DNA from: an uncultured Chromatiales bacterium
Lineage (GTDB): Bacteria; Pseudomonadota; Gammaproteobacteria; S012-40
DNA length: 64,000 nt
Assembly: GCA_964442745.1 (NCBI GenBank)
Contig: CAYUAI010000008.1
Location: forward strand, 22,337-86,336
Direction of reading: 5' to 3'
This document shows positions 1-64,000 of this stretch, one piece after another. The notes under the pieces were generated by a model. It was given only the letters and a program-made list of their open reading frames with translations. It did no database searches and was not told the DNA's origin. Numbering within the stretch: position 1 is the first letter of the stretch; each line of letters opens with the position of its first letter. The translations under genes were made by a program, and so were the position numbers.

Positions 1-25
1 GGCTTATTTATAATTCAAACTTATA

Positions 26-1279
26 TTACGTGTTTTGATTCGGCTGATCCATTTGTTTAAACAATCGAAAAGCCATCAATGCCAGCAATAAAACACCCGC
101 CATCAGTACCGACCACAGGACGTATTTTTTCCAGTCTGTTTCAGGGCGAGGTGGCAACAGACGCGATTGATCTCCAAAATCGATGGCTGCACCGAGTTTT
201 GCTGATTTTATCAGGTTGCCTTTTTGTATCATCGAACTCTCGCTCAATAACTGGCCTAACGACGCCGTTACCGGCCCAACCCGTGCGCTTCCATAGGTCA
301 AGGTAAAGGGTGGCTCACCACTCGCTACAAATAAAAGTTGTTCTGGAATCCAACCTAAACGTAACTTCGGTAATCCCCTAAAACCACCATCACTGTTGAG
401 TATTTTCACTCGCCAGTACCGATGTGAATTAATCGCCTGATGTATGACAGAATTAGACAATCGCGCATTATCAATATTCAGGTCATACAATAAACCATTG
501 TAACGACGATACCAGGGACCAACTGAACTTGACGCCGACTCAATCAATACATTGACCAAGGTATTTTTCGACGGTAAATCGATATTCAGGCGATCAGCGG
601 GCAGCACTGATTTTGTTTCAAAAAAATACGTCAAATTAGCCTGGTCAATATCAACCGGCATAAATTCTGACCAGTGCCTTGATTGAGTCTGATTTTTAAA
701 TTTCATGTGGCTGATAGTGGATGATGGTTTTAGCAAACGCCACCCATTAAGATCATCACTGCCCTCAAGTACAACATTGAGAATAAAATTTGCATCAGCT
801 GATTCCCATTCAATCTCGAAATGATCTGGTGCCTCGGTTAATGCGCTGGCATCAATGATATAGGCGTAAAGGTATTGACCTTTTTTCTCGGCTTTTCCAT
901 CGTTCAGGTCAATGATTGCCCCCTGATCATTTGTGGTAATGCGAATATGACTGCTCGCCGCCTCTACTTTATCTTTTTTATACCATGGAAAGAACGGCAA
1001 TTTAATTGTCGGCGCGGCCTTTTTAGTCATTCGTTCCGTCTGACGAATGACATGAGGAGCAATATCCCCGACACGACTAAAAATACGCAGGTCACCCCGG
1101 TCTTCTCGTGTCATTCCCTGGTATATTTTTTCATTCAGATACAATGAATAAACAGCACTATCACCATCAACCTTAATGCTATATCCATAGGCAAACTTAT
1201 CTTTTGATACTTGAGTTTCTTCCCGTGCAAAACCTGTTGTTGCCACAACAAAAGCAAGCCATGTAATTATTGTCTTCAT
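26..1279 (-). CDS. DUF3999-family secreted protein, partner of the downstream DUF2339 membrane protein
   Basis: 417-aa ORF with an N-terminal signal peptide (MKTIITWLAFVVATTGFA). It overlaps the DUF2339 ORF by 4 bp, which is the usual DUF2339-DUF3999 operon arrangement. Family assignment is from recall of the architecture, not from a search. Confidence 0.5.
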   Translation of the reverse strand: MKTIITWLAFVVATTGFAREETQVSKDKFAYGYSIKVDGDSAVYSLYLNEKIYQGMTREDRGDLRIFSRVGDIAPHVIRQTERMTKKAAPTIKLPFFPWYKKDKVEAASSHIRITTNDQGAIIDLNDGKAEKKGQYLYAYIIDASALTEAPDHFEIEWESADANFILNVVLEGSDDLNGWRLLKPSSTISHMKFKNQTQSRHWSEFMPVDIDQANLTYFFETKSVLPADRLNIDLPSKNTLVNVLIESASSSVGPWYRRYNGLLYDLNIDNARLSNSVIHQAINSHRYWRVKILNSDGGFRGLPKLRLGWIPEQLLFVASGEPPFTLTYGSARVGPVTASLGQLLSESSMIQKGNLIKSAKLGAAIDFGDQSRLLPPRPETDWKKYVLWSVLMAGVLLLALMAFRLFKQMDQPNQNT

Positions 1280-3582
1280 GCCTGCTCTCCTTCTTTTTGT
1301 GGCGGTAGCGGCGATAAATAATACCCAAACACCACCGCCAGTATACCAACGACGGTTATCGAAATGGCCATCGCCAATGCCCCGGCATTTGCAATATCAA
1401 TCAAAAATAATTTTACCGCAACAACAATAAATAATCCAAGCCCAATAAACCAAAAATGGCGACTAAGACGTCGAGATGCATAGGTCATAATCGTGAGCGC
1501 CAACAAAGTCCATAAAACAGAGATGGCCCCCTGAAAAAGATCGGATGATAACAGACTATCCAGCGTGTGACGAACATCAAACCAGTGATGTATTGTTCTT
1601 GCCAACATCCCATTTAACCAGGAAAAACCTAAGGCGGCCAAAACATAATAAAACTGTTTTGTGGTGATCATATTTGCAATACGGCTTTCCGTTTCAGCTA
1701 ACGCAGTGCGCCATACAATTAATAAGTAAAGTAAAAAAAACACGATAAGATCAACCGGGTTCATCACGGGTATATAGCTCACTGGCCAAGCATTACCTTC
1801 ATGCAATACCGAAAAACCGGCAGCGACTAGCGTCAAACCAAACATCACCGGAGTGGCGGCATGACTTATATACCATAAATAATGTTCTTTAAATGGCCAG
1901 TTTATCTTTCTGCCCACCGTAAGCAAAGCAAACATTATCAAGGCTGGAACCAGAACAGACATACCGTCGCGCCAGGCATGACCGCCGCTAACCAGCTTAT
2001 CGATCGAATAAGCCCCTTCCCATGTGAACAAAATAATCACCAACCAAAAAGTCATGATATGTTGCCACTGTAATAAGGGTTGAGGGACTTCATCGCGATA
2101 ACGATATAAATACCAGTATTGCAAGGTTAATGTGACTAACCAAACAATACTGCCAAAATCTTCAAAGGGATGATTCAGCCCGAAAATCACGCCCACCAAC
2201 AACATTAAAAACATGACATAAAGATTCGCTAACACCGGAAAGCGCATCATTTTCCATTTAATCCAGAATTGAGTTGCACAACATAAATACAGACTCAGAG
2301 TAATAAAGGCAAACCAGCTATTAACCAGATAAACAGAACGAACACTGGACTCGACTTCGATTAAGCCCATGACAAACCACCATACCAAACCCCATATAAA
2401 TAAAATAATAGACACGGGTTTTTCATACGAACGAATTTTGTCGATATTTTTGTATAAATAGTAACTCACAAACAGGGCAGAGAGACTGATGGTCACACCA
2501 CCAAGATAAAAACCATTGATCATAGGAATCGAAGTTTTCGGCTGATGCAAGTGATTCAGGAAAAAGTAACCTGCACCAAATTGTAATAACACGCCAAATA
2601 AACGTGGCAAAATTCTATGTTGACGAATACCCACCCAGACCAGAGCCGCCCCTTCAAGAGCCCAAGCCGCCGATGACCAACGGCCATCCAATGCAAGTGG
2701 AATCGCTAATGAAGCAAACACGACACCTAAAGCCAAAAATGATTCGGTTAACAAACGCATTCCGGTTGGACCACGCCGCCACAGGACTGAGGCTAAAACA
2801 ATATAAAAACCCCCCATTGCCAGTGCGCTAAAGGCAACCGACATACCGGTTTGAAAGGTATCAAACACGATCGCCGCCTGATAGCCAAAACTAATGATGG
2901 GCACGCCAAATACCAGCGTACCGTCGATGTAACCTTTCAGGTTGGGCGGTTGGCGGAATGCGTATAGAATGGCAATGCTCGTATACATCAGAAAATAAAG
3001 GATTAAAAAAGGTTCCGTGCTATAAAAATCAGCCGACGTGTAGCGGCTTTCACCCCATATGCCAGCGATGCCAAAGGTAAAAACAAACCCGATCAGATTT
3101 AATTCACGCCAGCTTTTATACCAGGCGATCGACAGGATACCAACATTCAACAACGTATAGTAACTGAATAAAACAACGGGGTTACCTTCGCCGGTGGACA
3201 ACAATACTGGGGCTAGAAAACCACCGATGACGCCAAAGAAGGCCAGTGACTTTGCATTCTGTAAGATAGCCAGGATAGTCGAGAACACAACCAGACCGAT
3301 CATAACGATGAATGCCATTGTGATCGGTACCATGCTAAAGAATTTGGTCGCACCGAATACGGTGAGATACATGACACCAATACCACCGCCTTGTAAGACC
3401 AACGCATATAAACGTTTGGAGTCACGAAAACGCCAACCAAAAATAACCAGCGCAAGTCCCAGCAGTCCAGCGCCGGTAAATCGAATGAGCATTGAGACGG
3501 TAAAGAGTTCTTCGTCGTAGGCGTATTTTAGCAAAAAGCCAACGCCAATAATTAAAAACAGCATGCCGACTTTAACCACCAC
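1276..3582 (-). CDS. DUF2339-family polytopic membrane protein (major C-terminal part; frame stays open upstream to a stop at 3757-3759)
   Basis: 768-aa ORF that is almost entirely hydrophobic helices (more than 20 predicted TM segments). The same frame read upstream of the annotated GTG gives a Pro-rich linker (…QPAPTHQQATARPVPQSVRPLPPSAPPRFEEN…), which is typical of DUF2339 N-terminal regions. Confidence 0.6.
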   Translation of the reverse strand: MVVKVGMLFLIIGVGFLLKYAYDEELFTVSMLIRFTGAGLLGLALVIFGWRFRDSKRLYALVLQGGGIGVMYLTVFGATKFFSMVPITMAFIVMIGLVVFSTILAILQNAKSLAFFGVIGGFLAPVLLSTGEGNPVVLFSYYTLLNVGILSIAWYKSWRELNLIGFVFTFGIAGIWGESRYTSADFYSTEPFLILYFLMYTSIAILYAFRQPPNLKGYIDGTLVFGVPIISFGYQAAIVFDTFQTGMSVAFSALAMGGFYIVLASVLWRRGPTGMRLLTESFLALGVVFASLAIPLALDGRWSSAAWALEGAALVWVGIRQHRILPRLFGVLLQFGAGYFFLNHLHQPKTSIPMINGFYLGGVTISLSALFVSYYLYKNIDKIRSYEKPVSIILFIWGLVWWFVMGLIEVESSVRSVYLVNSWFAFITLSLYLCCATQFWIKWKMMRFPVLANLYVMFLMLLVGVIFGLNHPFEDFGSIVWLVTLTLQYWYLYRYRDEVPQPLLQWQHIMTFWLVIILFTWEGAYSIDKLVSGGHAWRDGMSVLVPALIMFALLTVGRKINWPFKEHYLWYISHAATPVMFGLTLVAAGFSVLHEGNAWPVSYIPVMNPVDLIVFFLLYLLIVWRTALAETESRIANMITTKQFYYVLAALGFSWLNGMLARTIHHWFDVRHTLDSLLSSDLFQGAISVLWTLLALTIMTYASRRLSRHFWFIGLGLFIVVAVKLFLIDIANAGALAMAISITVVGILAVVFGYYLSPLPPQKEGEQA

Positions 3583-4043
3583 GTTGCCATCGGTAAAAAA
3601 TTTATGGAGATAGGCCTTTGCTTTATCAATAACATTTTCTTCGAATCTTGGTGGTGCTGACGGTGGTAGCGGGCGAACCGATTGTGGTACAGGTCGAGCG
3701 GTAGCTTGCTGATGAGTTGGTGCCGGTTGTTTAACCTCCGTGGCGATGTTACCGGTTCAACGTTAACAGGTTCAGCTGGCTCTGGAACATCAGTTGGAGT
3801 TATTGCTGCCACCCAATCGACAGGTGATTCAGCACCTTTTTCCCAACGTTCGTCTTTTAAGGTGAATACGAGACGTTCTAGTTTTTGTAACTGCTGTCCC
3901 AGATCTTTAACTTTTCCTGAAAGCGTAATAATCGCACCTAAACCATACCCTATCAGACCGCCAAAAATAAATCCCAAAGCACCCGCCATAAAGCCGCCTA
4001 AAAGGCCCACTACAATGGCCAACACTGTCCCAATAGTTGTCAT
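3552..4043 (-). pseudogene. N-terminal fragment of the DUF2339 gene (TM helix + coiled coil + Pro/Glu-rich linker), separated from the body by an apparent frameshift near 3740-3775
   Basis: ORF starts MTTIGTVLAIVVGLLGG…(Gly-rich TM)…LGQQLQKLERLVFTLKDE…ITPTDVPEPAEPVNVEPVT and then turns into low-complexity nonsense. The out-of-frame continuation matches the upstream Pro-rich extension of the 1276..3582 ORF. Together they rebuild the canonical DUF2339 architecture. Confidence 0.5.
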
Positions 4044-4257
4044 ATCCCATCCCTCTAATTAACCATCATTTTTTTCTTTCTTTAAAAAAAATTTTAAATT
4101 CAAATATGTTGTTAGCCAACTTTCCCCCCGGCCAATGCAGGTGACGTTTTAAAATAAAATCATACAACATGGGATTATAAGAAACAGTCTCTTCAAAAAG
4201 AGCCTTCAATTCATTGCTGACTGACTACAGCAGTTGCTATTTTCCACGGCGTTTCAG

Positions 4258-4443
4258 TCATTTTATTTCCAGCTCGCGTTTACTGGCGATGCTGCGTGGA
4301 TGACTACCTCCCTGATAAACCAGAATCCGGGGCTTGCATCCACAAAAATATTTTGCGCCTTGCAAATTGTTATGTTGCAACAGACGCCGCTCCATGTCAT
4401 TGGTAATGCCGGTGTACAAGCTATCATCCGTGCACAGAATCAA
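4258..4443 (-). CDS. GIY-YIG nuclease-superfamily protein (UPF0213/YhbQ-like)
   Basis: …LILCTDDSLYTGITNDMERRLLQHNNLQGAKY… matches the YhbQ core [31 protein letters not shown]. Only a TTG start is available and the N-terminal GIY element is weak, so the gene may be 5'-truncated. Confidence 0.55.
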   Translation of the reverse strand: MILCTDDSLYTGITNDMERRLLQHNNLQGAKYFCGCKPRILVYQGGSHPRSIASKRELEIK

Positions 4444-4842
4444 ATGCTGATGAAAGTGTATATGGTAATTTTCAGGAACAACTGTCTCGTATACTAAATA
4501 AAGAATAGCTGATTATTTTAACGTGGGTTATTGCGGCCTCAAATATAGAATCTGGAATAGATATCGGTGTTCGATTTGGGAGAACACCTTTGACTTTGAA
4601 GTCGATGATATGATTAACAGTACACTATCACACTTTAAGTGTATATGGCGCTAACTTAACAGGTTTGGCTGATTGTCCAGCTAACGAACTCTTTGATTCA
4701 CATGTCAAGGTATCGTCTTTTGATGAAGAAGAGGATGATATCAAGACGTTGGGGAAGATTTCAGCTATTAAGTACATGCCGGAGAAAACGGTTAAAAGGG
4801 TGTGCGGCGGAGCAAAGTCGATTGTTCCAACACCATCGGTTA

Positions 4843-5949
4843 TTAGTCTGTTTTAAGTTGGTCTGTGGCAGCTGTGGTTAGTCCATCGTCAATCCAGCGA
4901 TCGACAACTGCTTTATAAGCGGTTATGAATTCACTGCGCCCGGAAAGTTTGGGGTCGATTAAAAACCCATACCCCGTATTTAATGCCGCACTCATCTCTT
5001 GAGCCGTTAGCTCCGCGCAAAAAACACGAATAAAGTCCGTTAAATCGACAATGGCTAAATCAAAATTAGCGGCGGCGATAAAATCAAGCAGATGCTTAGG
5101 CGTAGACAGTTCTGGGTCACTACGAATACCTGAAGCAATTAACGTATATTTATCTAAGTGTCCACGGTTCATTTTCTCTCTAAGATCAGGGATTCTATTT
5201 TTCCAATCATCCCGCACAGTCACTTCATAGGCGTGGGTTAATCGACCATCCAGAAACTCTTCAATATCACCACAAGTATTATCGAACTTATCAGACGCAT
5301 GTGGATGATGCGTCATAATTTCCGCCGCTATTTTTTTTCGATGATGGAATAAAATGGCCGCCACTAAAAATTGCTGTACATGCCCCTCGGATGGAATCGC
5401 AGACAACTCCATAAACAACCCAACGGCTTTAGCATAGGTTAAATAATTCGCGGGCAATGCAGGCAATGCGGGCGGCACCCGGCGAGTTTGTGCAATAAAT
5501 AAACATAAATCATCCAGCAATTGCTTCCTTTGCTGCCGGTTTTTATCACGTATCCAAGCAATAAACTCACTAAAGCGAGGATCTTTCGACAAATCAAAAT
5601 TTCGGACATTACCCTTCCATCCCAAGTTTTCACCAAAGGCAGTAATATTCTTATGAAAAGTCACATGCCGCTGGGTCAATGCAGAGGCTAAGCGTTTATC
5701 GCCATATTTTCCTCGAACGCCAATGGGAATCGCCGTAAAATTCCATGTTTCATCCACCAATGAATAGCCCAGCAAAAAAAACGAGGCTAACCTAACACTA
5801 CCGCCATGTCCGGCAAAACGCTGCTGTATCTGCTCGCTTTGCTTAACAGGCAATTGATGGGCCGCTTCATTATTAATGCATCGATCCACTTCCGCCAATA
5901 ACCTATCGACGGCTTGCTCCACCTGCTGGTTTCGGCTAGCTTTTGCCAT
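4843..5949 (-). CDS. Putative type II restriction endonuclease (368-aa partner of the adjacent C5-MTase); family not recognised
   Basis: Co-directional ORF directly downstream of the m5C methyltransferase, overlapping it by 14 bp if the start is Met23 (MAKASRNQQ…). No recognisable housekeeping-enzyme motifs. Confidence 0.4.
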   Translation of the reverse strand: MAKASRNQQVEQAVDRLLAEVDRCINNEAAHQLPVKQSEQIQQRFAGHGGSVRLASFFLLGYSLVDETWNFTAIPIGVRGKYGDKRLASALTQRHVTFHKNITAFGENLGWKGNVRNFDLSKDPRFSEFIAWIRDKNRQQRKQLLDDLCLFIAQTRRVPPALPALPANYLTYAKAVGLFMELSAIPSEGHVQQFLVAAILFHHRKKIAAEIMTHHPHASDKFDNTCGDIEEFLDGRLTHAYEVTVRDDWKNRIPDLREKMNRGHLDKYTLIASGIRSDPELSTPKHLLDFIAAANFDLAIVDLTDFIRVFCAELTAQEMSAALNTGYGFLIDPKLSGRSEFITAYKAVVDRWIDDGLTTAATDQLKTD

Positions 5950-6991
5950 CACTCTGCCCTGCCATAAAAGAGTGGTCCACATCCAACAACTTATGGGCCT
6001 GTGGCTGATCATCAAGCTGTATCATTAGCGCTTCCCCAAGGCGCTGCGCAAGCAACGGAGGAACGGCGTCACCCACTTGTGTATACCTGGACGAACGACT
6101 TCCAAAAAATGCCATGTGGTTAGGAAATGTCTGGATGATCGCACACTCTTCCACCGATAATCGACGTGCGCCAGGCACGATACCTGTCCTCGCTTTGCCT
6201 CCTTGTTTTAAGTGTGCATGATACTTAGGCGCAATATTCTGGGTATCCACCCAATGCGTCTTATATCCCCCTGAGGACGCTAGTATGGTATGGCATGGCC
6301 CATGAGGATCAATCGGCCTACCGCCTCCGTTGTATATGAGACCGGCATAAGGACTTTTTCTCAAATCCGGGTTTTGGGCAAATTTCACTGGGGAATTAGG
6401 AGGGTCGCCAATCGGCACATTGGACAAGTAGTCAGAAGATTTAGGATGCGCGACATCCGTCAGTTCACCATGACTAGGAAATGGAAATAACAAAAACTTG
6501 GATTGACTGCCCAGAATGAACAAGCGACGCCGTTTTTGCGGTACACCATAATCAGCCGAATGCAATACCATCCAATTGAGCTTATAGCCTAGCTCACTTA
6601 GCCGAAAAAGAATGGAATCAAAATAAGGCCGTGCTTTTTTCATTATTAAACCCGGCACATTTTCCATGACAAAAGCTTCGGGTTTTACTTCGTGTAAACA
6701 TCGGATAAACTCAGGAATCATATCTCTTGCATCATGCTGGCCTTTGCGCAGACCACCGAGTGAAAATGGCTGACAAGGCGGTCCGCCGATAACCATATCA
6801 ACTTTGTTACGATAATTTTTAAAGCTGACACAACGAATATCTCTATTGATGTGCATACAATGAGCATGGTGGCTCGCATAACTCGTCATCGAGTCTTGAC
6901 TCACGTCAACGCATAGCTCAGGGACAATGCCCGCTAATTTCATACCCAGCGACAAGCCACCTGGACCACTGAACAAATCGATAGCCTTCAT
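5936..6991 (-). CDS. DNA (cytosine-5)-methyltransferase
   Basis: Canonical m5C-MTase motifs: motif I DLFSGPGG, motif IV GGPPCQPFS, motif VI ENVPGL, followed by a variable target-recognition region. Confidence 0.85.
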   Translation of the reverse strand: MKAIDLFSGPGGLSLGMKLAGIVPELCVDVSQDSMTSYASHHAHCMHINRDIRCVSFKNYRNKVDMVIGGPPCQPFSLGGLRKGQHDARDMIPEFIRCLHEVKPEAFVMENVPGLIMKKARPYFDSILFRLSELGYKLNWMVLHSADYGVPQKRRRLFILGSQSKFLLFPFPSHGELTDVAHPKSSDYLSNVPIGDPPNSPVKFAQNPDLRKSPYAGLIYNGGGRPIDPHGPCHTILASSGGYKTHWVDTQNIAPKYHAHLKQGGKARTGIVPGARRLSVEECAIIQTFPNHMAFFGSRSSRYTQVGDAVPPLLAQRLGEALMIQLDDQPQAHKLLDVDHSFMAGQSDGKS

Positions 6992-7031
6992 ACTTCGCTT
7001 TATTTACCGTGTGGTCAACCCAGGAAAATAC

Positions 7032-8123
7032 TTACTCACAATCAAACGCACTCTCGTAATTTTTTCCTAAAATATCACTCAACGCCTGCAACAGTGCAGC
7101 GCAATGCGGATTAGTACCCACCGTAATACGTAAAAACGACTTGATGCGTGACTGATGGAAATGACGCACAATAATGGCCCGTTGGCGCAGTTGCAGAGCA
7201 AGCGACTCAGCCTCCTCATGTTTATGACGAGCAAAAACAAAATTGGCCATGGAAGGCAAAACCTCAAAACCTAATTGCAGCAACCCGGCCACTAAGCTTT
7301 CTCGGCTCTGGATAATACGCTGTCGATTTTTTTCAAAAAAGGCCTGATCTTGCAGTGCAGCCACCGCCCCAACAATAGATAAACGACCTAAAGGATAAGA
7401 ATTAAAACTATTTTTAACCCGCTCCAATGCTTCAATAAGTGCCGCCTCACCGATGGCAAAACCCACCCGCAATCCAGCCAATGAGCGGGATTTAGAAAAC
7501 GTTTGAATCACCAGCAAATTTGGATATTGATTTACCAGAGCAATCGCCGATTCTCCACCAAAATCAATATAGGCCTCATCCACCACCACCACCGATTGCG
7601 TGTTACGCTCTAACAATGCTGAAATATTCGCCAACGTTAATAAACGACCAGTGGGGGCATTAGGATTAGCAAAAATAATTCCACCGTTAGCAACACCATA
7701 ATGATCTAACGCGATTTCGAATGTATTTGTGAGCGCCACCGTATTATATTGCACATCATATAATCGGCAGTATACCGGATAAAAACTGTAGCTAATATCA
7801 GGAAACAACAGCGGCTGTGGGTGTTTTAATAATGCCTGAAAGGTATGTGCCAATACCTCATCGGAACCATTGCCCACAAACACCTGTTTGGTCGCCACCC
7901 GATAATAATTGGCGATAGCATCTTTCAAAAGATCAGCGTTGGGATCAGGATACAAACGCAATGTATCACCCATGGTTTCTGCCTTTAAAGCCGCTAACAC
8001 GGCTGGTGAAATCCCATAAGGATTTTCATTGGTATTTAGCTTGATCAGATTAGCCAATTTAGGCTGCTCACCCGGCACATAAGGGGTGAGATCATGAACA
8101 ACAGAACTCCAAAAATGACTCAT
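7032..8123 (-). CDS. hisC: Histidinol-phosphate aminotransferase
   Basis: N-terminal LNTNENPYG signature and the class II aminotransferase fold. Size is right at 363 aa. Confidence 0.85.
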
Positions 8124-9228
8124 AATATATTTCCAATGACATCCACCGGTTGACCACTACGCTAAATCTTGCGCTGTTGATGGTTTTGATTTACCCTTTC
8201 CTAAGCAACCTATTCAGTCGTATTGCTTGATAGTCAACCTTACGCCGCTCATCTCAAATCCTCCTTCCAGCGACTTTGAAATCATTATAAACGCTGAGGC
8301 TGAGCGATATCAGTTTGTAAAGAATTTTTCAGTTTTGATGCGAGCTTTCTCTGTAACATAGGTGGTATAACATCAAGTCCTTCCCACAGCAACACCTGAC
8401 ATCAGCGACAATGGCCACGTTACCGGAGTCTTTGGAGCGAACAAAAAATACCCAGAAAAGCATAAAACTCACACAATAGATCAGTATATATAACACATTG
8501 ACTGGCACACCTAGAAGTGTAAAATAATTATGATAAAAAACAATAGCGCCCCATAATACACAGAAACACTGAGGCGACTAAACTTTAATAAATATAACAA
8601 TAATTTTACCACTGTTATTCCGGGAAAACACCACCCTCCAACCAATCTTTTGACAATAATTACCAACTAAAAAAATAAACACCCATTAAAGATTTGAGCA
8701 ATCGCCATGATTCATCGTGCACACGCTTGACTCATGCAATTTCGCGACAAACGACGAAATAACTTGGACATATGATACTCAATATATTGGTAATTTCCAC
8801 CCTAGAATAAGACACCAAAAATCTAATACTAGACGACTGCAACCTCAAACAAATTAACATAAGGCGATAACACTCATAGACTAAAAAAATTTACTTTTAT
8901 AAAAATCACAAAACAACTTGATGTAAAATATACGCGTTGCAAATATTTTTCGACATAAAAATGTGCTTTACCCCATTTATGCTCAGTACGATCATAAAGT
9001 GAAATTTTTCACGCCAAAATTTAGATTAGATTTGGCCGTGCTAAGTATAACAACTGCATGGAGGCAGGCGTCAAATAATACAAGAACCGATTGAGTCAAG
9101 GAACGATTTAATTACCCATGTGGACGACACAACATCGTTAAATGATTTGTCGCGAATATACCTACATATTACTCGCTGTTTAAACTTGATCACATTAATA
9201 TATTGGTATTCGATGAGGTGGGGCCAAC

Positions 9229-12200
9229 ATGAATCGTATAAAAAATCAAAATATGACTATATCAAACCTGAAGTACAAAGTAATTCAATATTGGCTGAAT
9301 ATTTTCATTTGCATTTTAATTTTATTAAGCCAGCTAATTTTCGGGCAAGCATTCGCCGAGACAATATATGTGGACTCAGAAGCGAACCAGAATATGCGCC
9401 CGTTTAACAAACAAACGCTCAATGCTCAGGCCATCTTTGATCACGAGGGTATTGCTGACAACTGCCTAACCTGCCATTTCCCCAACAGCACAACCGCCAA
9501 AAAATTTAAAACAGCTACCCATACAGCTACCACCGATATTTGCGAAGATTGCCATTCCGTTTTATCCTGGCAGCCAGTTAAACGCTTCGATCACGATCAA
9601 GCATTAGGCCAATGCATCGATTGTCATGAGGGTAAAATTGCCCCCGGGAAAACAGCCAACCATATCGCCAGCAATAATGCATGTGGAACTTGCCATTCCA
9701 CGTTTACCTTCTTACCCATTAAACAAATCGATCACACCAGTGTCGTTGGCACATGTACTAATTGTCATGATGGAAATATTGCCAAAACCAAATCACCCAC
9801 TCACATTGAGACCAGTGATGCGTGTCAGTTATGCCATAATAGCCTCTCATGGTTGGCGGGCATTACCTTAGACCACTCTCAAGTTTCAGGCACATGTGCT
9901 AGCTGCCATAATAGCAGCTACGCCGCTGGCAAACATCCTTGGCATATCGACTCATCGGATGCCTGCGGCACCTGCCATGACACAACCCAGTGGCGCCCCG
10001 TTAGCCGTGTCGATCACAACGAAATAATTGGGACCTGTCGTGAATGCCATAATGGTAGATTCGCCATGGGCAAATCCGTGGGGCACGTATTATCCAGCAA
10101 TGTGTGCGAAGCTTGCCATAGCACGACAGCTTGGCGGCCTGTCACACGAGTAGAGCACAGTGAAGTCAAAGGTACCTGCAATGTTTGCCACGATGGCAGC
10201 AGTGCAATCGGCAAGCCTGTCGACCATTTACCCACCACAGATGAATGTAACATCTGCCACCAAACCACATCTTGGCAGCAAACACTTGGATTTATTCATC
10301 CGGGCATTAGCAATAACTGTGTCAGTTGCCATGATGGTAACACCCTTGCCGGTAAAAATAATACTCACATCACCACGACCGCCGCCTGCGAGTCTTGCCA
10401 TACCCCGGCAGCCTGGACAACCATTACCGCCGTTGATCATAGCCAGGGGACTGGCGATTGTTTTGATTGTCATAATGCAACAACCGCGACCGGTCAATCA
10501 GCCACTCACATTAAAACATCAAACCGCTGCGTCTCTTGCCATACCTCTGCCAGCTGGATACCGGCAACGACGATTGACCACAACGAAGTCATCGGTCGCT
10601 GCCTGGATTGCCATCATACAACCATCGCTTCTCAGGCGAAAAACCACATACCTATTCAAAACACACCCTGTGATGGATGTCATATCAATACCGCCTGGGT
10701 ACCAGTGGCTACCATGAACCATGATGTCGTCAGCACACCCTGTATTGATTGCCATGATGCGACCATCGGACCCGGCAAGTCAGCGGCCCATCCTCCCAGC
10801 TCAAATCTGTGCGAAGCTTGCCATGGGGTAACCGCTTGGCTGCCGATCCCAATCTTCGATCACACAGAAACCACCGGACTTTGCCAAGATTGTCATGCCA
10901 CCGGTATCGCTCCCGGCAAACTCAATAACCATCTACCTACCGATGAGCAATGTGACGATTGTCATGATCCCAGTGGATGGACGATAATTGTGTTTAATCA
11001 TAACAATCTCTCAGCATCTTGCATTTCATGTCATAATGATAACAACCTCCCAGGCAAACCAGCCACACACCTCTTGTCTTCTGATGCATGTAGCGCCTGC
11101 CATACCCCAAGTACTTGGGCACTGATTGCCACCCTCGATCACGACGAAGTATTAGGTGAGTGCCAAGACTGCCACAATGGTAGCATTGCTGTTAGCAAGT
11201 CAAACATTCATATTCCTACTTCGGACAAATGTAGTGCTTGCCATATCCCACTTGACTGGCAGCGCATTAATTTCATCGATCATACTGAAGTTTTTGCAGC
11301 TTGTGTTGAATGCCATAATGGGAAAACAACCCTTGGCAAAGGTAATAGTCATATAACTACCTCCGGTATTTGCGAAGCTTGCCATAACACATCTGCCTGG
11401 GTGCCGGTAACAACCATGGATCACAATGAAGTTTTAATTGCCTGTAATGGTTGCCACAATAGAGGCCTTGGGCACATTGGAAGCACCGAGAGCTGTGGTT
11501 CTTGTCATACAACAGACCAATGGGTACCAGCCCCTCTTGTCGATCATAATGAGGTAAAGGGTACTTGTGACTCCTGCCATAATGGCATTGCTGCAGACAG
11601 CAAACCTGGCGCCCATATCGTCACCCGTGCCCCATGTGATGCTTGCCACACGCCTAATCAATGGGCGCCATTAGCCACAATGGATCATACCGGTATTTCA
11701 GCCGCCTGCATGAGTTGTCACGATGGATTCACCGCCACCGGCAAAAGCTTAAACCATATACCCACATCAGATAGTTGCCATAAATGCCATGACACTAAGG
11801 TATGGGTGCCAGCAATCAAAGTCGATCACCTAGAAGTCATTGGCGACTGCTCAAGCTGCCACAATAGCTCAGCGACTCACATACGAACCAGTAGCACCTG
11901 TCAAGCCTGTCATAATACCATCGCCTGGTCACCCATTCTAATGATTGACCACAATGAGGTGATTGGTCTATGCACCGATTGCCACACTAAATCTTTAGCT
12001 CATGCCAATACCTCAATTTTTTGTGAAGCCTGCCATACCAACCAGCGCTGGGTACCCGTGCTTACCATGGATCATAATGAAGCCTTTGGCGCTTGTGCTG
12101 ATTGCCATACCCCCTCAGCAAGCCACATCAATAGCACCAATATTTGTGAAGCTTGTCATACATCCACGGCCTGGGTCCCGGCAATTACCGTCGATCACAA

Positions 12201-12309
12201 CAACGTATTAGGCACCTGCTCACGCTGCCATCCTTTGCCCGCTGACCATGACCCCACCGATGGTGCCGAATGTAATGCGGCCGGGTGCCATAACATTACT
12301 GGCTGGTAG
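9229..12309 (+). CDS. Secreted giant multiheme c-type cytochrome with about 41 CxxCH heme-binding motifs in tandem doubled-CxxCH repeats
   Basis: GAGGTG Shine-Dalgarno about 9 nt upstream of ATG 9229. Sec-type signal peptide (…LNIFICILILLSQLIFGQAFA|ET). 41 CxxCH motifs are spaced about every 26 aa with alternating half-repeats: CxxCH-x3-W-x-P-x5-DH-xEVxG and CxxCH-(D/N)G-x2-A-x-GK-x3-HI-xTS. The C-terminal site is an atypical CNAAGCH (CX4CH). Confidence 0.85.
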   Translation: MNRIKNQNMTISNLKYKVIQYWLNIFICILILLSQLIFGQAFAETIYVDSEANQNMRPFNKQTLNAQAIFDHEGIADNCLTCHFPNSTTAKKFKTATHTATTDICEDCHSVLSWQPVKRFDHDQALGQCIDCHEGKIAPGKTANHIASNNACGTCHSTFTFLPIKQIDHTSVVGTCTNCHDGNIAKTKSPTHIETSDACQLCHNSLSWLAGITLDHSQVSGTCASCHNSSYAAGKHPWHIDSSDACGTCHDTTQWRPVSRVDHNEIIGTCRECHNGRFAMGKSVGHVLSSNVCEACHSTTAWRPVTRVEHSEVKGTCNVCHDGSSAIGKPVDHLPTTDECNICHQTTSWQQTLGFIHPGISNNCVSCHDGNTLAGKNNTHITTTAACESCHTPAAWTTITAVDHSQGTGDCFDCHNATTATGQSATHIKTSNRCVSCHTSASWIPATTIDHNEVIGRCLDCHHTTIASQAKNHIPIQNTPCDGCHINTAWVPVATMNHDVVSTPCIDCHDATIGPGKSAAHPPSSNLCEACHGVTAWLPIPIFDHTETTGLCQDCHATGIAPGKLNNHLPTDEQCDDCHDPSGWTIIVFNHNNLSASCISCHNDNNLPGKPATHLLSSDACSACHTPSTWALIATLDHDEVLGECQDCHNGSIAVSKSNIHIPTSDKCSACHIPLDWQRINFIDHTEVFAACVECHNGKTTLGKGNSHITTSGICEACHNTSAWVPVTTMDHNEVLIACNGCHNRGLGHIGSTESCGSCHTTDQWVPAPLVDHNEVKGTCDSCHNGIAADSKPGAHIVTRAPCDACHTPNQWAPLATMDHTGISAACMSCHDGFTATGKSLNHIPTSDSCHKCHDTKVWVPAIKVDHLEVIGDCSSCHNSSATHIRTSSTCQACHNTIAWSPILMIDHNEVIGLCTDCHTKSLAHANTSIFCEACHTNQRWVPVLTMDHNEAFGACADCHTPSASHINSTNICEACHTSTAWVPAITVDHNNVLGTCSRCHPLPADHDPTDGAECNAAGCHNITGW

Positions 12310-12321
12310 CTCACGTCCATC

Positions 12322-12357
12322 CCTAGGAGGCTATCCAAGCATGGGAAACCTCCTGGG
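12322..12357 (+). terminator. Imperfect hairpin immediately downstream of the cytochrome stop codon (weak terminator candidate)
   Basis: cctaggagg…(18-nt loop)…cctcctggg directly after TAG at 12307-12309. The downstream tract is only weakly U-rich. Confidence 0.25.
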
Positions 12358-12453
12358 TATTTACAAATGATAATACTTAGTGAATAATAATTTTCCTATT
12401 TCTAATGGTTTGATGCTGACAGAAATAAAGCCAAAAAGATAAGGAATACGTGG

Positions 12454-13125
12454 ATGATCAATTTATCAAAGGCCAAGATCGTTGATCTTAGCAAAAAAGC
12501 AGAAACCACTCTTGCAGAGAAAAATTTGACCAATGTAGAAGCCAGTGTCATTGTGGTGTTGGATGTATCAAAATCCATGCACCCGCTATATCACAGCGGT
12601 ATCATGCAAAATGTCATTGAACGTTTGTTGGCATTAGCAATTCATTTTGACGACGATCAAAAAATAGATGCCTATGTTTTTGGCACCACCGCTTGTGAAC
12701 TGGCTCCATTAACGATGAATACGGTCGAAGGTTACATTGAACGTGAAGTGATTGCAAAACACAAAATTAACCAAGCCACTAAATACGCCACCGCCATTGA
12801 ACTAATCCATAAAAAGTATCGTGATTGCCAACAACCGGTTTATGTCATATTTATTACCGATGGTGATAATTCCGATAAAACAGAAACTAAATCGAGGATG
12901 ATAGACATCTGCAAAGCACCCATCTTTTGGCAATTTGTGGGTATTGGCAAAGAAGAATTTAAATTCCTTAACCGATTAGACGATCTATCAGGTAGGGCCA
13001 TCGATAATGCCGGATTCATGCATGTCAACGACATTGATACCATCGCAGATGATATACTGTATGCTCAATTACTGGATGAATTTCCCAGTTGGCTTAACAT
13101 TGTCAAGCAACAAGGTATTATTTAA
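12454..13125 (+). CDS. vWA-domain protein with MIDAS motif (vWA-TerF-like type)
   Basis: VVLDVSKSM is a DxSxS MIDAS motif. Downstream are FITDGDNSD and other features of the Rossmann-like vWA fold. The N-terminus MINLSKAKIVDLSKK resembles the TerD-family leader. AAGGA RBS upstream. Confidence 0.6.
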   Translation: MINLSKAKIVDLSKKAETTLAEKNLTNVEASVIVVLDVSKSMHPLYHSGIMQNVIERLLALAIHFDDDQKIDAYVFGTTACELAPLTMNTVEGYIEREVIAKHKINQATKYATAIELIHKKYRDCQQPVYVIFITDGDNSDKTETKSRMIDICKAPIFWQFVGIGKEEFKFLNRLDDLSGRAIDNAGFMHVNDIDTIADDILYAQLLDEFPSWLNIVKQQGII

Positions 13126-13137
13126 TGAACTCATCGC

Positions 13138-14511
13138 TTACAAGTCGATCAATTGAATCGCTTCGTTGATACGCTCAACAGGCATCACTTGCAAACCTTC
13201 GATGGCTTTTCTTGGTGCATTGGACTTGGCTAAGATAGCACGTTTAAAACCATGCTTTGCGGCTTCACGGACGCGCTCTTCGCCATTCGGTACGGGGCGT
13301 ATTTCACCGGCCAAACCCACTTCGCCAAACACCACTAAATCATTACCGATCGGTTTATTACGAAAACTGGAAATGGTGGCTAACACCACCGCCAAATCGA
13401 CCGCTGTTTCTGATATTTTAACCCCCCCCACCACATTAATAAACACATCGTGATCATGCATGGCAATACCCGCATGACGGTGTAACACCGCCAGCAACAT
13501 GGATAACCGGTTATATTCGAGTCCCAAGGTAATACGCTTTGGCATCGCCCCATGGCTTTCATCCACCAAGGCCTGGATTTCCACTAACAAAGGTCGACTG
13601 CCTTCGCGGGTCACCATCACCACACTGCCCGGCACCGACTGCGAATGACGTGATAAGAAAATGGCCGAAGGATTGCTGACTTCTTTGAGCCCCGTATCAG
13701 TCATGGCAAAGACACCCAGTTCATTGACTTGCCCAAAACGGTTTTTCACCGCCCGAATCATCCGAAATCGGCTGCCAGCTTCCCCTTCAAAATAAAGCAC
13801 GGTATCCACCATATGTTCTAACACACGCGGCCCAGCAATGACCCCCTCTTTAGTGACGTGCCCGACTAAAAATAAAGCAATATTCGTTTTTTTGGCAAAC
13901 TGGACAAACTGTGCGGTACTTTCTCTTAGCTGCGCAACCGCCCCCGGCGCTGACTGCAACGCACTGGTAAAAATGGTTTGGATCGAGTCGATCACCATAA
14001 TTTGTGGTTGTTCTTGATAGGCGATGCTGATGATTTTCTCGACTTGCGTTTCCGCCAACAACTTTAGTGAAGTCTCCAGTAAATGCAATCGATCCGCACG
14101 AATACGCACTTGCTGTAACGATTCTTCCCCGGTCACATACAGCGTTTTAAATTGTTCGCTCATGGCAATCAAGCTTTGCAATAATAACGTCGATTTACCA
14201 ATACCCGGGTCCCCACCAATAAGGATCACTGAACCGGCCACTAAACCACCGCCCAATGCTCGATCAAGTTCACCGACACCGGTTAAAATCCGGCTCTCTG
14301 CGGTATTGGGCACCTCGGATAATAATTGCACGCCACTTTGGTGCTTCGCGCCGCCGGCGTAACCTTCAAACGAATGGGTGCGTCGATTTTCCTTACTGCG
14401 GTCGACGCTCTCGATCAACGTATTCCACGCCTTACAATCGGGACATTGGCCAACCCACTTCGCTGATTGCCCACCACATTCGGTGCAATTATAAATTATT
14501 TTCGTTTTCAT
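13138..14511 (-). CDS. radA: DNA repair protein RadA/Sms
   Basis: C4 zinc finger CTECGGQSAKWVGQCPDCKAWNT, Walker A GDPGIGKST, KNRFG motif and a Lon-like C-terminal domain. Start placed at MKTKIIYNCTECG, because the longer ORF overlaps alr by 107 bp. Confidence 0.9.
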   Translation of the reverse strand: MKTKIIYNCTECGGQSAKWVGQCPDCKAWNTLIESVDRSKENRRTHSFEGYAGGAKHQSGVQLLSEVPNTAESRILTGVGELDRALGGGLVAGSVILIGGDPGIGKSTLLLQSLIAMSEQFKTLYVTGEESLQQVRIRADRLHLLETSLKLLAETQVEKIISIAYQEQPQIMVIDSIQTIFTSALQSAPGAVAQLRESTAQFVQFAKKTNIALFLVGHVTKEGVIAGPRVLEHMVDTVLYFEGEAGSRFRMIRAVKNRFGQVNELGVFAMTDTGLKEVSNPSAIFLSRHSQSVPGSVVMVTREGSRPLLVEIQALVDESHGAMPKRITLGLEYNRLSMLLAVLHRHAGIAMHDHDVFINVVGGVKISETAVDLAVVLATISSFRNKPIGNDLVVFGEVGLAGEIRPVPNGEERVREAAKHGFKRAILAKSNAPRKAIEGLQVMPVERINEAIQLIDL

Positions 14512-15580
14512 GAATTGAAGTAAATTGTACACGCTGGGTGAGTTTACAGACGAGTTCATAAGCAATGGTATTGGCTCGATTAGCGATTTCTTCAACCGGC
14601 AAACCCTCCCCCCATAACGTCACCGGATCACCCACCTGAATCGGTGCCTCACCAATATCAACACAGGTCATATCCATGCTCACCCGTCCAATAATAGGAA
14701 AACGTTGCTGCCGAATTAACACCGGAGTACCGTTTGTTACCTGCCGGGGATATCCATCACCATAACCGATAGCAACCACGGCAATATGGGTGGTTCGGCC
14801 CGCTCGCCATGTCCCGCCGTATCCTAATAACTCACCCGACTTAATCTGATTGATGGCAATCACCCGACTCACCAATGTCATGACCGGTCTCAAGTCAAGT
14901 GAGCAACCATTCCCTCCATGAAAAGGACTAATCCCATACAGCATGATACCGGGCCTCACCCAATCAAAATGACTGCTGGGAAAACCCAAAATACCCGCTG
15001 AATTAGCTAAGCTCCTCGCTAAACCAAACGGCTGATATAAAGATGTAAATAATAAGATTTGTTGTTGGGTAGACGGATTAGCGGCCTCATCAGCACTGGC
15101 AAAATGCGACATCAGCACCACCTGCTTGGTATTGAGACAATCACTCACTCGGCGTAATGCCGACAAACTTACCGAATGGTCAATGCCAAGTCGATGCATG
15201 CCGGTATCAATTTTCAACCACACGACCACCGGCTTGGCTAATTTGGTTTTTTCAAACAGGCGGATTTGATCCAGATGATGAATGACGGTATCTAAGCGGT
15301 GCTGCTCAATTAATAACAGTTCCTCCGCTGATATAAAACCTTGCAATACTAAAATCCGGTCTTTGGTATTGACGTTTCGTAATGCAATAGCCTCTTCAAT
15401 GTTAGCCACCGCTAAGGCGTCCACCCCTTTTAATGCTTGTGCCACACGCACCATACCGTGCCCATACGCATTGGCTTTGATGACCGCGATAATTTTTGCT
15501 TGGCGCACATGTTGCCGCACACGCTGCAAATTATACTTCAATGCAGAAACGTCAATGCGCACCTGATTGGCGCTGATCAT
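14489..15580 (-). CDS. alr: Alanine racemase
   Basis: PLP-attachment motif AVIKANAYGHG. 363 aa. Sits downstream of dnaB as in Pseudomonas. Confidence 0.85.
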   Translation of the reverse strand: MISANQVRIDVSALKYNLQRVRQHVRQAKIIAVIKANAYGHGMVRVAQALKGVDALAVANIEEAIALRNVNTKDRILVLQGFISAEELLLIEQHRLDTVIHHLDQIRLFEKTKLAKPVVVWLKIDTGMHRLGIDHSVSLSALRRVSDCLNTKQVVLMSHFASADEAANPSTQQQILLFTSLYQPFGLARSLANSAGILGFPSSHFDWVRPGIMLYGISPFHGGNGCSLDLRPVMTLVSRVIAINQIKSGELLGYGGTWRAGRTTHIAVVAIGYGDGYPRQVTNGTPVLIRQQRFPIIGRVSMDMTCVDIGEAPIQVGDPVTLWGEGLPVEEIANRANTIAYELVCKLTQRVQFTSIHENENNL

Positions 15581-16980
15581 TCATGCCCTCCACCACCAAA
15601 GTCCGTCTGAATAAAATTCTCAAATCGGGTGTATTGCCCAAGAAAGGTTAAACGCGTGGTACCAATCGGTCCATTTCGCTGTTTGCCGATAATAATTTCA
15701 GCCGTGCCTTTATCTGGGCTGTCCGGATTATAAACTTCATCACGATAGATAAAAACAATCACATCCGCATCCTGCTCAATCGCCCCTGACTCACGTAAAT
15801 CTGACATCACTGGACGTTTATTCGGACGTTGTTCTAGGCCTCGATTTAACTGTGACAAAGCAACCACAGGTACTTCTAATTCTTTAGCCAAGGCTTTTAA
15901 AGAACGAGAAATCTCGGAAATTTCGGCAGCGCGATTGTCCCGCGCACCATGCACTTGCATTAATTGTAAATAATCGATAACAATCAATCCAAGTTTGCCT
16001 TGTTCCCGTGCTAAACGCCGTGCACGCGCACGTAATTCATTAGGCGTTAACGCTGGCGTATCATCAATAAATAGCGGTGCTTCCGCTAAAATACCGACAG
16101 CACTCGTCAAACGAGGCCAGTCATCGTCACTTAATTTTCCGGTACGAACTTTGTGCTGATCAATGCGGCCAATGGATGACATCATCCGCATGGCTAACTG
16201 ATCCCCCGGCATTTCCATGCTAAATACCGCCACCGGCAAACCCGCATAGACCGCCGCATGCTCCGCCATATTCATGGCAAAGGTGGTTTTACCCATGGAA
16301 GGACGGCCCGCCACAATCACGAGATCCGAGTGCTGTAAACCCGAGGTTTGTTCATCAAAGTCCGAGAATCCAGTCGGCACCCCGGTGATGGGATTGGCTT
16401 GTAGAAATAATGAATCAATCCGATCAACCGCCTTGGTTAATAAATCCTTGATACCAATAAAACCCTTCCGCCCACGAGAGCCTCTTTCTGCAATATTAAA
16501 TACTTGCTGTTCCGCCTTGTCCAATATTTCGGCACTAGAACGCCCGTCTGGATTAAATGCATCATCGGTAATGGTTGAGCCAACATTAATCAATTGGCGC
16601 AGTATGGATCGTTCTTTGACAATGCTCGCATAGGCTTTGATGTTAGCGGCCGTTGGAATATTCTTTGCCAATGCCCCGAGATAGGCTAAGCCACCGGCTT
16701 TTTCCAACGCTTTTACACTGTCTAGGCTTTCAGACAATGTAATAATATCGCAAGGTTTTCCTTCAGATACCAAAGCAACAATGGCGCGATATATCAAGCG
16801 ATGATCGTAACGATAAAAATCGTCTTCGGTAACGAGATCAGCGATCTGGTCCCAAGCATCATTATCTAACAGGAGACCACCGAGAATGGATTGCTCAGCT
16901 TCGACGGAATGGGGCGGAATTTTCAACTGATCCGCGTCAATATCATTTCCAGCGGGAAAAGGAAAGGCTAAATCTGGCAT
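15577..16980 (-). CDS. dnaB: Replicative DNA helicase DnaB
   Basis: Walker A GRPSMGKTTFAMN, DnaB N-terminal domain and C-terminal RecA-like domain. 467 aa. Confidence 0.9.
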   Translation of the reverse strand: MPDLAFPFPAGNDIDADQLKIPPHSVEAEQSILGGLLLDNDAWDQIADLVTEDDFYRYDHRLIYRAIVALVSEGKPCDIITLSESLDSVKALEKAGGLAYLGALAKNIPTAANIKAYASIVKERSILRQLINVGSTITDDAFNPDGRSSAEILDKAEQQVFNIAERGSRGRKGFIGIKDLLTKAVDRIDSLFLQANPITGVPTGFSDFDEQTSGLQHSDLVIVAGRPSMGKTTFAMNMAEHAAVYAGLPVAVFSMEMPGDQLAMRMMSSIGRIDQHKVRTGKLSDDDWPRLTSAVGILAEAPLFIDDTPALTPNELRARARRLAREQGKLGLIVIDYLQLMQVHGARDNRAAEISEISRSLKALAKELEVPVVALSQLNRGLEQRPNKRPVMSDLRESGAIEQDADVIVFIYRDEVYNPDSPDKGTAEIIIGKQRNGPIGTTRLTFLGQYTRFENFIQTDFGGGGHE

Positions 16981-17292
16981 ATGCCCCTCGCAACATCATG
17001 ACTTAATCGGGTGGCAGGATCCTGCCAAAAAGAAACTAAGGAATGAACAATCGGTCGATTCCTAAGAATAACAAAATCCTATTTATTGGAACGCTAGACG
17101 TCGCAAAGTGTTGCCACGCTCTTAATGCCGTTGGATTTTGAAAAATCAGGCAAAGTGAATGTATTATCCATTCAGTGCATACTCCTTAGAAGCGGCTTTA
17201 AAGCCACTTCTAAAGGAGTGATGAGGACGATGTGACACAATAACTCATTTTTCAATCAATCATTCATATGCCCATGGTGTCAACGTTTGATG

Positions 17293-17739
17293 TTATGCGG
17301 CGACCACTAGAATTTTCACCATGGATGTCACGTCGGCATGCAAGTTTAAAGAAATCTCGAACTCACCAAGATTGCGTAACGGTCCATCTGGCAATTGTAC
17401 TTCATGTTTTTTCACATGAACACCAGCAATAGAAATCGCTTCAGCAACGTCTCTCGCACCGATGGAGCCATACAGCTTGCCTTCATCACCCGCTTTGCCG
17501 GTAATTTCAATACTCAATTCACTGAGCTTACTGGCCCGTTCATTCGCTGCCGCTAACACACTGGCCGATTTCTTTTCTAGTTCGGCACGCTGCGCTTCAA
17601 ATCGCTCAATATTTTTTTTATTCGCCGGAATCGCGATGCCTTTAGGAATCAAAAAATTCCTTCCATAGCCGCCTTTGACATCCACCTTATCACCGATAGA
17701 ACCTAAGCTCTTTACTTTTTCTGTTAATATGACTTCCAT
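17293..17739 (-). CDS. rplI: 50S ribosomal protein L9
   Basis: [36 protein letters not shown] is near-identical to the canonical L9 N-terminus. Confidence 0.95.
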
Positions 17740-17806
17740 AAAATAACCTCATGCCAAAACTTGAATTTCGTAATTTAATAACCAACACTGGCGCAAAATA
17801 TAGGGC

Positions 17807-18727
17807 TTATGAATCCATCTTGTCGGGCTTAGCAAAATATCGACGATAATCCATCCAAGCATCTGAAATCGCAATCAGCGCTAATAAAACCATCATCGGC
17901 TTGGCAACAAAAAATAGCATGACATAAATAGCCACTAACCATGCTGCATTAGCATGGGTTTTTTCCACCCAATCATGGACCATAGCCAACCCGAATAAAC
18001 TGCAAGCCGTGATAACAACAAACGTAAGGTCGGAAAAAAGTTCACCCGGATGGCTAATAATCATGGCAAGCACGATGATGACTAGCGCGACAATAGCTAC
18101 CCGTCGATCCATTTTCAATGAAACAAATTCTTCACGAAACCCACCGGGATTGTATAATGCCGCTTGCCACCAACGCCCCAGAAACAGACTGCAAATTAAG
18201 CTAACAAACACAGCCCCAGCCACCATACCCGTCATGGAGGATGCAATCATCTCTAACATTAACTGAACATCATCAGGATCGGCAGACACCGTCGATTCTC
18301 GCAGGGTTTGTTGAAAAATATTAGCGAGCTGCTCCAGCCACCATGCCACAGGATCATTTAGCATCCCATGCACCACGATGGGAACAATGCAAGCCATGCC
18401 TGCTGCAATATAAATTGACCACGGTAAGTGCATCATTCGCCGCAGTACCACCGCTAACACCCACACGGGCATCCACACCATCACGACAAACAGCAGTGCG
18501 ATCGCCCCACTGCCTAATATCACATAGGCCAATACCGCCATCACCAGCGCCGCGATGAAGCTGATATACAGTCCATCATAAGCACCTTTACGCAAAGTAA
18601 CGAGGGCAATCACAGCGGCACTTAAATAACTTAACGGTGCCAAAATTAAAGACAATACCGCAAAAACCGTGGCCGCCATTGCCGCTTGTGCTCGACCACG
18701 CATAATGAAAGTGGCCATTGCTTTCAT
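17807..18727 (-). CDS. Conserved multi-pass membrane protein (DUF2232-like) between rpsR and rplI
   Basis: 306-aa hydrophobic ORF in the same position as P. aeruginosa PA4933 (rpsF-rpsR-PA4933-rplI). Confidence 0.6.
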   Translation of the reverse strand: MKAMATFIMRGRAQAAMAATVFAVLSLILAPLSYLSAAVIALVTLRKGAYDGLYISFIAALVMAVLAYVILGSGAIALLFVVMVWMPVWVLAVVLRRMMHLPWSIYIAAGMACIVPIVVHGMLNDPVAWWLEQLANIFQQTLRESTVSADPDDVQLMLEMIASSMTGMVAGAVFVSLICSLFLGRWWQAALYNPGGFREEFVSLKMDRRVAIVALVIIVLAMIISHPGELFSDLTFVVITACSLFGLAMVHDWVEKTHANAAWLVAIYVMLFFVAKPMMVLLALIAISDAWMDYRRYFAKPDKMDS

Positions 18728-18945
18728 CGTTACCCCACTTCAGTGAAATGACGCTAAGAGTTTATTTCGCTAGCAAGGTTGCCCGAGAGTAGCGATTATC
18801 GCTCGATCCAACTTGATCCGTGTATGCTTTCGATAGAATCAACTTGGGTCGTAGCGATCAGCCGGCTTTCGTACAGCCTCCTAGGGACTCAGCGTTTGTG
18901 ATTCGGTACCACCTTCACAACAAAACGTAAAGGCGATAAAATCCC

Positions 18946-19170
18946 TTAATGGGCGTCTGAATAAGGTAATAAGGAAATATATCTTGCACGTTTAATGGCC
19001 TCAGACAACTGACGCTGATATTTTGCACTGGTGCCGGTAATACGGCTTGGCACAATTTTCCCGCTTTCTGTAATATAGTTTCTCAATGTTGCCAAATCCA
19101 AATAATCAATTTGAACCACTCCATCTGCAGTAAATCGGCAAAACTTTCTACGTCGAAAATAACGTGACAT
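18946..19170 (-). CDS. rpsR: 30S ribosomal protein S18
   Basis: [18 protein letters not shown]…[16 protein letters not shown]…[11 protein letters not shown] is almost identical to E. coli S18. Confidence 0.95.
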
Positions 19171-19221
19171 TATTTATACTCCAAACTATCTATTATTTAA
19201 GGAATGTTGCACAGAGATGAT

Positions 19222-19578
19222 TTAGCGATCACCCAACGTCCCAGCCGGCGATTTAACGGGAGAGCCTATCACAATGGACTTCGCGTGAATCACTAATTGA
19301 TAGGTGTGCTTGCGAGACACAGCACGATTCAGAAAACCAATGACGCTTAATGGCGTACCCACTTGTACAGATTTCAAAATGGCAGCCAACTCGTCACCGC
19401 ATGCAATCGTTAATACTCGGCAATAAACCGCTCGTTTCAGTGTCACTTCTTCCTGCTCGGAACGGTGTTCTAACAAAAACCGACTGATCGGAATGCCCGC
19501 TGGACTAAAACGTATCTCTGGTAAACTATAGGCTGTTCCACTCAGCGCAATGCGATTATTATCCAGCACTTCTCTCAT
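19222..19578 (-). CDS. priB: Primosomal replication protein N (PriB)
   Basis: …[37 protein letters not shown]… aligns with E. coli PriB (NRLVLSGTV…[20 protein letters not shown]). The start is uncertain and overlaps the rpsF 3' end. Confidence 0.7.
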
Positions 19579-19945
19579 GACGGCCACTGGCTTCTGGCGC
19601 ACTCGGCCGTGGCGTCGCATCGGCTTCTTTTTCTTTCGATAATATTGATGACTCAGTAACCGCCGCCTTACAACGAATCACCATATTCCTCAGCACCGCA
19701 TCATTAAAACGAAAAGCGCTCGTGAGTTCATCTAACACCGCCTGAGAACATTCAATATTCATGAGAATATAGTGTGCTTTATGAATTTTATTGATCGGAT
19801 AAGCTAATTGGCGGCGGCCCCAATCTTCTAGACGATGCACTTGGCCACCATCCACGGTAATCGTAGCGCGGTATTTTTCTACCATGGCAGGGACTTGTTC
19901 ACTCTGGTCAGGGTGAACTAAAAATATAATTTCATAATGTCTCAT
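19559..19945 (-). CDS. rpsF: 30S ribosomal protein S6
   Basis: [25 protein letters not shown] is the canonical S6 N-terminus. Confidence 0.95.
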
Positions 19946-20126
19946 TTTGGCTCCCTATGGATAATAAAGTCGCCTCCCCTATCAACTGACAGAGTAAAGC
20001 AAGGAGAAACATATCTCCTCCTTAACATGGAGGAAAGCGGACTATTGTAGCGCCATCACGCGACGGTTGCAATGCGCATATATTCAAGCCGATTGAACAT
20101 TATTTTACCGCAAAACTATCCGCAGA

Positions 20127-20870
20127 TCATTGCCGTTGGCGCACCGCTTCGAACAAAAATACGCCAGATGCAACCGACGCATTCAGGCTCGCTAATTGAT
20201 GCCCCATCGGGATTTTCGCCAAATAATCACAGTGTTTTAAGGTTAGATGACGGGCGCCTTTCCCCTCACTACCAATCACCATCGCGCAAGGGACACGAAA
20301 ATCGATGTCATACAGGTTTGTCTCGGTATCCAAACTTGCACCCGTGATCCACACCCCTTGTTGTTTTAGCCATTCCATACATCGCACCAGGTTGGTCACT
20401 TGAATAAACGGTACATGCTCGGCGGCACCACACGCCACTTTTCTCACCGTACCAGTCATACCGACAGCCCGGTGCTTCGGTGCAATAACAGCATCGACCC
20501 CTGCCCCTAACGCGGTACGTAAGCAGGCCCCCAAGTTATGAGGATCTTGGACACCATCTAAAATCAGCAATAATGGAGCGGTTGTCAATGTTGGCAACAA
20601 TTGTTTTAAATAAATCTCGCTCAACGCCGTGGGTTCATCACAAAAAACTAACACACCTTGATGGGTCGCTTGCTTGGTGTGACGGTCGATATCCTGCTTG
20701 TCTTTCCAAATCACTCGGCATTGATTTTTTTCGGCTAACTGCAAGATTTGATTGAGTCGGGTATTTTTGCTTTTTGGCGGTTGGCGTTGCAGCCAAATCT
20801 CTTGAATCGAAGCCGGCGCTTGCTCAAGCGTGGCCAATGCTGAATGCAAACCATAGACAAAATGCGTCAT
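20127..20870 (-). CDS. rlmB: 23S rRNA (guanosine2251-2'-O)-methyltransferase RlmB (SpoU/TrmH family)
   Basis: SpoU-family motifs (…LLILDGVQDPHNLGACLRTA…) and position immediately downstream of rnr. Confidence 0.8.
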   Translation of the reverse strand: MTHFVYGLHSALATLEQAPASIQEIWLQRQPPKSKNTRLNQILQLAEKNQCRVIWKDKQDIDRHTKQATHQGVLVFCDEPTALSEIYLKQLLPTLTTAPLLLILDGVQDPHNLGACLRTALGAGVDAVIAPKHRAVGMTGTVRKVACGAAEHVPFIQVTNLVRCMEWLKQQGVWITGASLDTETNLYDIDFRVPCAMVIGSEGKGARHLTLKHCDYLAKIPMGHQLASLNASVASGVFLFEAVRQRQ

Positions 20871-23065
20871 TTTCGTCTGGCTTTTTTGCGAGAAGAAGTG
20901 ACCAATTCAAAATCGATTTTTTTATCTTCCAGGTTCACCCGCACCACTTTAATCTGCACAGGATCTGATAACTGAAATGCCTGACCTGTACGTTCCCCAC
21001 TGAGCCGATGTTTGGCCGCATCAAAGTGAAAATAATCGCTACCTAATGCAGTGACATGCACCAAACCCTCAACATAGATATCATTTAATTCAACAAAGAT
21101 ACCAAAGCTGGTCACGGTAGAAATACGACCAGCAAAGCTTTCCCCAACTTTGTCTTGCATGTATTCACATTTCAACCAGTCAACCACATCCCGAGTCGCA
21201 TCATCGGCACGGCGCTCAGTCATGGAACAATGTTCACCCACTTTATCAATATCTTCGGTGGAATAATGATATTTCTTTTCATGGGAAATTAAACGGCGGA
21301 TCGCCCGATGCACCAACAGATCAGGATAACGCCTAATCGGTGAGGTAAAATGGGTATAAGCATCAAAGGCCAAGCCAAAATGCCCGCTATTATTGGAACA
21401 GTAAACCGCCTGACTTAAACTCCTAAGCAACACCAGCTCTATCAGGCGGGCATCGGGGCGCTCCCGTATGCTTTCAAGTAATTTTCGATAATGTTTGGGT
21501 TCGGTATTCTTGCGCCCACCAAAGCGCAATCCAAACTCTTTTAAAAAAGCCCTCACGTCGGTGAGTTTTTCTTCGGTCGGCGGGTTATGAATTCGATATA
21601 AAGCAGGCACTTCATTAACGGCCAAATAATCCGCCGCCGCCACATTGGCCGCGATCATGCATTCCTCAATGAGCCGGTGTGCGTCATTTCTAACGACGGG
21701 TACAATGCGATCTATTTTTTTATTTTCACCGAAGACAATCTGGGTTTCAGTCGTTTCAAATTCGATGGTGCCGCGCCGTTCACGACGCATCAATAACATC
21801 TGATACAAATCATAAAGTACCTCTAAATGAGGCACCAACGTCGTATACTGTTTTCGAAGTGGCTTATCATTTTCTTGTAAAATAGCCGCCACCTGATTAT
21901 AGGTAAATCGTTGGGCAGAACGCATGACCCCATCAAAAAAGCGATACTGCCGTACGGTTCCGACATGCGAAATCATCATCTCGCACACCAAACAAAGGCG
22001 ATCCACATGCGGTTTAAGAGAGCACAATTCGTTGGATAAAATTTCGGGGAGCATGGGAACCACACGCTCTGGAAAATAGACCGAGTTGCCTCGGGTCAGC
22101 GCTTCCTCATCGAGTGCGCTGGCTGGCTTCACATAATGGGAAACATCGGCAATCGCCACTAACAAACGCCAACCTTTTCCCTTACGCTCAGCATACACGG
22201 CATCATCGAAATCCCGAGCATCTTCACCATCAATGGTCACCAGTGGCAAATGACGCAGATCTTCGCGCCCAGCCATTTCCTGCTCAGAAACTGAAGTGGT
22301 GAAATTTTTAATTTGAGCCTGCACGGCTTCTGGCCACTCGTTGGGAATTTCATACGAGCGAATCGCCATGTCAATCTCCATGCCTGGGGCTAAATGATCC
22401 CCAAGCACTTCATCAATGCGTCCAACGGGCTGGGCACGCCAGGTCGGTTGTTCGAGTATCTCAGCCACCACAATCTGACCATCTTTTGCGGCACCGCGAT
22501 GCTCCGCCGGGATTAACACGTCTTGCGTAATTTTTTTATTGCTAGAAGCCACAAAACCAACCTCATGTTCCGCACGAAAACGCCCGACAATATGGGTATT
22601 GGCACGCTCCAATACTTCGACGGGCGCCCCTTCTCGCCGGCCACGTCGGTCAATACCGGCCACCCTGGCAACAATTCGATCGCCATGTAATAAACCACGC
22701 ATGCGTTGGCCAGAAATGAACAAATCATTACTTCCATCATCTGGCACCAAAAAACCAAAGCCATCCGCATGACCAATCACCCGCCCCTTAATCAAGTCCA
22801 TTTTCTTGACTAAGCCAAATTCACCACGACGGTTACGAATTAATTGACCGTCCCGCTCCATCGCTCGCAAGCGGCGCTTCAATGCATCTAAATCCACCTC
22901 GTCACTGAGCTGTAACGCCACCGCCAGTTTTTTAAAGGTGAATAATCTTCCTGTTTGGCTGAGTTTTTCTGCAATAAACTCCCGGCTGGGAATCGGCCTC
23001 TCATAGTTTTCTGATTCGCGACCGGCAAAAGGATCATCCTTAAACCTTTTCTTCTTCATTGACAA
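20867..23065 (-). CDS. rnr: Ribonuclease R
   Basis: 732 aa with cold-shock/OB domains, an RNB catalytic domain, a C-terminal S1 domain and a Lys/Arg-rich tail. rnr-rlmB synteny. Confidence 0.9.
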   Translation of the reverse strand: MSMKKKRFKDDPFAGRESENYERPIPSREFIAEKLSQTGRLFTFKKLAVALQLSDEVDLDALKRRLRAMERDGQLIRNRRGEFGLVKKMDLIKGRVIGHADGFGFLVPDDGSNDLFISGQRMRGLLHGDRIVARVAGIDRRGRREGAPVEVLERANTHIVGRFRAEHEVGFVASSNKKITQDVLIPAEHRGAAKDGQIVVAEILEQPTWRAQPVGRIDEVLGDHLAPGMEIDMAIRSYEIPNEWPEAVQAQIKNFTTSVSEQEMAGREDLRHLPLVTIDGEDARDFDDAVYAERKGKGWRLLVAIADVSHYVKPASALDEEALTRGNSVYFPERVVPMLPEILSNELCSLKPHVDRLCLVCEMMISHVGTVRQYRFFDGVMRSAQRFTYNQVAAILQENDKPLRKQYTTLVPHLEVLYDLYQMLLMRRERRGTIEFETTETQIVFGENKKIDRIVPVVRNDAHRLIEECMIAANVAAADYLAVNEVPALYRIHNPPTEEKLTDVRAFLKEFGLRFGGRKNTEPKHYRKLLESIRERPDARLIELVLLRSLSQAVYCSNNSGHFGLAFDAYTHFTSPIRRYPDLLVHRAIRRLISHEKKYHYSTEDIDKVGEHCSMTERRADDATRDVVDWLKCEYMQDKVGESFAGRISTVTSFGIFVELNDIYVEGLVHVTALGSDYFHFDAAKHRLSGERTGQAFQLSDPVQIKVVRVNLEDKKIDFELVTSSRKKARRK

Positions 23066-23110
23066 ATAAACTCTCTCTCGGTAAAGTGCATGCTTTGGAT
23101 AATATCAAAA

Positions 23111-23197
23111 GCCGAGGTGGTGAAATTGGTAGACACGCTAGCTTCAGGTGCTAGTGGAGGTAACTCCATGGAGGTTCGAGTCCTCTCCTCGGCACCA
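23111..23197 (+). tRNA. tRNA-Leu (anticodon CAG)
   Basis: GCCGAGGTGGTGAAATTGGTAGAC…GCTAGCTTCAGGTGCTAG…long variable arm…GGTTCGAGTCCTCTCCTCGGCACCA. Cloverleaf with CAG anticodon and encoded CCA. Confidence 0.9.
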
Positions 23198-23337
23198 ATG
23201 ATATAAAATGTTTTGCTGTTTCTTCTCAACACTTGCATCAGCTTATTTCAAAATACCTCAGTGAACGACAAGGCCCTGTTTAATAGAGGGTTCAACCCCC
23301 GATTGGGTGTAGACGATGCCTTGTGTCGGCTCATGCG

Positions 23338-25828
<2,491 letters not shown>

Positions 25829-25973
25829 GAATAGACCTTAATTCTTAATGATGAAGAAGCGAATGTATTGAACGCGGTTAACCGTCAATTTTAAGGGAAT
25901 AAAAATTTGAGTACGCCGCTTAAATTCTCATTCCTAAGTCGCATCCAGGCCTTCACCAGCGATATCACGCCGC

Positions 25974-26159
25974 TTAATTAACCGCATACAGTATCGCCAA
26001 ACCTAATAACATACTGACCAATCCACCATACCGTAAGGAGGTATTGTCCAGCTGCGCCATTGTGATTAACGCATTGCGCATTAAGTCCGGGTTGATAAAA
26101 GGAATCAATCCTTCAAGCACCAGTATTAACGCGGTCGCCACCCATAGTTCGTGCCACAT
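25974..26159 (-). CDS. DUF2065 small membrane protein
   Basis: 61-aa hydrophobic ORF in the conserved slot between hflC and hisZ. Confidence 0.5.
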   Translation of the reverse strand: MWHELWVATALILVLEGLIPFINPDLMRNALITMAQLDNTSLRYGGLVSMLLGLAILYAVN

Positions 26160-26191
26160 TATTCGTTCTCAGCAATCATACGACTGACCAC

Positions 26192-26226
26192 AAAAAAGAT
26201 CGGGCCACCGGCCCGATCTTTTTTAA
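26192..26226 (-). terminator. Rho-independent terminator downstream of hflC
   Basis: GATCGGGCC-ACC-GGCCCGATC perfect stem flanked by an A-run and a T-run, which also makes it a bidirectional terminator. Confidence 0.75.
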
Positions 26227-26250
26227 AAGGATGCCGCAACAAAAAGCATG

Positions 26251-27144
26251 TTACTCGGTATTCTCATCCATGCCTTTCGGTGTTGAAAAATACCTAAAAA
26301 ATTCGGTATTCGGCTCAATAACGAACACATCACTTTTACTCTTAAATGATGTTCGATAGGCATTCAAACTTCGGTGAAAAGCATAAAACTCGGCATCGGC
26401 ATTATAAGCATCTGCATAAATTTTCGCCGACCGCGCATCACCAATCCCTTTAATTTGTTCCGCATCACGATACCCTTCGGCAATGAGCACTTCACGCTGT
26501 CGGTCGGCATCGGCACGAATACGCTCGGCTTCTTCTGAACCGCGAGAGCGAAAATCTTTTGCCACCCGGCCACGTTCCGCTTCCATACGTAAGTACACCG
26601 AATTACTTACATCACGAGGCAAATCGATGCGCTTAATACGAACGTCAACCACATCAATCCCAAATTCAGCCAGTTGTTTGGATACGGTAATGGCTAAATT
26701 ATTCATAATTTGCGCACGCTCTCCCGATACGGCCTCCTGGATAGTTCGTTTACCAAACTCATTCCGTAAACCATCCTTGGTAATTTGTGATATACGAAGC
26801 GAGGCTCTGCGCTCATCCCCTCCCATGGACTTATAATATTCAGCCACATTCACAATACGCCACTTGACGAACGAATCAACAATGACATTTTTCTTTTCAC
26901 TCGTTAAAAATTCTTCTGGCTCGGCATCCACCGTCAAAATACGACCGTCAAATTTACGTATATTGTGAATGAGAGGGATCTTGAAGTGCAAACCGGGCTC
27001 ATAGTCAGACTTGACAATTTTTCCCAGACGAAACTTGATCACCTTTTCCCGCTCATCAACGGTAAACAATGAAAAAGAACCGACCACGACAACAACAGCT
27101 AAAGCCACCCCGATCAGTCGTAAATTATTTAAAATACGTTCCAT
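26251..27144 (-). CDS. hflC: Protease modulator HflC
   Basis: SPFH/band-7 domain and N-terminal TM segment. hflK-hflC order. Confidence 0.9.
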   Translation of the reverse strand: MERILNNLRLIGVALAVVVVVGSFSLFTVDEREKVIKFRLGKIVKSDYEPGLHFKIPLIHNIRKFDGRILTVDAEPEEFLTSEKKNVIVDSFVKWRIVNVAEYYKSMGGDERRASLRISQITKDGLRNEFGKRTIQEAVSGERAQIMNNLAITVSKQLAEFGIDVVDVRIKRIDLPRDVSNSVYLRMEAERGRVAKDFRSRGSEEAERIRADADRQREVLIAEGYRDAEQIKGIGDARSAKIYADAYNADAEFYAFHRSLNAYRTSFKSKSDVFVIEPNTEFFRYFSTPKGMDENTE

Positions 27145-27146
27145 GA

Positions 27147-28358
27147 TTATCGCTCCCGACTACGTAGATTATCCCGCACCCGAGGCCTCGCTTCCGAGCT
27201 ACGGCTTACGGTTTGATCAGACTGAAGAAACGGTGGAACGACAGGCACCACGTTGCTTGAAGCATGAGCAGATGACATAAATTTATCCAGCGGCAAATAT
27301 AGCAAATTGTTACCACCTTCCACATCTAACATTACCTTGCTCACATTAGCCATGACACTCTCCACCGTTTCAATGTAAAGCCGCTGGCGAGTCACATCTG
27401 GCGCTTTTTTGTATTCTGCGTATAACTGAGAAAAACGACTGGCCTCACCTTCAGCCTGAGCAATCACACGCTCTTTATAGCCATTGGCTTCCTCAAGTTG
27501 GCGAGCGGCATTACCACGCGCTTTCGGAATAATATCATTGGCATAGGCTTCTGCATCATTAATTAAGCGCTGTTTATCTTCCCGCGCCTTGATCGCATCA
27601 TCAAATGCCCCCTTCACTTCTTCAGGCGGTTGAGCGCTCTGCAAGTTAACACTGGTAACCAACAAACCGGTTTGATAGAGATCCAAAATTTTCTGCATCA
27701 AGGTTTCAATTTGATCAGCGATTTCACTCTGTCCCTGGGTTAACACAAAATCCATCTTACTGCGCCCAATCGCCGATCGAACCGCCGCTTCAGTGGCTTG
27801 CCGCAACGTCGCATCAGGATCTCTCACGCTGAATAGATAGTCTCTTGCCTCTTTCACTCGATACTGTACGGCAAACTCAATATCAACAATATTCTCATCC
27901 TGAGTTAACATCAAAGCTTCCTGAGGCACGGATGTGGATTCACGCGCATTGCTGGATCGATAACCTATTTCCACATTCCGGCTTTGATCAACATCAACAA
28001 TCTCAACACGCTCAAATGGGTATGGAATATGCCAATGAGGACCTGAGCTGGTCGTATCCACATATTGACCAAACCGCAACACGACACCCCGCTCTGCCGG
28101 CTCGACAATATAAATTCCCGATAACACCCAAACCACAAAACCAATGGCAACGGCACCCGCAACAAGAATAAGACTACCGCGACTGCCGCTAGAAGGGCCA
28201 CCACCGCTAGCACCACCCCCCTTACCACCGAAGAGGCTGGTCACCTTAGCTTGTATTTTTTTTACCACTTCATCCAGATCTGGGGGACCTTGGTCTTTTC
28301 TATCTCGATTACCCCATGGGTCCTTATCGCCAGAACCACCAGGTTCATTCCAGGCCAT
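27147..28358 (-). CDS. hflK: Protease modulator HflK
   Basis: Gly-rich low-complexity N-terminus, TM segment and SPFH domain. 403 aa. Confidence 0.9.
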   Translation of the reverse strand: MAWNEPGGSGDKDPWGNRDRKDQGPPDLDEVVKKIQAKVTSLFGGKGGGASGGGPSSGSRGSLILVAGAVAIGFVVWVLSGIYIVEPAERGVVLRFGQYVDTTSSGPHWHIPYPFERVEIVDVDQSRNVEIGYRSSNARESTSVPQEALMLTQDENIVDIEFAVQYRVKEARDYLFSVRDPDATLRQATEAAVRSAIGRSKMDFVLTQGQSEIADQIETLMQKILDLYQTGLLVTSVNLQSAQPPEEVKGAFDDAIKAREDKQRLINDAEAYANDIIPKARGNAARQLEEANGYKERVIAQAEGEASRFSQLYAEYKKAPDVTRQRLYIETVESVMANVSKVMLDVEGGNNLLYLPLDKFMSSAHASSNVVPVVPPFLQSDQTVSRSSEARPRVRDNLRSRER

Positions 28359-28488
28359 TCGCTACTCCATCTTAGATTAATGTTTATACCATGTGTTTAC
28401 CGCAGCTTTCTTGACTGTACTGTACCGATCTATTAACAATCACATACATCTTCAAAAATGCGAGCGAGCTATTTGAATTCTATGCGCC

Positions 28489-29799
28489 TTAACCGGCACC
28501 TGCAAGTAAATGCCCATTACCAAACAGCACATCATCAATGACGATCATACCTTCCTGAGCAAAGTTGTCCAGTGTTTGCTGTTGCAGGTTAATTTCTAAC
28601 AGATACCCCCCATCATTCAATGATTTTTCTTGAGCAACCGCTCCCAGCCCATACAATTGAGCGCGTAAGCGGCCTTGCTCCGGCAATACCTTAACCCAAG
28701 TCTGTACCAATCGACAACCAAAATAACGCCGCAAAACCTGAGGAATTAAATCCACACCTTCGCCCGTCTTTGCTGATAACCAAATGCGCTTCACCTGACC
28801 ATTTTCATCTTCGTCACAGCGGGGCATACACTCATATAGGCCATCGATTTTATTATAAATTTCGATTTGAGGTATCTCTCCGGCCCCCATTTCTTTTAAT
28901 ACCGAGTTTACCTGTTCAACACGCACACCGCGATCATCTGACGTCGCGTCAATCACGTGAAGCAGTAAGCTACTTTCTACGGTCTCTTCTAATGTTGAAC
29001 GAAAAGCAGCGATTAAATCATGAGGTAATTGCTTCAAAAAACCCACTGTATCTACCAATATCGCCGGACCCGCATCACCAAAATCGACACGACGCAAAGT
29101 TGAATCCAGGGTGGCGAACAACTGATCCGCTGTATAGACATTAGCCCGGCATAACTGATTAAACAACGTGGATTTTCCGACATTAGTGTAACCGACTAAA
29201 GCCACGGTAGGTAACGATACTTTTTGACGTGAACGGCGCCCTTGCTGCCGTTGCCGGCGGACTTTTTCTAAGCGCTTAGTGATGTACTTCATGCGTTGTG
29301 CGATCAGCCGCTTATCGACTTCAAGCTGCGTTTCACCGGGTCCGCGCAAACCAATGCCACCTTTTTGCCGTTCCAAGTGAGTCCAGCCACGGATCAAGCG
29401 CGTCGATAAGTGTTTTAATTGCGCCAATTCAACCTGAAGTTTACCTTCAAATGAGCGGGCACGTTGAGCAAAAATGTCAAGGATAAGGCCCGTCCGATCA
29501 AGGACTCGGCATTTTAACCGTTGCTCCAAATTACGCTCCTGGGCTGGCGATAAAATATGATCAAATATCACCAACTCAGCGTGAGTACTCAAAACCAAAT
29601 CAACCAGTTCCTCGGCTTTCCCCTTACCGATAAAATATTTCGGATCTGGCACAGAGCGCGCACCTAAAACCGTCGCAACGGTTTTCGCACCAGCCGAGGC
29701 TACTAGCTCTTCGAATTCACCCATATCCCGATCAGGGTTCGGCCCAATATTGAGGTGAACAACAATCGCAATTTCACCGCCTTCCGGGCGCTCAAACAA
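28489..29799 (-). CDS. hflX: GTPase HflX
   Basis: HflX N-terminal domain plus G-domain (GYTNVGKSTLFN, DTVGF). 436 aa. Confidence 0.9.
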   Translation of the reverse strand: MFERPEGGEIAIVVHLNIGPNPDRDMGEFEELVASAGAKTVATVLGARSVPDPKYFIGKGKAEELVDLVLSTHAELVIFDHILSPAQERNLEQRLKCRVLDRTGLILDIFAQRARSFEGKLQVELAQLKHLSTRLIRGWTHLERQKGGIGLRGPGETQLEVDKRLIAQRMKYITKRLEKVRRQRQQGRRSRQKVSLPTVALVGYTNVGKSTLFNQLCRANVYTADQLFATLDSTLRRVDFGDAGPAILVDTVGFLKQLPHDLIAAFRSTLEETVESSLLLHVIDATSDDRGVRVEQVNSVLKEMGAGEIPQIEIYNKIDGLYECMPRCDEDENGQVKRIWLSAKTGEGVDLIPQVLRRYFGCRLVQTWVKVLPEQGRLRAQLYGLGAVAQEKSLNDGGYLLEINLQQQTLDNFAQEGMIVIDDVLFGNGHLLAGAG

Positions 29800-29819
29800 A
29801 CTTCACCACCAAACGACAA

Positions 29820-30068
29820 TTAGCTATCCGATTCAGATGATAATTCATCAGGATTTGTTAATTTCACATTTCTAGAGGGCACAACAGTAGAAATAGCATG
29901 CTTATATACCATTTGGCTCACACTATTCTTCAGCAAAACAACAAATTGATCGAATGAATCTATTTGCCCCTGCAATTTAATGCCATTCACCAGATAGATA
30001 GAAACAGGTATTTTTTCCTTCCGTAGCATATTCAAGAAAGGGTCTTGTAATGTCTGCCCTTTTGACAT
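29820..30068 (-). CDS. hfq: RNA chaperone Hfq
   Basis: [48 protein letters not shown]… Sm fold. Confidence 0.95.
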
Positions 30069-30896
30069 GTTTCATCTCCTTTTTTAATTAATTATTTTTC
30101 TGCATAACGGCCATAAATCAAACCGCTGATTTCAAAATCGGTTAATTACTCTCGCTACTCAGCCGATTTACCCAGCCTAGCGATGCACTCGCTTATACCT
30201 GTTAAATCCAGTCACTGATATAACGAACATTGAATAAAAAACCGCCCACTACATTCTATCGACAAATATTCGCAGGATAAGCCATTAGGTAACTCGGCCT
30301 ATCCCGAACACGCTGCTTTTCTAAACAGGACATAGAATTTCACTTCACACCGAATCTAATCATCATAGCCATCTAAATTGCCTACAGAACACCAACTGAC
30401 GGACAATATCACTCATCCATGATTAGCTAAACTACAATGACGACAGCGGATGATTACTGTGTATCATGCGATACAAAGCAATCACGTCGCTGAGTATAGG
30501 ATAAACAATTGCAAATTTAAACTTAATTATTGTCATACCTACCTGATATCTTTCTAATGAGACATCGTTGAACTCGCACCATTGACAATCTCATTCATTA
30601 TAATGCATAAAAACAAAAGATCTATCTCGGCGTAGGTAACTTATAGTAGCAACACAAATCACCCATAATAAACCGTAAAAAGGAAAAGGTCATTGATTAG
30701 AATCACACCTTACTTGTATACCCCATCCACCACCGCTATCAAAAGCTAAATGCCAACACGGGCCATTATCCGGCACGCTGATATCCACATACCTAGCCAA
30801 ACATTGAGTTTTGATATCAAACGCTTAACCCTCACTCCCGAAAGCCTAAACCGAGCTAAATTTAATGACAGTGACTCTGATGTATGGAGTGTGGGC

Positions 30897-31835
30897 TTAT
30901 ATTGGGATTTTTTCAAGGCTTTTCAAGATTTGATCTAAAAGTTTTTTGTCTTGCATTGAAAACCAAGTGACATCCTGCTCAGCACGTAGTCGCGTTAATT
31001 GTCTTTTTGCCAACTGACGCGTGGCCGCCATGGCTTTGGCTTTCATTGCCTGAAAGTTTAATTTTTGTTCAAAATATTGCCAAATTTGACGATATCCCAC
31101 GGCCCGCATGGACGGCATATTTAAATTTAAATCACCTCGCTCATAGAATCCTTTGACTTCGTTGACCAACCCCTCTTCCAGCATTATTTCAAAACGCTGG
31201 TTAATAGCTTTATGAAGTAACTGCCGATCTTCTGGATAGAGTGCTATTTTAAACAAATCAAAAGGAAAATTTTCTCGTTTTTGTTTTTTCCAATAATCCG
31301 TCATCGCTTGGCCAGTGAGCTCATAAACTTCCAAAGCACGCTGTATGCGCTGTGAATCATTCGGATGAATACGTTCAGCGGCGTCAGGATCAATATGACG
31401 CAGGCGTTGATGCATCGCCTGCCAACCCAATTGCTGCGCTTGCTCATCAATACGGTGCCTCAACTCAGGGGCCGCGGATGGTAAATCAGAAAGCCCATAT
31501 TGCAACGCCCGAAAATAGAGCATCGTCCCCCCAACGAGTAACGGAATTTTTTGCCGATGAATAATTGATTGAATGAGCGATAACGCGTCTACGCTAAACT
31601 GCGAAGCGGAGTACGCCTCACTCGGATCACAAATATCAATGAGATGATGAGGAATGCTTTCGATTAACTGACGATGGGGTTTCGAGGTACCAATATCCAT
31701 ACCACGGTATACCAACGCTGAATCAACACTAATAATTTCGAATGGCAACTGCTGGGTAAGCTCAATGGCTAAATCCGTCTTACCTGAGGCGGTTGGCCCC
31801 ATGAGAAATACAACACGGGGGGTGATTTCAGACAT
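30897..31835 (-). CDS. miaA: tRNA dimethylallyltransferase
   Basis: P-loop GPTASGKT and the conserved MiaA core. 312 aa. Confidence 0.9.
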   Translation of the reverse strand: MSEITPRVVFLMGPTASGKTDLAIELTQQLPFEIISVDSALVYRGMDIGTSKPHRQLIESIPHHLIDICDPSEAYSASQFSVDALSLIQSIIHRQKIPLLVGGTMLYFRALQYGLSDLPSAAPELRHRIDEQAQQLGWQAMHQRLRHIDPDAAERIHPNDSQRIQRALEVYELTGQAMTDYWKKQKRENFPFDLFKIALYPEDRQLLHKAINQRFEIMLEEGLVNEVKGFYERGDLNLNMPSMRAVGYRQIWQYFEQKLNFQAMKAKAMAATRQLAKRQLTRLRAEQDVTWFSMQDKKLLDQILKSLEKIPI

Positions 31836-32050
31836 ACATTTTACACATTACGTAAAAACATCACTCTGCAAAACTTGCGGCACCATACCGTATAAATCTC
31901 AAGTCGATACTGCACACCAGCGCTTTTCTCAAGCCATTGACAATACATTTTGCCACTGATTGCTAAGCAAATTTGATCAATCATGAAAAATAATGCTCGA
32001 CTGATTGACGCCGATGACAACGTCAACCAATCGAAATTACCTCTATTTTA

Positions 32051-32695
32051 TCATGCCTCTATCAAGCCGTGCCGAATGGCTAACAACGTCAGCGACACGT
32101 CACTATCAACATCGAGCTTAGCAAACAGCCGGTATCGATAGGTATTAATCGTTTTAGGACTAATACTCAGTGAATTTGAAATCGCGGCCACTCGCTGCCC
32201 GGCAATAATCATCATCATCACCTGTAGCTCCCGCTCGGATAATACCGCTACCGGCGACTCCACAAGCGGACCTGCCACTCGGTTTAGCGCATGTGTTTGT
32301 ACACAATCACAACCAATATACTGGTTTCCCTGCTGTACTTCAGCGATGGCTTTACTGACTTCATCCACATCTGTCCGATATGTGAGGTAAGCGTCCACAC
32401 CGGCTTTTAAAAACCGCGTTGGAATCGGCTCTTTATTCTGGGCCGCCAACATAATAATTTTAATGCCTGAATTAATCTCTTTTATACGCCGAACCAGATC
32501 AAAATACTCGCCTTTCATGATACACATATCCAATACCAACACATCCGCCGGATTTTTTTGAAAAAAATCTAGCGCTGCCGCTTCTGGATCAGGATCACAT
32601 GCCCCAACAATGGAAATATCTGGCAGCCCCTCTAAGGCTTTAACTAAACCAATACGAAATAACGGATACGAAGAAAATACAAGAACTGATGCCAC
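32051..32695 (-). CDS. LuxR/NarL-family regulator with a degenerate (pseudo-)receiver domain
   Basis: C-terminal LuxR HTH (SERELQVMMMIIAGQRVAAISNSLSISPKTINTYRYRLFAKL). In the N-terminal REC fold, the acidic pair is replaced by Ser-Ser (VLVFSSYP versus NarL LLIDDHP) and the conserved Lys is absent (AYLTYRTD). Confidence 0.7.
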   Translation of the reverse strand: MASVLVFSSYPLFRIGLVKALEGLPDISIVGACDPDPEAAALDFFQKNPADVLVLDMCIMKGEYFDLVRRIKEINSGIKIIMLAAQNKEPIPTRFLKAGVDAYLTYRTDVDEVSKAIAEVQQGNQYIGCDCVQTHALNRVAGPLVESPVAVLSERELQVMMMIIAGQRVAAISNSLSISPKTINTYRYRLFAKLDVDSDVSLTLLAIRHGLIEA

Positions 32696-32780
32696 AGCCC
32701 ACCCCCCTACAAATTGTTTTTTTTATAATTAGGTTCTTATTATTAATTGCGGGAGAATTGCTTTGATACTGTGACTGTAT

Positions 32781-32868
32781 TGGCGGAGAGGGAGGGATTC
32801 GAACCCCCGGACCGTTTCCGGTCAACGGTTTTCAAGACCGCCGCTTTCGACCACTCAGCCACCTCTCC
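32781..32868 (-). tRNA. tRNA-Ser (anticodon UGA)
   Basis: The reverse complement reads GGAGAGGTGGCTGAGTGGTCGAAAGCGGCGGTCTTGAAAACCG…long variable arm…GGGTTCGAATCCCTCCCTCTCCGCCA. Confidence 0.9.
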
Positions 32869-33195
32869 CGCGCTTATGTTGTGAACACGCCTTTATGCTT
32901 AAAAGGTGCTCATTTTTATTTCCTACAGGGCAAGTATGCCTAATATCGAGTACAAAGATCAAGTACAAATTGTAACTCATTAAACGGGTCTTGAATTACA
33001 GCCATAAAAACCCCATGTTAAGGAATAGGCATGTGCCCGCTGTAAGGTGGCGCATGCTAACATTTTAAAATCGACTTATCTACTGAATTATCAGAGTGTT
33101 GAATTTACTAAGCGAAATGATAGGCTGTGAACTTAGCAAATGGTCATTAGTCTTACTCAATACACTTTGGATATATGAGGATTATTTAGAAAGTT

Positions 33196-33867
33196 ATGAA
33201 CCAAAATGCAAATACAATTACCAACTCTTCTGCTGCTTCGGTATTAAGTACCAATAAAGTTATTCGTAACACCTATACCTTGCTTTCCATAACGTTATTA
33301 TGGAGTGCAGCCATCGCTGGGGCCGGTGTCATGTTTAACTGGTCACACCCCGGCTTAATTTTAACCTTACTCGGATTTTTTGGCCTGTTTTTTTTAACGG
33401 CTAAAATGCGGAATACCGTCTGGGCTTTACCTTCTGTCTTTGCTCTGACAGGTTTTATGGGCTATACCCTAGGGCCAATTATTTCATCTTACCTGAGTCT
33501 GCCCAATGGCGGGCAAGTAGTTATGATGGCCATGGCTGGCACCGGTGCCATCTTTTTAGGCTTGTCAGCCTATGCCTTAACCACACGCAAAGACTTTAGT
33601 TTCATGGGTGGTTTCTTGATGGTTGGCATTTTAGTTGCCTTCCTCGCGGGACTTGGTGCGATTCTGTTCTCAATACCCGGCCTATCACTGGCAGTATCGG
33701 CCATGTTTATATTGCTGATGTCAGGCCTGATTCTATATGAAACCAGCCAAATCATTCATGGTGGCGAAACCAACTATGTCATGGCTACCGTTACCTTATA
33801 CATAACCATTTACAATCTATTTGTTTCTTTATTGGCCATTTTAGGTATTATGGGGAACAATGATTAA
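33196..33867 (+). CDS. Bax-inhibitor-1/YccA-family membrane protein
   Basis: 223 aa with seven hydrophobic helices and the BI-1-type N-terminus (…NTYTLLSITLLWSA…). Confidence 0.7.
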   Translation: MNQNANTITNSSAASVLSTNKVIRNTYTLLSITLLWSAAIAGAGVMFNWSHPGLILTLLGFFGLFFLTAKMRNTVWALPSVFALTGFMGYTLGPIISSYLSLPNGGQVVMMAMAGTGAIFLGLSAYALTTRKDFSFMGGFLMVGILVAFLAGLGAILFSIPGLSLAVSAMFILLMSGLILYETSQIIHGGETNYVMATVTLYITIYNLFVSLLAILGIMGNND

Positions 33868-33893
33868 ATAATACTCATCAGCGCATTAGTAAT

Positions 33894-33923
33894 AAAAAAG
33901 GCCCTGATCAGGGCCTTTTTTAT
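33894..33923. terminator. Bidirectional rho-independent terminator between the convergent BI-1 gene and rlmD
   Basis: AAAAAAGGCCCTGATCAGGGCCTTTTTTATT: GC-rich stem with A- and T-runs on both sides. Confidence 0.8.
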
Positions 33924-35242
33924 TACCGCTCAAAAACAGCCATGGACTCCATATGGGCCGTATGCGGGAACATATCGATTACGCCCACCGAGGTTAAACG
34001 ATAGCCTTGCCTGTGTACAATTTCCGCCGCATCGCGAGCTAAGGTAGCTGGGTTGCAAGACACATAAACCAAACGCTTTGGTTTTAATACACACAGCTGC
34101 TGCGCAACATGTAATGCACCACTTCTTGGCGGATCGATCAGCATTTTATCAAACACCTGCTGGCCCCAAGACACCCCAGAAAAATCTGCCGTTAGGTCAT
34201 GAGTAAAAAATTCGATATTAGTTATCCCATTAGCTTTCGCATTGTGATGCGCTCGCTGTATTAATTGCGCCTCTCCCTCCACCGCGATCACATGGCCAGC
34301 TTTTGTCGCGATAGGCAAACTAAAATTCCCCAAACCACAAAACAATTCCAGAATTCGATCGGTATCATTAGGCGCCAACAACTGCATTGCCTGATCAACC
34401 ATATGGTTATTCATTAACGAGTTGACCTGCGTAAAATCACCGGGTAAAAAATCAAGCTGCACATCAAAATTCGCAATTTTATAACATAATGCAGACGCAT
34501 TGGATGGCCAAAATTGCTGTATTGTTTTCGGCCCCCCTGACTGTAGATAAATCACAAAATGGTGTTGCTCGCTGTAAGCGCGCAATTGTTGCAAATCCTC
34601 ATCGGTTAACGGAGCAAGATGGCGAAAAATCAAGGCGACCTGCTGATCACCAATCGCCATTTCCACTTGAGGAATTTGCTGATAAATAGATAACCGGCGA
34701 ATTAAATCCGCCAAGGCTTGCAGCCCCTGCCCTACCGAAGGATGCAAAACATGGCACTGGCTTATGTCTGCTAAATAACGACCTTGCCTTTCTCTAAAGC
34801 CAACTAATAATTTTTCTTTTTTAAAAACATATTTAACGCCTAAGCGCGCTTTCTGCCGATAACCCCACGACTCACCCAGCAACGGTGGCAAGATTTTTTC
34901 AGGGGTCACATGACCAATACGTTGCAAGTTATTTAATAAAATATCTTGCTTCAAGGTAATTTGCATTGAACTCGACAAGTGTTGCAAACGGCAACCACCA
35001 CACACCCCAAAATGCTCGCATCTAGGGGTCACCCGCTGCTTCGATACCGTTACAATTTCTTTCACTTCCCCCTCATCAAATGACTTCTTCCGGCGCGTGT
35101 AATGAAAACGTACCTGCTCACCAGGTAACACGCCATCAATAAACACCGCTTTGCCATCTCGATGGGCAACCCCTCTCCCATCGTGCGATAATGAATCAAT
35201 TTGGACCAAGAAAAGTTCGTCAGATTGACTTTTTTTATGCAC
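33923..35242 (-). CDS. rlmD: 23S rRNA (uracil1939-C5)-methyltransferase RlmD/RumA
   Basis: TRAM domain, Fe-S cysteine cluster (CEHFGVCGGCRLQH), and a SAM-MTase domain with an LELFCGLGNF-type motif I. Confidence 0.85.
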   Translation of the reverse strand: MHKKSQSDELFLVQIDSLSHDGRGVAHRDGKAVFIDGVLPGEQVRFHYTRRKKSFDEGEVKEIVTVSKQRVTPRCEHFGVCGGCRLQHLSSSMQITLKQDILLNNLQRIGHVTPEKILPPLLGESWGYRQKARLGVKYVFKKEKLLVGFRERQGRYLADISQCHVLHPSVGQGLQALADLIRRLSIYQQIPQVEMAIGDQQVALIFRHLAPLTDEDLQQLRAYSEQHHFVIYLQSGGPKTIQQFWPSNASALCYKIANFDVQLDFLPGDFTQVNSLMNNHMVDQAMQLLAPNDTDRILELFCGLGNFSLPIATKAGHVIAVEGEAQLIQRAHHNAKANGITNIEFFTHDLTADFSGVSWGQQVFDKMLIDPPRSGALHVAQQLCVLKPKRLVYVSCNPATLARDAAEIVHRQGYRLTSVGVIDMFPHTAHMESMAVFER

Positions 35243-35260
35243 GATTAATCACTGCTTTTA

Positions 35261-36043
35261 TCAAACGCTGGCATTCCAATCGGTTAAAAATTCACTCAAA
35301 TGGGGCTTATTTTCTTTCGCTAGATTGTCTTTTAACCGCTGACATTCTACTTGATATTGTGCCTGATCAAGCTGTCCGCGAATGAGCTGAAACCGCAAAA
35401 ATACCAAATAGGTATTAATCACGTCGGTCTCACAATATTCTCGAATACTTTGCAGCTCACCGGCCAAATAAGATTCCCACACTTTAGCGCCACTCATGCC
35501 CATTTTCCCAGGCAAACCTAGCAAACAAGCAATCTCATCCAATGGTGCATTCGCTCTGGGTTGAAAACCCGCCAAAATGTCCATCATATCCATATGTCGC
35601 CAGTGAAATCGACTGAGATAATTATTCCACTTAAAATCACGATTATCCTCCCCCATATCCCAATAGCGTGGCGCGGCAATTCCGTGAATTAAAGATCGAT
35701 AATGCAATACCGGCAAATCAAAACCGGCTCCATTCCAGGAAACCAAGGTTGGCGTATAACGCTGTAATCCCTCAAAAAAACGCTGTACAAGTTCTGTTTC
35801 GTCGGAGTCTAATGTACCCAACGACCAAACTTTGAGTTTGTCGTTTAATCGTAAAACAACAGCAATCGCTATTATTTTATGCAAGTGATGACGCAAAAAC
35901 TCAGAAGAACCAGTTTCTTGCCGTCGTTGATGAAACATCACTTGTGCCACCTCTTCATCTGACAGGCCATGCAATTGACCAAGTCGACGAGCACCCTCTA
36001 CATCAGGTATGGTTTCAATATCAAAAACAAAAATAGGATTCAT
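35261..36043 (-). CDS. Predicted 3'-5' exonuclease (RNase-H-like, PolB-exonuclease-related)
   Basis: Starts FVFDIETIPD, an Exo I DxE motif. 260 aa. Conserved neighbour of cysM/rlmD in pseudomonads. Confidence 0.55.
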   Translation of the reverse strand: MNPIFVFDIETIPDVEGARRLGQLHGLSDEEVAQVMFHQRRQETGSSEFLRHHLHKIIAIAVVLRLNDKLKVWSLGTLDSDETELVQRFFEGLQRYTPTLVSWNGAGFDLPVLHYRSLIHGIAAPRYWDMGEDNRDFKWNNYLSRFHWRHMDMMDILAGFQPRANAPLDEIACLLGLPGKMGMSGAKVWESYLAGELQSIREYCETDVINTYLVFLRFQLIRGQLDQAQYQVECQRLKDNLAKENKPHLSEFLTDWNASV

Positions 36044-36933
36044 TCAGTTGAAAATACATGAGTGGACAAATAACGATCGCCGCGATCGCAAATAATGACA
36101 ACAATGTGGGCATTTTCCAGCATTTTCGATAAAGTTAATGCTGCGGCTACCGCTCCTCCCGAAGAAATGCCCGCAAAAATGCCTTCTTGACTGGCCAGCG
36201 CACGCGTCGTCTGCTCCGCCTGCGGCTGACTAACCTCAATGGTTTGATCAACCCGCCTGGCTTCAAAAATTTTAGGTAAGTAGGCCGCTGGCCAACGCCG
36301 AATACCTGGAATATTCGCCCCCGCTTCAGGCTGCACGCCGACAACTTGGATGGCTGAATTTTGCTCTTTCAAAAAACGAGACGTTCCCATAATCGTCCCG
36401 GTTGTTCCCATGGCGCTCACAAAGTGGGTCACCCGCTGCTGAGTGTCTCGCCAAATTTCAGGGCCAGTCCCCTCATAATGTGCCAATGGATTATCCGGGT
36501 TAGCGAATTGATCCAGTACTTTCCCTTTGCCTTGCGCCTGCATTTGTAAGGCTAAATCTCGAGCACCCTCCATCCCCGCCTCACGACTGACCAAAATAAT
36601 GTTGGCGCCATAGGCATACATGGCACTACGGCGCTCCACACTCATGTGCTCGGGCATGATCAGCGTCATTGTATATCCCTTAATGGCCGCCACCAGCGCC
36701 AATGCAATGCCGGTATTGCCGCTAGTCGCCTCAATTAAAGTATCGCCAGGGCTAATTTCCCCCCTCGCTTCTGCCTGCTTTATCATGCTTAACGCGGGCC
36801 GATCTTTCACCGAACCGGCGGGGTTATTACCCTCTAATTTCACATACACCTGATTATTGGTCTGGCCAGGCAAGCGCTGTAATCTAACCAACGGTGTATT
36901 ACCGACAAATGCATCGATTGTTGGCACACTCAC
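36040..36933 (-). CDS. cysM: Cysteine synthase (CysM/CysK family)
   Basis: PLP-Lys motif [15 protein letters not shown] and Gly-rich loop GNTGIALA. 297 aa. Confidence 0.85.
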
Positions 36934-37832
36934 TGACTGCTACCGAATTGATTACTGGCTTGAAATTTCGCTAAATACTGACCAAATTGCTCACGCAATT
37001 CGCTATGTTTTAAACCGTATTCCACGGTGGCTTTTAAATAACCAAGTTTACTGCCACAATCATAGCGGCTACCCTTAAATTCATAAGCAAACACCGTTTC
37101 GTAATCAAGCAACTGAGCAATCGCATCGGTCAATTGTATTTCTCCACCAGCACCCACCTCAGCATGCTCGAGTAAATCAAAAATTCTTGGTGTTAATACA
37201 TAACGCCCAATCACCGCGAGATCCGACGGTGCTTCAGCGGGCTGCGGTTTTTCCACAATTTGCTGAATTTTGCTCACCCTTTCTGAAAAGGGCGTACAAC
37301 TGACGATGCCATATTTATCGGTTTCTTCACGATTCACGGTTTCCACACCTAAGACACTGCAGCCGGCCTTTTCATAAAACGCATTCATTTGGCTTAAGCA
37401 TGAAGTGCCATGACCATCGACCAAATCATCGGCCAATATCACCGCAAAAGGTTCCTGCCCCACCACATCCTTGGCACATAATACCGCATGCCCTAAACCC
37501 AGCGCTTCAGCTTGACGCACATACACACACGATACCCCTTTGGGTAAAATATCCTGCACGATATCGAGCATCTCTTGCTTACCTTTTTGCGCCAAACGCG
37601 TTTCCAACTCATAATTCTTATCGAAATGATCTTCAATCGCCCGTTTGGTATAGCTGGTGACAAAGATCAGTTGATCACAACCTGCTGCCACCGCTTCTTC
37701 CGCCGCATATTGAATTAACGGCTTGTCAACCACGGGCATCATTTCTTTGGGAGTCGCCTTGGTCGCCGGTAAAAATCGGGTCCCCATACCCGCCACAGGA
37801 AAAACGGCTTTTCTAATCGCTTTGGCCATCAC
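36930..37832 (-). CDS. galU: UTP--glucose-1-phosphate uridylyltransferase
   Basis: [34 protein letters not shown] nucleotidyltransferase signature. Confidence 0.9.
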
Positions 37833-37953
37833 TCAATCACCTCATTTTATAAATTATCGATTCAGGTATTCAATAGCGATTTGAATATCCCTTCTTAAAT
37901 CATACATTCTTACTAAAAAACCTACCCACTCAATCGAGAAACCCCCGTCTTGA

Positions 37954-38355
37954 TTAACGATTTTTTACACGTGCGCCCACGAGCACATAACATTCCAGAA
38001 CGGGCAATAATCGTACGATACGCGTTCGCCCCAAGCCAACGGCGCTAGCCACACCAGCGGCATTGGCAAGCATATCGACAAAATCAAACTGGCGGTAGCC
38101 CAATTCGCCTTGGATGATTTCCATGACAACCCCTAGCAAAATAAAGCTCACCAACAAAATCCAGTGAAGTCGTTGCTCACATAATTGCACAAACCACAGA
38201 GTGACCATCATGTACGCAAGAAAATGATACAATTTATCAACGTGGAGAATACTTGGCATGGATGACGTGCCCGGCGAAAGAGAGAGATAAATAATAATGA
38301 AAATTTGAGCAATACCCAGGGCAAACCAAAGCTTATATAATTTTAATTTTTGCAT
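37954..38355 (-). CDS. VanZ-family membrane protein
   Basis: 133 aa with four hydrophobic helices and VanZ-like size and spacing. Confidence 0.45.
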   Translation of the reverse strand: MQKLKLYKLWFALGIAQIFIIIYLSLSPGTSSMPSILHVDKLYHFLAYMMVTLWFVQLCEQRLHWILLVSFILLGVVMEIIQGELGYRQFDFVDMLANAAGVASAVGLGRTRIVRLLPVLECYVLVGARVKNR

Positions 38356-38370
38356 GGCGGTTGAATTAAA

Positions 38371-38916
38371 TTATTCAGACAGCACAGGGCATTTTAATTC
38401 ACCTGATTCCGTTAATTCTTCGATAAAACCAAATTTATCGGGTTGTTCGATACGCTGAGGATATAAGATTCCCTGCAAATGATCGCATTCATGCTGAACA
38501 ACTCGTGCGTGAAAACCCTCCACCGTTCGCTCAATCAGATTCCCTTCCAGATCAAACGCCGTGTAATGAATATGTCGATACCGCGATACTAAACCCCGTA
38601 AACCAGGCACACTTAAACAACCTTCCCAACCCACTTCACGCGCCTCACCGAACGGTTCAATTTGAGGATTGATGAGTATGGTTAATGGAATAGGCGGCAC
38701 CTCAGGGTAACGCAAGTTATGCTCAAAACCAAACATAACAACCTGCTGACTGATACCCACTTGTGGGGCGGCAATACCCGCGCCTTCACAAGCCAGCATG
38801 GTTTCACGCATATCGGCAATCAATCTTTGTAACTCCGGCGTATCAAACTTGCTTATTTTTTCTGCTTTTTGCTGCAATATAGGATGCCCCATCCGTAACA
38901 CGCGCTTAACGGGCAT
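38371..38916 (-). CDS. def: Peptide deformylase
   Basis: [13 protein letters not shown] and HECDHL motifs. Confidence 0.95.
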
Positions 38917-39110
38917 AATTTACCTCTCCATCATTTTTACTGGATTCGTACGTTCTATAATATAAGGGAAATTAACCAGTGGGTCACTTCTCTCATTTAA
39001 GAAATATCAATTAAATCTAAATTTTTTGCTAATATTTATTCGTACTAGGTGACAATTATGAGAAAATCTACCCTATCCAATTCACCCTCGGCACTTGTTT
39101 AAATTTAACA

Positions 39111-40028
39111 ATGATATCAAACGCACACAAACAAATACTCACCTTCGGGTTTATCTTACTCTGTCACGCAATATCCCCGTCATTCACTTACGCCGTAGAA
39201 AAAAAATGGTTTCAACTTGAATTGATTGTTTTTAGCAATCACAACCCACAGGACCTCAAGTCAGAGAAATGGCCGCACGATACCAAACAACACCCGATGA
39301 ATAAATATGCAGAAATCACCAAAGACAGAGCAACCGTAAACCAAGCGCTAACGAACAGATTCGCTCCGATTATTTTTCAGGCATTGCCCGAACAACATCT
39401 ATCATTGCAAAAAATCGTGGAAAGACTAAATGATTCAAATGAGTATCAAATTTTATTACATATCGGCTGGCAACAATGGGTGAAAAAACGGCGCAAGTCT
39501 ATCCCTATTTATTTAGATGATGCAAATATCAACCACAGCTATCAACCCATGAATCGAGGATTCTCCACACGTTCCCCAACATCCATTGATAAAAATCGAA
39601 CGGAGCAAAATCAACCAATCCATCCTTACCGAAGCAGGCCGGCAGGCCCACCCGAAATCAACGTTTATGGCATGGTATCATTGCGGCAAAAACGCTTTCT
39701 CCACCTAGCTCTCGATCTATCGCATCGCCGTTACCAGCACATTACCTCAACCACCATCAAAGAAAACATTCAATTTCCCATGGACGCAATACAAACCATA
39801 CCGCGAACCTCACACCCCGACGAACGAAACAATGAGCGACCACAGCTGCTGGAACCTCAAATAACCCAACCGCCATCCTACCACCTCAAAGAGTCTCGCC
39901 GCGTGACAACCAACAAATTACATTATTTCGATCACCCGGCTTTTGGTGTCATTGCCAAAATTACACGCATCAAAGCCCCCTCAGCCCCTGATGAAAACAT
40001 AAATACACCGGAAGGCGTATCACCATAG
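39111..40028 (+). CDS. Secreted hypothetical protein (possibly CsiV/DUF2803-like)
   Basis: Signal peptide followed by WFQLELIVFSN. The rest is polar and low-complexity. No firm family assignment. Confidence 0.35.
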   Translation: MISNAHKQILTFGFILLCHAISPSFTYAVEKKWFQLELIVFSNHNPQDLKSEKWPHDTKQHPMNKYAEITKDRATVNQALTNRFAPIIFQALPEQHLSLQKIVERLNDSNEYQILLHIGWQQWVKKRRKSIPIYLDDANINHSYQPMNRGFSTRSPTSIDKNRTEQNQPIHPYRSRPAGPPEINVYGMVSLRQKRFLHLALDLSHRRYQHITSTTIKENIQFPMDAIQTIPRTSHPDERNNERPQLLEPQITQPPSYHLKESRRVTTNKLHYFDHPAFGVIAKITRIKAPSAPDENINTPEGVSP

Positions 40029-40121
40029 AAGGCCAATAACCCGTCAATACACTGGAATCACATCCATCGGAAAGTAGGGTAATACAAGAGCCATGACCAA
40101 AGTTATTTAATTTCCATGCCT

Positions 40122-40862
40122 TTAAATGTTTGGTATCACGTGAGCTAACAATATACGCACATTTTCCATACTGGCCGACAAATTTTGTTCGATCATTTCC
40201 ATTGTCAAATTTCCAGGGCTACGGCCAGCCGCTAAATTGGCAACGACCGCAATCGTCGCATACTGTATATCCAACTCCCGCGCCAAAGCCGCCTCTGGCA
40301 TCCCCGTCATGCCAACGATGTCACACCCATCGCGCTCCAATCGATTAATTTCTGCAACCGTCTCCAAACGGGGTCCTTGAGTTGCTGCATAAGTCCCCTC
40401 CATTGCCGCCTCAAACTCAAGTGCTTGACAACCCTCAATCAGCACTTGCCTTAGCGAAGCACTATAAGGCTCACTAAAATCAATATGGGTAACGTGTGAT
40501 AAACCTTCTTCAAAAAACGTATTAATCCGTGACCAGGTGTAATCAATAATCTGATCAGGAATCGCCAACCGTTGAGCCACCATATCCGCACGAATCCCAC
40601 CCACCGCCGCCACCGCAATAATATTTTTCACCCCCGCATTGTTAAGCGCCCAAATATTCGCTCGGTAATTAATTTTATGGGGAGGAATCGTATGGCTATA
40701 GCCATGGCGCGGTAAAAATAACACTTCGATACCGGCTAATTCACCGAAAATCAGGGGTGTTGATGGCTCTCCATAGGGCGTTTGTACAATTTCCCGTTTG
40801 GTAATATTTAAATTTTTCAGAGTCGTTAACCCTGTCCCACCTATAATTGCTAATTTACTCAT
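40122..40862 (-). CDS. mtnP: 5'-methylthioadenosine/methylthioinosine phosphorylase (PNP family)
   Basis: KLAIIGGTG N-terminus and the PNP/MTAP fold. Overlaps the HPRT gene by 8 bp. Confidence 0.75.
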   Translation of the reverse strand: MSKLAIIGGTGLTTLKNLNITKREIVQTPYGEPSTPLIFGELAGIEVLFLPRHGYSHTIPPHKINYRANIWALNNAGVKNIIAVAAVGGIRADMVAQRLAIPDQIIDYTWSRINTFFEEGLSHVTHIDFSEPYSASLRQVLIEGCQALEFEAAMEGTYAATQGPRLETVAEINRLERDGCDIVGMTGMPEAALARELDIQYATIAVVANLAAGRSPGNLTMEMIEQNLSASMENVRILLAHVIPNI

Positions 40863-41415
40863 CGTTTTTTTGCGCCGCGTAGATGCCTTTTGCGTTTCTC
40901 AGATAACCCTTGTAATCCATACCATAACCAAAAACATATCGGTCCGGTACGCTTAATCCAATAAAATTCGCATTCGCTACTCCTTGCTTTCTTTCATGTG
41001 ATTTGTTGATAAGCACCGCACTATACACTTCTTTTGCCTGGCTATTCCGGCAATAAGCTAAAATCGAAGCAAGTGTTAAACCTTCATCCAAGATATCATC
41101 AATCACTAAAACGACACGATCTTTTAAGCTATGTTTTGGTTTAGCCACCCACTCTAATTCATTCCCTTGCGTTAAATTTCCATACCGTGTCGCATGTACA
41201 TAATCGAGTTGCAGGGGAAAATTTAAGTGCAATAACAACTGCCCAGTAGGAATTAAACCACCAGTCATGACACACAGCACCAAAGGGTTTTTCTCTGCCA
41301 TATGTTCCGTAATCTCCGATGCCATGCATTGAATCGCCTCTTCGACTTGCTGCTGACTATATAAACGGTCTGCTCGATCAAACACCTGCATCGCTTGTTT
41401 CCCAGTCACCGACAT
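40855..41415 (-). CDS. hpt: Hypoxanthine-guanine phosphoribosyltransferase
   Basis: PRPP-binding motif VVLVIDDILDEGLTL. 186 aa. Confidence 0.85.
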   Translation of the reverse strand: MSVTGKQAMQVFDRADRLYSQQQVEEAIQCMASEITEHMAEKNPLVLCVMTGGLIPTGQLLLHLNFPLQLDYVHATRYGNLTQGNELEWVAKPKHSLKDRVVLVIDDILDEGLTLASILAYCRNSQAKEVYSAVLINKSHERKQGVANANFIGLSVPDRYVFGYGMDYKGYLRNAKGIYAAQKNDE

Positions 41416-41521
41416 CCCCCCTCCTTATTCTCAATATCAAATGCTTTCATTGTTTATTTTACCGCACTCGGCGTGTCAGGCGAGCCAACTGAAGTCATCA
41501 AAATATGCCGTCTACCGTGCA

Positions 41522-41905
41522 TTAATACGTGAAAGTGACCGTATCATCATCCATCGCTTCGCTGATCACATAGGCCCCCCCGACCGTCTCTTCCACTTCA
41601 GGGATTAAATCATCCCCCCAAAGATCCAGTGTCGGCGTGCATACTTTAAATTTAACACCGGCTTCGTGCGCATCCTTGATGAAATCATAAACACTCTTAG
41701 GACTCCCGGCTTGCACGTATAAATTTTCAGCGACCCCTTTTTTTGCTAACTCACCCGCTCGCCCGGTTAACACCACCTCAACCTCAAATTCCATGGCGGC
41801 GGCCACCGTTGCCTGAAAAAAAGGAGCACCTAACTCAGAAGGATTTTTCGGATCCGTGTTTACCATAATAATTAAAAGCTTATCAGCCATATATTTACTC
41901 TCCAA
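41522..41905 (-). CDS. DsrE/DsrF-like (YchN-fold) sulfur-relay-type protein
   Basis: ~120 aa with KLLIIMVNTDP…VEVVLTGRAGELA…KFKVCTPT. The conserved Cys is in the DsrE-like position. Confidence 0.55.
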   Translation of the reverse strand: MESKYMADKLLIIMVNTDPKNPSELGAPFFQATVAAAMEFEVEVVLTGRAGELAKKGVAENLYVQAGSPKSVYDFIKDAHEAGVKFKVCTPTLDLWGDDLIPEVEETVGGAYVISEAMDDDTVTFTY

Positions 41906-42393
41906 ATACTTATCAAATTAAATCTATGTTCACAATCAATATGGCAAAAACAATCACTAAAAGATCAACAAAAAACCATAATTTGTAACTTCGCGAAGTA
42001 TATACCATAAATGAATACACCAACACACAACTTCAAGCCTTTTCTGGGTGATTTTCAATCACCTCAAAAATCACGATAATTCTGCTAATATAGCATAGCT
42101 TTCATCCAGCCATTTTTTTGAACAAATTTTATGGAGCAGCACCACATCTGACGAGATAGCCCATTGATAAAAATCACTTTAAAAATTAACACCCTAAAAT
42201 AAAAAACACCTCAAGACTTGAAATGACTCCCAACCAAGCACGGATGAGTGAGTAACCACCCGCTATTGCCGAAAAATAAATCATTTTCGCCAAAATGTGA
42301 TTAATTTGTGAAACTCTGTCGATATACTGGTATCGACTCACTGGAAAAGTCACCCAATTTATCGCTCACCAGCTCGCTGTAAGGAATGTCAAA

Positions 42394-43095
42394 ATGACAA
42401 AAAACGTCTTAGTCATTGAAGATAATGAAGACATCGCTGATGTTGTCTCACTGCATTTAAAAGATCTGCCATGTGCCGTTAAACATGCCGCCGATGGAAT
42501 CACCGGCTATCAATTGGCACAAACCAACAAATATGATTTAGTGATACTTGATCTGATGTTACCCGGCATGGAAGGGTTGGAGATTTGTAAACGTTTGAGA
42601 GCTCAACCCAATTATACGCCGATATTAATGCTCACCTCCAAGTCATCTGAAATTGATCGCGTTTTAGGTTTAGAAATGGGTGCCGATGACTATCTAACAA
42701 AACCATTCAGTGTTCGCGAGTTATTAGCTCGCGTCAAAGCCTTGTTCCGCCGCATGGATGTTTTTAGCGACACCAAGCAAAACAAAAGAACCTCCATTGA
42801 ACGCGCCAGCATTCGCATTGATTTTGAAAAACGCACCGTATTTATTGCTGAAAAAATGATTGACCTGACCGTCAAAGAATTTGATTTACTGGTGCAATTT
42901 ATTGAAAATCCAGGCCGGGTCTATACGCGAACTCAGTTATTAGATTTAGTGTGGGGATACGGACATGAAGGATACGAACATACCGTCAATTCTCACATTA
43001 ATCGTTTACGAAATAAAATAGAAAATAATCCAGCCAAACCTCAATATATTTTAACCGTGTGGGGACTCGGTTATAAATTTAACGATACGCTTTAA
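42394..43095 (+). CDS. OmpR-family response regulator
   Basis: REC domain (VLVIEDNEDI…DLVILDLMLPGM…) plus a winged-helix DNA-binding domain (…ILTVWGLGYKF). Confidence 0.9.
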   Translation: MTKNVLVIEDNEDIADVVSLHLKDLPCAVKHAADGITGYQLAQTNKYDLVILDLMLPGMEGLEICKRLRAQPNYTPILMLTSKSSEIDRVLGLEMGADDYLTKPFSVRELLARVKALFRRMDVFSDTKQNKRTSIERASIRIDFEKRTVFIAEKMIDLTVKEFDLLVQFIENPGRVYTRTQLLDLVWGYGHEGYEHTVNSHINRLRNKIENNPAKPQYILTVWGLGYKFNDTL

Positions 43096-43100
43096 TAACC

Positions 43101-44576
43101 ATGTTTAAAACTTTATACGCTAAATTAGTTATTTCGCTGTTAGTTTTGCTGTCCTTAGTCGGCACAGGCTATCTAGCCATCGCGTTGTACACGACCCCAC
43201 TTTACTTACAAGAACTCAATCAAAAACTCCATCGAACATTAGCCAGTAACCTCGTTAAAGAACAACAATTATTAGAAGATCAGCAAATCAACCATGCGGC
43301 ACTCGAAGCCATTTTTCATAACTTAATGGTCATCAACCCAAGTATCGAAGTCTACCTGAGCGATAACACGGGAAAACTGCTTGCGTACTCTGCACCGCCA
43401 GGAAAAATCAAAAGACAATCCATATCCTTAGACCCAATATACCAATTTTTAGCACAAACCAAAGAATTTCCTATACTCGGCGATGACCCACGCGGTATAC
43501 AACGACAAAAAGTCTTCTCAGTAGCCCCCATTAAAGCAAACAATCAACTTCAGGGTTATCTCTACATTGTGCTTGGCAGCGAAGAATATGACTCCATTAC
43601 CCAGCTCATTAATGGCAGCTATATCCTGCAACTCACCGCCGCTAGTGCCATCATTGCCATACTCATTGTGGTGTTTGCCGGTATCATTCTTTTTAATTTA
43701 TTAACCCGCCGTTTAAGGCTGCTCACTGAAGTCATGAGCTTGTTTAAGCAGAGTGATTTTCAACACCCCGTCACCTTACCGGCACGGTATGACGGACGCG
43801 CTGGCGATGAAATCGATGTATTAGGCACCACCTTTCAACATATGTCTGAACGCATCATTCAGCAAGTCAAACAATTACAACATACCGATGCATCACGCCG
43901 CGAACTGGTCGCCAACGTCTCCCACGATTTACGAACGCCACTGGCCTCTCTGCAAGGTTATTTAGAAACCTTATCGCTAAAAGGTAGCCTGCTCACCCAG
44001 ATGGACAAGCAACATTACATCGAGCTAGCGTTAAAACATAGTCAACGTTTAGGCAAACTCATCAGCGAATTATTTGAATTGGCCATGTTAGATACCCAAG
44101 GCACCCAATCACACTTTGAGACCATTTCTCTCAGTGAACTATTGCAAGATGTGGCGCAAAAATTTCGCTTCAAGGCCGAAGAGAAAAAACTCACCCTCAA
44201 AACATTTTTACCCAAAGACGCCCTGTTTGTCTCAGCGGATATTGCCATGTTAGAGCGGGTATTGGAAAATTTACTGGAAAATGCCATCAAATATACCCAG
44301 ACCGGTGGCACCGTATCACTCACCTTAATCCAAAAAAATAATAAATTGATCACACAGGTTGAAGATACCGGACAAGGCATCCCACCGGAAGACTTGCCAC
44401 ATATCTTTGAACGATTCTATCGCGTCGAAAAGCACCGAAAAAGCTCGCCGGAAGGCACCGGTTTGGGACTCGCCATCTCCAAACGAATTTTACAACTGCA
44501 TGACTCGCCCATTAATGTCACCAGCACCTTGGGTGAAGGCACCTGTTTTTCATTCGTGTTGCCTAATATTTCCTAA
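43101..44576 (+). CDS. Sensor histidine kinase (two TM segments, HAMP, HisKA, HATPase_c)
   Basis: H-box VSHDLRTPL, N-box LENLLENAIKYT, G-boxes DTGQGI and GTGLGLAI. Starts 6 bp after the regulator gene. Confidence 0.9.
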   Translation: MFKTLYAKLVISLLVLLSLVGTGYLAIALYTTPLYLQELNQKLHRTLASNLVKEQQLLEDQQINHAALEAIFHNLMVINPSIEVYLSDNTGKLLAYSAPPGKIKRQSISLDPIYQFLAQTKEFPILGDDPRGIQRQKVFSVAPIKANNQLQGYLYIVLGSEEYDSITQLINGSYILQLTAASAIIAILIVVFAGIILFNLLTRRLRLLTEVMSLFKQSDFQHPVTLPARYDGRAGDEIDVLGTTFQHMSERIIQQVKQLQHTDASRRELVANVSHDLRTPLASLQGYLETLSLKGSLLTQMDKQHYIELALKHSQRLGKLISELFELAMLDTQGTQSHFETISLSELLQDVAQKFRFKAEEKKLTLKTFLPKDALFVSADIAMLERVLENLLENAIKYTQTGGTVSLTLIQKNNKLITQVEDTGQGIPPEDLPHIFERFYRVEKHRKSSPEGTGLGLAISKRILQLHDSPINVTSTLGEGTCFSFVLPNIS

Positions 44577-44583
44577 CATCGTC

Positions 44584-45771
44584 TTAGCAATCCACCCGAA
44601 TAAAAGGAACCAGCAATTCATCCTCAGTTAGGCCACCATGCACACCTATCGGTTGAAAAACACGCTCACCTAACAACGTATCCTTGATAATAAAATGACC
44701 TTTCATTAACAGCACATAATCACCCAGGCGCTCATTCAATAATGGGTGAGCACAACCATCGCCTAAATAGCCTGCCTCGATAAAATCGCTGGCCTTATAT
44801 AACTCACAAACCTCAGTCAATTCGTTGCGCACATAACTTTCAAAAGTCTGTTGATGTCTTACCTGCACATAGCAATACGCCACTCTCGGTTCACCACACA
44901 AAGGCAATGACAAACACGCGGCTAATATCGGGTGATCTTTGACATACACGGTTTGGGCAACCGAGGTATCAATTAAACCATGGTCTGCAGTGATAATTAT
45001 CGTACTATCACTGTGTTGCACCGCACTAAATAACGCATCAAATTTGGCTTCCAAAGCCAGATAGTGATCAAAAACAACCTCACTCGCCACCCCATGCTGA
45101 TGACATAAGCCGTCAAATTCCGGCCAATACGCATAAACAAACTGAGGCTCACGTACTTGATTCAGCGTTACTTCAATTTGCTCAAAAAACGCTGTCAGAT
45201 CATGGTATCCTATGTTTTCTGCCCCTTGATAGGCATATTCACTGAACGCAGAGGAGATTAAATGCTGAGGCGAAATCACCACAACCCGACGATCAAGCTG
45301 ATTAAAGAGCGACGGAACGCCGATGATATCGTAGGGAGTGATGCCGGCCGACGACAGCGATGCGCCATATCTTGAGGCGAACGGCAATAACGCCACCACG
45401 GTACCCAGTTCTTTCAAAAACATAAACCAACCCGTCGCACCATGAGTTTTGGGAGATTGACCCGTCACAAAACTGGTGATAGCGGAGGCGGTCGTACTAG
45501 GAAAAACACTGGTTAAACTATCTTTTAAATACTTTTTTAAGCCACCTTCATTGGCTTTTTCCAGCAGATAACGATACCCCAACCCATCCACAACAACGAG
45601 CACAATATTCGTTTTGAGCTTTAAGTCAGCCGGTGACAATATGGATAATGGCGTTGTATGGATGGGTGAATAGCCACAAGCCTGGGCAATCGATGCCGCC
45701 AGGTTAATAATGCTGTGTTGGTAGTTCGGTTTATTAATCACCCTAATTCCTCGCTGTCCCCCACATAACAA
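44584..45771 (-). CDS. Alkaline-phosphatase-superfamily protein (type I phosphodiesterase/nucleotide pyrophosphatase-like)
   Basis: VVVDGLGYRY…SVFPSTTASAITSFVTG metal-binding and nucleophile region. 395 aa. Confidence 0.6.
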   Translation of the reverse strand: MLCGGQRGIRVINKPNYQHSIINLAASIAQACGYSPIHTTPLSILSPADLKLKTNIVLVVVDGLGYRYLLEKANEGGLKKYLKDSLTSVFPSTTASAITSFVTGQSPKTHGATGWFMFLKELGTVVALLPFASRYGASLSSAGITPYDIIGVPSLFNQLDRRVVVISPQHLISSAFSEYAYQGAENIGYHDLTAFFEQIEVTLNQVREPQFVYAYWPEFDGLCHQHGVASEVVFDHYLALEAKFDALFSAVQHSDSTIIITADHGLIDTSVAQTVYVKDHPILAACLSLPLCGEPRVAYCYVQVRHQQTFESYVRNELTEVCELYKASDFIEAGYLGDGCAHPLLNERLGDYVLLMKGHFIIKDTLLGERVFQPIGVHGGLTEDELLVPFIRVDC

Positions 45772-45804
45772 CGGGTGGGCTTGCTGGTTACAATACTTGA
45801 GCAG

Positions 45805-47019
45805 CTAACGAATTAACGTATTCATATCCAAAATGGGCAACATGATCGCTAACACAATCACGAGTACCGCACCGCCCATTAATAACAACATCATTGGCTC
45901 AAACATACCAACTAAGGCAGATAAAAACGATTCCATTTCGCGCTCTTGGTTGGCGGCGGCACGATCCAGCATTTCTTCCAGTTTGCCGCTGGCTTCACCA
46001 CTGGCAATCAAATGAATTGTCATCGGTGGAAAATAACCACTTTTCTCCAAGGAGGCGGCGATATTCGTTCCTTCCCGTACTCGCTGAGAGGCTTCTGTCA
46101 CGGCTTCTCGCATGGGAATATTTCCCATCACTTGGGCTGAAATACGCATCGCATCCAAAACGGGCACCCCACTGGCCGATAAAATACTAAAAGTACGGGC
46201 AAACCGTGCCGTATTAAGGCCACGAGTCAACTTCGAGAGCATAGGAATCGTTAACAAAATGCGATGGAATTGCCGCTTAAACCCTTCAAAGCGTAAAAAA
46301 TAACTAAAGCAGAAAACCCCAATAGCTAAAAAAATCACCACCAAATAGCCATAACTGCTAATAAAATCACTCACTGCAATGAGCCCTTGGGTTAGCACGG
46401 GTAGCTCTTGCCCTGTGTGCTGAAACATTTGCACGACTTTAGGTACCACAAAGGCCAACAATACCATCACCACCACCACGGCCACAATGGTAATTAAAAT
46501 CGGGTATAGCAAGGCCAACATGATTTTTTGCTTCATTTGTTGGCGTGCTTCGGTGTAATCTGCCAACCGATCCAACACCACATTCAGGTAGCCTGAATGC
46601 TCCCCGGCTTCCACCGTGCTGCGATATAATTCCGAGAATATATGTGGGAAATCCGCTAACGCCGCCGCGAGAGTATGCCCCTCCAACACCCGAGAACGCA
46701 CTCCCATCATCATGCTCTTCAAGCGAGGTTTTTCGGTTTGCTGCGATACCGCTCGCAGAGCCTCTTCCACGGGTAAACTCGAACCCACCAAGGTCGCTAA
46801 CTGCCGGGTAATCAATGCCAGATCGGATGCATTAATACCCCGAACAAAGAGGGATTGAGCTTGTTTGCGCCCTTCACGTTGCAGCACTTCCTCCACAGCT
46901 AAGGGCATCCAACCCTGGTCACGCAAGGTCTGGCGTACTTGGCGTGCGGTATCCCCCTCTAAAACCCCTTTCTTTTCCTTACCACCACTATCTAAAGCGG
47001 TATATTCAAACGCACCCAT
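45805..47019 (-). CDS. gspF: Type II secretion system protein F
   Basis: MGAFEYTALDSGGKEKKG… with two GspF repeats and three TM segments. Confidence 0.85.
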   Translation of the reverse strand: MGAFEYTALDSGGKEKKGVLEGDTARQVRQTLRDQGWMPLAVEEVLQREGRKQAQSLFVRGINASDLALITRQLATLVGSSLPVEEALRAVSQQTEKPRLKSMMMGVRSRVLEGHTLAAALADFPHIFSELYRSTVEAGEHSGYLNVVLDRLADYTEARQQMKQKIMLALLYPILITIVAVVVVMVLLAFVVPKVVQMFQHTGQELPVLTQGLIAVSDFISSYGYLVVIFLAIGVFCFSYFLRFEGFKRQFHRILLTIPMLSKLTRGLNTARFARTFSILSASGVPVLDAMRISAQVMGNIPMREAVTEASQRVREGTNIAASLEKSGYFPPMTIHLIASGEASGKLEEMLDRAAANQEREMESFLSALVGMFEPMMLLLMGGAVLVIVLAIMLPILDMNTLIR

Positions 47020-47057
47020 AAATTGATTGGCCTATTTAATTTTCATAACCTCGCGGG

Positions 47058-48599
47058 CTAGCCCTCTTGTGTCACTCGCAACACTTCTTCTAAAGAGGTT
47101 TCGCCCTTTAATACGCGTCGCATACCATCTTGGCGAATGCTTTTAGAATGTTTTCGAGCTTGCCCTTCCATGATATGTTCGCCCTTGCCGTCATGAATCA
47201 TGGTTCTTAATACTTCATCGATTTCGATTAATTCATATATCCCAGTACGCCCGCGATAACCTAAATCGTTGCAGGCGGCACAACCGACCGGTTGATAAAT
47301 AGTCGGTTGACTCTCTGCCTCTTCACCTAAAATGCGGCAGTCATTAGCATTGGCTGTTACCAGCTGTTTACACTCATTACACAACAATCGAACCAAACGT
47401 TGTGCTAACACACCGAGTAAACTGGAGGATAATAAGAAAGGTTCAACGCCCATATCGCGCAATCGAGTCACCGCACCCACCGCGGTATTGGTATGTAAGG
47501 TAGACAACACAAGATGGCCCGTCAAACTGGCTTGCACAGCAATTTCTGCGGTTTCTAAATCACGAATTTCGCCCACCATCACCACATCAGGATCTTGTCG
47601 CAAAATGGCCCGCAGTCCACGTGCAAAGGTCATATCCACCTTGGTATTTACATTGGTTTGACCTACCCCGTCTAAATAATATTCAATGGGATCTTCAACG
47701 GTCATAATATTACGTTTACGATTATTCAAGCGAGTCAGTCCCGCATATAATGTCGTCGTTTTTCCTGAACCTGTTGGCCCCGTCACCAACAAAATACCAT
47801 GGGGTTTATGGATGATACGGTTCATCATATTAAGGTTTTCAAGCGACATACCTAGGTGTCCTAAGTCCATACGACCGGCTTGCTTATCCAACAACCGTAA
47901 TACCACCCGCTCGCCATGCCCGGATGGTAACGTCGAAACCCGAACATCCACCGCACGTCCGGCAATGCGCAAGGAAATACGCCCATCTTGCGGTAAACGC
48001 TTTTCGGCAATGTCCAATTTAGCCATGACCTTAATGCGTGATACGATCAGTGACGTAATGGCGCGTTGTTGCTCTAACACTTCGCGCAATACACCATCGA
48101 CTCGCAATCGTACCACCAACCGATTCTCAAATGGTTCAATGTGAATATCCGATGCATCCTCTTTGATAGCTTCGGTTAATAGCGCATTAATTAATCGAAT
48201 AATCGGCGCATCATCTTGGGTTTCCAATAAGTCTTGTGGCTCAGCCAGCTCTTTGGCGACACTGGACAAATCAAACTCATCACCAAATTCGTCGGCCATT
48301 TGCATCGCCTGCTGCGAGCCTTTTTCATAAAGCTCCCGTAGCATTTGATCAAATTTGTCTTCATCAACCCCATGGATTGACAAAGACTTTTGCACATACC
48401 GACGCAATTCGCTCAAAGCTAACAACGTCACTTTCGGCCCACAATAAATGACCGCGTCTTGCGGCGACTGACTAGCGATCAGCACCTGATGACGTTTAGC
48501 AAACGCAAATGATAATGAGCGCTCAACAGGTAAAGACGCTAAAATTTCGTTGGTGCTCGGCGCAGGCACCGATGGCACACTCAGCACAGGTGCATTCAT
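47058..48599 (-). CDS. gspE: Type II secretion ATPase GspE
   Basis: Walker A GPTGSGKTTT, Asp/His boxes and the C-terminal CxxC…CxxC zinc motif. Confidence 0.9.
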   Translation of the reverse strand: MNAPVLSVPSVPAPSTNEILASLPVERSLSFAFAKRHQVLIASQSPQDAVIYCGPKVTLLALSELRRYVQKSLSIHGVDEDKFDQMLRELYEKGSQQAMQMADEFGDEFDLSSVAKELAEPQDLLETQDDAPIIRLINALLTEAIKEDASDIHIEPFENRLVVRLRVDGVLREVLEQQRAITSLIVSRIKVMAKLDIAEKRLPQDGRISLRIAGRAVDVRVSTLPSGHGERVVLRLLDKQAGRMDLGHLGMSLENLNMMNRIIHKPHGILLVTGPTGSGKTTTLYAGLTRLNNRKRNIMTVEDPIEYYLDGVGQTNVNTKVDMTFARGLRAILRQDPDVVMVGEIRDLETAEIAVQASLTGHLVLSTLHTNTAVGAVTRLRDMGVEPFLLSSSLLGVLAQRLVRLLCNECKQLVTANANDCRILGEEAESQPTIYQPVGCAACNDLGYRGRTGIYELIEIDEVLRTMIHDGKGEHIMEGQARKHSKSIRQDGMRRVLKGETSLEEVLRVTQEG

Positions 48600-48611
48600 A
48601 TTGAGTCACAT

Positions 48612-50705
48612 TTAAAAGAAATCATCATCAAAACCGGTATTTTCGGTTTCATCTTCATTATTATCCTGGCTCTCTGGGGTTATCTTGGGCGGCTCAGAAA
48701 ACCCTTTATCGAGCGTACTCGATGATGGGGTGTTTTTGGGAACATTCTCTAAATCCTTGCTCACGTATTCTTCGATAGAAGGTAACAATGGCGCATCTTT
48801 GTTCGTCATAATACCATTATTATCACCGCGCACCATCAATTGCTGGGCACGCAAAAAATTATACTTACTGTTGGTCACGGCAGTCGTCACCGCCGCATCC
48901 CGTAAAATCACTGGCCGTAAAAAAACCATTAAATTGGTTTTGTCTTTGGTGGTTCGATTATAACGAAATAAACGACCAATCAAGGGCAAATCACCCAATA
49001 AAGGCACTTTTTGCACACTTTCATTCTGGTCGTCGGTAATTAAACCACCTAAAATAACGGCATCTCGGTCATTCACCAAAACGCTGGTTTTTATTCTGCG
49101 CTGGCTGGTCACCAAATTCGCCTGCCCCGCCGTCCCTGAAGTAATCGAGTCAACCGTTTGCTCGATATCCAGTTTTATGGCGTCTCCTTCGTTAATCTGT
49201 GGTTTGACCTTTAAACTGATACCAACCTGCTTCGATTTGAATGTCGTAAAAGGATTCGTGACACCCGAACCTCCCCCAGGGGATGTAAAACTACCACTGG
49301 GCATGGATACTTCTTTACCGACAAATATTTCGGCTTCCTCATTGTCCAGGGTAACAATATTGGGGGTAGACAATAAATTGGCCGCGCCTTCACCGGCGAG
49401 CGCATTAATGATGGCCGCAAAACTATAACCTCCTTCGCTAAAACGCCCTAAACCTAAAGTCAGTCCCTGACCAATCGGAGGAATCGTGTTCGCACCACTC
49501 GCAATGGTACCAAGCAAATTGACAATATTATTTGAGCCAAAACTTGAAACCCCCACCGGCTTAGAACCCGGATCACTGCCACCGGCCACCCATTGCACCC
49601 CTAACTCTGAAGTACGGCTGGATGATACTTCAGCAATCACGGCCTCCACCAACACCTGTGCTCGCCTGATATCGAGTTTTCGAATCACGGTTTCCAAGGA
49701 ACGAAAAATATCAGGGGCCGCTGTGATCACTAATGCATTAGAACTTTCATCCGCTTGAATATTAAAATTGGTGGACGCTTGCGATGTGGCACGTTTGCGA
49801 CCTTTAGTTTTACCTTTCGCTTTGGTTTTACCAACACCGGTCAATACCGCAACTAAATCTTTTGCTTTGGCGTAGCGCAAATAAATCACGTGAGTATTAC
49901 CAATTGTCTCTGAGGGCGTATCGAGATGGGCAATAATGGCTTTTAAAGACAAACGTACCGTTTTGTCCCCGCCAATTAAAATACTATTGGTCCGCTCATC
50001 CGCCACTAAGGTGGGTATTCCCACCTTCGGGTCCTTTTTTTTGGTTTGCTGACGTAAAGCGGTCAGTATTCTAACAATCTCACTGGAGGAAGCATGCTCA
50101 AGTTGTACGATCTCAATTTCGCTGCCACTGGGTTCGTCAATTTTTTTAATGATTTTCATTAACCGCTCAATATTATTCACCCGATCCGCAATGATTAACG
50201 TATTGGTTTGAGCATGCGCCGCTAAATGACCTTGCGGTGGAACCAGTGGTCGTAAAATAGGTACTAACTGGGCCGCCGCAATATGTTCAATACCCACCAC
50301 TTGCGTTACAATTTCGTCGCCTCGCCCTTTGGATGGCGTACCACTGTGTTTAGCATCAGCATCCGGTACAATTTTTATGACACTGCCCGCAGGTACCGCC
50401 GCAAATCCATGCACTTCTAACACCGCCAAAAAAACCTGGTAAACTTGTGCTTTCGTTAATTTTTTAGTGGAAGAAATAACGGTAATCTTACCCTTTACCC
50501 GAGGATCAACGATGAAATTTTTACCGGTAATTTCGGCAACCGTACCGATGAACGCGTTAATATCCGCCCCCTTCATGTTCAGCCCGCCTTTAGCAAACAC
50601 CGGCGGCGATAAACAAATCAATAACACCATCAACAAGACAGTTTTATCACCTAGTCGCCGGAGATTCACATTCATTCGAAACAATTTATTTTCTGTTGTT
50701 AACAT
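48612..50705 (-). CDS. gspD: Type II secretion secretin GspD
   Basis: Signal peptide, N0-N3 domains, the secretin domain (…VPLLGDLPLIGRLFR…) and a C-terminal acidic tail. Confidence 0.9.
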   Translation of the reverse strand: MLTTENKLFRMNVNLRRLGDKTVLLMVLLICLSPPVFAKGGLNMKGADINAFIGTVAEITGKNFIVDPRVKGKITVISSTKKLTKAQVYQVFLAVLEVHGFAAVPAGSVIKIVPDADAKHSGTPSKGRGDEIVTQVVGIEHIAAAQLVPILRPLVPPQGHLAAHAQTNTLIIADRVNNIERLMKIIKKIDEPSGSEIEIVQLEHASSSEIVRILTALRQQTKKKDPKVGIPTLVADERTNSILIGGDKTVRLSLKAIIAHLDTPSETIGNTHVIYLRYAKAKDLVAVLTGVGKTKAKGKTKGRKRATSQASTNFNIQADESSNALVITAAPDIFRSLETVIRKLDIRRAQVLVEAVIAEVSSSRTSELGVQWVAGGSDPGSKPVGVSSFGSNNIVNLLGTIASGANTIPPIGQGLTLGLGRFSEGGYSFAAIINALAGEGAANLLSTPNIVTLDNEEAEIFVGKEVSMPSGSFTSPGGGSGVTNPFTTFKSKQVGISLKVKPQINEGDAIKLDIEQTVDSITSGTAGQANLVTSQRRIKTSVLVNDRDAVILGGLITDDQNESVQKVPLLGDLPLIGRLFRYNRTTKDKTNLMVFLRPVILRDAAVTTAVTNSKYNFLRAQQLMVRGDNNGIMTNKDAPLLPSIEEYVSKDLENVPKNTPSSSTLDKGFSEPPKITPESQDNNEDETENTGFDDDFF

Positions 50706-50791
50706 TGCTAAAAAACCTTAGGTTTCAAACATAAAGGTTAGTCATACCGATATGCAATCGTGTCAATAATAAAATTAGAAGGCCTGTTATA

Positions 50792-51775
50792 TCAATTGAG
50801 TGGAACAACCATCGATTGTGATACCCCATCTCTTAGCACATCCACAGTGATTTCTGAGGCATCGGCTAAGTCTTGCATCACCTCCAAGCCTTTTAGCGGA
50901 CTATCTAAGGTAATTCCATTCACTGAAGTCACCACATCCCCTGAACGAAGACCAACATCAGCCATAATGCGTTTATCCTGACCGGGGAAAATCCGGTATC
51001 CTTGTAATTTGCCACCCCGCCGAAAAGGCTCCGCGCGTAACACATTCAGCATGGACTGCGGATCATTAATTAATTTATCTCGATAAGTACGTAATGTTTG
51101 CCGCGCCCGTGGAGACACCGTGGTAGTTGAAGCTAATGGTTGCCGGCTAGATGGACGACGTGAGGAAACGGCAGAGCGTGAAGAGCGCATATTCGAACCC
51201 GAACGCGTTTGGGCTTGTCGCCGATTATTGGTGGGCAACTGATCCTGAGGCAAACGCAGTGTCTCAAATCGGTTATTATGTAATAATATAATTCTATCTT
51301 GATGAATTTCTTTAATTATCGCCCCTCCCGGCAATGGTTTCTCATCATCATCAACTCGGTAAAACTCCTCGTTACCCACACGATCCGCAATAATCGCCCA
51401 GGAACTTCCAGGATCATTGGAGGCAAAAACACCGCGCAATGTCAAACGAAGCTGGGTATCCGGAGCAATCTTAGGCGTCGGTGGTGGCGGCGGTTTTGGC
51501 TTGTGGGTTTCGACCTGGCCAAACAAATGCAAACTCGCCACCGATTGCATCTGAAATGCATCCTCATTAGCAACTTGGGTGGCATTTTTAGTTTTTTGTA
51601 CTCTCAGAGGCGGGGCCGCCTGAAACTCTGGCGAAGGAATCACCATCCATGTCAAACTCGCTAAGCTATAGGCTACTACAATCAGTAAAACGATATTAGC
51701 AAATAGCGGCAAGCGTTCATTAATTTGCCTTAAACTAAAAGGAAACCGAATATCTTTTACGCTCATCAACCGCAT
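50792..51775 (-). CDS. gspC: Type II secretion protein GspC (TM anchor, HR domain, C-terminal PDZ)
   Basis: N-terminal TM segment, Pro-rich linker and a C-terminal PDZ-like segment, upstream of gspD. Confidence 0.7.
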   Translation of the reverse strand: MRLMSVKDIRFPFSLRQINERLPLFANIVLLIVVAYSLASLTWMVIPSPEFQAAPPLRVQKTKNATQVANEDAFQMQSVASLHLFGQVETHKPKPPPPPTPKIAPDTQLRLTLRGVFASNDPGSSWAIIADRVGNEEFYRVDDDEKPLPGGAIIKEIHQDRIILLHNNRFETLRLPQDQLPTNNRRQAQTRSGSNMRSSRSAVSSRRPSSRQPLASTTTVSPRARQTLRTYRDKLINDPQSMLNVLRAEPFRRGGKLQGYRIFPGQDKRIMADVGLRSGDVVTSVNGITLDSPLKGLEVMQDLADASEITVDVLRDGVSQSMVVPLN

Positions 51776-52208
51776 CAGGTTTCTATACTATTCCTTGAAA
51801 TTCTCTTAAATATTGCGCATCATACACAACACAAACTTACAATTCACCCACAATTGAGCAACAACCTTTGGATACGACTCTTTAATCGCTTAGATAGTTT
51901 CGATTTGCCCACATTCCTCGCAAATATAGCCAACAACAGACAACGAAGCAGATCAGCTTGTGTTCCCATCCATCAACCCTAATATACTCGTTAACCAATC
52001 CCACGACTCATCTAAAAGCTTAAAAATCACACGACAGCAACTTAACAAGCAACGACAAAATCGAGCGAATCATTGCATAAACGATAGTACGAAGTGATTT
52101 CGTCTTTGGATTAATAAAGCAAAAATTACTCCATGTGAACATAAAAGGGAAAGATGACAATGACAAGTGACGAGAGAATCTAGTACGGCATCAACGGAGT
52201 CTTGGATG

Positions 52209-54398
52209 CTATTGGCGGGAAATTTTTATGGTATAATCACCATAGCGTCCCGCAGAAAGATAGGGCTCGGGGTCAGGTGTGCTTGATATATGTACGGTAT
52301 AAGTGCCGGTCGAATTCGCAACAAAAGTGACTTTTGAAGATAACGCAGAGGCATTGTTTTTGACCCGAGATTCACCACACAACGCGTCAAAAGTACGATA
52401 AGCATTCTCGAGCTGGTCATCGTTATCCATCACCACCGTGGTACTCATTGTCAAGTTATTGTCGCCTGGCGGTAACACTTTAAGATAGGTATCTGCCCCA
52501 CTTCTTAAATTAAATGTTTCCACTGTATAGCTAACACCCTGAAATCCATCAAATGCAAGGATATCAACATCAGGCACTCCATCCGCTTGATATAGCGTAT
52601 GAGTTTCTTCTCGACCTAATCCAATTTTTCGAATATTCGATACCTCATTATCAAACTCATAACGATCTTCGGTATAAAAAACCTGGCGATGTTGAAAAAT
52701 GTTTTCCATCGCTCGCTGTGCTAACAAATTAGGGTTGTGCTGCGCCAACCAACCGTCCCAAAAGGCTTCTAAATTAATCGGCGTCGATATACTAGGCAAC
52801 TGATGGTAAAAGACATCCCATACCGCTTGCATACCTTTTTCTTGAACGATATCCCAAAGTATTTTCGCCACCGCAATCTCATTCGACGCATAAATATAAG
52901 TGGTATTGCCCACCGCCGCAATATCTATCGCAATCAGCGAGCGATTACCCGCCGTATCAATGTAAGTCGTGCTCGGAATACCTTCTGCGACAGACAATAG
53001 CTGGCTTCGTTGCTCATCAGCGGCTAACCAGGATTTGATCGCCATCGGAAAAAAGTCCCCCCAGCCTTCACTCCAGGATAATCGCAAATCTAAATCATTA
53101 CTGGACAATAAATGACACCCCCCCGGTGAATCATCTTTCGAAAAATGCGCGGCAACAAAATGACCGAACTCATGCCACAATACATCATCGTCAAATTCAT
53201 CCGTATCGCCAAATATCCCTTCATTGTAAATATAAATACCCGCCCCCTGTTGGCAATAAGCGCGATCTTTATTGGTGCAAAAATAAGTGCCTCGCGAATT
53301 ATTTGGCTGCCAATACGCCGCCAACGCAGGTATCCTATCACTGATCAACGTATTAACAAATTCTCCACCAATAAGAAAAACATCTAAAATATTAAACGCC
53401 GCGACGGCCGTATTCTCATCATCAATGTCCATTAGCACGTCAGCTGCCGAAGTCGTAATATCAATGGCTTGCGTCACCGCATATAAATTACCCGATAAAT
53501 CATTCACCTCAAATGAATAACCGGACTGATCATCGGTTTTGCTAATCACCCGAACGGTATAGCGATCAGGAACGACGGAGGTAAATACAAAACGCCCTGA
53601 ATTATCTGTGCTTACCGTCTGTAAAATACGCCCCGCTTTGGACACTAAATCAACTAAAGCAAAACGGACAGATTTGAATATCTGTTTGCTTCTATTGCTG
53701 CCCTGATTACTGTATTCTCTATCCTGATAGCGTATGACACCCGTCACATTGACTGCAGAGCTATTCACGATCATTGTCAACGGCGTACTTACCCCATAGG
53801 CCGTTGCGACAATACTTGTTGAACCATCAGCAACCGCACTCACCAAACCACTTTCATCAACCGTTAAAATGTCCGTATTCTCGCTTTGCCACTGAATTTT
53901 TGGCTGAATGGCCAAAGGTTCGCCATTGGCCATATTCACCTGCGCAGAGACCCGACTCTGACTCCCAATTTGTCTAAGATAATCTATCGCCGTCAATACC
54001 GATACATTGATGGCACCCGTGTACACAAACATATCAACCGTTTCAGTAAAACCATTCGCCGACACAGAAATCACCGCCCGCCCATCACCCATGGCCGTCA
54101 ATAACCCTTCATGGTTCACATCGATCACCGCCTTATTAGACGTCGACCACTGGAACACCGACAAACTCGCCGGTGGTTCACCTTGCTCATCCGTCATCTG
54201 TACATTCAGTTGTTGTTGAGCTCCCAATTGTCTAAATAACAAGGGGGCCTCTGAAGGTATAATTTTAATCACTGGTGAGGACAGGCTCGCATCGGTTTGG
54301 GCGACCGAATCATTGCTCGAATGTTGACAAGCCATTAATGCCAACAACAAACCAAACATCGCGCCATAGGAGCCTATTTTAGAAAACCTGACTTTCAT
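52209..54398 (-). CDS. Lipoprotein zinc metalloprotease with tandem Big_2 domains, a CarbopepD_reg-like domain, an HExxH catalytic domain and a C-terminal PPC-like domain
   Basis: Lipobox LLALMAC. Two Big_2-like repeats (…ISVSANGFT…, …IVATAYGVST…). Zinc motif VLWHEFGHFVAAHF. 729 aa. Confidence 0.65.
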   Translation of the reverse strand: MKVRFSKIGSYGAMFGLLLALMACQHSSNDSVAQTDASLSSPVIKIIPSEAPLLFRQLGAQQQLNVQMTDEQGEPPASLSVFQWSTSNKAVIDVNHEGLLTAMGDGRAVISVSANGFTETVDMFVYTGAINVSVLTAIDYLRQIGSQSRVSAQVNMANGEPLAIQPKIQWQSENTDILTVDESGLVSAVADGSTSIVATAYGVSTPLTMIVNSSAVNVTGVIRYQDREYSNQGSNRSKQIFKSVRFALVDLVSKAGRILQTVSTDNSGRFVFTSVVPDRYTVRVISKTDDQSGYSFEVNDLSGNLYAVTQAIDITTSAADVLMDIDDENTAVAAFNILDVFLIGGEFVNTLISDRIPALAAYWQPNNSRGTYFCTNKDRAYCQQGAGIYIYNEGIFGDTDEFDDDVLWHEFGHFVAAHFSKDDSPGGCHLLSSNDLDLRLSWSEGWGDFFPMAIKSWLAADEQRSQLLSVAEGIPSTTYIDTAGNRSLIAIDIAAVGNTTYIYASNEIAVAKILWDIVQEKGMQAVWDVFYHQLPSISTPINLEAFWDGWLAQHNPNLLAQRAMENIFQHRQVFYTEDRYEFDNEVSNIRKIGLGREETHTLYQADGVPDVDILAFDGFQGVSYTVETFNLRSGADTYLKVLPPGDNNLTMSTTVVMDNDDQLENAYRTFDALCGESRVKNNASALSSKVTFVANSTGTYTVHISSTPDPEPYLSAGRYGDYTIKISRQ

Positions 54399-54402
54399 GA
54401 CG

Positions 54403-54885
54403 TTATTTCAGTGAATGCTCGACCACAAAGCGTCCATGACGTTGTACACGTTGATGGGAGGGTTGTGGCTTAAGCTGATGCATCAATGCTGGAAACGAGA
54501 ACACAGTGCTCGCGCCATACTGTAAACCCTCAAGGGTTTGCATAACGGCATTGACGGTTAACGGTTGACTTAGCGACTTAGCTAATCGCACAGTAAAAGG
54601 AAAAGTACTCATTTCACCAGCGCGCAGTTCACCTTGCCAATATACTTGCCCAACAAGTCGATCAACACCGACAGGTAAATTTATTATGTAAGAAAAACGA
54701 TTGGCATCAACTTTAGACAGGATTTTCAATACAAAAGACACCTTAGCACCCGGCTCAATCTCATCTTGTGTAGTCAGGCTCATCACGATCGGTGCGCGGG
54801 GTTTACCCATCGACCACGGCCCTGCCCAACTCATTGGCGCACAGAGCAACATGATTAAAAGCAAGTGTATTTGAGGTATCCCCAT
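54403..54885 (-). CDS. Small secreted hypothetical protein co-transcribed upstream of the metalloprotease
   Basis: Signal peptide (LLLIMLLCAPMSWA). 160 aa. Only a 4-bp gap to the protease gene. Confidence 0.45.
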   Translation of the reverse strand: MGIPQIHLLLIMLLCAPMSWAGPWSMGKPRAPIVMSLTTQDEIEPGAKVSFVLKILSKVDANRFSYIINLPVGVDRLVGQVYWQGELRAGEMSTFPFTVRLAKSLSQPLTVNAVMQTLEGLQYGASTVFSFPALMHQLKPQPSHQRVQRHGRFVVEHSLK

Positions 54886-55268
54886 AAGCTAAGCAATTAC
54901 CCTTTATCTTTTCACAAAATCATCCATTACGGACAAATATATCGGTCGCTTAAAGGAACTTTTAATATTATTTTAAGAAAAAAGAGGAAACTAAAGGATA
55001 ACTAGCGATTACATTGCGAGTACCTTCGTTTGATACCCCAGCCTTTGCTTGGCAAACTGATTAACATGCTCCAGTCATGCGAGTTAAAAAATTAAAACCG
55101 CAACCAACCTTCATTGTTTCACCTAACAACCAAAAAAATTGTTAATTTTTGTTAACAAAAACTTTTCCAATCAATTAATTTTAGCCTTTGCCGATTAATA
55201 GCTGGGAGGACACCGAAACATTTTTCTCATTCGAATTCATATCAATTAACAATCAAAGGGCTATTTGC

Positions 55269-56393
55269 ATGGCAACAGTTTTAGTGGTCGATGACGATCC
55301 AAGTATATTAATGACATACTGTAAATACCTGGATAGAGCAGGTTATCAAACATTACGAGCCACCGATGCTCAAAGCGCCCTAACCATGCTCGAAACACAA
55401 AGCCAAGATGTTGATATCATCCTATCAGACGTTCAAATGCCTCACATGGATGGCTATCAATTTTGCGAAAAGCTCAAAGATGACTTTTCCACCGCTGATA
55501 TTCCACTCGTTTTCACCTCCGCTCATGCTGACTTGCAAGAAAAAATGAGAGGTTATTCAGTAGGCGCTAATGATTATCTAAGCAAACCGGTTGACCCTTC
55601 AGAATTAAAAATTAAAATCGACCATCTACTCGAAAATAAACAAGAAAACGATAAACTAAATCAGCAAATCAATGACTCAATGAGCACCGCCATGCAAGCG
55701 ATGAACTATTCCAGCGGCCTGGGACAAGTGCTGGAATTTTACAATAGCAGCCTCAATGCTAAAACCTTTGAAGAGCTGAGCCTCAATGTCTTTGAAATGA
55801 CTCAAGCACACGACCTTAAATGCAGTCTTTATATTTTAGCACCTGAAAAAACCTATACGTTTGGTGATCAAAATACGGTTAGCCCACTGGAAAAAAATAT
55901 TATAGAACTCGCTCGAAAACAAAGTCGTTTTTTTGATTTTAAAAATCGAACCGTGATTAATTACCAACAATTTTCACTCTTGATAAAAAATATGCCATGG
56001 CATGAACCTGAGCGTTATGGCATGTTAAAAGATTTATTAGGTACGCTCTGCAATGCCATCGAATCATGCATTAATAGTTTACTTAAGGACAATGCGCTGG
56101 CGCAGAAAGATGACCTCATTACAACAGTAATGAATGCCATGGAAAACATAGAAAAAACCTTTAAAAAAATTCAAACAGATAACCGGCAATCGATTGATGA
56201 CTTAACTGAAGATTTAGAAGAAGCCATGATGACATTAGGCCTAACGGAACCTCAAGAAAACAATATCAGACAAATTGCTGAAAATTGTTTAGAACGTACC
56301 AATGAAATATTTTATCAAAGCATCGTTATCAATGAGGAGTTTGAAAAAGTAACAGAACAATTAGCTTCAGAAGTCAATAAGACAGTAAATTAA
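55269..56393 (+). CDS. Response-regulator receiver protein with an uncharacterised ~250-aa C-terminal output domain
   Basis: REC signature (VLVVDDDPSIL…DIILSDVQMPHMDG…VFTSAHAD…YLSKP). The C-terminus is helical with no recognisable HTH or enzymatic motif. Confidence 0.7.
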   Translation: MATVLVVDDDPSILMTYCKYLDRAGYQTLRATDAQSALTMLETQSQDVDIILSDVQMPHMDGYQFCEKLKDDFSTADIPLVFTSAHADLQEKMRGYSVGANDYLSKPVDPSELKIKIDHLLENKQENDKLNQQINDSMSTAMQAMNYSSGLGQVLEFYNSSLNAKTFEELSLNVFEMTQAHDLKCSLYILAPEKTYTFGDQNTVSPLEKNIIELARKQSRFFDFKNRTVINYQQFSLLIKNMPWHEPERYGMLKDLLGTLCNAIESCINSLLKDNALAQKDDLITTVMNAMENIEKTFKKIQTDNRQSIDDLTEDLEEAMMTLGLTEPQENNIRQIAENCLERTNEIFYQSIVINEEFEKVTEQLASEVNKTVN

Positions 56394-57367
56394 GGAGGAG
56401 CTTCAGCAATAAAAATCGCTCGCTGCGGGGCAGGTAAACCTTCTACCGTTAGCAAAGCATCATCAGAATTAAGAAAATTTGCTAACGATTCGAATGTCAT
56501 CCATGACGTTGCGCGCTGTTCTTCAATTGAGGTTTTATTCGTGTCAACACAGCGAACATTGACCAATCCACATCGTTTCAGCCAAGCTTCCAGGGTCAAA
56601 CACGTCGGAATAAACCACACATTACGCATTTTTGCATAGCGTCCCTCAGGCACTAATACATGCCCCTGCTCGCCGTCAATGACCAAGGTCTCTAATACCA
56701 GCTGACCACCGGGTCGCAAACAGTGTTTTAATGACAACACATGATCTATCGGTGATCGACGGTGAGACAGCACGCCCATGGAAAATACCGTATCAAACAC
56801 CGCTAAGGTATTAGGCATGGCTTCCATTGTGAGAGGCAATACCGTCAAAGGAAAAGGAGGAAGATATCGTGACAAAGCAAAAAATTGGCATATAAACAAC
56901 AAGGAAGGATCAATGCCTACCACCAATTTGGCTTGCTCTCCCAACATACGCCAACAGTGATATCCATTGCCACACCCCGCATCTAATACCAAACGATTTT
57001 TCAATGGCTCAATATACGGATAAAGCCGGTCCCATTTCCAATCCGATCGCCATTCACAATCAATGTTGATACCAAATAATGAATACGGCCCTTTCCGCCA
57101 AGGCTGCAAAGCCAATAATAAGGTTTTAAGCAATGCTTGAGTTAACTCATCGCCGTCCTGTGATCGTCCGATGGTAATGTTTGATGAGCGAAAATCATAA
57201 CTCGATGGCGTCAATGCTGGCAACTGCGCTAAGACCTGTCGCCAGCGTACTAAATTGCCATTATTTGTCTGTAACAGCGCCTTATCAACATCAGAACAAA
57301 GCGTAGTTAACCAAGGCTGTAAGGCAGAATCCTGCACGGTCTGGTAAAAACAGGTGTAATCAATCAT
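56390..57367 (-). CDS. cmoB: tRNA U34 carboxymethyltransferase
   Basis: Class I MTase fold (VLDAGCGNGYH) downstream of cmoA. 325 aa. Confidence 0.8.
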   Translation of the reverse strand: MIDYTCFYQTVQDSALQPWLTTLCSDVDKALLQTNNGNLVRWRQVLAQLPALTPSSYDFRSSNITIGRSQDGDELTQALLKTLLLALQPWRKGPYSLFGINIDCEWRSDWKWDRLYPYIEPLKNRLVLDAGCGNGYHCWRMLGEQAKLVVGIDPSLLFICQFFALSRYLPPFPLTVLPLTMEAMPNTLAVFDTVFSMGVLSHRRSPIDHVLSLKHCLRPGGQLVLETLVIDGEQGHVLVPEGRYAKMRNVWFIPTCLTLEAWLKRCGLVNVRCVDTNKTSIEEQRATSWMTFESLANFLNSDDALLTVEGLPAPQRAIFIAEAPP

Positions 57368-58104
57368 TTTTGTGCAAACAAGGTCACAAAATTAAAACAC
57401 TGAAAAATTTGCTCAACACGCCGAAAGCCCGCCTGCTTCAAACGCGTTTGATGTTGATTTAAGGTTTCTGTGCTCAATACCTTTTCCAAGGCTTGGCGTT
57501 TTTGACTGATTTCAAGATCACTGTAACCGTTAATTTTTTTGAAAGCATGATGTAAATCAACCAATAATGCATTTTTCGATGCATTAGATGAATATATTTT
57601 TTCTGACAAAATCAACACACCACCTGGCAACAAGCCATGATAAATATCAGACAAAATGCTAAAACGATTTTCCACCGCAATAAATTGCAAGGTATAGTTT
57701 AATACAACAAGCGAAGCATTCTGTATGCTAACTTCATTAATATCCTGGCATTGCACTTCCACTGGAGTACTCAAGTGATCGATAGTCGATACATTCTGCT
57801 GCAATTGATCGACCATTGCCGCTGAATTATCGATAGCGATAATACGGCATCCAGGCTGCACAATGCCTTGGCATAATGCCATTGTTACCGCACCAAGCGA
57901 ACAACCCAGATCATAACATTGACTATTTTGCTGTGCATACTGTGCCGCTAATACTTTGATCAGTTGAATCACCGTGGCATAACCAGGTACTGAGCGCTGC
58001 ACCATGTCAGTAAACACATCCGCCACCGATTCATCAAACACAAAGTCGCTGATGTTAGTTAATGGCTGAGCGTAAAGACGATCACGCGTTTGCGATGATT
58101 TCAT
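57364..58104 (-). CDS. cmoA: Carboxy-S-adenosyl-L-methionine synthase
   Basis: SAM-binding YDLGCSLGA motif. cmoA-cmoB operon. Confidence 0.8.
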   Translation of the reverse strand: MKSSQTRDRLYAQPLTNISDFVFDESVADVFTDMVQRSVPGYATVIQLIKVLAAQYAQQNSQCYDLGCSLGAVTMALCQGIVQPGCRIIAIDNSAAMVDQLQQNVSTIDHLSTPVEVQCQDINEVSIQNASLVVLNYTLQFIAVENRFSILSDIYHGLLPGGVLILSEKIYSSNASKNALLVDLHHAFKKINGYSDLEISQKRQALEKVLSTETLNQHQTRLKQAGFRRVEQIFQCFNFVTLFAQK

Positions 58105-58112
58105 ATTAATAT

Positions 58113-58445
58113 CTAGTTTGGCAACGTGCTTTGCTGTTTATCCCCCCCCATACATTTTGGCGATGCTGGCGACTCACCGTTATTTTTATCCCATTCCGCA
58201 AGCGTATAGGTATGTAGCGCTAAAGCATGGATATGATTCTGCAACTCGTCCGCTAATACTTGATTTACCATACGATGGCGCGCAATCAAACTTTGACCGG
58301 CAAAATCATCTGAGACAATAATCACTTTAAAGTGAGACTCAGATCCGGCGGGCACATTATGCCCATGACTCTCATTAATCACATCCAAATGTGTTAGATT
58401 GATTGAGTTTTGTAATTTATTCGTAATTTGTGCTTGCCTATTCAT
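58113..58445 (-). CDS. BolA-family protein (IbaG/YrbA-like)
   Basis: [28 protein letters not shown] is the BolA signature. Confidence 0.75.
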
Positions 58446-58457
58446 GTTATTTTTCTC

Positions 58458-59162
58458 CTATCTCTCTCTCATCCAATACTTAATAAATGGAATAGTCAAT
58501 TTTCGTTGTGCAGATAGCGTTGCAATATCCAATTCATCCAACAGTTCAAACAATGAATTCATGTCGCGAGGAAATCGGCGTAATAAAAATTCGCCAACTT
58601 TTTCGGACAACTCAAATCCTCTCACGTTTGCCCTTAACCGTAACGCCGCGATTTTATCTACATCCGACAAATCGTGCAAACGAAAAACTAAGCCCCAAGC
58701 TAAGCGTGATTTCAAATCGGCTAATGCCATCGATAAACTCGCCAGATTTTCCGAACTAGCGACTAACAACTGACAATCAGCCTCACGCACCCGATTATAT
58801 AGATGAAAAAGTGCCTGCTCCCACATGGCGTTCCCCGCAATCGCTTGAAAATCATCAATACAAATTAATGATAATTTTTCCAAATGATTAAAAATTTCTA
58901 TTTTTAGCGACGCACTGTGTGTTAAAGAAAGGTAACTAGCGGTTTCACCTTGAGCAATCGCATGACGACAACTCGCATGTAATAAATGGGTCTTTCCTGA
59001 ACTTGAATTTCCCCAAAAAAAAATAATCTGCTCACTTTGGTAAGCCCCGCAACGCACAGACTTCAAGCACTCCACTAATTCCGTGTTATCACCAGTAAAA
59101 AAATTATCAAACGAAGCCGCATCATTAATTTGTAAGGCAAGAGGTAATTGGGTTGCATTCAT
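58458..59162 (-). CDS. hda: DnaA regulatory inactivator Hda
   Basis: AAA+ Walker A FFWGNSSSGKTHLLHA, ~230 aa, and Pseudomonas-type synteny. Confidence 0.8.
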   Translation of the reverse strand: MNATQLPLALQINDAASFDNFFTGDNTELVECLKSVRCGAYQSEQIIFFWGNSSSGKTHLLHASCRHAIAQGETASYLSLTHSASLKIEIFNHLEKLSLICIDDFQAIAGNAMWEQALFHLYNRVREADCQLLVASSENLASLSMALADLKSRLAWGLVFRLHDLSDVDKIAALRLRANVRGFELSEKVGEFLLRRFPRDMNSLFELLDELDIATLSAQRKLTIPFIKYWMRER

Positions 59163-59288
59163 TATTGATCAGGCGGATAAAGTAAACGACCGAAATAGCC
59201 ATCATTGTCATGCCGTAATACCGACATGACAATGGCCGCAACAGCGAACACCAGCGACAATAAATAAACAACGAGGACGCTGACTGAT

Positions 59289-59855
59289 TTAATCATGAGC
59301 TTTTAAATTACCAACCTCACTCAGTGCTTTACGCCCCCAAACGGTGACATAATCCAATCCACTCAGGATAGTGGCAAATAATGTCACATAGATCCAAAGG
59401 GTTAAAATCATGTCAGGCAGTGGATAAACCGCATGAGAAATAATAATGATCAATACCAGTGAAATCTGCAACGCCGTATTGAGTTTACTGACAATACTGG
59501 GCGATAACAAATAATGGCCAATCACCAAATAATAGGCAACGGCACCGATGATTATCACCACATCTCGGGCAATCACCACCATTAATAACCAAAAAGGAAC
59601 CAGTCCTAATACGACCAACACAATGAAGGTAGAAACCAATAATACTTTATCGGCAATAGGATCAAGGATGGATCCAAGACGTGTTCCCCAATCATACCGC
59701 TTTGCCAAAAAACCATCGAGTGCATCTGAAAAACCCGCAATAAAAAATAAAATTAACGCTTCCTGGAAAAGCTCGGCATGCAACAACATGACGATGGGTA
59801 TCACCAGTAGTACCCGAAAAAGGCTGATAATATTCGGTATGTCTCTTCTAGTCAC
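59289..59855 (-). CDS. CDP-alcohol phosphatidyltransferase-family protein
   Basis: PNIISLFRVLLVIPIV…GFSDALDGFLAKRY…R…G…D motif. Confidence 0.75.
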   Translation of the reverse strand: MTRRDIPNIISLFRVLLVIPIVMLLHAELFQEALILFFIAGFSDALDGFLAKRYDWGTRLGSILDPIADKVLLVSTFIVLVVLGLVPFWLLMVVIARDVVIIIGAVAYYLVIGHYLLSPSIVSKLNTALQISLVLIIIISHAVYPLPDMILTLWIYVTLFATILSGLDYVTVWGRKALSEVGNLKAHD

Positions 59856-61108
59856 GGCAACAATCGATACCTAAACGCCACCGGTTCGCTAGGCAATAAA
59901 GTTTGATCTCCAAGTATATGGCTTTCATTCTCTTTCACATCCTCCTCCATCACGGCTAGCAAAGTCCCCAACGCAATCGCTTGTTTTAGCCCATGTCGTT
60001 GTCCGCGCAATAAAATGCGGTAAACAATGTGGGTGGCGTTAATACCGCGCACCTGCAGCTGCGCAACCGGTGCTAAAGACACTAAATAATCGGAGATTTT
60101 TACATAGTCTTGCAAGGATTTCACATCATCAATCAATAAATCAACAAATTGTTGATTTCCCTCACTCGAAGCCATCTGAGCATAACGATTCCCCAATCCA
60201 TCGCTACTTCGATCAATACCATCCCGAACCACATCCTTAATATCCTGTCCCCAAACCTCCCAAGTATCCAGTTGTTCCCCTTGATATAACGCCCAACGCG
60301 CTTGCCAACCTCCAAATGGGTCCCGAAAAACACGACCAACGAACACCGCGTCCGGCTGGTAACGTTGTGAAGCCACTAAGATCGGATCGCTAAAATTACC
60401 CCAGACATCGCTGACACTGATGTTATTCTGATCAGTTAAATCCGCCAACGGGAAAATCAGCGGCATTCCTCTTTTGTCCGCATAATAAGTTAGTGCATCT
60501 AAAATATCAGAGGGTTCGTTTGCATTTAATAAAAAACGTTGTCCTAAATCTTGAACGGCGACCCAAACTAAGGTCGAGGGGCGCGTTTTCCCCCATACAG
60601 GTAAATTATTTTTCCACAACGCCTCATTCACCATATTTTCTTCAAATACAATGACTAACATTAACTGTGGCGAGTCTGGCGGTAACGCGGCAGCGGCCGG
60701 TTTAGCCTCAGCAACACGATCCAACGCGGGTTTATTTTCCATCCCATCAGCGATTTTTGGTGGACTAGGCGGTATTCTCTCATAGCGAAATTGATGGACA
60801 AAATCCGCTGACTTTCTGCGTATATTTTGTGCTTTTTTCATACTCACCAATTGGCTATCACCGGTCACACGTATCAGTAGCTCATCAAATCCGGCTTTCG
60901 TGGCGGCTTTACGATGAGCTTGGCTCTGTGATTCAACGGGAACTTCCACTTCATAGAGTTTTTCCAACACCGCGCCAAAAACCTGCCCAGAAAAAATACA
61001 ACACACCCAAAAAGCATAAGAATTTTTAGCAATAAAACAAAGCACCTTACCAGATCCCAGGATAGTAAAATTTCCGCATGTTTTAACATGTTTATTCTCG
61101 TGTTGCAT
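59852..61108 (-). CDS. DUF2066-domain secreted protein
   Basis: Signal peptide. Conserved gene upstream of CDP-OH transferase/hda and divergent from purM, as in Pseudomonas. Confidence 0.5.
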   Translation of the reverse strand: MQHENKHVKTCGNFTILGSGKVLCFIAKNSYAFWVCCIFSGQVFGAVLEKLYEVEVPVESQSQAHRKAATKAGFDELLIRVTGDSQLVSMKKAQNIRRKSADFVHQFRYERIPPSPPKIADGMENKPALDRVAEAKPAAAALPPDSPQLMLVIVFEENMVNEALWKNNLPVWGKTRPSTLVWVAVQDLGQRFLLNANEPSDILDALTYYADKRGMPLIFPLADLTDQNNISVSDVWGNFSDPILVASQRYQPDAVFVGRVFRDPFGGWQARWALYQGEQLDTWEVWGQDIKDVVRDGIDRSSDGLGNRYAQMASSEGNQQFVDLLIDDVKSLQDYVKISDYLVSLAPVAQLQVRGINATHIVYRILLRGQRHGLKQAIALGTLLAVMEEDVKENESHILGDQTLLPSEPVAFRYRLLP

Positions 61109-61397
61109 TGATTAATTTATTTCCCTTGCCAATATTTCCATTGCTTAATCCAATAAACCTAAGAGATTTAGGTATCTCTCTAAACATCTAAGTTCCTTAT
61201 CACTGCTGCCACTCATGATTAAAATTGTTCGCTAAACTGGGTTTAATAAGTATAGTGCGATAAAATATTTCTTTTTTTCATTTATACTTCGCCGCCAGGC
61301 GACTGACGACAGATATTTTTGTGGCGAAAAAACAGACAAATCACCACACAGATCTACCTGGCTTTGGTGAGTATACTAAAACGAGACATAAAAATCG

Positions 61398-62435
61398 GTG
61401 CAGAAAAAACCTCTTAATTATCGTGACGCAGGCGTAGACATTAACGCTGGCAATCAACTTATTGAAAAGATTAAACCTTTTTCAGCAAGTACATTACGAC
61501 CTGAAGTATTAACCGGCATTGGCGGCTTTGGCGCATTATTTGAGCTACCGCTGAACCGTTACCGCCACCCGGTACTGGTTTCTGGCACCGACGGGGTGGG
61601 CACCAAGCTAAAAATTGCTCATCAATTAAATCGACATGATACGATCGGCATTGATTTGGTGGCCATGTGTGTTAACGATATTATTGTGCAAGGTGCCGAA
61701 CCCTTGTTTTTTTTAGATTATTTTGCAACCGGTCAACTCAATACCGATATCGCCGCCGATGTCATTAAAGGCATCAGCCAAGGCTGCAAAATGGCAGGCG
61801 CCGCGTTAACCGGTGGTGAAACAGCTGAAATGCCGGGTATGTATGGACCTGATGAATACGACCTGGCAGGGTTTTGTGTGGGTATCGTCGAGAAAGATCA
61901 AATTATTGATGGCAGTTCGACCACTGCGGGTGATATCATTTTAGGCTTAGCCTCATCAGGCCCTCATGCTAACGGATATTCACTGATTCGAAAAATTATC
62001 GAAGTCAATCAGATTGACCTAACTTATCCCTTTGAAAGCTCCGATCTAGCCAGCTACTTATTAGAACCCACTCGAATTTATGTTAAATCCATACTCCAGT
62101 TAATTCAAACCCTCCCGGTTCGGGCAATTGCCCACATTACTGGCGGCGGCCTGTATGAAAATATTCCACGAGTGATGCCTAATCACACCAAAGCGATCAT
62201 TGATACCAGCGCTTGGCCTCAACCCGCTATTTTTCCTTGGTTACAACAACAAGGCCAGGTGGATGAGTCAGAAATGTTTCGCACATTCAACTGTGGCATC
62301 GGCCTGGTTATTATTGTCAAGAATTCGCTGGCAGATCAAGCTATCGCCGTCTTATCAGAACAAGGAGAAACCGTTTGGCAAATTGGTCGTATTGACAAAG
62401 CAGAGCAAACCTCACCCTTTGTTGAAATAACTTAG
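61398..62435 (+). CDS. purM: Phosphoribosylformylglycinamidine cyclo-ligase (AIR synthetase)
   Basis: [19 protein letters not shown]…[12 protein letters not shown] matches PurM. Confidence 0.9.
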
Positions 62436-62483
62436 CCATGAAAAACAAATCACCAGACCATACTGAGGACGGGATGAATTATC

Positions 62484-63149
62484 ATGGCTAAACTCTCCTT
62501 AGTCATACTGATTTCTGGGCAAGGCAGCACCCTGCAAGCCATTATTGAACAAATAACAACTCACCAGCTCGATGCTGAAATTCGGGGAGTGATTAGCAAT
62601 AATCCAACCGCGTATGGCTTACAACGAGCCAATGATGCCAATATCAAAACACACATCGTTAACCATCGTGAATACCATGATCGATATCAATACGATAAGG
62701 CGCTCAAAGATATCATTGATCTTTGCCACCCCGATATCATCGTGCTGGCAGGTTTTATGAGAATACTCAGTGGCGAATTCATCAACGCCTTTCAGTATCG
62801 AATCATGAATGTGCATCCATCATTATTGCCCGCTTACAAAGGACTCAAAACGCATCAACGCGCACTCGCAGATCAAGCCAAAGAACACGGCTGCAGTATC
62901 CACTTTGTCACCGAAGCATTAGATGGCGGTCCCGTGGTTTTGCAAGCTCGGGTGGCTATCCTCGATACAGATGATGCCAAATCACTGGCACAACGCGTAC
63001 AAGCCAAAGAACATATTATCTACCCCATGGTATTACAATGGTTAGCTGACAACACCTTAATCCATAAAGGCGATAAAATATTTTTTCAGGGAACACCGCT
63101 CAATGCGCCATTAATGCTCGACGAAATTCTATCTAAAACAGCCAAATGA
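62484..63149 (+). CDS. purN: Phosphoribosylglycinamide formyltransferase
   Basis: LVILISGQGSTLQAII, NVHPSLLP formyltransferase motifs. Confidence 0.9.
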   Translation: MAKLSLVILISGQGSTLQAIIEQITTHQLDAEIRGVISNNPTAYGLQRANDANIKTHIVNHREYHDRYQYDKALKDIIDLCHPDIIVLAGFMRILSGEFINAFQYRIMNVHPSLLPAYKGLKTHQRALADQAKEHGCSIHFVTEALDGGPVVLQARVAILDTDDAKSLAQRVQAKEHIIYPMVLQWLADNTLIHKGDKIFFQGTPLNAPLMLDEILSKTAK

Positions 63150-63952
63150 AACATATCAAATCCCGATCAACATCGACTCAATGGTCAACCTGGCTTTGGC
63201 AATGGGGAGTACCTTGCGTTGCGTTATTTTTGCTAAGCTTATTATGGCTATTTAATCAGAATCAAAATTTATTTTTCAGCATCAATGGTTTTGGCCAATT
63301 ATTCGATGCCAAATATTGGTCTTACATTACCATATTCGGCGATGTATCCGTTATCGCCGCCCTCGTATTAATATTCATTTATATCAAACCCGAACTGATC
63401 TGGACAAGCCTCATTGCCGGCCTTATTTCCAGCCTACTAACACAAGGCATTAAATGGAGTCTACAGTGGCCGCGCCCTAGCTTAGTGATCGATCCAGAAA
63501 ATTTCCAGTTAATTGGCTCGACACTGAGTTCTTCGCCCGCGTTTCCTTCAGGCCACACCGCCGCCGCCATTTTGCTCGCGAGTATTGTTTGTCTTTATTG
63601 GCGCCGTGCCTGGATATTTTGCATCATTTTTGGTTTTGCATTGCTGGTGGGAATTTCTCGCATCGCTGTTGGTGTTCACTGGCCCGCCGATGTACTGGGT
63701 GGCATTGTGGTCGGTTGGACGAGTGCGGTGCTCGGTTTTTATTTTACGGCACGTTATGCAAATCCAAAGCACTTGGTGATACAAATCATTGTAGTTCTGT
63801 TATTCGCCAATGTGCTCTATCTCATTATTTTTTACGATACCACCGATAACCACGTGGGATTTTTGCCAAGTCTCATTGGCCTCACCTGCGTAATTATCGC
63901 CGCTTTGCGGGTGCGTTCGCTGTTGTTACCGACACAGCAAATAACAAAATAA
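63146..63952 (+). CDS. PAP2-family phosphatase (membrane)
   Basis: KWSLQWPRP, PSGH and SRIAVGVHWPAD acid-phosphatase motifs. Confidence 0.75.
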   Translation: MKHIKSRSTSTQWSTWLWQWGVPCVALFLLSLLWLFNQNQNLFFSINGFGQLFDAKYWSYITIFGDVSVIAALVLIFIYIKPELIWTSLIAGLISSLLTQGIKWSLQWPRPSLVIDPENFQLIGSTLSSSPAFPSGHTAAAILLASIVCLYWRRAWIFCIIFGFALLVGISRIAVGVHWPADVLGGIVVGWTSAVLGFYFTARYANPKHLVIQIIVVLLFANVLYLIIFYDTTDNHVGFLPSLIGLTCVIIAALRVRSLLLPTQQITK

Positions 63953-64000
63953 ATAGCCGGGTATAATATGTCTGATATACAAAGTGCATACACGGACTCA

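Follow-up and report, generated by a model that had tools for sequence, protein, structure and literature searches.

A probable Type II restriction-modification gene pair beside hisC, comprising a cytosine-5 DNA methyltransferase and a nuclease with a predicted EcoT38I-like fold

Organization of the M and R genes

Within the window, that is, the whole 64-kb stretch of DNA analyzed, a cytosine-5 (m5C) DNA methyltransferase gene (M) and a putative Type II restriction endonuclease gene (R) lie side by side, next to the histidinol-phosphate transaminase gene hisC (Table 1). M and R are separate, co-directional and overlapping genes, as laid out in Type II restriction-modification (R-M) systems, and the R ATG at 5949 precedes the final base of the M stop codon TAG (5936–5938) by 14 nt. 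The initial annotation, which had described a methyltransferase gene and an overlapping co-directional ORF at these minus-strand positions, was thus correct on the gene anatomy. When read mechanically, the R ORF extends to a TTG at 6015 and would encode 390 aa; the 368-aa form is supported because the homologues begin at the equivalent position ("M..RN"). Judged from their sequences, both ORFs are strong family matches and not chance ORFs.

Table 1. Positions of the M-R gene pair and of adjoining features in the window.
Feature	Position	Strand	Remarks
Cytosine-5 DNA methyltransferase (M)	5936–6991	minus	351 aa, ATG start
Predicted Type II restriction endonuclease (R)	4843–5949	minus	368 aa from ATG; PD-(D/E)XK-type core and EcoT38I-like fold (predicted)
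M stop/R start overlap	5936–5949	minus	14 nt, read directly from the sequence
hisC–M spacer	6992–7031	minus	40 nt, between hisC stop and M start
hisC (histidinol-phosphate transaminase)	7032–8123	minus	Context gene, outside the R-M system
Synteny breakpoint	4824–4856		At most ~20 nt from the R stop codon (4843–4845)
GIY-YIG ORF	4258–4443	minus	PF01541, E 1.6e-10; 61-aa fragment
DUF2339 membrane-protein gene	1276–4043	minus	Split by a frameshift

The hisC gene was identified by the equivalog model TIGR01141 (301.6 bits vs. a cutoff of 276.55) and is the probable operon partner of M and R. A consensus scan detected neither a terminator nor a sigma-70-like site in the hisC–M spacer, and the best promoter-like site was found on the minus strand upstream of hisC (8313–8284). 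Therefore, with a gap of only 40 nt that lacks both elements, co-transcription of M and R with hisC is plausible. The same gap contains no ORF for a controller (C) gene, as a C-protein-controlled system would require, and the only other small ORF nearby (4665–4856, plus strand; see below) is probably not a gene.

M carries the complete motif set of m5C methyltransferases

M matched Pfam PF00145 with an E-value of 2.2e-60 (205.3 bits vs. a cutoff of 22), its residues 1–322 covering the profile end to end (positions 1–322 of 324), and TIGR00675 (dcm) with an E-value of 3.4e-53 (181.4 bits vs. a cutoff of 100.65). The best match in PADLOC was the MTase_II model PDLC03307 (E 1.2e-86), and the nearest solved relative was M.HaeIII (1dct), aligned with an E-value of 4e-30 over residues 1–321. 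In this alignment, motifs I (DLFSGPGG), IV (GGPPCQPFS, with the catalytic Cys), VI (ENVPGL), VIII (QKRRRLF), IX (RRLSVEECAIIQTFP) and X (GDAVPP) were located, so the catalytic motif set expected of a Type II R-M methyltransferase is complete, as had been stated in the initial annotation.

M.HaeIII, which recognizes GGCC, and other Type II m5C methyltransferases share with M the same domain, motif order and length class. However, the target-recognition region of M (approximately residues 180–270, between motifs VIII and IX) has almost no identity to that of M.HaeIII, and therefore the GGCC specificity is not transferable to M. Orphan Dcm-type methyltransferases also resemble M, in m5C chemistry and in a stable chromosomal place beside a housekeeping gene. 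Unlike them, M is always accompanied by an intact cognate nuclease, and its score on the Dcm subfamily model NF007772 was 24.9 bits, far under the cutoff of 710. An orphan Dcm-like identity of M was rejected, since an intact R is under purifying selection in all three close lineages described below.

R belongs to a widespread but poorly annotated Type II restriction enzyme family

R matched the PADLOC Type II restriction-enzyme model PDLC03410 (REase_II) with an E-value of 7.9e-104 (346 bits), and residues 5–355 aligned with positions 2–353 of the 355-position profile, which is a full-length match. Members of this family are, like R, ~352–368 aa in length and show the M→R architecture in all loci examined; R differs from most of them by a 4-residue N-terminal and a ~13-residue C-terminal extension. 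The model carries neither an enzyme name nor a specificity, and NCBI labels the members "hypothetical protein". The scans run here gave no Pfam or NCBIfam match for R, and in a large protein database 465 homologues were found, almost all of them unnamed or "hypothetical". A profile search with the R family (A1) against 1.84 billion cluster representatives retrieved 215 proteins at E ≤ 1e-3, while a homologue was absent from the phage collection. The initial annotation had called the 368-aa protein uncharacterized, which does not hold for the family: it is widespread but poorly annotated, and defence-system HMM libraries already recognize it. A match of R to a non-nuclease family, which would have spoken against a role in restriction, was not found.

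The relation of R to the SacI family was also evaluated. Most of the R homologues listed carry a precomputed PF09566 match; whenever RE_SacI_N is listed with a strength, the flag reads "weak" or "faint", and the flags of R and its closest relative are of this kind. The local Pfam RE_SacI model matched neither R nor four family members, even at a permissive E-value limit. A sister family, A2, of ~350-aa proteins appeared in the A1 profile search with E-values of 1e-24 to 1e-8 and aligned full-length with the R family (hhalign probability 99.9%, E 1.4e-35); nine of its 47 members gave sub-threshold matches to the RE_SacI profile, in its catalytic-core part, the highest being 17.2 bits vs. a gathering score of 19.3. 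As all these signals were sub-threshold, membership of R in Pfam RE_SacI (PF09566) was rejected, and the SacI family (GAGCT^C) is a superfamily-level relative at most. Still, R probably belongs to a wider EcoT38I/SacI-like group. Published sequence analyses class SacI as a predicted PD-(D/E)XK enzyme (PMC2441816, PMC3424549).

The predicted structure of R resembles EcoT38I

An AlphaFold2 model of R, built on 57 family members, had a mean pLDDT of 89.6. When it was compared with the PDB by Foldseek, three matches were significant (E ≤ 1e-3) and all were EcoT38I (7e8r / 7edb), the top one with an E-value of 4.8e-10 over ~370 columns, that is, at full length; the next matches were other PD-(D/E)XK nucleases. 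Identity between EcoT38I (GRGCY^C) and R was 11–13% and the TM-score was ~0.4, implying a different domain arrangement, and no sequence or profile match linked the two. Searches with phmmer and with the profiles of A1 and A2 gave no PDB sequence match, except that the A2 member P0184 hit one PDB chain non-significantly (E 0.95). EcoT38I is carried on a P2-like prophage; the literature search found no open paper on its structure.

The core of the model is a helix-strand-strand-strand-helix unit at residues 190–262, in which the invariant residues cluster (SEGH..QQF, THHPHASD, GD228IEE and YE242VTVRDDWK250NR). In the alignment of 57 family members, of which the window protein is one, 63 residues were invariant. 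On this model, R is predicted to have a PD-(D/E)XK nuclease fold with an active site, as expected of a Type II enzyme. Threonine stands where the canonical (D/E)XK lysine would be, giving the motif E-V-T, which is invariant across the family and therefore represents its normal active-site form rather than a lesion. From the alignment and the model we infer that D228 and E242 may be the metal ligands and that K250 or R252 may supply the positive charge; this catalytic assignment is tentative because the lysine is off its usual place.

M and R are paired at all informative loci

In total, 78 R-family loci were collected, of which 74 were from metagenomes. Of the other four, two were assemblies of one Desulfuromonas soudanensis region (strain WTL, where DSOUD_1562 is the REase gene of an orthologous pair), one was a Pseudomonas island flanked by an integrase and resolvases, and one was on a Sphingomonas replicon. 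An orthologous m5C methyltransferase gene was found directly upstream of R, on the same strand, at every informative locus, namely those where the upstream DNA extended for 1 kb or more (71/71, from unrelated hosts). The identities of M and R to the window proteins co-varied (Spearman 0.81, n = 60). The M stop and R start overlapped by 1 or 4 nt at 34 of 63 family loci and were within a few nucleotides of each other at most of the remainder. Further, the 717-aa protein P0139 from the representative library matched PF00145 at residues 4–324 and the R-family nuclease at residues 365–714, and is a putative natural single-chain M::R fusion. The same two-gene unit also recurs alone in unrelated contexts.

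The pair is maintained by selection in three close lineages

The DnaB protein of the window has two close database relatives (94% and 91% identity), the next ones, at 78%, being labelled Gammaproteobacteria MAGs. The hisC-M-R arrangement is common to all three close lineages (the window, L004 and L085–L088), and M and R are intact in each. Among them, dN/dS was 0.06–0.10 for M, 0.11–0.12 for R and 0.07–0.09 for hisC, with dS of ~0.6–0.75 in comparisons with the window lineage. These low ratios, together with the intact ORFs, indicate that both genes are held by selection and that M is not an orphan; an orphan Dcm-like M conserved at this position in all relatives had been named in the initial annotation as one of two outcomes that would overturn its reading, and M was conserved in the close relatives always with an intact nuclease.

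A hisC scan of genome contigs returned, among the matches listed, distant genomes only (hisC at most 71% identical), and neither M nor R was located near hisC in any of these 80 genomes. Therefore, the comparison suggests that the pair was probably acquired in the ancestor of the small three-lineage clade.

As a separate observation, L004 and L085 were compared over the region corresponding to window positions 4869–8182. M and R were 92–96% identical between these two lineages, while the adjacent hisC was only 80–89% identical, and the switch in identity was near the M start (window ~6870–7060). Similarly, dS between L004 and L085 was 0.19–0.24 for M and R vs. 0.53 for hisC. This contrast suggests that the R-M module was exchanged between the two lineages by homologous recombination.

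A candidate target site

EcoT38I (GRGCY^C) and SacI (GAGCT^C) both cut sites of the type GNGCN^C. The hexamer GGGCCC was absent from the 64-kb window, where 3.9, 7.8 or 10.3 occurrences were expected under the maximal-order Markov, zero-order and order-2 models, respectively, and no other hexamer palindrome was as depleted in 643 kb of DNA from family hosts, where it occurred 47 times against 266 expected. However, the depletion extended to the control loci (1.36 Mb; O/E 0.36), and the excess depletion in hosts over controls was about two-fold and uneven over GC classes, one GC bin being without difference. Degenerate sites such as GRGCYC, GDGCHC and GWGCWC gave no avoidance signal. Avoidance as proof that GGGCCC is the target was rejected, because the hexamer is rare in the controls too. 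As GGGCCC fits the GNGCN^C pattern, a GNGCNC-type target of this kind is a weak lead, not a result. The papers found on ApaI/GGGCCC concern unrelated methyltransferases, and the genome paper on D. soudanensis refers to PacBio methylation without giving a motif.

Interpretation of the gene pair

The analysis shows how the genes are arranged, which families they belong to, a predicted fold, an obligate pairing, a putative fusion of the two genes and purifying selection; the operon structure and the translational coupling we infer. M and R most probably form a working R-M system of two genes in the order M→R, of Type II and most likely of Type IIP, a reading to which we assign a probability of about 0.88 on the basis of sequence and model comparisons. 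The proposal that the overlapping ORF, by context, encodes the cognate restriction endonuclease is backed by five independent lines: the PDLC03410 match, the EcoT38I-like model, the invariable pairing, the putative M::R fusion and purifying selection. In such a system, M would use S-adenosylmethionine to methylate C5 of one cytosine in the host DNA target, which would be short, probably palindromic and methylated on both strands. R, with its predicted PD-(D/E)XK fold and EcoT38I-related structure, would cut the same target if unmethylated, for instance in incoming phage or plasmid DNA. Because the R gene starts inside the end of the M gene, translation of R is probably coupled to that of M and held lower. 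No separate controller protein is present, and the pair would apparently be transcribed together with the upstream hisC.

Three other explanations were weighed. The pair is stably and vertically inherited beside a housekeeping gene in the three known close relatives, a mode of inheritance that is usual for domesticated methyltransferases and less so for mobile R-M systems, and R is missing the classical EXK lysine; both would suit a solitary, Dcm-like epigenetic M accompanied by the inactivated remnant of a nuclease. This explanation is very improbable, because R is full-length and intact in the three lineages and retains a dN/dS of 0.11–0.12 at a dS of ~0.6, 63 of its residues are invariant over the aligned family, and the family-wide E-V-T motif is no lesion. 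That R is a nuclease with another role, such as modification-dependent restriction or the repair of m5C-derived mismatches in DNA, and not the cognate endonuclease is slightly less probable still: a methyl-dependent nuclease coupled or fused to the methyltransferase that makes its substrate would be self-destructive, the only significant, full-length structural match was the classical Type IIP enzyme EcoT38I, and the PADLOC model matched by R is a Type II REase model.

Least credible of all is that M is part of a larger multi-gene defence system of the Druantia or DISARM type, although M did match the PADLOC models DruM (E 6.9e-73) and DrmMII (E 7.6e-44). These matches were weaker than that to MTase_II and reflect the shared m5C catalytic domain; M is flanked by hisC and the REase gene, with no helicase, DUF1998, PLD or DruE-like genes nearby, and the two-gene unit occurs by itself in unrelated contexts elsewhere.

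Returning to the two-gene Type II system, a more specific version of it is rather unlikely as a whole. In this version, the R family would form its own branch of an EcoT38I/SacI-like superfamily and have a distinct specificity, such as an ApaI-like GGGCC^C or a different GNGCN^C site, and the system would have been domesticated into a stable hisC operon in this gammaproteobacterial genus and kept since before the divergence of the three lineages, not as a short-lived mobile element.

The M-R pair is a routine bacterial defence module of a known kind and not something new, and the findings leave the current understanding unchallenged. Their use lies mainly in annotation: several hundred NCBI "hypothetical protein" entries can be called Type II restriction endonucleases with confidence, because of the obligate m5C methyltransferase partner, the putative fusion protein and the predicted EcoT38I-like fold. 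For the organism itself, a barrier to DNA uptake is predicted, together with an m5C motif that genetic work would need to mimic. The pair has long been retained by vertical descent beside hisC, with signs of recombination between two lineages, and so also provides a small, usable example of R-M persistence.

The 3′ flank of R and the neighbouring genes

Conservation with the window in blastn comparisons ended at 4856 for L004 and at 4824 for L085, and the genes downstream of R were different in each of the three lineages. In the window, R is followed by a 350-nt spacer, the GIY-YIG fragment and DUF2339; in L004 by pentapeptide-repeat and nucleotidyltransferase genes; and in L085 by an adhesin-like gene and a PIN/Phd toxin-antitoxin pair. 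The surroundings had been described as a small defence/accessory patch, but are rather a variable region that starts right at the 3′ end of the R gene.

Small accessory modules recurred just 3′ of R (L085 12064–14900, L004 4992–6412 and L090 11252–11983), with cargo comprising PIN/Phd toxin-antitoxin, nucleotidyltransferase (NTP_transf_2) and DUF2442 genes. This recurrence points to a hotspot for small accessory cargo at the 3′ flank of this R-M family. A 63-aa ORF at 4665–4856 on the plus strand is convergent with R, with 14 nt of overlap at the 3′ end of R; it had no NCBIfam match, was not conserved in L004 or L085, and is probably not a gene.

The pair had initially been placed between a GIY-YIG nuclease-family gene and hisC, and while hisC was confirmed, the GIY-YIG ORF is only a fragment. 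This ORF lacks an ATG, its first beta-strand is degenerate, and it stops after "ELEIK" inside the conserved C-terminal region, with "LKRRGK" continuing in frame. It is absent from both related lineages. By its sequence, it is what decay has left of a small YhbQ-like gene, and no link between it and the R-M pair could be demonstrated.

The DUF2339 gene beyond it had been reported as disrupted and is indeed split: a 163-aa ORF (3552–4043) encodes the N-terminal transmembrane, coiled-coil and Pro-rich part, and a 768-aa frame remains open upstream of its GTG start. As the identical split was found in three independent assemblies, it is probably genuine rather than the product of a sequencing error.

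On the other side of the pair, ~1.1 kb of AT-rich DNA (~33% GC; 8124–9228) separates the divergent hisC and cytochrome genes without a convincing ORF. This gap is 70–80% conserved in the relatives and gave no Rfam match, and Rfam likewise detected nothing in the spacer downstream of R. The adjoining plus-strand gene (9229–12309) encodes a protein of 1026 aa in which the CxxCH haem-binding motif occurs 41 times. The DmsE-family decahaem model matches this protein at seven repeated places, under the cutoff of that model. It is a giant multihaem cytochrome and is kept in the relatives (1030 aa in L085).

Follow-up and report, generated by a model that had tools for sequence, protein, structure and literature searches.

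A single gene for a giant multiheme cytochrome c was identified on the forward strand of a DNA stretch of 64,000 nucleotides (the 64-kb window) from an uncultured gammaproteobacterial host. The features of the locus are collected in Table 1. The reading frame, uninterrupted from ATG to stop, contains exactly 41 CxxCH motifs and one CX4CH motif (C1015-NAAG-CH), the same counts as in the initial annotation. From the Cys/His-rich composition of the protein itself (85 Cys, 87 His and only 10 Met) about 0.6 CxxCH motifs would be expected, against the 41 observed. The ATG at position 9229 is also the start codon of the ortholog found in a sister species; the second methionine codon (M9) is not conserved.

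Table 1. Coordinates of the features at the cytochrome locus (positions within the 64-kb window).
Feature	Position	Strand	Remarks
Upstream intergenic region	8124..9228	.	1.1 kb, AT-rich (33-38% GC); presumed promoter/regulatory region
Shine-Dalgarno-like GAGGTG	9215..9220	+	8 nt 5' of the ATG; direct reading of the sequence
Giant multiheme cytochrome c CDS	9229..12309	+	1026 aa and stop; 41 CxxCH and one CX4CH
Putative Sec signal peptide	9229..9357	+	residues 1-43, cleavage after AFA, no lipobox; sequence inspection
Non-repeat N-terminal linker	9358..9438	+	residues 44-70, short; pLDDT <50
Heme-repeat array	9439..12231	+	residues 71-1001; 41 half-repeats, two types alternating
C-terminal cap with 42nd, non-canonical heme motif	12232..12306	+	DH...EC-NAAG-CH...GW-COOH; kept in the ortholog
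vWA-TerF-like gene	12454..13125	+	223 aa, no signal peptide seen; Pfam PF10138, 1.5e-66

The cytochrome gene is flanked on one side by hisC (TIGR01141, above cut-off) and on the other by the vWA-TerF-like gene, which is followed by radA (TIGR00416, above cut-off). The gene had been described as an isolated insert between hisC and radA: both flanks were recovered, but the vWA-TerF-like gene intervenes and the locus is common to the sister species. A Pseudomonas-like genome, also proposed, does not fit the GC content of the window (44.5%) or its RNase R, whose nearest named relatives (Ca. Tenderia, Thiohalomonadaceae) are about 64% identical.

The ortholog locus has an upstream gap of comparable length, alignable at its two ends only. 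Promoter and terminator scans gave counts at the level of shuffled sequence, and an Rfam search of the upstream region gave no matches.

Judged by eye, the N-terminus of the protein has a charged n-region, followed by a hydrophobic core (about 20 aa) and the site AFA/E. The core and AFA/E are retained in the ortholog, and the lone Cys of the core, which has no lipobox context, is missing from it, in agreement with the Sec signal peptide without lipobox read from the sequence before. The N-terminus looks like a signal peptide, and export to the periplasm, which is needed for heme attachment, is predicted from it. The mature protein would be a single polypeptide of 983 residues with 42 motifs, 23.4 aa per heme, and 45 His beyond those of the heme motifs but just 8 Met. 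The calculated mass is about 105 kDa for the mature apoprotein and about 131 kDa for the predicted holoprotein with 42 covalent hemes.

The two half-repeat types of the array are DHxxVxGxCxxCH (type A) and xHIxTSxxCxxCH (type B). The spacing of the motifs alternates between 24 and 23 aa and defines a super-repeat of 47 aa (141 nt) with two hemes, which replaces the period of about 26 aa and the super-repeat of about 52 aa given previously. Near the C-terminus, four of the A-to-B spacings are cut to 17 aa, the A-type loops being 6 aa shorter. The conserved upstream His proposed as the second ligand for bis-His ligation was found at position -7 relative to the first Cys in 40 of the 41 motifs and at -8 in the remaining one. 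Mean identity between the 47-aa units is 38% for protein and 50% for DNA. The array ends in the cap; a CX3-4CH motif near the C-terminus with a terminal aromatic residue is common to many full-length family members, and its presence indicates that the gene is full-length.

Integrity and conservation of the gene

The identical 1026-aa protein was found on contigs from three independent runs (SRR6439372, SRR6439371 and SRR32234002). Tandem Repeats Finder (TRF) detected no DNA tandem repeats in the gene, and the pairwise nucleotide identity of the repeat units ranges from 39 to 62%.

The ortholog lies at the same locus in the sister species (L091/L092), where nucleotide identity is roughly 84-88%. 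It is 82.6% identical, with a dN/dS of 0.157, and keeps all 41 CxxCH motifs and all 41 upstream His. Cys/His positions are 98.8% identical, versus 79.9% for the other residues, and within the repeat array the two proteins differ in length by one 6-aa loop indel only. A search for homologs in related taxa, suggested with the initial annotation, returned this ortholog and hundreds of proteobacterial relatives.

The possibility that the array was collapsed or expanded during assembly, or that the gene is a decaying pseudogene, was considered, as contigs end inside the gene in the metagenome assemblies GCA_006243105.1 and GCA_006243245.1; these breaks show that the gene is difficult for short-read assembly. 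This explanation is effectively refuted by the recovery of the same product in three independent assemblies, the divergence of the repeats at the DNA level together with the empty TRF result, the identical motif count and low dN/dS of the ortholog comparison, and the intact signal peptide and family-typical cap. The cytochrome gene is real, intact and selectively maintained.

Relation to the PCC3 giant cytochromes

Four Pfam families of c-type cytochromes matched the protein above their gathering cut-offs: PF14522 Cytochrome_C7, the top match (152 bits, cut-off 24.8, E-value 3.9e-45), PF14537 Cytochrom_c3_2 (79.1 bits, cut-off 25), PF09699 Paired_CXXCH_1 (73.3 bits, cut-off 20.6, E-value 1.2e-20) and Cytochrom_CIII. 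These matches and the multiple CxxCH motifs assign the protein to the multiheme cytochromes c, and the Cytochrome_C7 and Paired_CXXCH_1 matches bear out its earlier description as a secreted giant cytochrome c of doubled-CxxCH repeats. TIGR01905 (paired_CXXCH_1), recommended at that time as a check, scored 16.6 bits, below its cut-off of 25.2, although the corresponding Pfam model passes.

The best NCBIfam match was TIGR03508 (MtrA/DmsE decaheme), with an E-value of 8.6e-44 in 8 stretches and a score of 149.9 bits, below the cut-off of 192.2. Membership of the MtrA/DmsE family was rejected on this sub-cut-off score and on the presence of 42 motifs, not ten. TIGR04257 (Geobacter c7-type poly-heme) was not significant (E 0.14).

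Comparison with the giant cytochrome of the PCC3 cluster of Amphritea atlantica DSM 18887 gave 42% identity over 971 aa (747 bits), versus merely 23% (90 bits) for the cluster's periplasmic cytochrome. The A. atlantica giant cytochrome, for which we counted 64 motifs and 63 have been reported, likewise shows the 23/24 spacing and has His at -7 in 57 of 63 motifs; the periplasmic cytochrome has a 16-18-33 spacing and His at -7 in 1 of 21. The genes of this locus follow the published order: inner-membrane protein, 21-heme cytochrome, giant cytochrome, porin.

On sequence grounds, the cytochrome is clearly homologous, over its full length, to the giant 'extracellular' cytochrome of PCC3 (cyt-c_e), and it combines the very many heme motifs, low residue-per-heme ratio and repeats with a heme site each that characterise this family. 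It shares the 23/24-aa doubled-CxxCH repeat and the His at -7 with the PCC3 cyt-c_e of A. atlantica and of S. lithotrophicus ES-1 (Slit_1448; PMC5566968, PMC10734462), and a residue-per-heme ratio of about 23-25, a Thr/Ala/Ser/Gly-rich composition, the signal peptide and the CX3-4CH cap are also common to both. Unlike many members, it does not begin with 'FDHxxTGFxLxGxH', and with 42 hemes it is mid-sized within the family.

Proteins of this kind were described by He et al. (2017) as repeat-rich 'molecular wires' of low residue-per-heme ratio, with a median of 34 and a maximum of 63 hemes (PMC5566968). In published work, too, the 'extracellular' location of cyt-c_e is a predicted one (PMC5566968; PMC12442390), PCC3 has been described as 'functionally unverified' (PMC12442390), and cyt-c_e was undetected in S. 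lithotrophicus ES-1 proteomes.

Relatives with 32-135 motifs occur in hundreds of proteobacterial genomes. Matches labelled 'Kaarinaea lacus' are probably from a co-cultured proteobacterium, because Kaarinaea lacus is a cyanobacterium. At least 40 motifs are present in 75 of the best 80 genome loci, with a maximum of 133-135; cytochromes with 40 or more hemes, earlier called rare, are not so in this family. The kind of protein is already described; the gene adds a member from an uncultured gammaproteobacterium and no new category.

A locus apart from the PCC3 membrane genes

The initial annotation had reported no porin, ccm or other redox partner near the gene, and none was found in the 64-kb window; CcmH-like and Fer4/Pyr_redox genes were equally missing from it. 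With two PCC3 porin references, tblastn at E <= 1e-5 found nothing in the window; the same references match 69-70 of the 80 reference loci. No second CxxCH-rich ORF that could encode a ~21-heme periplasmic cytochrome was seen in the window, and the corresponding query re-matched the giant gene weakly. No match to the PCC3 inner-membrane protein (di-heme-b-like, about 300 aa, two WX3HX13H) was obtained by tblastn of the window; this protein and the porin are present in 53 of the 56 reference loci with adequate flanks. In comparison with a PCC3 cluster, the inner-membrane protein, the ~21-heme cytochrome and the porin are thus missing within 9 kb upstream and 52 kb downstream. The locus is atypical in that the gene lies apart from its usual PCC3 membrane partners, which leaves a conduit model without its membrane parts here.

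Copies without nearby partners were also found at four other loci (L006, L008, L010 and L013). The type of cap does not mark such copies: P0046 and P0058, with a similar cap, are in PCC3-like clusters. Homologs of the family elsewhere adjoin ccm genes and CcmH-like genes.

The vWA-TerF-like gene adjoins the 3' side of the cytochrome gene in both species (synteny in L091 and L092); it was not found beside the other family members examined, and a functional link between the two genes is putative. Insertion by a mobile element was rejected: no direct or inverted repeats flank the locus save one 14-nt chance pair, and the locus is common to the sister species. The presence of both genes at the same place in the sister species excludes a recent strain-specific insertion.

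Classical type II secretion system (T2SS) genes, gspC, gspD, gspE and gspF, are located at 45805..51775 of the same window. In Amphritea, T2SS E, F and K genes come immediately after the PCC3 cluster.

Proposed function and alternative roles

We propose, with a probability of about 75%, that the protein is a Sec-exported c-type cytochrome that acts as a wire of bis-His hemes in long-range electron transfer. The apoprotein would be exported by Sec, and the hemes would be attached in the periplasm by the cytochrome c maturation system of the cell. Each heme would have two His ligands, one from its own CxxCH motif and the other from among the 41 upstream His, and would be low-spin; this bis-His ligation is suggested by the excess of non-motif His over Met in the mature protein. 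The low number of residues per heme leaves almost no protein core, so that the polypeptide is expected to thread a single close-packed heme chain. By extrapolation from MtrA, such a chain may be roughly 30-40 nm long, and it would carry electrons, or hold them in store, between the cell envelope and a redox partner that is external or distant.

The location of the cytochrome and its redox partners are putative. Given that no PCC3 partners lie nearby, these would be encoded elsewhere in the genome, or the cytochrome would act alone; the T2SS encoded in the same window could export it.

The structure of the protein was predicted with AlphaFold2. The full-length model, from an alignment of 45 sequences, had a pLDDT of 58 and a pTM of 0.27, a low confidence, as expected when the cofactors of a heme-dense protein are left out, and its most confident stretch was a helix of residues 11-38. 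The model of a 188-aa fragment with 8 hemes, from 32 repeat-derived rows and likewise without cofactors, was also of low confidence (pLDDT 62). A Foldseek search of the PDB with both of these low-confidence models gave no meaningful match. Searching the PDB with the cytochrome by phmmer gave weak matches to MtrC only (PDB 4LM8 and others, E about 4e-7); OmcS, OmcE, OmcZ and GSU1996 in the PDB matched neither in sequence nor, as far as the low-confidence models can be compared, in fold. Because of this low confidence and the missing structural match, the geometry of a single linear chain was deduced from sequence density.

The proposed wire resembles MtrA/DmsE/MtoA and MtrC in the use of a bis-His heme chain as a trans-envelope electron wire. 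It is unlike MtrA/DmsE/MtoA in having 42 instead of 10 hemes, strictly periodic repeats and no MtrB-type porin nearby. In concept, the long one-dimensional chain of close-packed bis-His hemes is also that of the Geobacter GSU1996/GSU0592 type and of OmcS/OmcE/OmcZ; here, however, the length would come from one polypeptide, and not from triheme c7 domains or from polymerised hexa-/octaheme subunits.

A tentative alternative is that the protein serves as a spare outer module, a PCC3 cyt-c_e paralog docking onto a porin-periplasmic cytochrome complex (PCC3 or other) encoded elsewhere, so that extracellular wires would be exchangeable. Several copies per locus are frequent: three giant cytochromes are found in L007, three in L006, and two within one PCC3 cluster in L005. 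The MAG WH4.bin33 combines a copy lacking nearby partners (L013) with one beside a porin (L057). PCC3-type clusters are also present in samples that contain the organism or its sister species (L097 in SRR6439371, L005 in ERZ27251221), but their tetranucleotide correlation with the window is 0.72 and 0.86, respectively, compared with 0.96 for the true ortholog locus and a baseline of 0.89-0.94 for chunks of the window itself. Composition does not assign these two clusters to the host genome.

It is unlikely that the protein remains in the periplasm as a wire or capacitor, storing electrons or shuttling them across this compartment instead of forming an extracellular conduit. The Sec signal peptide without lipobox and the lack of an adjoining porin or dedicated secretion gene would fit such a role, and Hoover et al. 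discuss roles as a capacitor or as a wire across the periplasm for large heme counts (PMC10734462). The homology, however, is to the PCC3 component with a predicted extracellular location and not to its periplasmic counterpart, and the estimated 30-40 nm exceed the usual width of the periplasm (MtrA dimensions in PMC5566968).

For the partnerless copies as a group (the present gene and its ortholog, L006, L008, L010 and L013), one can imagine that the PCC3 wire module is put to a different functional use, although we think this quite improbable: a single-gene cytochrome of about 130 kDa and 30-40 nm, released by the general T2SS, would act as a free or surface-attached monomeric 'nanowire' with neither a porin nor an inner-membrane partner dedicated to it. 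If this were so, no simpler genetically encoded long-range electron conductor would be known, and the protein would offer a tractable way into the PCC3 family.

A heme-free Cys/His-rich repeat protein that binds metal, as a chaperone or for sequestration, would agree with the lack of a confident AlphaFold fold, but is made highly improbable by the strict C-x-x-C-H register of every Cys pair, the single additional conserved His that goes with each motif, the strong matches to the four cytochrome c Pfam families and the homologs that adjoin ccm and CcmH-like genes.

Giant PCC3-type cytochromes have a wide distribution that includes iron oxidisers, sulfur-oxidising symbionts (Thiodiazotropha, tubeworm symbionts), Woeseiaceae, Steroidobacteraceae and others; for none of them has a structure been solved or a function tested. 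The present gene is compact and full-length, its repeats are clean and an ortholog is available for comparison, so that it could be a convenient choice for expression and structural studies. As metagenomic relatives reach about 135 motifs, the apparent uniqueness of its 41 hemes vanishes, and the sole unusual feature of the gene is that it is encoded alone, away from its usual membrane partners. This separation from the PCC3 genes raises the modest question of whether the wires may be functional, or swappable, independently of the porin complex.

The cytochrome gene and its product

The cytochrome gene forms an uninterrupted ORF of 1026 codons, with the sequence GAGGTG located 8 nt upstream from its ATG. 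As the initial annotation had counted, the product has exactly 41 CxxCH motifs plus a single CX4CH (C1015NAAGCH), among 85 Cys, 87 His and 10 Met residues; the chance expectation from its own composition is 0.6 CxxCH. The spacing between motifs alternates between 24 and 23 residues, giving a super-repeat of 47 aa (141 nt) rather than the ~26/52-aa period first proposed. Weak DNA repeats within the gene, spaced at multiples of 141 nt, confirmed this period; a 17-aa spacing occurs four times near the C-terminus. Laid out in register, half-repeats A (DHxxVxGxCxxCH...GK) and B (xHIxTSxxCxxCH...W.P) alternate, and a His is found at position -7 from the first Cys in 40 of the 41 CxxCH motifs and at -8 in the remaining one. 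The heme motifs leave 45 other His residues for the 42 hemes; this number, with only 8 Met in the mature chain, would fit bis-His ligation.

Residues 1-43 resemble a Sec signal peptide with a cleavage site between AFA and E. The only Cys in its hydrophobic core lies outside any lipobox context, and the ortholog described below lacks it. Pfam matches above cut-off were Cytochrome_C7 (3.9e-45, 24 stretches), Cytochrom_c3_2, Paired_CXXCH_1 and Cytochrom_CIII. The best NCBIfam match, the DmsE/MtrA decaheme family, scored below cut-off (149.9 versus 192.2), as did TIGR01905, which had been suggested as a check. Motifs, signal peptide and Pfam matches uphold the interpretation as a secreted giant multiheme cytochrome.

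Four lines of evidence identify the gene as real. The same 1026-aa product, with the same neighbours, recurs on contigs of three sequencing runs, each of which was assembled independently. The fourteen regular 47-aa units have a mean identity of 38% in protein and 50% in DNA (maximum 62%), and Tandem Repeats Finder reported no DNA tandem repeats for the gene, which makes collapse or expansion during assembly implausible. An ortholog of 1030 aa occupies the same position in a sister organism (loci L091 and L092), where the order is restriction enzyme, methylase, hisC, a gap of ~1.2 kb, cytochrome and vWA, and the flanking genes are ~84-88% identical in DNA. The two orthologs (82.6% protein identity, dN/dS 0.157) share all 41 CxxCH motifs and all 41 upstream His residues, with 98.8% identity at Cys/His positions versus 79.9% elsewhere; the sole indel inside the repeat array, a 6-aa loop, turns a 17-residue spacing back to 23. 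An assembly artefact was rejected on these grounds. The contigs of two NCBI metagenome assemblies end inside the gene, which is thus hard to assemble, but not mis-assembled here.

Features of the window and of related loci
Feature	Position	Strand	Remark
Window, 390-aa gene	within 4843..6991	-	restriction-modification pair; weak precomputed RE_SacI_N match on Logan contig
Window, C5 cytosine methyltransferase	5936..6991	-	same pair; overlaps 390-aa gene
Window, cytochrome	9229..12309	+	ATG to stop, 1026 aa
Window, vWA-radA interval	13126..13138		lacks the L091 insertion
Window, gspF	45805..47019	-	
Window, gspE	47058..48599	-	
Window, gspD	48612..50705	-	secretin
Window, gspC	50792..51775	-	
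Window, 729-aa and 160-aa genes	52209..54885	-	adjoin gspC
L007, giant cytochromes	2279..15472		ENA ERZ925379 contig
L016, PCC3 cluster and T2SS-like genes	17452..23284		arrangement also in L011
L030, giant cytochrome	4220..13792		CAYFNG010000019.1
L091, four-gene insertion	10665..17351		807-aa phosphodiesterase/Exo_endo_phos protein, GT4 glycosyltransferase, 752-aa protein (function not assigned), VTT-domain protein
L096, M4/FTP protein	13782..16634		
L097, M4/FTP protein	7484..10324		

Relationship to the PCC3 'extracellular' cytochromes

The porin-cytochrome c cluster PCC3, defined by He et al. (2017; PMC5566968), has four components. Besides a porin, these are an inner-membrane protein, which is conserved, measures ~300 aa and contains two WX3HX13H motifs; a periplasmic multiheme cytochrome with a median of 21 hemes; and a second multiheme cytochrome termed 'extracellular', cyt-c_e, whose median is 34 hemes and which has 63 in Amphritea atlantica DSM 18887. 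The same authors described cyt-c_e as repetitive, rich in Thr/Ser/Ala/Gly and very low in residues per heme, and proposed a molecular-wire role (PMC5566968). The A. atlantica locus (L016) has this layout: an inner-membrane protein with both motifs, cytochromes of 528 aa (21 hemes) and 1584 aa (64 motifs), and an outer-membrane candidate of 739 aa, whose Pfam matches are to SPOR and TPR_6 only. In S. lithotrophicus ES-1, Slit_1446-1449 are arranged alike, from the inner-membrane protein through the periplasmic and then the extracellular cytochrome to the porin; no cyt-c_e was detected in proteomes of this strain.

The window protein is 42% identical over 971 aa (747 bits) to the A. atlantica giant cytochrome, with which it shares the 23/24 spacing and the His at -7 (57 of 63 motifs in A. 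atlantica). In contrast, it matches the A. atlantica periplasmic cytochrome weakly (23%, 90 bits), and that protein has a 16-18-33 spacing and almost no His at -7. Judged from these similarities and from the cluster order common to A. atlantica and ES-1, the window protein is a member of the PCC3 cyt-c_e family.

A search of 5.8 billion proteins gave 711 relatives at 26-42% identity; among the best 120, most have 650-1780 aa and 22-64 CxxCH. Exhaustive HMMER against 1.84 billion cluster representatives gave 417 clusters at E <= 1e-30 and 1966 at the looser E <= 1e-3, including two giants (P0244 and P0243), one of 3274 aa with 129 motifs and one of 3592 aa with 133. GTDB species representatives contain at least 589 encoding loci, in Amphritea, Steroidobacteraceae, Woeseiaceae, Thiodiazotropha, Sedimenticolaceae, Thiobacillus, Methylotenera and alphaproteobacterial MAGs. 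Motif counts of the giant gene in the best 80 of these range over 32-135, with a median of 44.5, and 75 of the 80 reach at least 40. The family thus abounds in cytochromes with 40 or more hemes, initially considered rare, and the window protein with its 42 ranks in the middle.

Locus L030, from an uncultured Sneathiellales MAG, carries a 3190-aa ORF with 135 heme motifs that runs off the contig end. Locus L007 has three giant cytochrome genes on one contig of 15 kb, with 27, 63 and at least 59 motifs respectively; given a 4-nt overlap, the first two may be parts of a single ~90-heme gene that a frameshift has broken. Proteins P0004 and P0059 are deposited as the cyanobacterium Kaarinaea lacus PCC 9237, one of them on a short 4.6-kb contig; their closest relatives are all proteobacterial, and they probably derive from a proteobacterial companion in a non-axenic culture.

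Proposed structure and export

The apocytochrome would be exported by Sec and its hemes attached by the maturation system of the cell. All 42 hemes would have bis-His ligation and be low-spin; the polypeptide, with 23.4 residues to each heme, would thread them into a single chain. Extrapolation from MtrA, with ten hemes in ~8-10 nm (quoted in PMC5566968), would give a length of ~30-40 nm, exceeding a typical periplasm. The expected mass rises from 105 kDa (apoprotein) to 131 kDa (holoprotein). AlphaFold2 models without hemes were of low confidence (pLDDT 58 full-length, 62 for an 8-heme fragment), showing short helices at each CxxCH and little else; Foldseek found no match for either in the PDB, and a PDB sequence search found only MtrC (~4e-7). 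Hence a linear-chain geometry can only be inferred. As far as the sequence shows, electrons might flow either way, inward from Fe(II), minerals or cathodes, or outward as discharge.

A classical type II secretion system (T2SS; gspC-D-E-F, 45805..51775, minus strand) lies 33 kb from the cytochrome gene, and in L016 the genes directly after the PCC3 cluster are T2SS-like E (MshEN domain), F and K. Both arrangements hint that such cytochromes may be T2SS cargo. In Shewanella, the T2SS exports MtrC and OmcA; by analogy, the T2SS of the window could export this cytochrome. Two genes next to gspC might encode secretion substrates or accessory proteins: one product, of 729 aa, has a Big_2 Ig-like domain, and the other, of 160 aa, matches no family.

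A locus apart from the PCC3 cluster

Upstream from the L016 cluster are a CcmH/CycH-like gene, an Fer4 + Pyr_redox oxidoreductase and an Ank/Sel1 repeat protein; the recurrence of this trio in loci L004, L005 and L096 suggests that the conserved PCC3 neighbourhood extends further. In the PCC3-like subgroup of L096 and L097, a ~950-aa Peptidase_M4 (thermolysin-like) + FTP protein directly downstream from the giant cytochrome takes the usual porin place.

Tblastn with the reference inner-membrane protein, porin, CcmH-like, Fer4/Pyr_redox and Ank/Sel1 proteins gave no match in the 64-kb window, and 39 of its other ORFs of at least 120 aa, annotated by Pfam, were housekeeping genes only, in agreement with the reported lack of porin, ccm or redox partners nearby. 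The locus is therefore not a PCC3 cluster. Of 56 reference loci whose flanks span at least 5 kb upstream and 4 kb downstream, 53 carry the inner-membrane protein together with the porin and three the porin only; none lacks both. Partner-less copies elsewhere are a minority (L006, L008 and L010; L013 and a few others with partial flanks) and have no neighbour in common. PCC3-like clusters occur in the same samples (L097 and L005); their tetranucleotide correlations with the window (0.72 and 0.86), versus 0.96 for the ortholog locus and 0.89-0.94 for the window's own chunks, do not tie them to this organism.

NCBIfam equivalogs confirmed hisC and radA as flanks. The description as an isolated insert holds as regards the missing partners, but no flanking repeats hinting at mobile insertion were found around the locus, and the position is the same in the sister species. 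The vWA-TerF-like gene downstream from the cytochrome is conserved only with the direct ortholog. The sister species carries four additional genes between vWA and radA, a sign of some plasticity in the region. The type II restriction-modification pair just beyond hisC is conserved there. The genome had been called Pseudomonas-like; the window has 44.5% GC, and its RNase R is 96% identical to one metagenomic protein and otherwise at most 69% to anything, the named relatives near 64% being Ca. Tenderia electrophaga and Thiohalomonadaceae, which identifies the host as an uncultured gammaproteobacterium and not a Pseudomonas-like one.

The family itself is already known: it has been described bioinformatically, and PCC3 is functionally unverified in the literature (PMC12442390). 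The window gene adds one member, which is unusual in a single respect, its location away from the other PCC3 genes.

Follow-up and report, generated by a model that had tools for sequence, protein, structure and literature searches.

We think it likely that the gene at 12454-13125 (+ strand) encodes a stand-alone PF10138 protein, in which a copine-like vWA domain is joined to a family-specific amphipathic N-terminal helix, that this protein would act as a MIDAS adaptor and be expressed from its own promoter, and that its position beside a giant multiheme cytochrome gene is merely inherited. Throughout, "the window" refers to the whole 64-kb stretch of DNA that was analyzed, which contains housekeeping genes as well as a gspCDEF cluster, and in which we found no ter genes. 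Its host is an uncultured gammaproteobacterium; the best named relatives of the RadA protein, at 66-69% identity, are from uncultured Gammaproteobacteria.

The vWA protein and its MIDAS site

The open reading frame encodes 223 aa from an ATG start, and an AAGGA ribosome-binding site is located 8 nt 5' of the ATG (12441-12445, + strand), with a core AGG that is kept in two related loci described below, L005 and L094. The gene is under purifying selection, and is a real gene, with a dN/dS of 0.108 relative to its 91%-identical orthologue in L005. The protein matched the Pfam profile PF10138 (vWA-TerF-like) with E = 1.5e-66 and 224.8 bits, compared to a gathering score of 29.4 bits, and the match spanned residues 30-223, which correspond to profile positions 2-200 of 200, i.e., to the full domain. 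The protein also scored above the cut-off of the general VWA profile, PF00092 (24.6 bits; cut-off 23.8 bits), and the weaker Pfam matches below PF10138 were Copine (E = 9.5e-9), VWA_2, and VWA. The only other 223-aa ORF that we considered as a paralogue, at 33196-33867 in the window, was ruled out, as it encodes an unrelated Bax1-I membrane protein.

The MIDAS motif DxSxS is present as DVSKS (D37 V S39 K S41; 12562-12576, + strand) in the translation, in the alignment columns, and in the structural model, and the remaining MIDAS residues are T109 (12778-12780) and D136 (12859-12861), both on the + strand. In an alignment with 29 homologues, D37 and S39 were invariant, and S41, T109, and D136 were at least 90% conserved. 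We infer that a divalent cation is bound at this site. An AlphaFold2 model built on the 29-homologue alignment (pLDDT 94; pTM 0.92) has strands and helices that alternate as in a vWA domain (a Rossmann-like alpha/beta fold), with the MIDAS motif at the end of strand beta-1. The best solved structures retrieved with Foldseek were the copine-type vWA domains of RGLG1, RGLG2, RGLG5, and BON1 (E ~1e-9, TM ~0.7), and a profile search of PDB sequences agreed in placing copine-type vWA domains closest, while retrieving no solved member of PF10138. Although the MIDAS-containing fold is common to the window protein and to these copine-type domains, the window protein differs from the eukaryotic proteins in that it is a single-domain protein without C2 or RING domains, and the two are only 14-20% identical.

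We detected neither a signal peptide nor a membrane segment in the vWA protein, whose highest Kyte-Doolittle mean over 19 residues was 0.93. Since there is no hydrophobic segment and the N-terminus is charged, the protein is expected to be cytoplasmic. Thus, two parts of the original prediction, that this is a MIDAS-containing vWA protein of the type found at the C-terminus of TerF and that it is a cytoplasmic protein lacking a signal peptide, were upheld.

Among the closest known systems is TerF of the ter operons (PF02342 + PF10138), which shares with the window protein the full-length PF10138 match, the MIDAS site, and an hxLxKK segment before the vWA domain. The ter operons confer resistance to tellurite, phages, and colicins. 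Unlike TerF proper, the window protein has no TerD domain, and the 64-kb window is devoid of TerD, TerB, TerC, and TelA: Pfam scans of window ORFs of at least 150 aa found none of the four, and the TerD HMM had no match in a six-frame translation of the entire window.

A conserved N-terminal extension

The first 15 residues of the protein had been likened to the N-terminal signature of the TerD family (PF02342), and we found that this claim holds for the pattern of residues but not for the signature itself. The window protein starts with MINLSKAKIVDLSKK, and the canonical TerD proteins at the loci that we retrieved start with MAISLSKGQKVDLTK or MAVSLSKGGNVSLSK, such that they share [IV]xLSKxxx[IV]xLSK. 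In the window protein, this pattern is part of an extension of residues 1-29 (12454-12540, + strand) with hxLxKK repeats (MINLSKAKIVDLSKKAETTLAEKNL...), which the family as a whole has retained and for which an alpha-helix is predicted. The extension was conserved in the 29 homologues, with L12 and K14 each at 90% or more, and in the AlphaFold2 model residues 4-22 form one alpha-helix (mean pLDDT of 75 over residues 1-10, rising to 95-96 over residues 11-30).

To quantify the resemblance, we counted occurrences of the pattern L.K.{3,5}[ILV].L.K, which was found in 52 of 111 TerD-domain N-termini and in 52 of 73 segments preceding a vWA-TerF domain, compared to 9/1584 in a background consisting of the first 40 residues of other ORFs at the same loci. 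As a pattern, the resemblance of the vWA N-terminus to TerD has an empirical p of ~0.005. An hhalign comparison of the vWA extension profile with a profile of 53 TerD proteins aligned the extension with TerD positions 4-25 (score 16.3, P = 0.022, probability 2%), and a score of 16.3 was reached by one of 200 column-shuffled profiles. In contrast to this agreement at the level of the pattern, the Pfam TerD model did not match the first 52 residues of the vWA protein even at E<=10, nor the whole protein at E<=0.01, although the same model detected the positive controls P0072 (2e-24) and a protein from L045 (5e-35). In TerD proteins the halves of the motif are separated by a conserved KG[GQ] turn, and GLGWD comes after them; the vWA extension lacks both the conserved Gly of the turn and GLGWD. 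Moreover, the two halves of the TerD motif around the KG[GQ] turn presumably form a beta-hairpin, whereas the segment in the window protein is predicted to be a helix.

Proteins in which both domains are fused were informative about the extension. In TerD+vWA fusions (P0072 and those at 30-odd genome loci), the extension follows a complete TerD domain and directly precedes the vWA domain, and the hxLxKK extension occurs in stand-alone and fused PF10138 proteins alike. Because the fusions carry it between complete TerD and vWA domains, the extension belongs to the vWA-TerF module. The idea that the N-terminus is the vestige of a lost TerD domain was rejected on the same observation, that fusions have this segment after a complete TerD domain. 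By the structural model and the alignments, the PF10138 module is one with a conserved, predicted N-terminal helix that falls outside the coverage of the Pfam model. Its echo of TerD is short and statistically detectable, but structurally unsupported, and the vWA extension and the TerD N-terminus may conceivably share an origin.

Gene order in the sister lineages

The gene 5' of the vWA gene encodes a secreted multiheme cytochrome of 1026 aa with 41 CXXCH motifs (9229-12309, + strand), in which Pfam Cytochrome_C7 matched nine stretches; the CXXCH motifs were counted on the identical gene in the same-species contig L001. On the 3' side, the vWA gene faces radA (13138-14511, - strand; 457 aa; NCBIfam TIGR00416, E = 3.8e-193), a convergent neighbor, and the stop codons of the two genes are 12 nt apart in the window.

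The cytochrome and vWA genes were found adjacent only in the window, in L005, and in L094/L095, and L005 and L094/L095 are syntenic with the window, from the restriction enzyme, dcm, and hisC genes to radA, alr, and dnaB, at 83-88% nucleotide identity. The order in L094/L095 is restriction enzyme, dcm, and hisC, then cytochrome and vWA gene, then four extra genes (6.9 kb), and then radA, alr, and dnaB. Since the whole region is syntenic, adjacency within the clade carries no information. Just beyond hisC, the window has a Type II restriction-modification pair at 4843-6991 (- strand), and L094 and L095 have it as well; the restriction enzyme matched PADLOC REase_II with E = 1e-103, and, going by the listed coordinates, its gene and that of a C5 cytosine methyltransferase share 80 nt.

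The similarity between the window and L005 has sharp limits. It extends over 9067-13128, its 3' limit falls no more than 3 nt from the vWA stop codon, and the gene downstream differs; relative to both L005 and L094, similarity starts ~160-180 nt 5' of the cytochrome start. We had considered that L005 might hold the two genes as a mobile cassette, and rejected this, as the locus in L094 and L095 is the same stretch of chromosome, from which the window differs by an indel of four genes ahead of radA. The differing downstream flank is therefore due to an indel that separates radA from the vWA gene. In both L094 and L095 the 6.9-kb block lies between the vWA gene and radA, and the difference between the window and L094 is a clean indel. 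The block in L094 (10674-17555, compared to 13126-13138 in the window) encodes an Exo_endo_phos/phosphodiesterase, a GT4 glycosyltransferase, a 752-aa protein without a Pfam match, and a VTT/DedA-type protein.

In L005, which is from a related metagenome lineage, the cytochrome gene is broken twice by mobile elements and the vWA ORF is intact. One insertion, corresponding to window position ~10471, is a 1.8-kb element with a serine recombinase (L005:1562-3367), and the other, corresponding to ~11050, is a 1.4-kb IS630-like element (DDE_3) with terminal inverted repeats of ~28 bp (L005:3947-5325). The frames of the cytochrome fragments remain open, and the insertions are recent, as the fragments are still at a dN/dS of 0.07-0.17. 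The broken cytochrome beside an intact vWA gene speaks against dependence of one upon the other, but only mildly.

The spacer between the two genes

The cytochrome and vWA genes were correctly described as co-oriented, with both on the + strand and a spacer of 144 nt (12310-12453) between them. The hairpin in this spacer had been called weak in the original prediction, which it is not: the element, terminator-like or an mRNA 3'-end element, lies at 12322-12357 (+ strand), 12 nt past the cytochrome stop, and folds at -19.6 kcal/mol (z = -2.7). Hairpins occupy the same place in L005 (-17.8 kcal/mol, z = -3.6) and in L094 (-19.1 kcal/mol, z = -7.7), and the stems in the three lineages are unrelated in sequence, such that the structure has been kept but the sequence has not. 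A terminator scan did not call the spacer hairpin, because its U-tract is only UAUUU. With a weak U-tract and no terminator call, some read-through from the cytochrome gene is therefore possible.

Just 3' of the hairpin, a consensus scan revealed a sigma-70-like promoter candidate, TTTACA-17-AATAAT (12360-12388, + strand), which agrees with the consensus at 10 of 12 positions. Both hexamers (-35 and -10) were invariant in the three aligned lineages, all of which are close relatives. An Rfam search yielded nothing in the spacer, and only two tRNAs in the whole window. The arrangement of hairpin and hexamers suggests that the vWA gene may be transcribed separately from a promoter of its own.

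Neighborhoods of vWA and cytochrome homologues

The original prediction had further suggested that the cytochrome and vWA genes may have been co-acquired. To see whether multiheme cytochromes accompany vWA-TerF genes elsewhere, we scanned one genome per GTDB species, which yielded 407 confirmed vWA relatives, and inspected 80 of these loci up to 10 kb on each side. To these we added six loci: that of Oleiphilus messinensis (L006), with a 70%-identical homologue; four metagenome loci (L087-L090), with homologues of 53-69% identity; and a Methylococcaceae genome contig (L096), with a homologue of 58% identity. An ORF with at least three CXXCH motifs was found within up to 10 kb per side at none of these 86 other loci. 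The converse search gave the same picture. Outside the clade, homologues of the cytochrome are at most 42% identical, and none of the three loci of such homologues (L091-L093) has a vWA-TerF gene nearby. These three loci contain two to four ORFs each of 487-1653 aa with 14-63 CXXCH apiece; the window has one such gene.

Conservation of this neighborhood is thus absent outside one genus-level clade (0/86 and 0/3), and, as far as sequence data reach, the proposed partnership with the cytochrome appears to be refuted. The adjacency would best be read as an order of genes that a single clade of uncultured gammaproteobacteria has inherited, and not as a functional or co-transferred module. We note that none of the three lineages has lost the adjacency; this would fit a functional link specific to the clade, but does not count as evidence for it.

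Composition was similarly unhelpful to the idea of a shared arrival. GC3 is 0.468 for the cytochrome gene and 0.384 for the vWA gene, and both lie within ~1.4 sd of the mean for the window, which is 0.436 (sd 0.038); the two values are also unlike each other. Because neither gene is a GC3 outlier, there is no compositional sign of joint recent acquisition. We dropped composition as a means of recognizing horizontal transfer, since values this close to the mean are uninformative.

The cytochrome gene is preceded by a 1.1-kb non-coding stretch that reaches back to hisC (8124-9228), in which G+C falls to 34% in the downstream half. We found nothing in it with Rfam, and only its last ~180 nt (from ~9046) are similar to L094 DNA. 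This stretch may contain regulatory elements for the cytochrome gene. A type II secretion cluster, gspF, gspE, gspD, and gspC, is located at 45805-51775 (- strand), ~33 kb from the cytochrome gene. Shewanella exports multiheme cytochromes of its outer surface by type II secretion, and the gsp cluster may be relevant to the destination of the 41-haem protein.

The PF10138 family and its contexts

PF10138 proteins occur in two architectures, as stand-alone proteins of ~224-250 aa and as TerD+vWA fusions of ~420-460 aa. Many fusions, and some stand-alone genes of Firmicutes, belong to ter clusters of the classical kind, which have several TerD paralogues as well as a gene that, in our reading of its sequence, appears TerB-like; around other fusions there is no TerD gene apart from the fused domain itself. 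A TerD gene accompanies 9 of 40 stand-alone vWA-TerF genes among the sampled loci. The window protein belongs to a mostly proteobacterial stand-alone clade of ~224-aa proteins, whose close members have highly variable neighborhoods, in which we found no conserved neighbor. Because there are no conserved neighbors, the function of the stand-alone clade cannot be read from context.

The individual neighborhoods differ in character. An HTH-TPR protein and another vWA protein are encoded near the homologue in L087, and NERD and RelE genes are found near the Oleiphilus homologue (L006). In two loci whose homologues are 58-60% identical (L089:195-860 and L096:326-991), a 221-aa Zn_ribbon_TFIIB protein is encoded directly 5' of the vWA gene, and it may be a partner specific to that subclade. 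At L090:8067-10669, the gene for a 53%-identical homologue (P0025) follows genes for an S24 repressor, a 168-aa protein of no assigned function, and an SNase, so that it closes the lysogeny module of a prophage. The last place in a lysogeny module is typical of phage-borne genes for host protection. Homologues of the PF10138 family are also present in 321 phage records and 2572 plasmid records. None of the PADLOC models matched the vWA protein at E<=0.01, and a full-text literature search for PF10138 or vWA-TerF-like returned nothing relevant. In the Ter systems, TerF has been described as a vWA protein that forms sub-membrane structures, which would block the entry of phages or xenobiotics (Iyer and colleagues, PMC7824862).

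Proposed role and alternative explanations

In the reading that we prefer, the vWA protein would bind a divalent cation at its MIDAS site, and the cation probably clamps an acidic residue of a partner protein, by analogy to other vWA domains. The protein might then function as a metal-dependent adaptor between proteins, much like the role that has been suggested for TerF in Ter-type systems of stress and phage resistance. Its gene is probably transcribed from the candidate promoter TTTACA-17-AATAAT, 3' of the hairpin at which the cytochrome transcript would end.

We weighed this reading against three others, which differ in what they make of the neighbors of the gene and of its relatives. A co-acquired and co-transcribed pair, in which the vWA protein serves the cytochrome (e.g., in maturation, regulation, or anchoring), would account for the co-orientation, the spacer of only 144 nt, the adjacency in three lineages (window, L005, and L094/L095), and a similarity that starts ~160-180 nt before the cytochrome gene and ends no more than 3 nt from the vWA stop. 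However, this sharp end is explained by the 6.9-kb four-gene indel, with flanks beyond it that are syntenic. Moreover, no multiheme ORF accompanied the vWA-TerF gene at 86 loci and no vWA-TerF gene the cytochrome homologue at three, the L005 cytochrome gene is interrupted twice next to an intact vWA gene, the spacer contains a hairpin and conserved promoter hexamers, the cytochrome is secreted while the vWA protein is cytoplasmic, such that the products are in different compartments, and the two GC3 values (0.468 and 0.384, neither an outlier) show no sign of joint acquisition. We consider a pair of this kind improbable. It is more improbable still, to the point that we give it almost no credence, that the protein is a cofactor-insertion factor of the NorD, CoxE, or CobT type, which would act with a MoxR-type AAA+ ATPase to load metal centers into a redox protein. 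It is established that vWA proteins of that type, in NorQ/NorD and CoxD/CoxE, help in the maturation of redox enzymes, and the window protein does match VWA_CoxE weakly (E = 0.0075). Nevertheless, this match reaches 16.2 bits, below the cut-off of 26.4 bits, compared to 224.8 bits for PF10138; no MoxR-type AAA+ gene is present among window ORFs of at least 150 aa; and c-type haem is attached in the periplasm by dedicated maturation systems.

The other alternative concerns defense. A single gene for an anti-phage or superinfection-exclusion function, i.e., a reduced and mobile Ter-type defense gene that has settled in a variable chromosomal spot, is an unlikely explanation, but one with several observations on its side. 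Phages (321 records) and plasmids (2572 records) commonly carry members of the family, P0025 (53% identical) is encoded in a prophage after S24 repressor, unknown, and SNase genes, the Oleiphilus homologue is near NERD and RelE genes, the neighborhoods of close relatives are highly variable, the window has its Type II restriction-modification pair two genes 5' of the vWA gene, and Ter systems have been proposed to exclude phages (PMC7824862). Against it, the protein had no PADLOC match, the composition of the gene is not foreign, synteny is stable in three lineages among housekeeping genes, and no experiment is known to tie a stand-alone PF10138 protein to defense. We thus favor the stand-alone adaptor with an inherited position over all three.

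The resemblance to TerD leaves room for a more specific role of the extension. The hxLxKK segment ahead of every PF10138 vWA domain might be derived from, or might mimic, the N-terminal motif of TerD, and might serve as a docking or exchange element for TerF-type vWA proteins and TerD proteins, although we regard this as rather unlikely; as part of the same reading, an ancestral TerD-vWA fusion could have gained the segment when part of it was duplicated. If so, the resemblance would point to recognition between TerD and vWA proteins, or of a partner common to both, and the window protein might still take part in a Ter-like network whose genes lie in another part of the genome.

For the vWA gene itself, these results describe one more uncharacterized stand-alone member of a large family that has already been catalogued and that plasmids and phages often carry. 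For work on Ter systems, they add to PF10138 a predicted, conserved N-terminal helix that echoes the TerD N-terminus, as well as a stand-alone proteobacterial clade without conserved neighbors. The giant multiheme cytochrome is best analyzed alone, without an assumed cytoplasmic vWA partner.

Other genes of the window

One further gene in the window attracted our attention. An ORF of 306 aa without a Pfam match is located at 17807-18727 (- strand), between rplI and rpsR. It interrupts an otherwise canonical rpsF-priB/ssb-rpsR-rplI cluster, and the contigs L001 and L002, which are from the same species, have it too.
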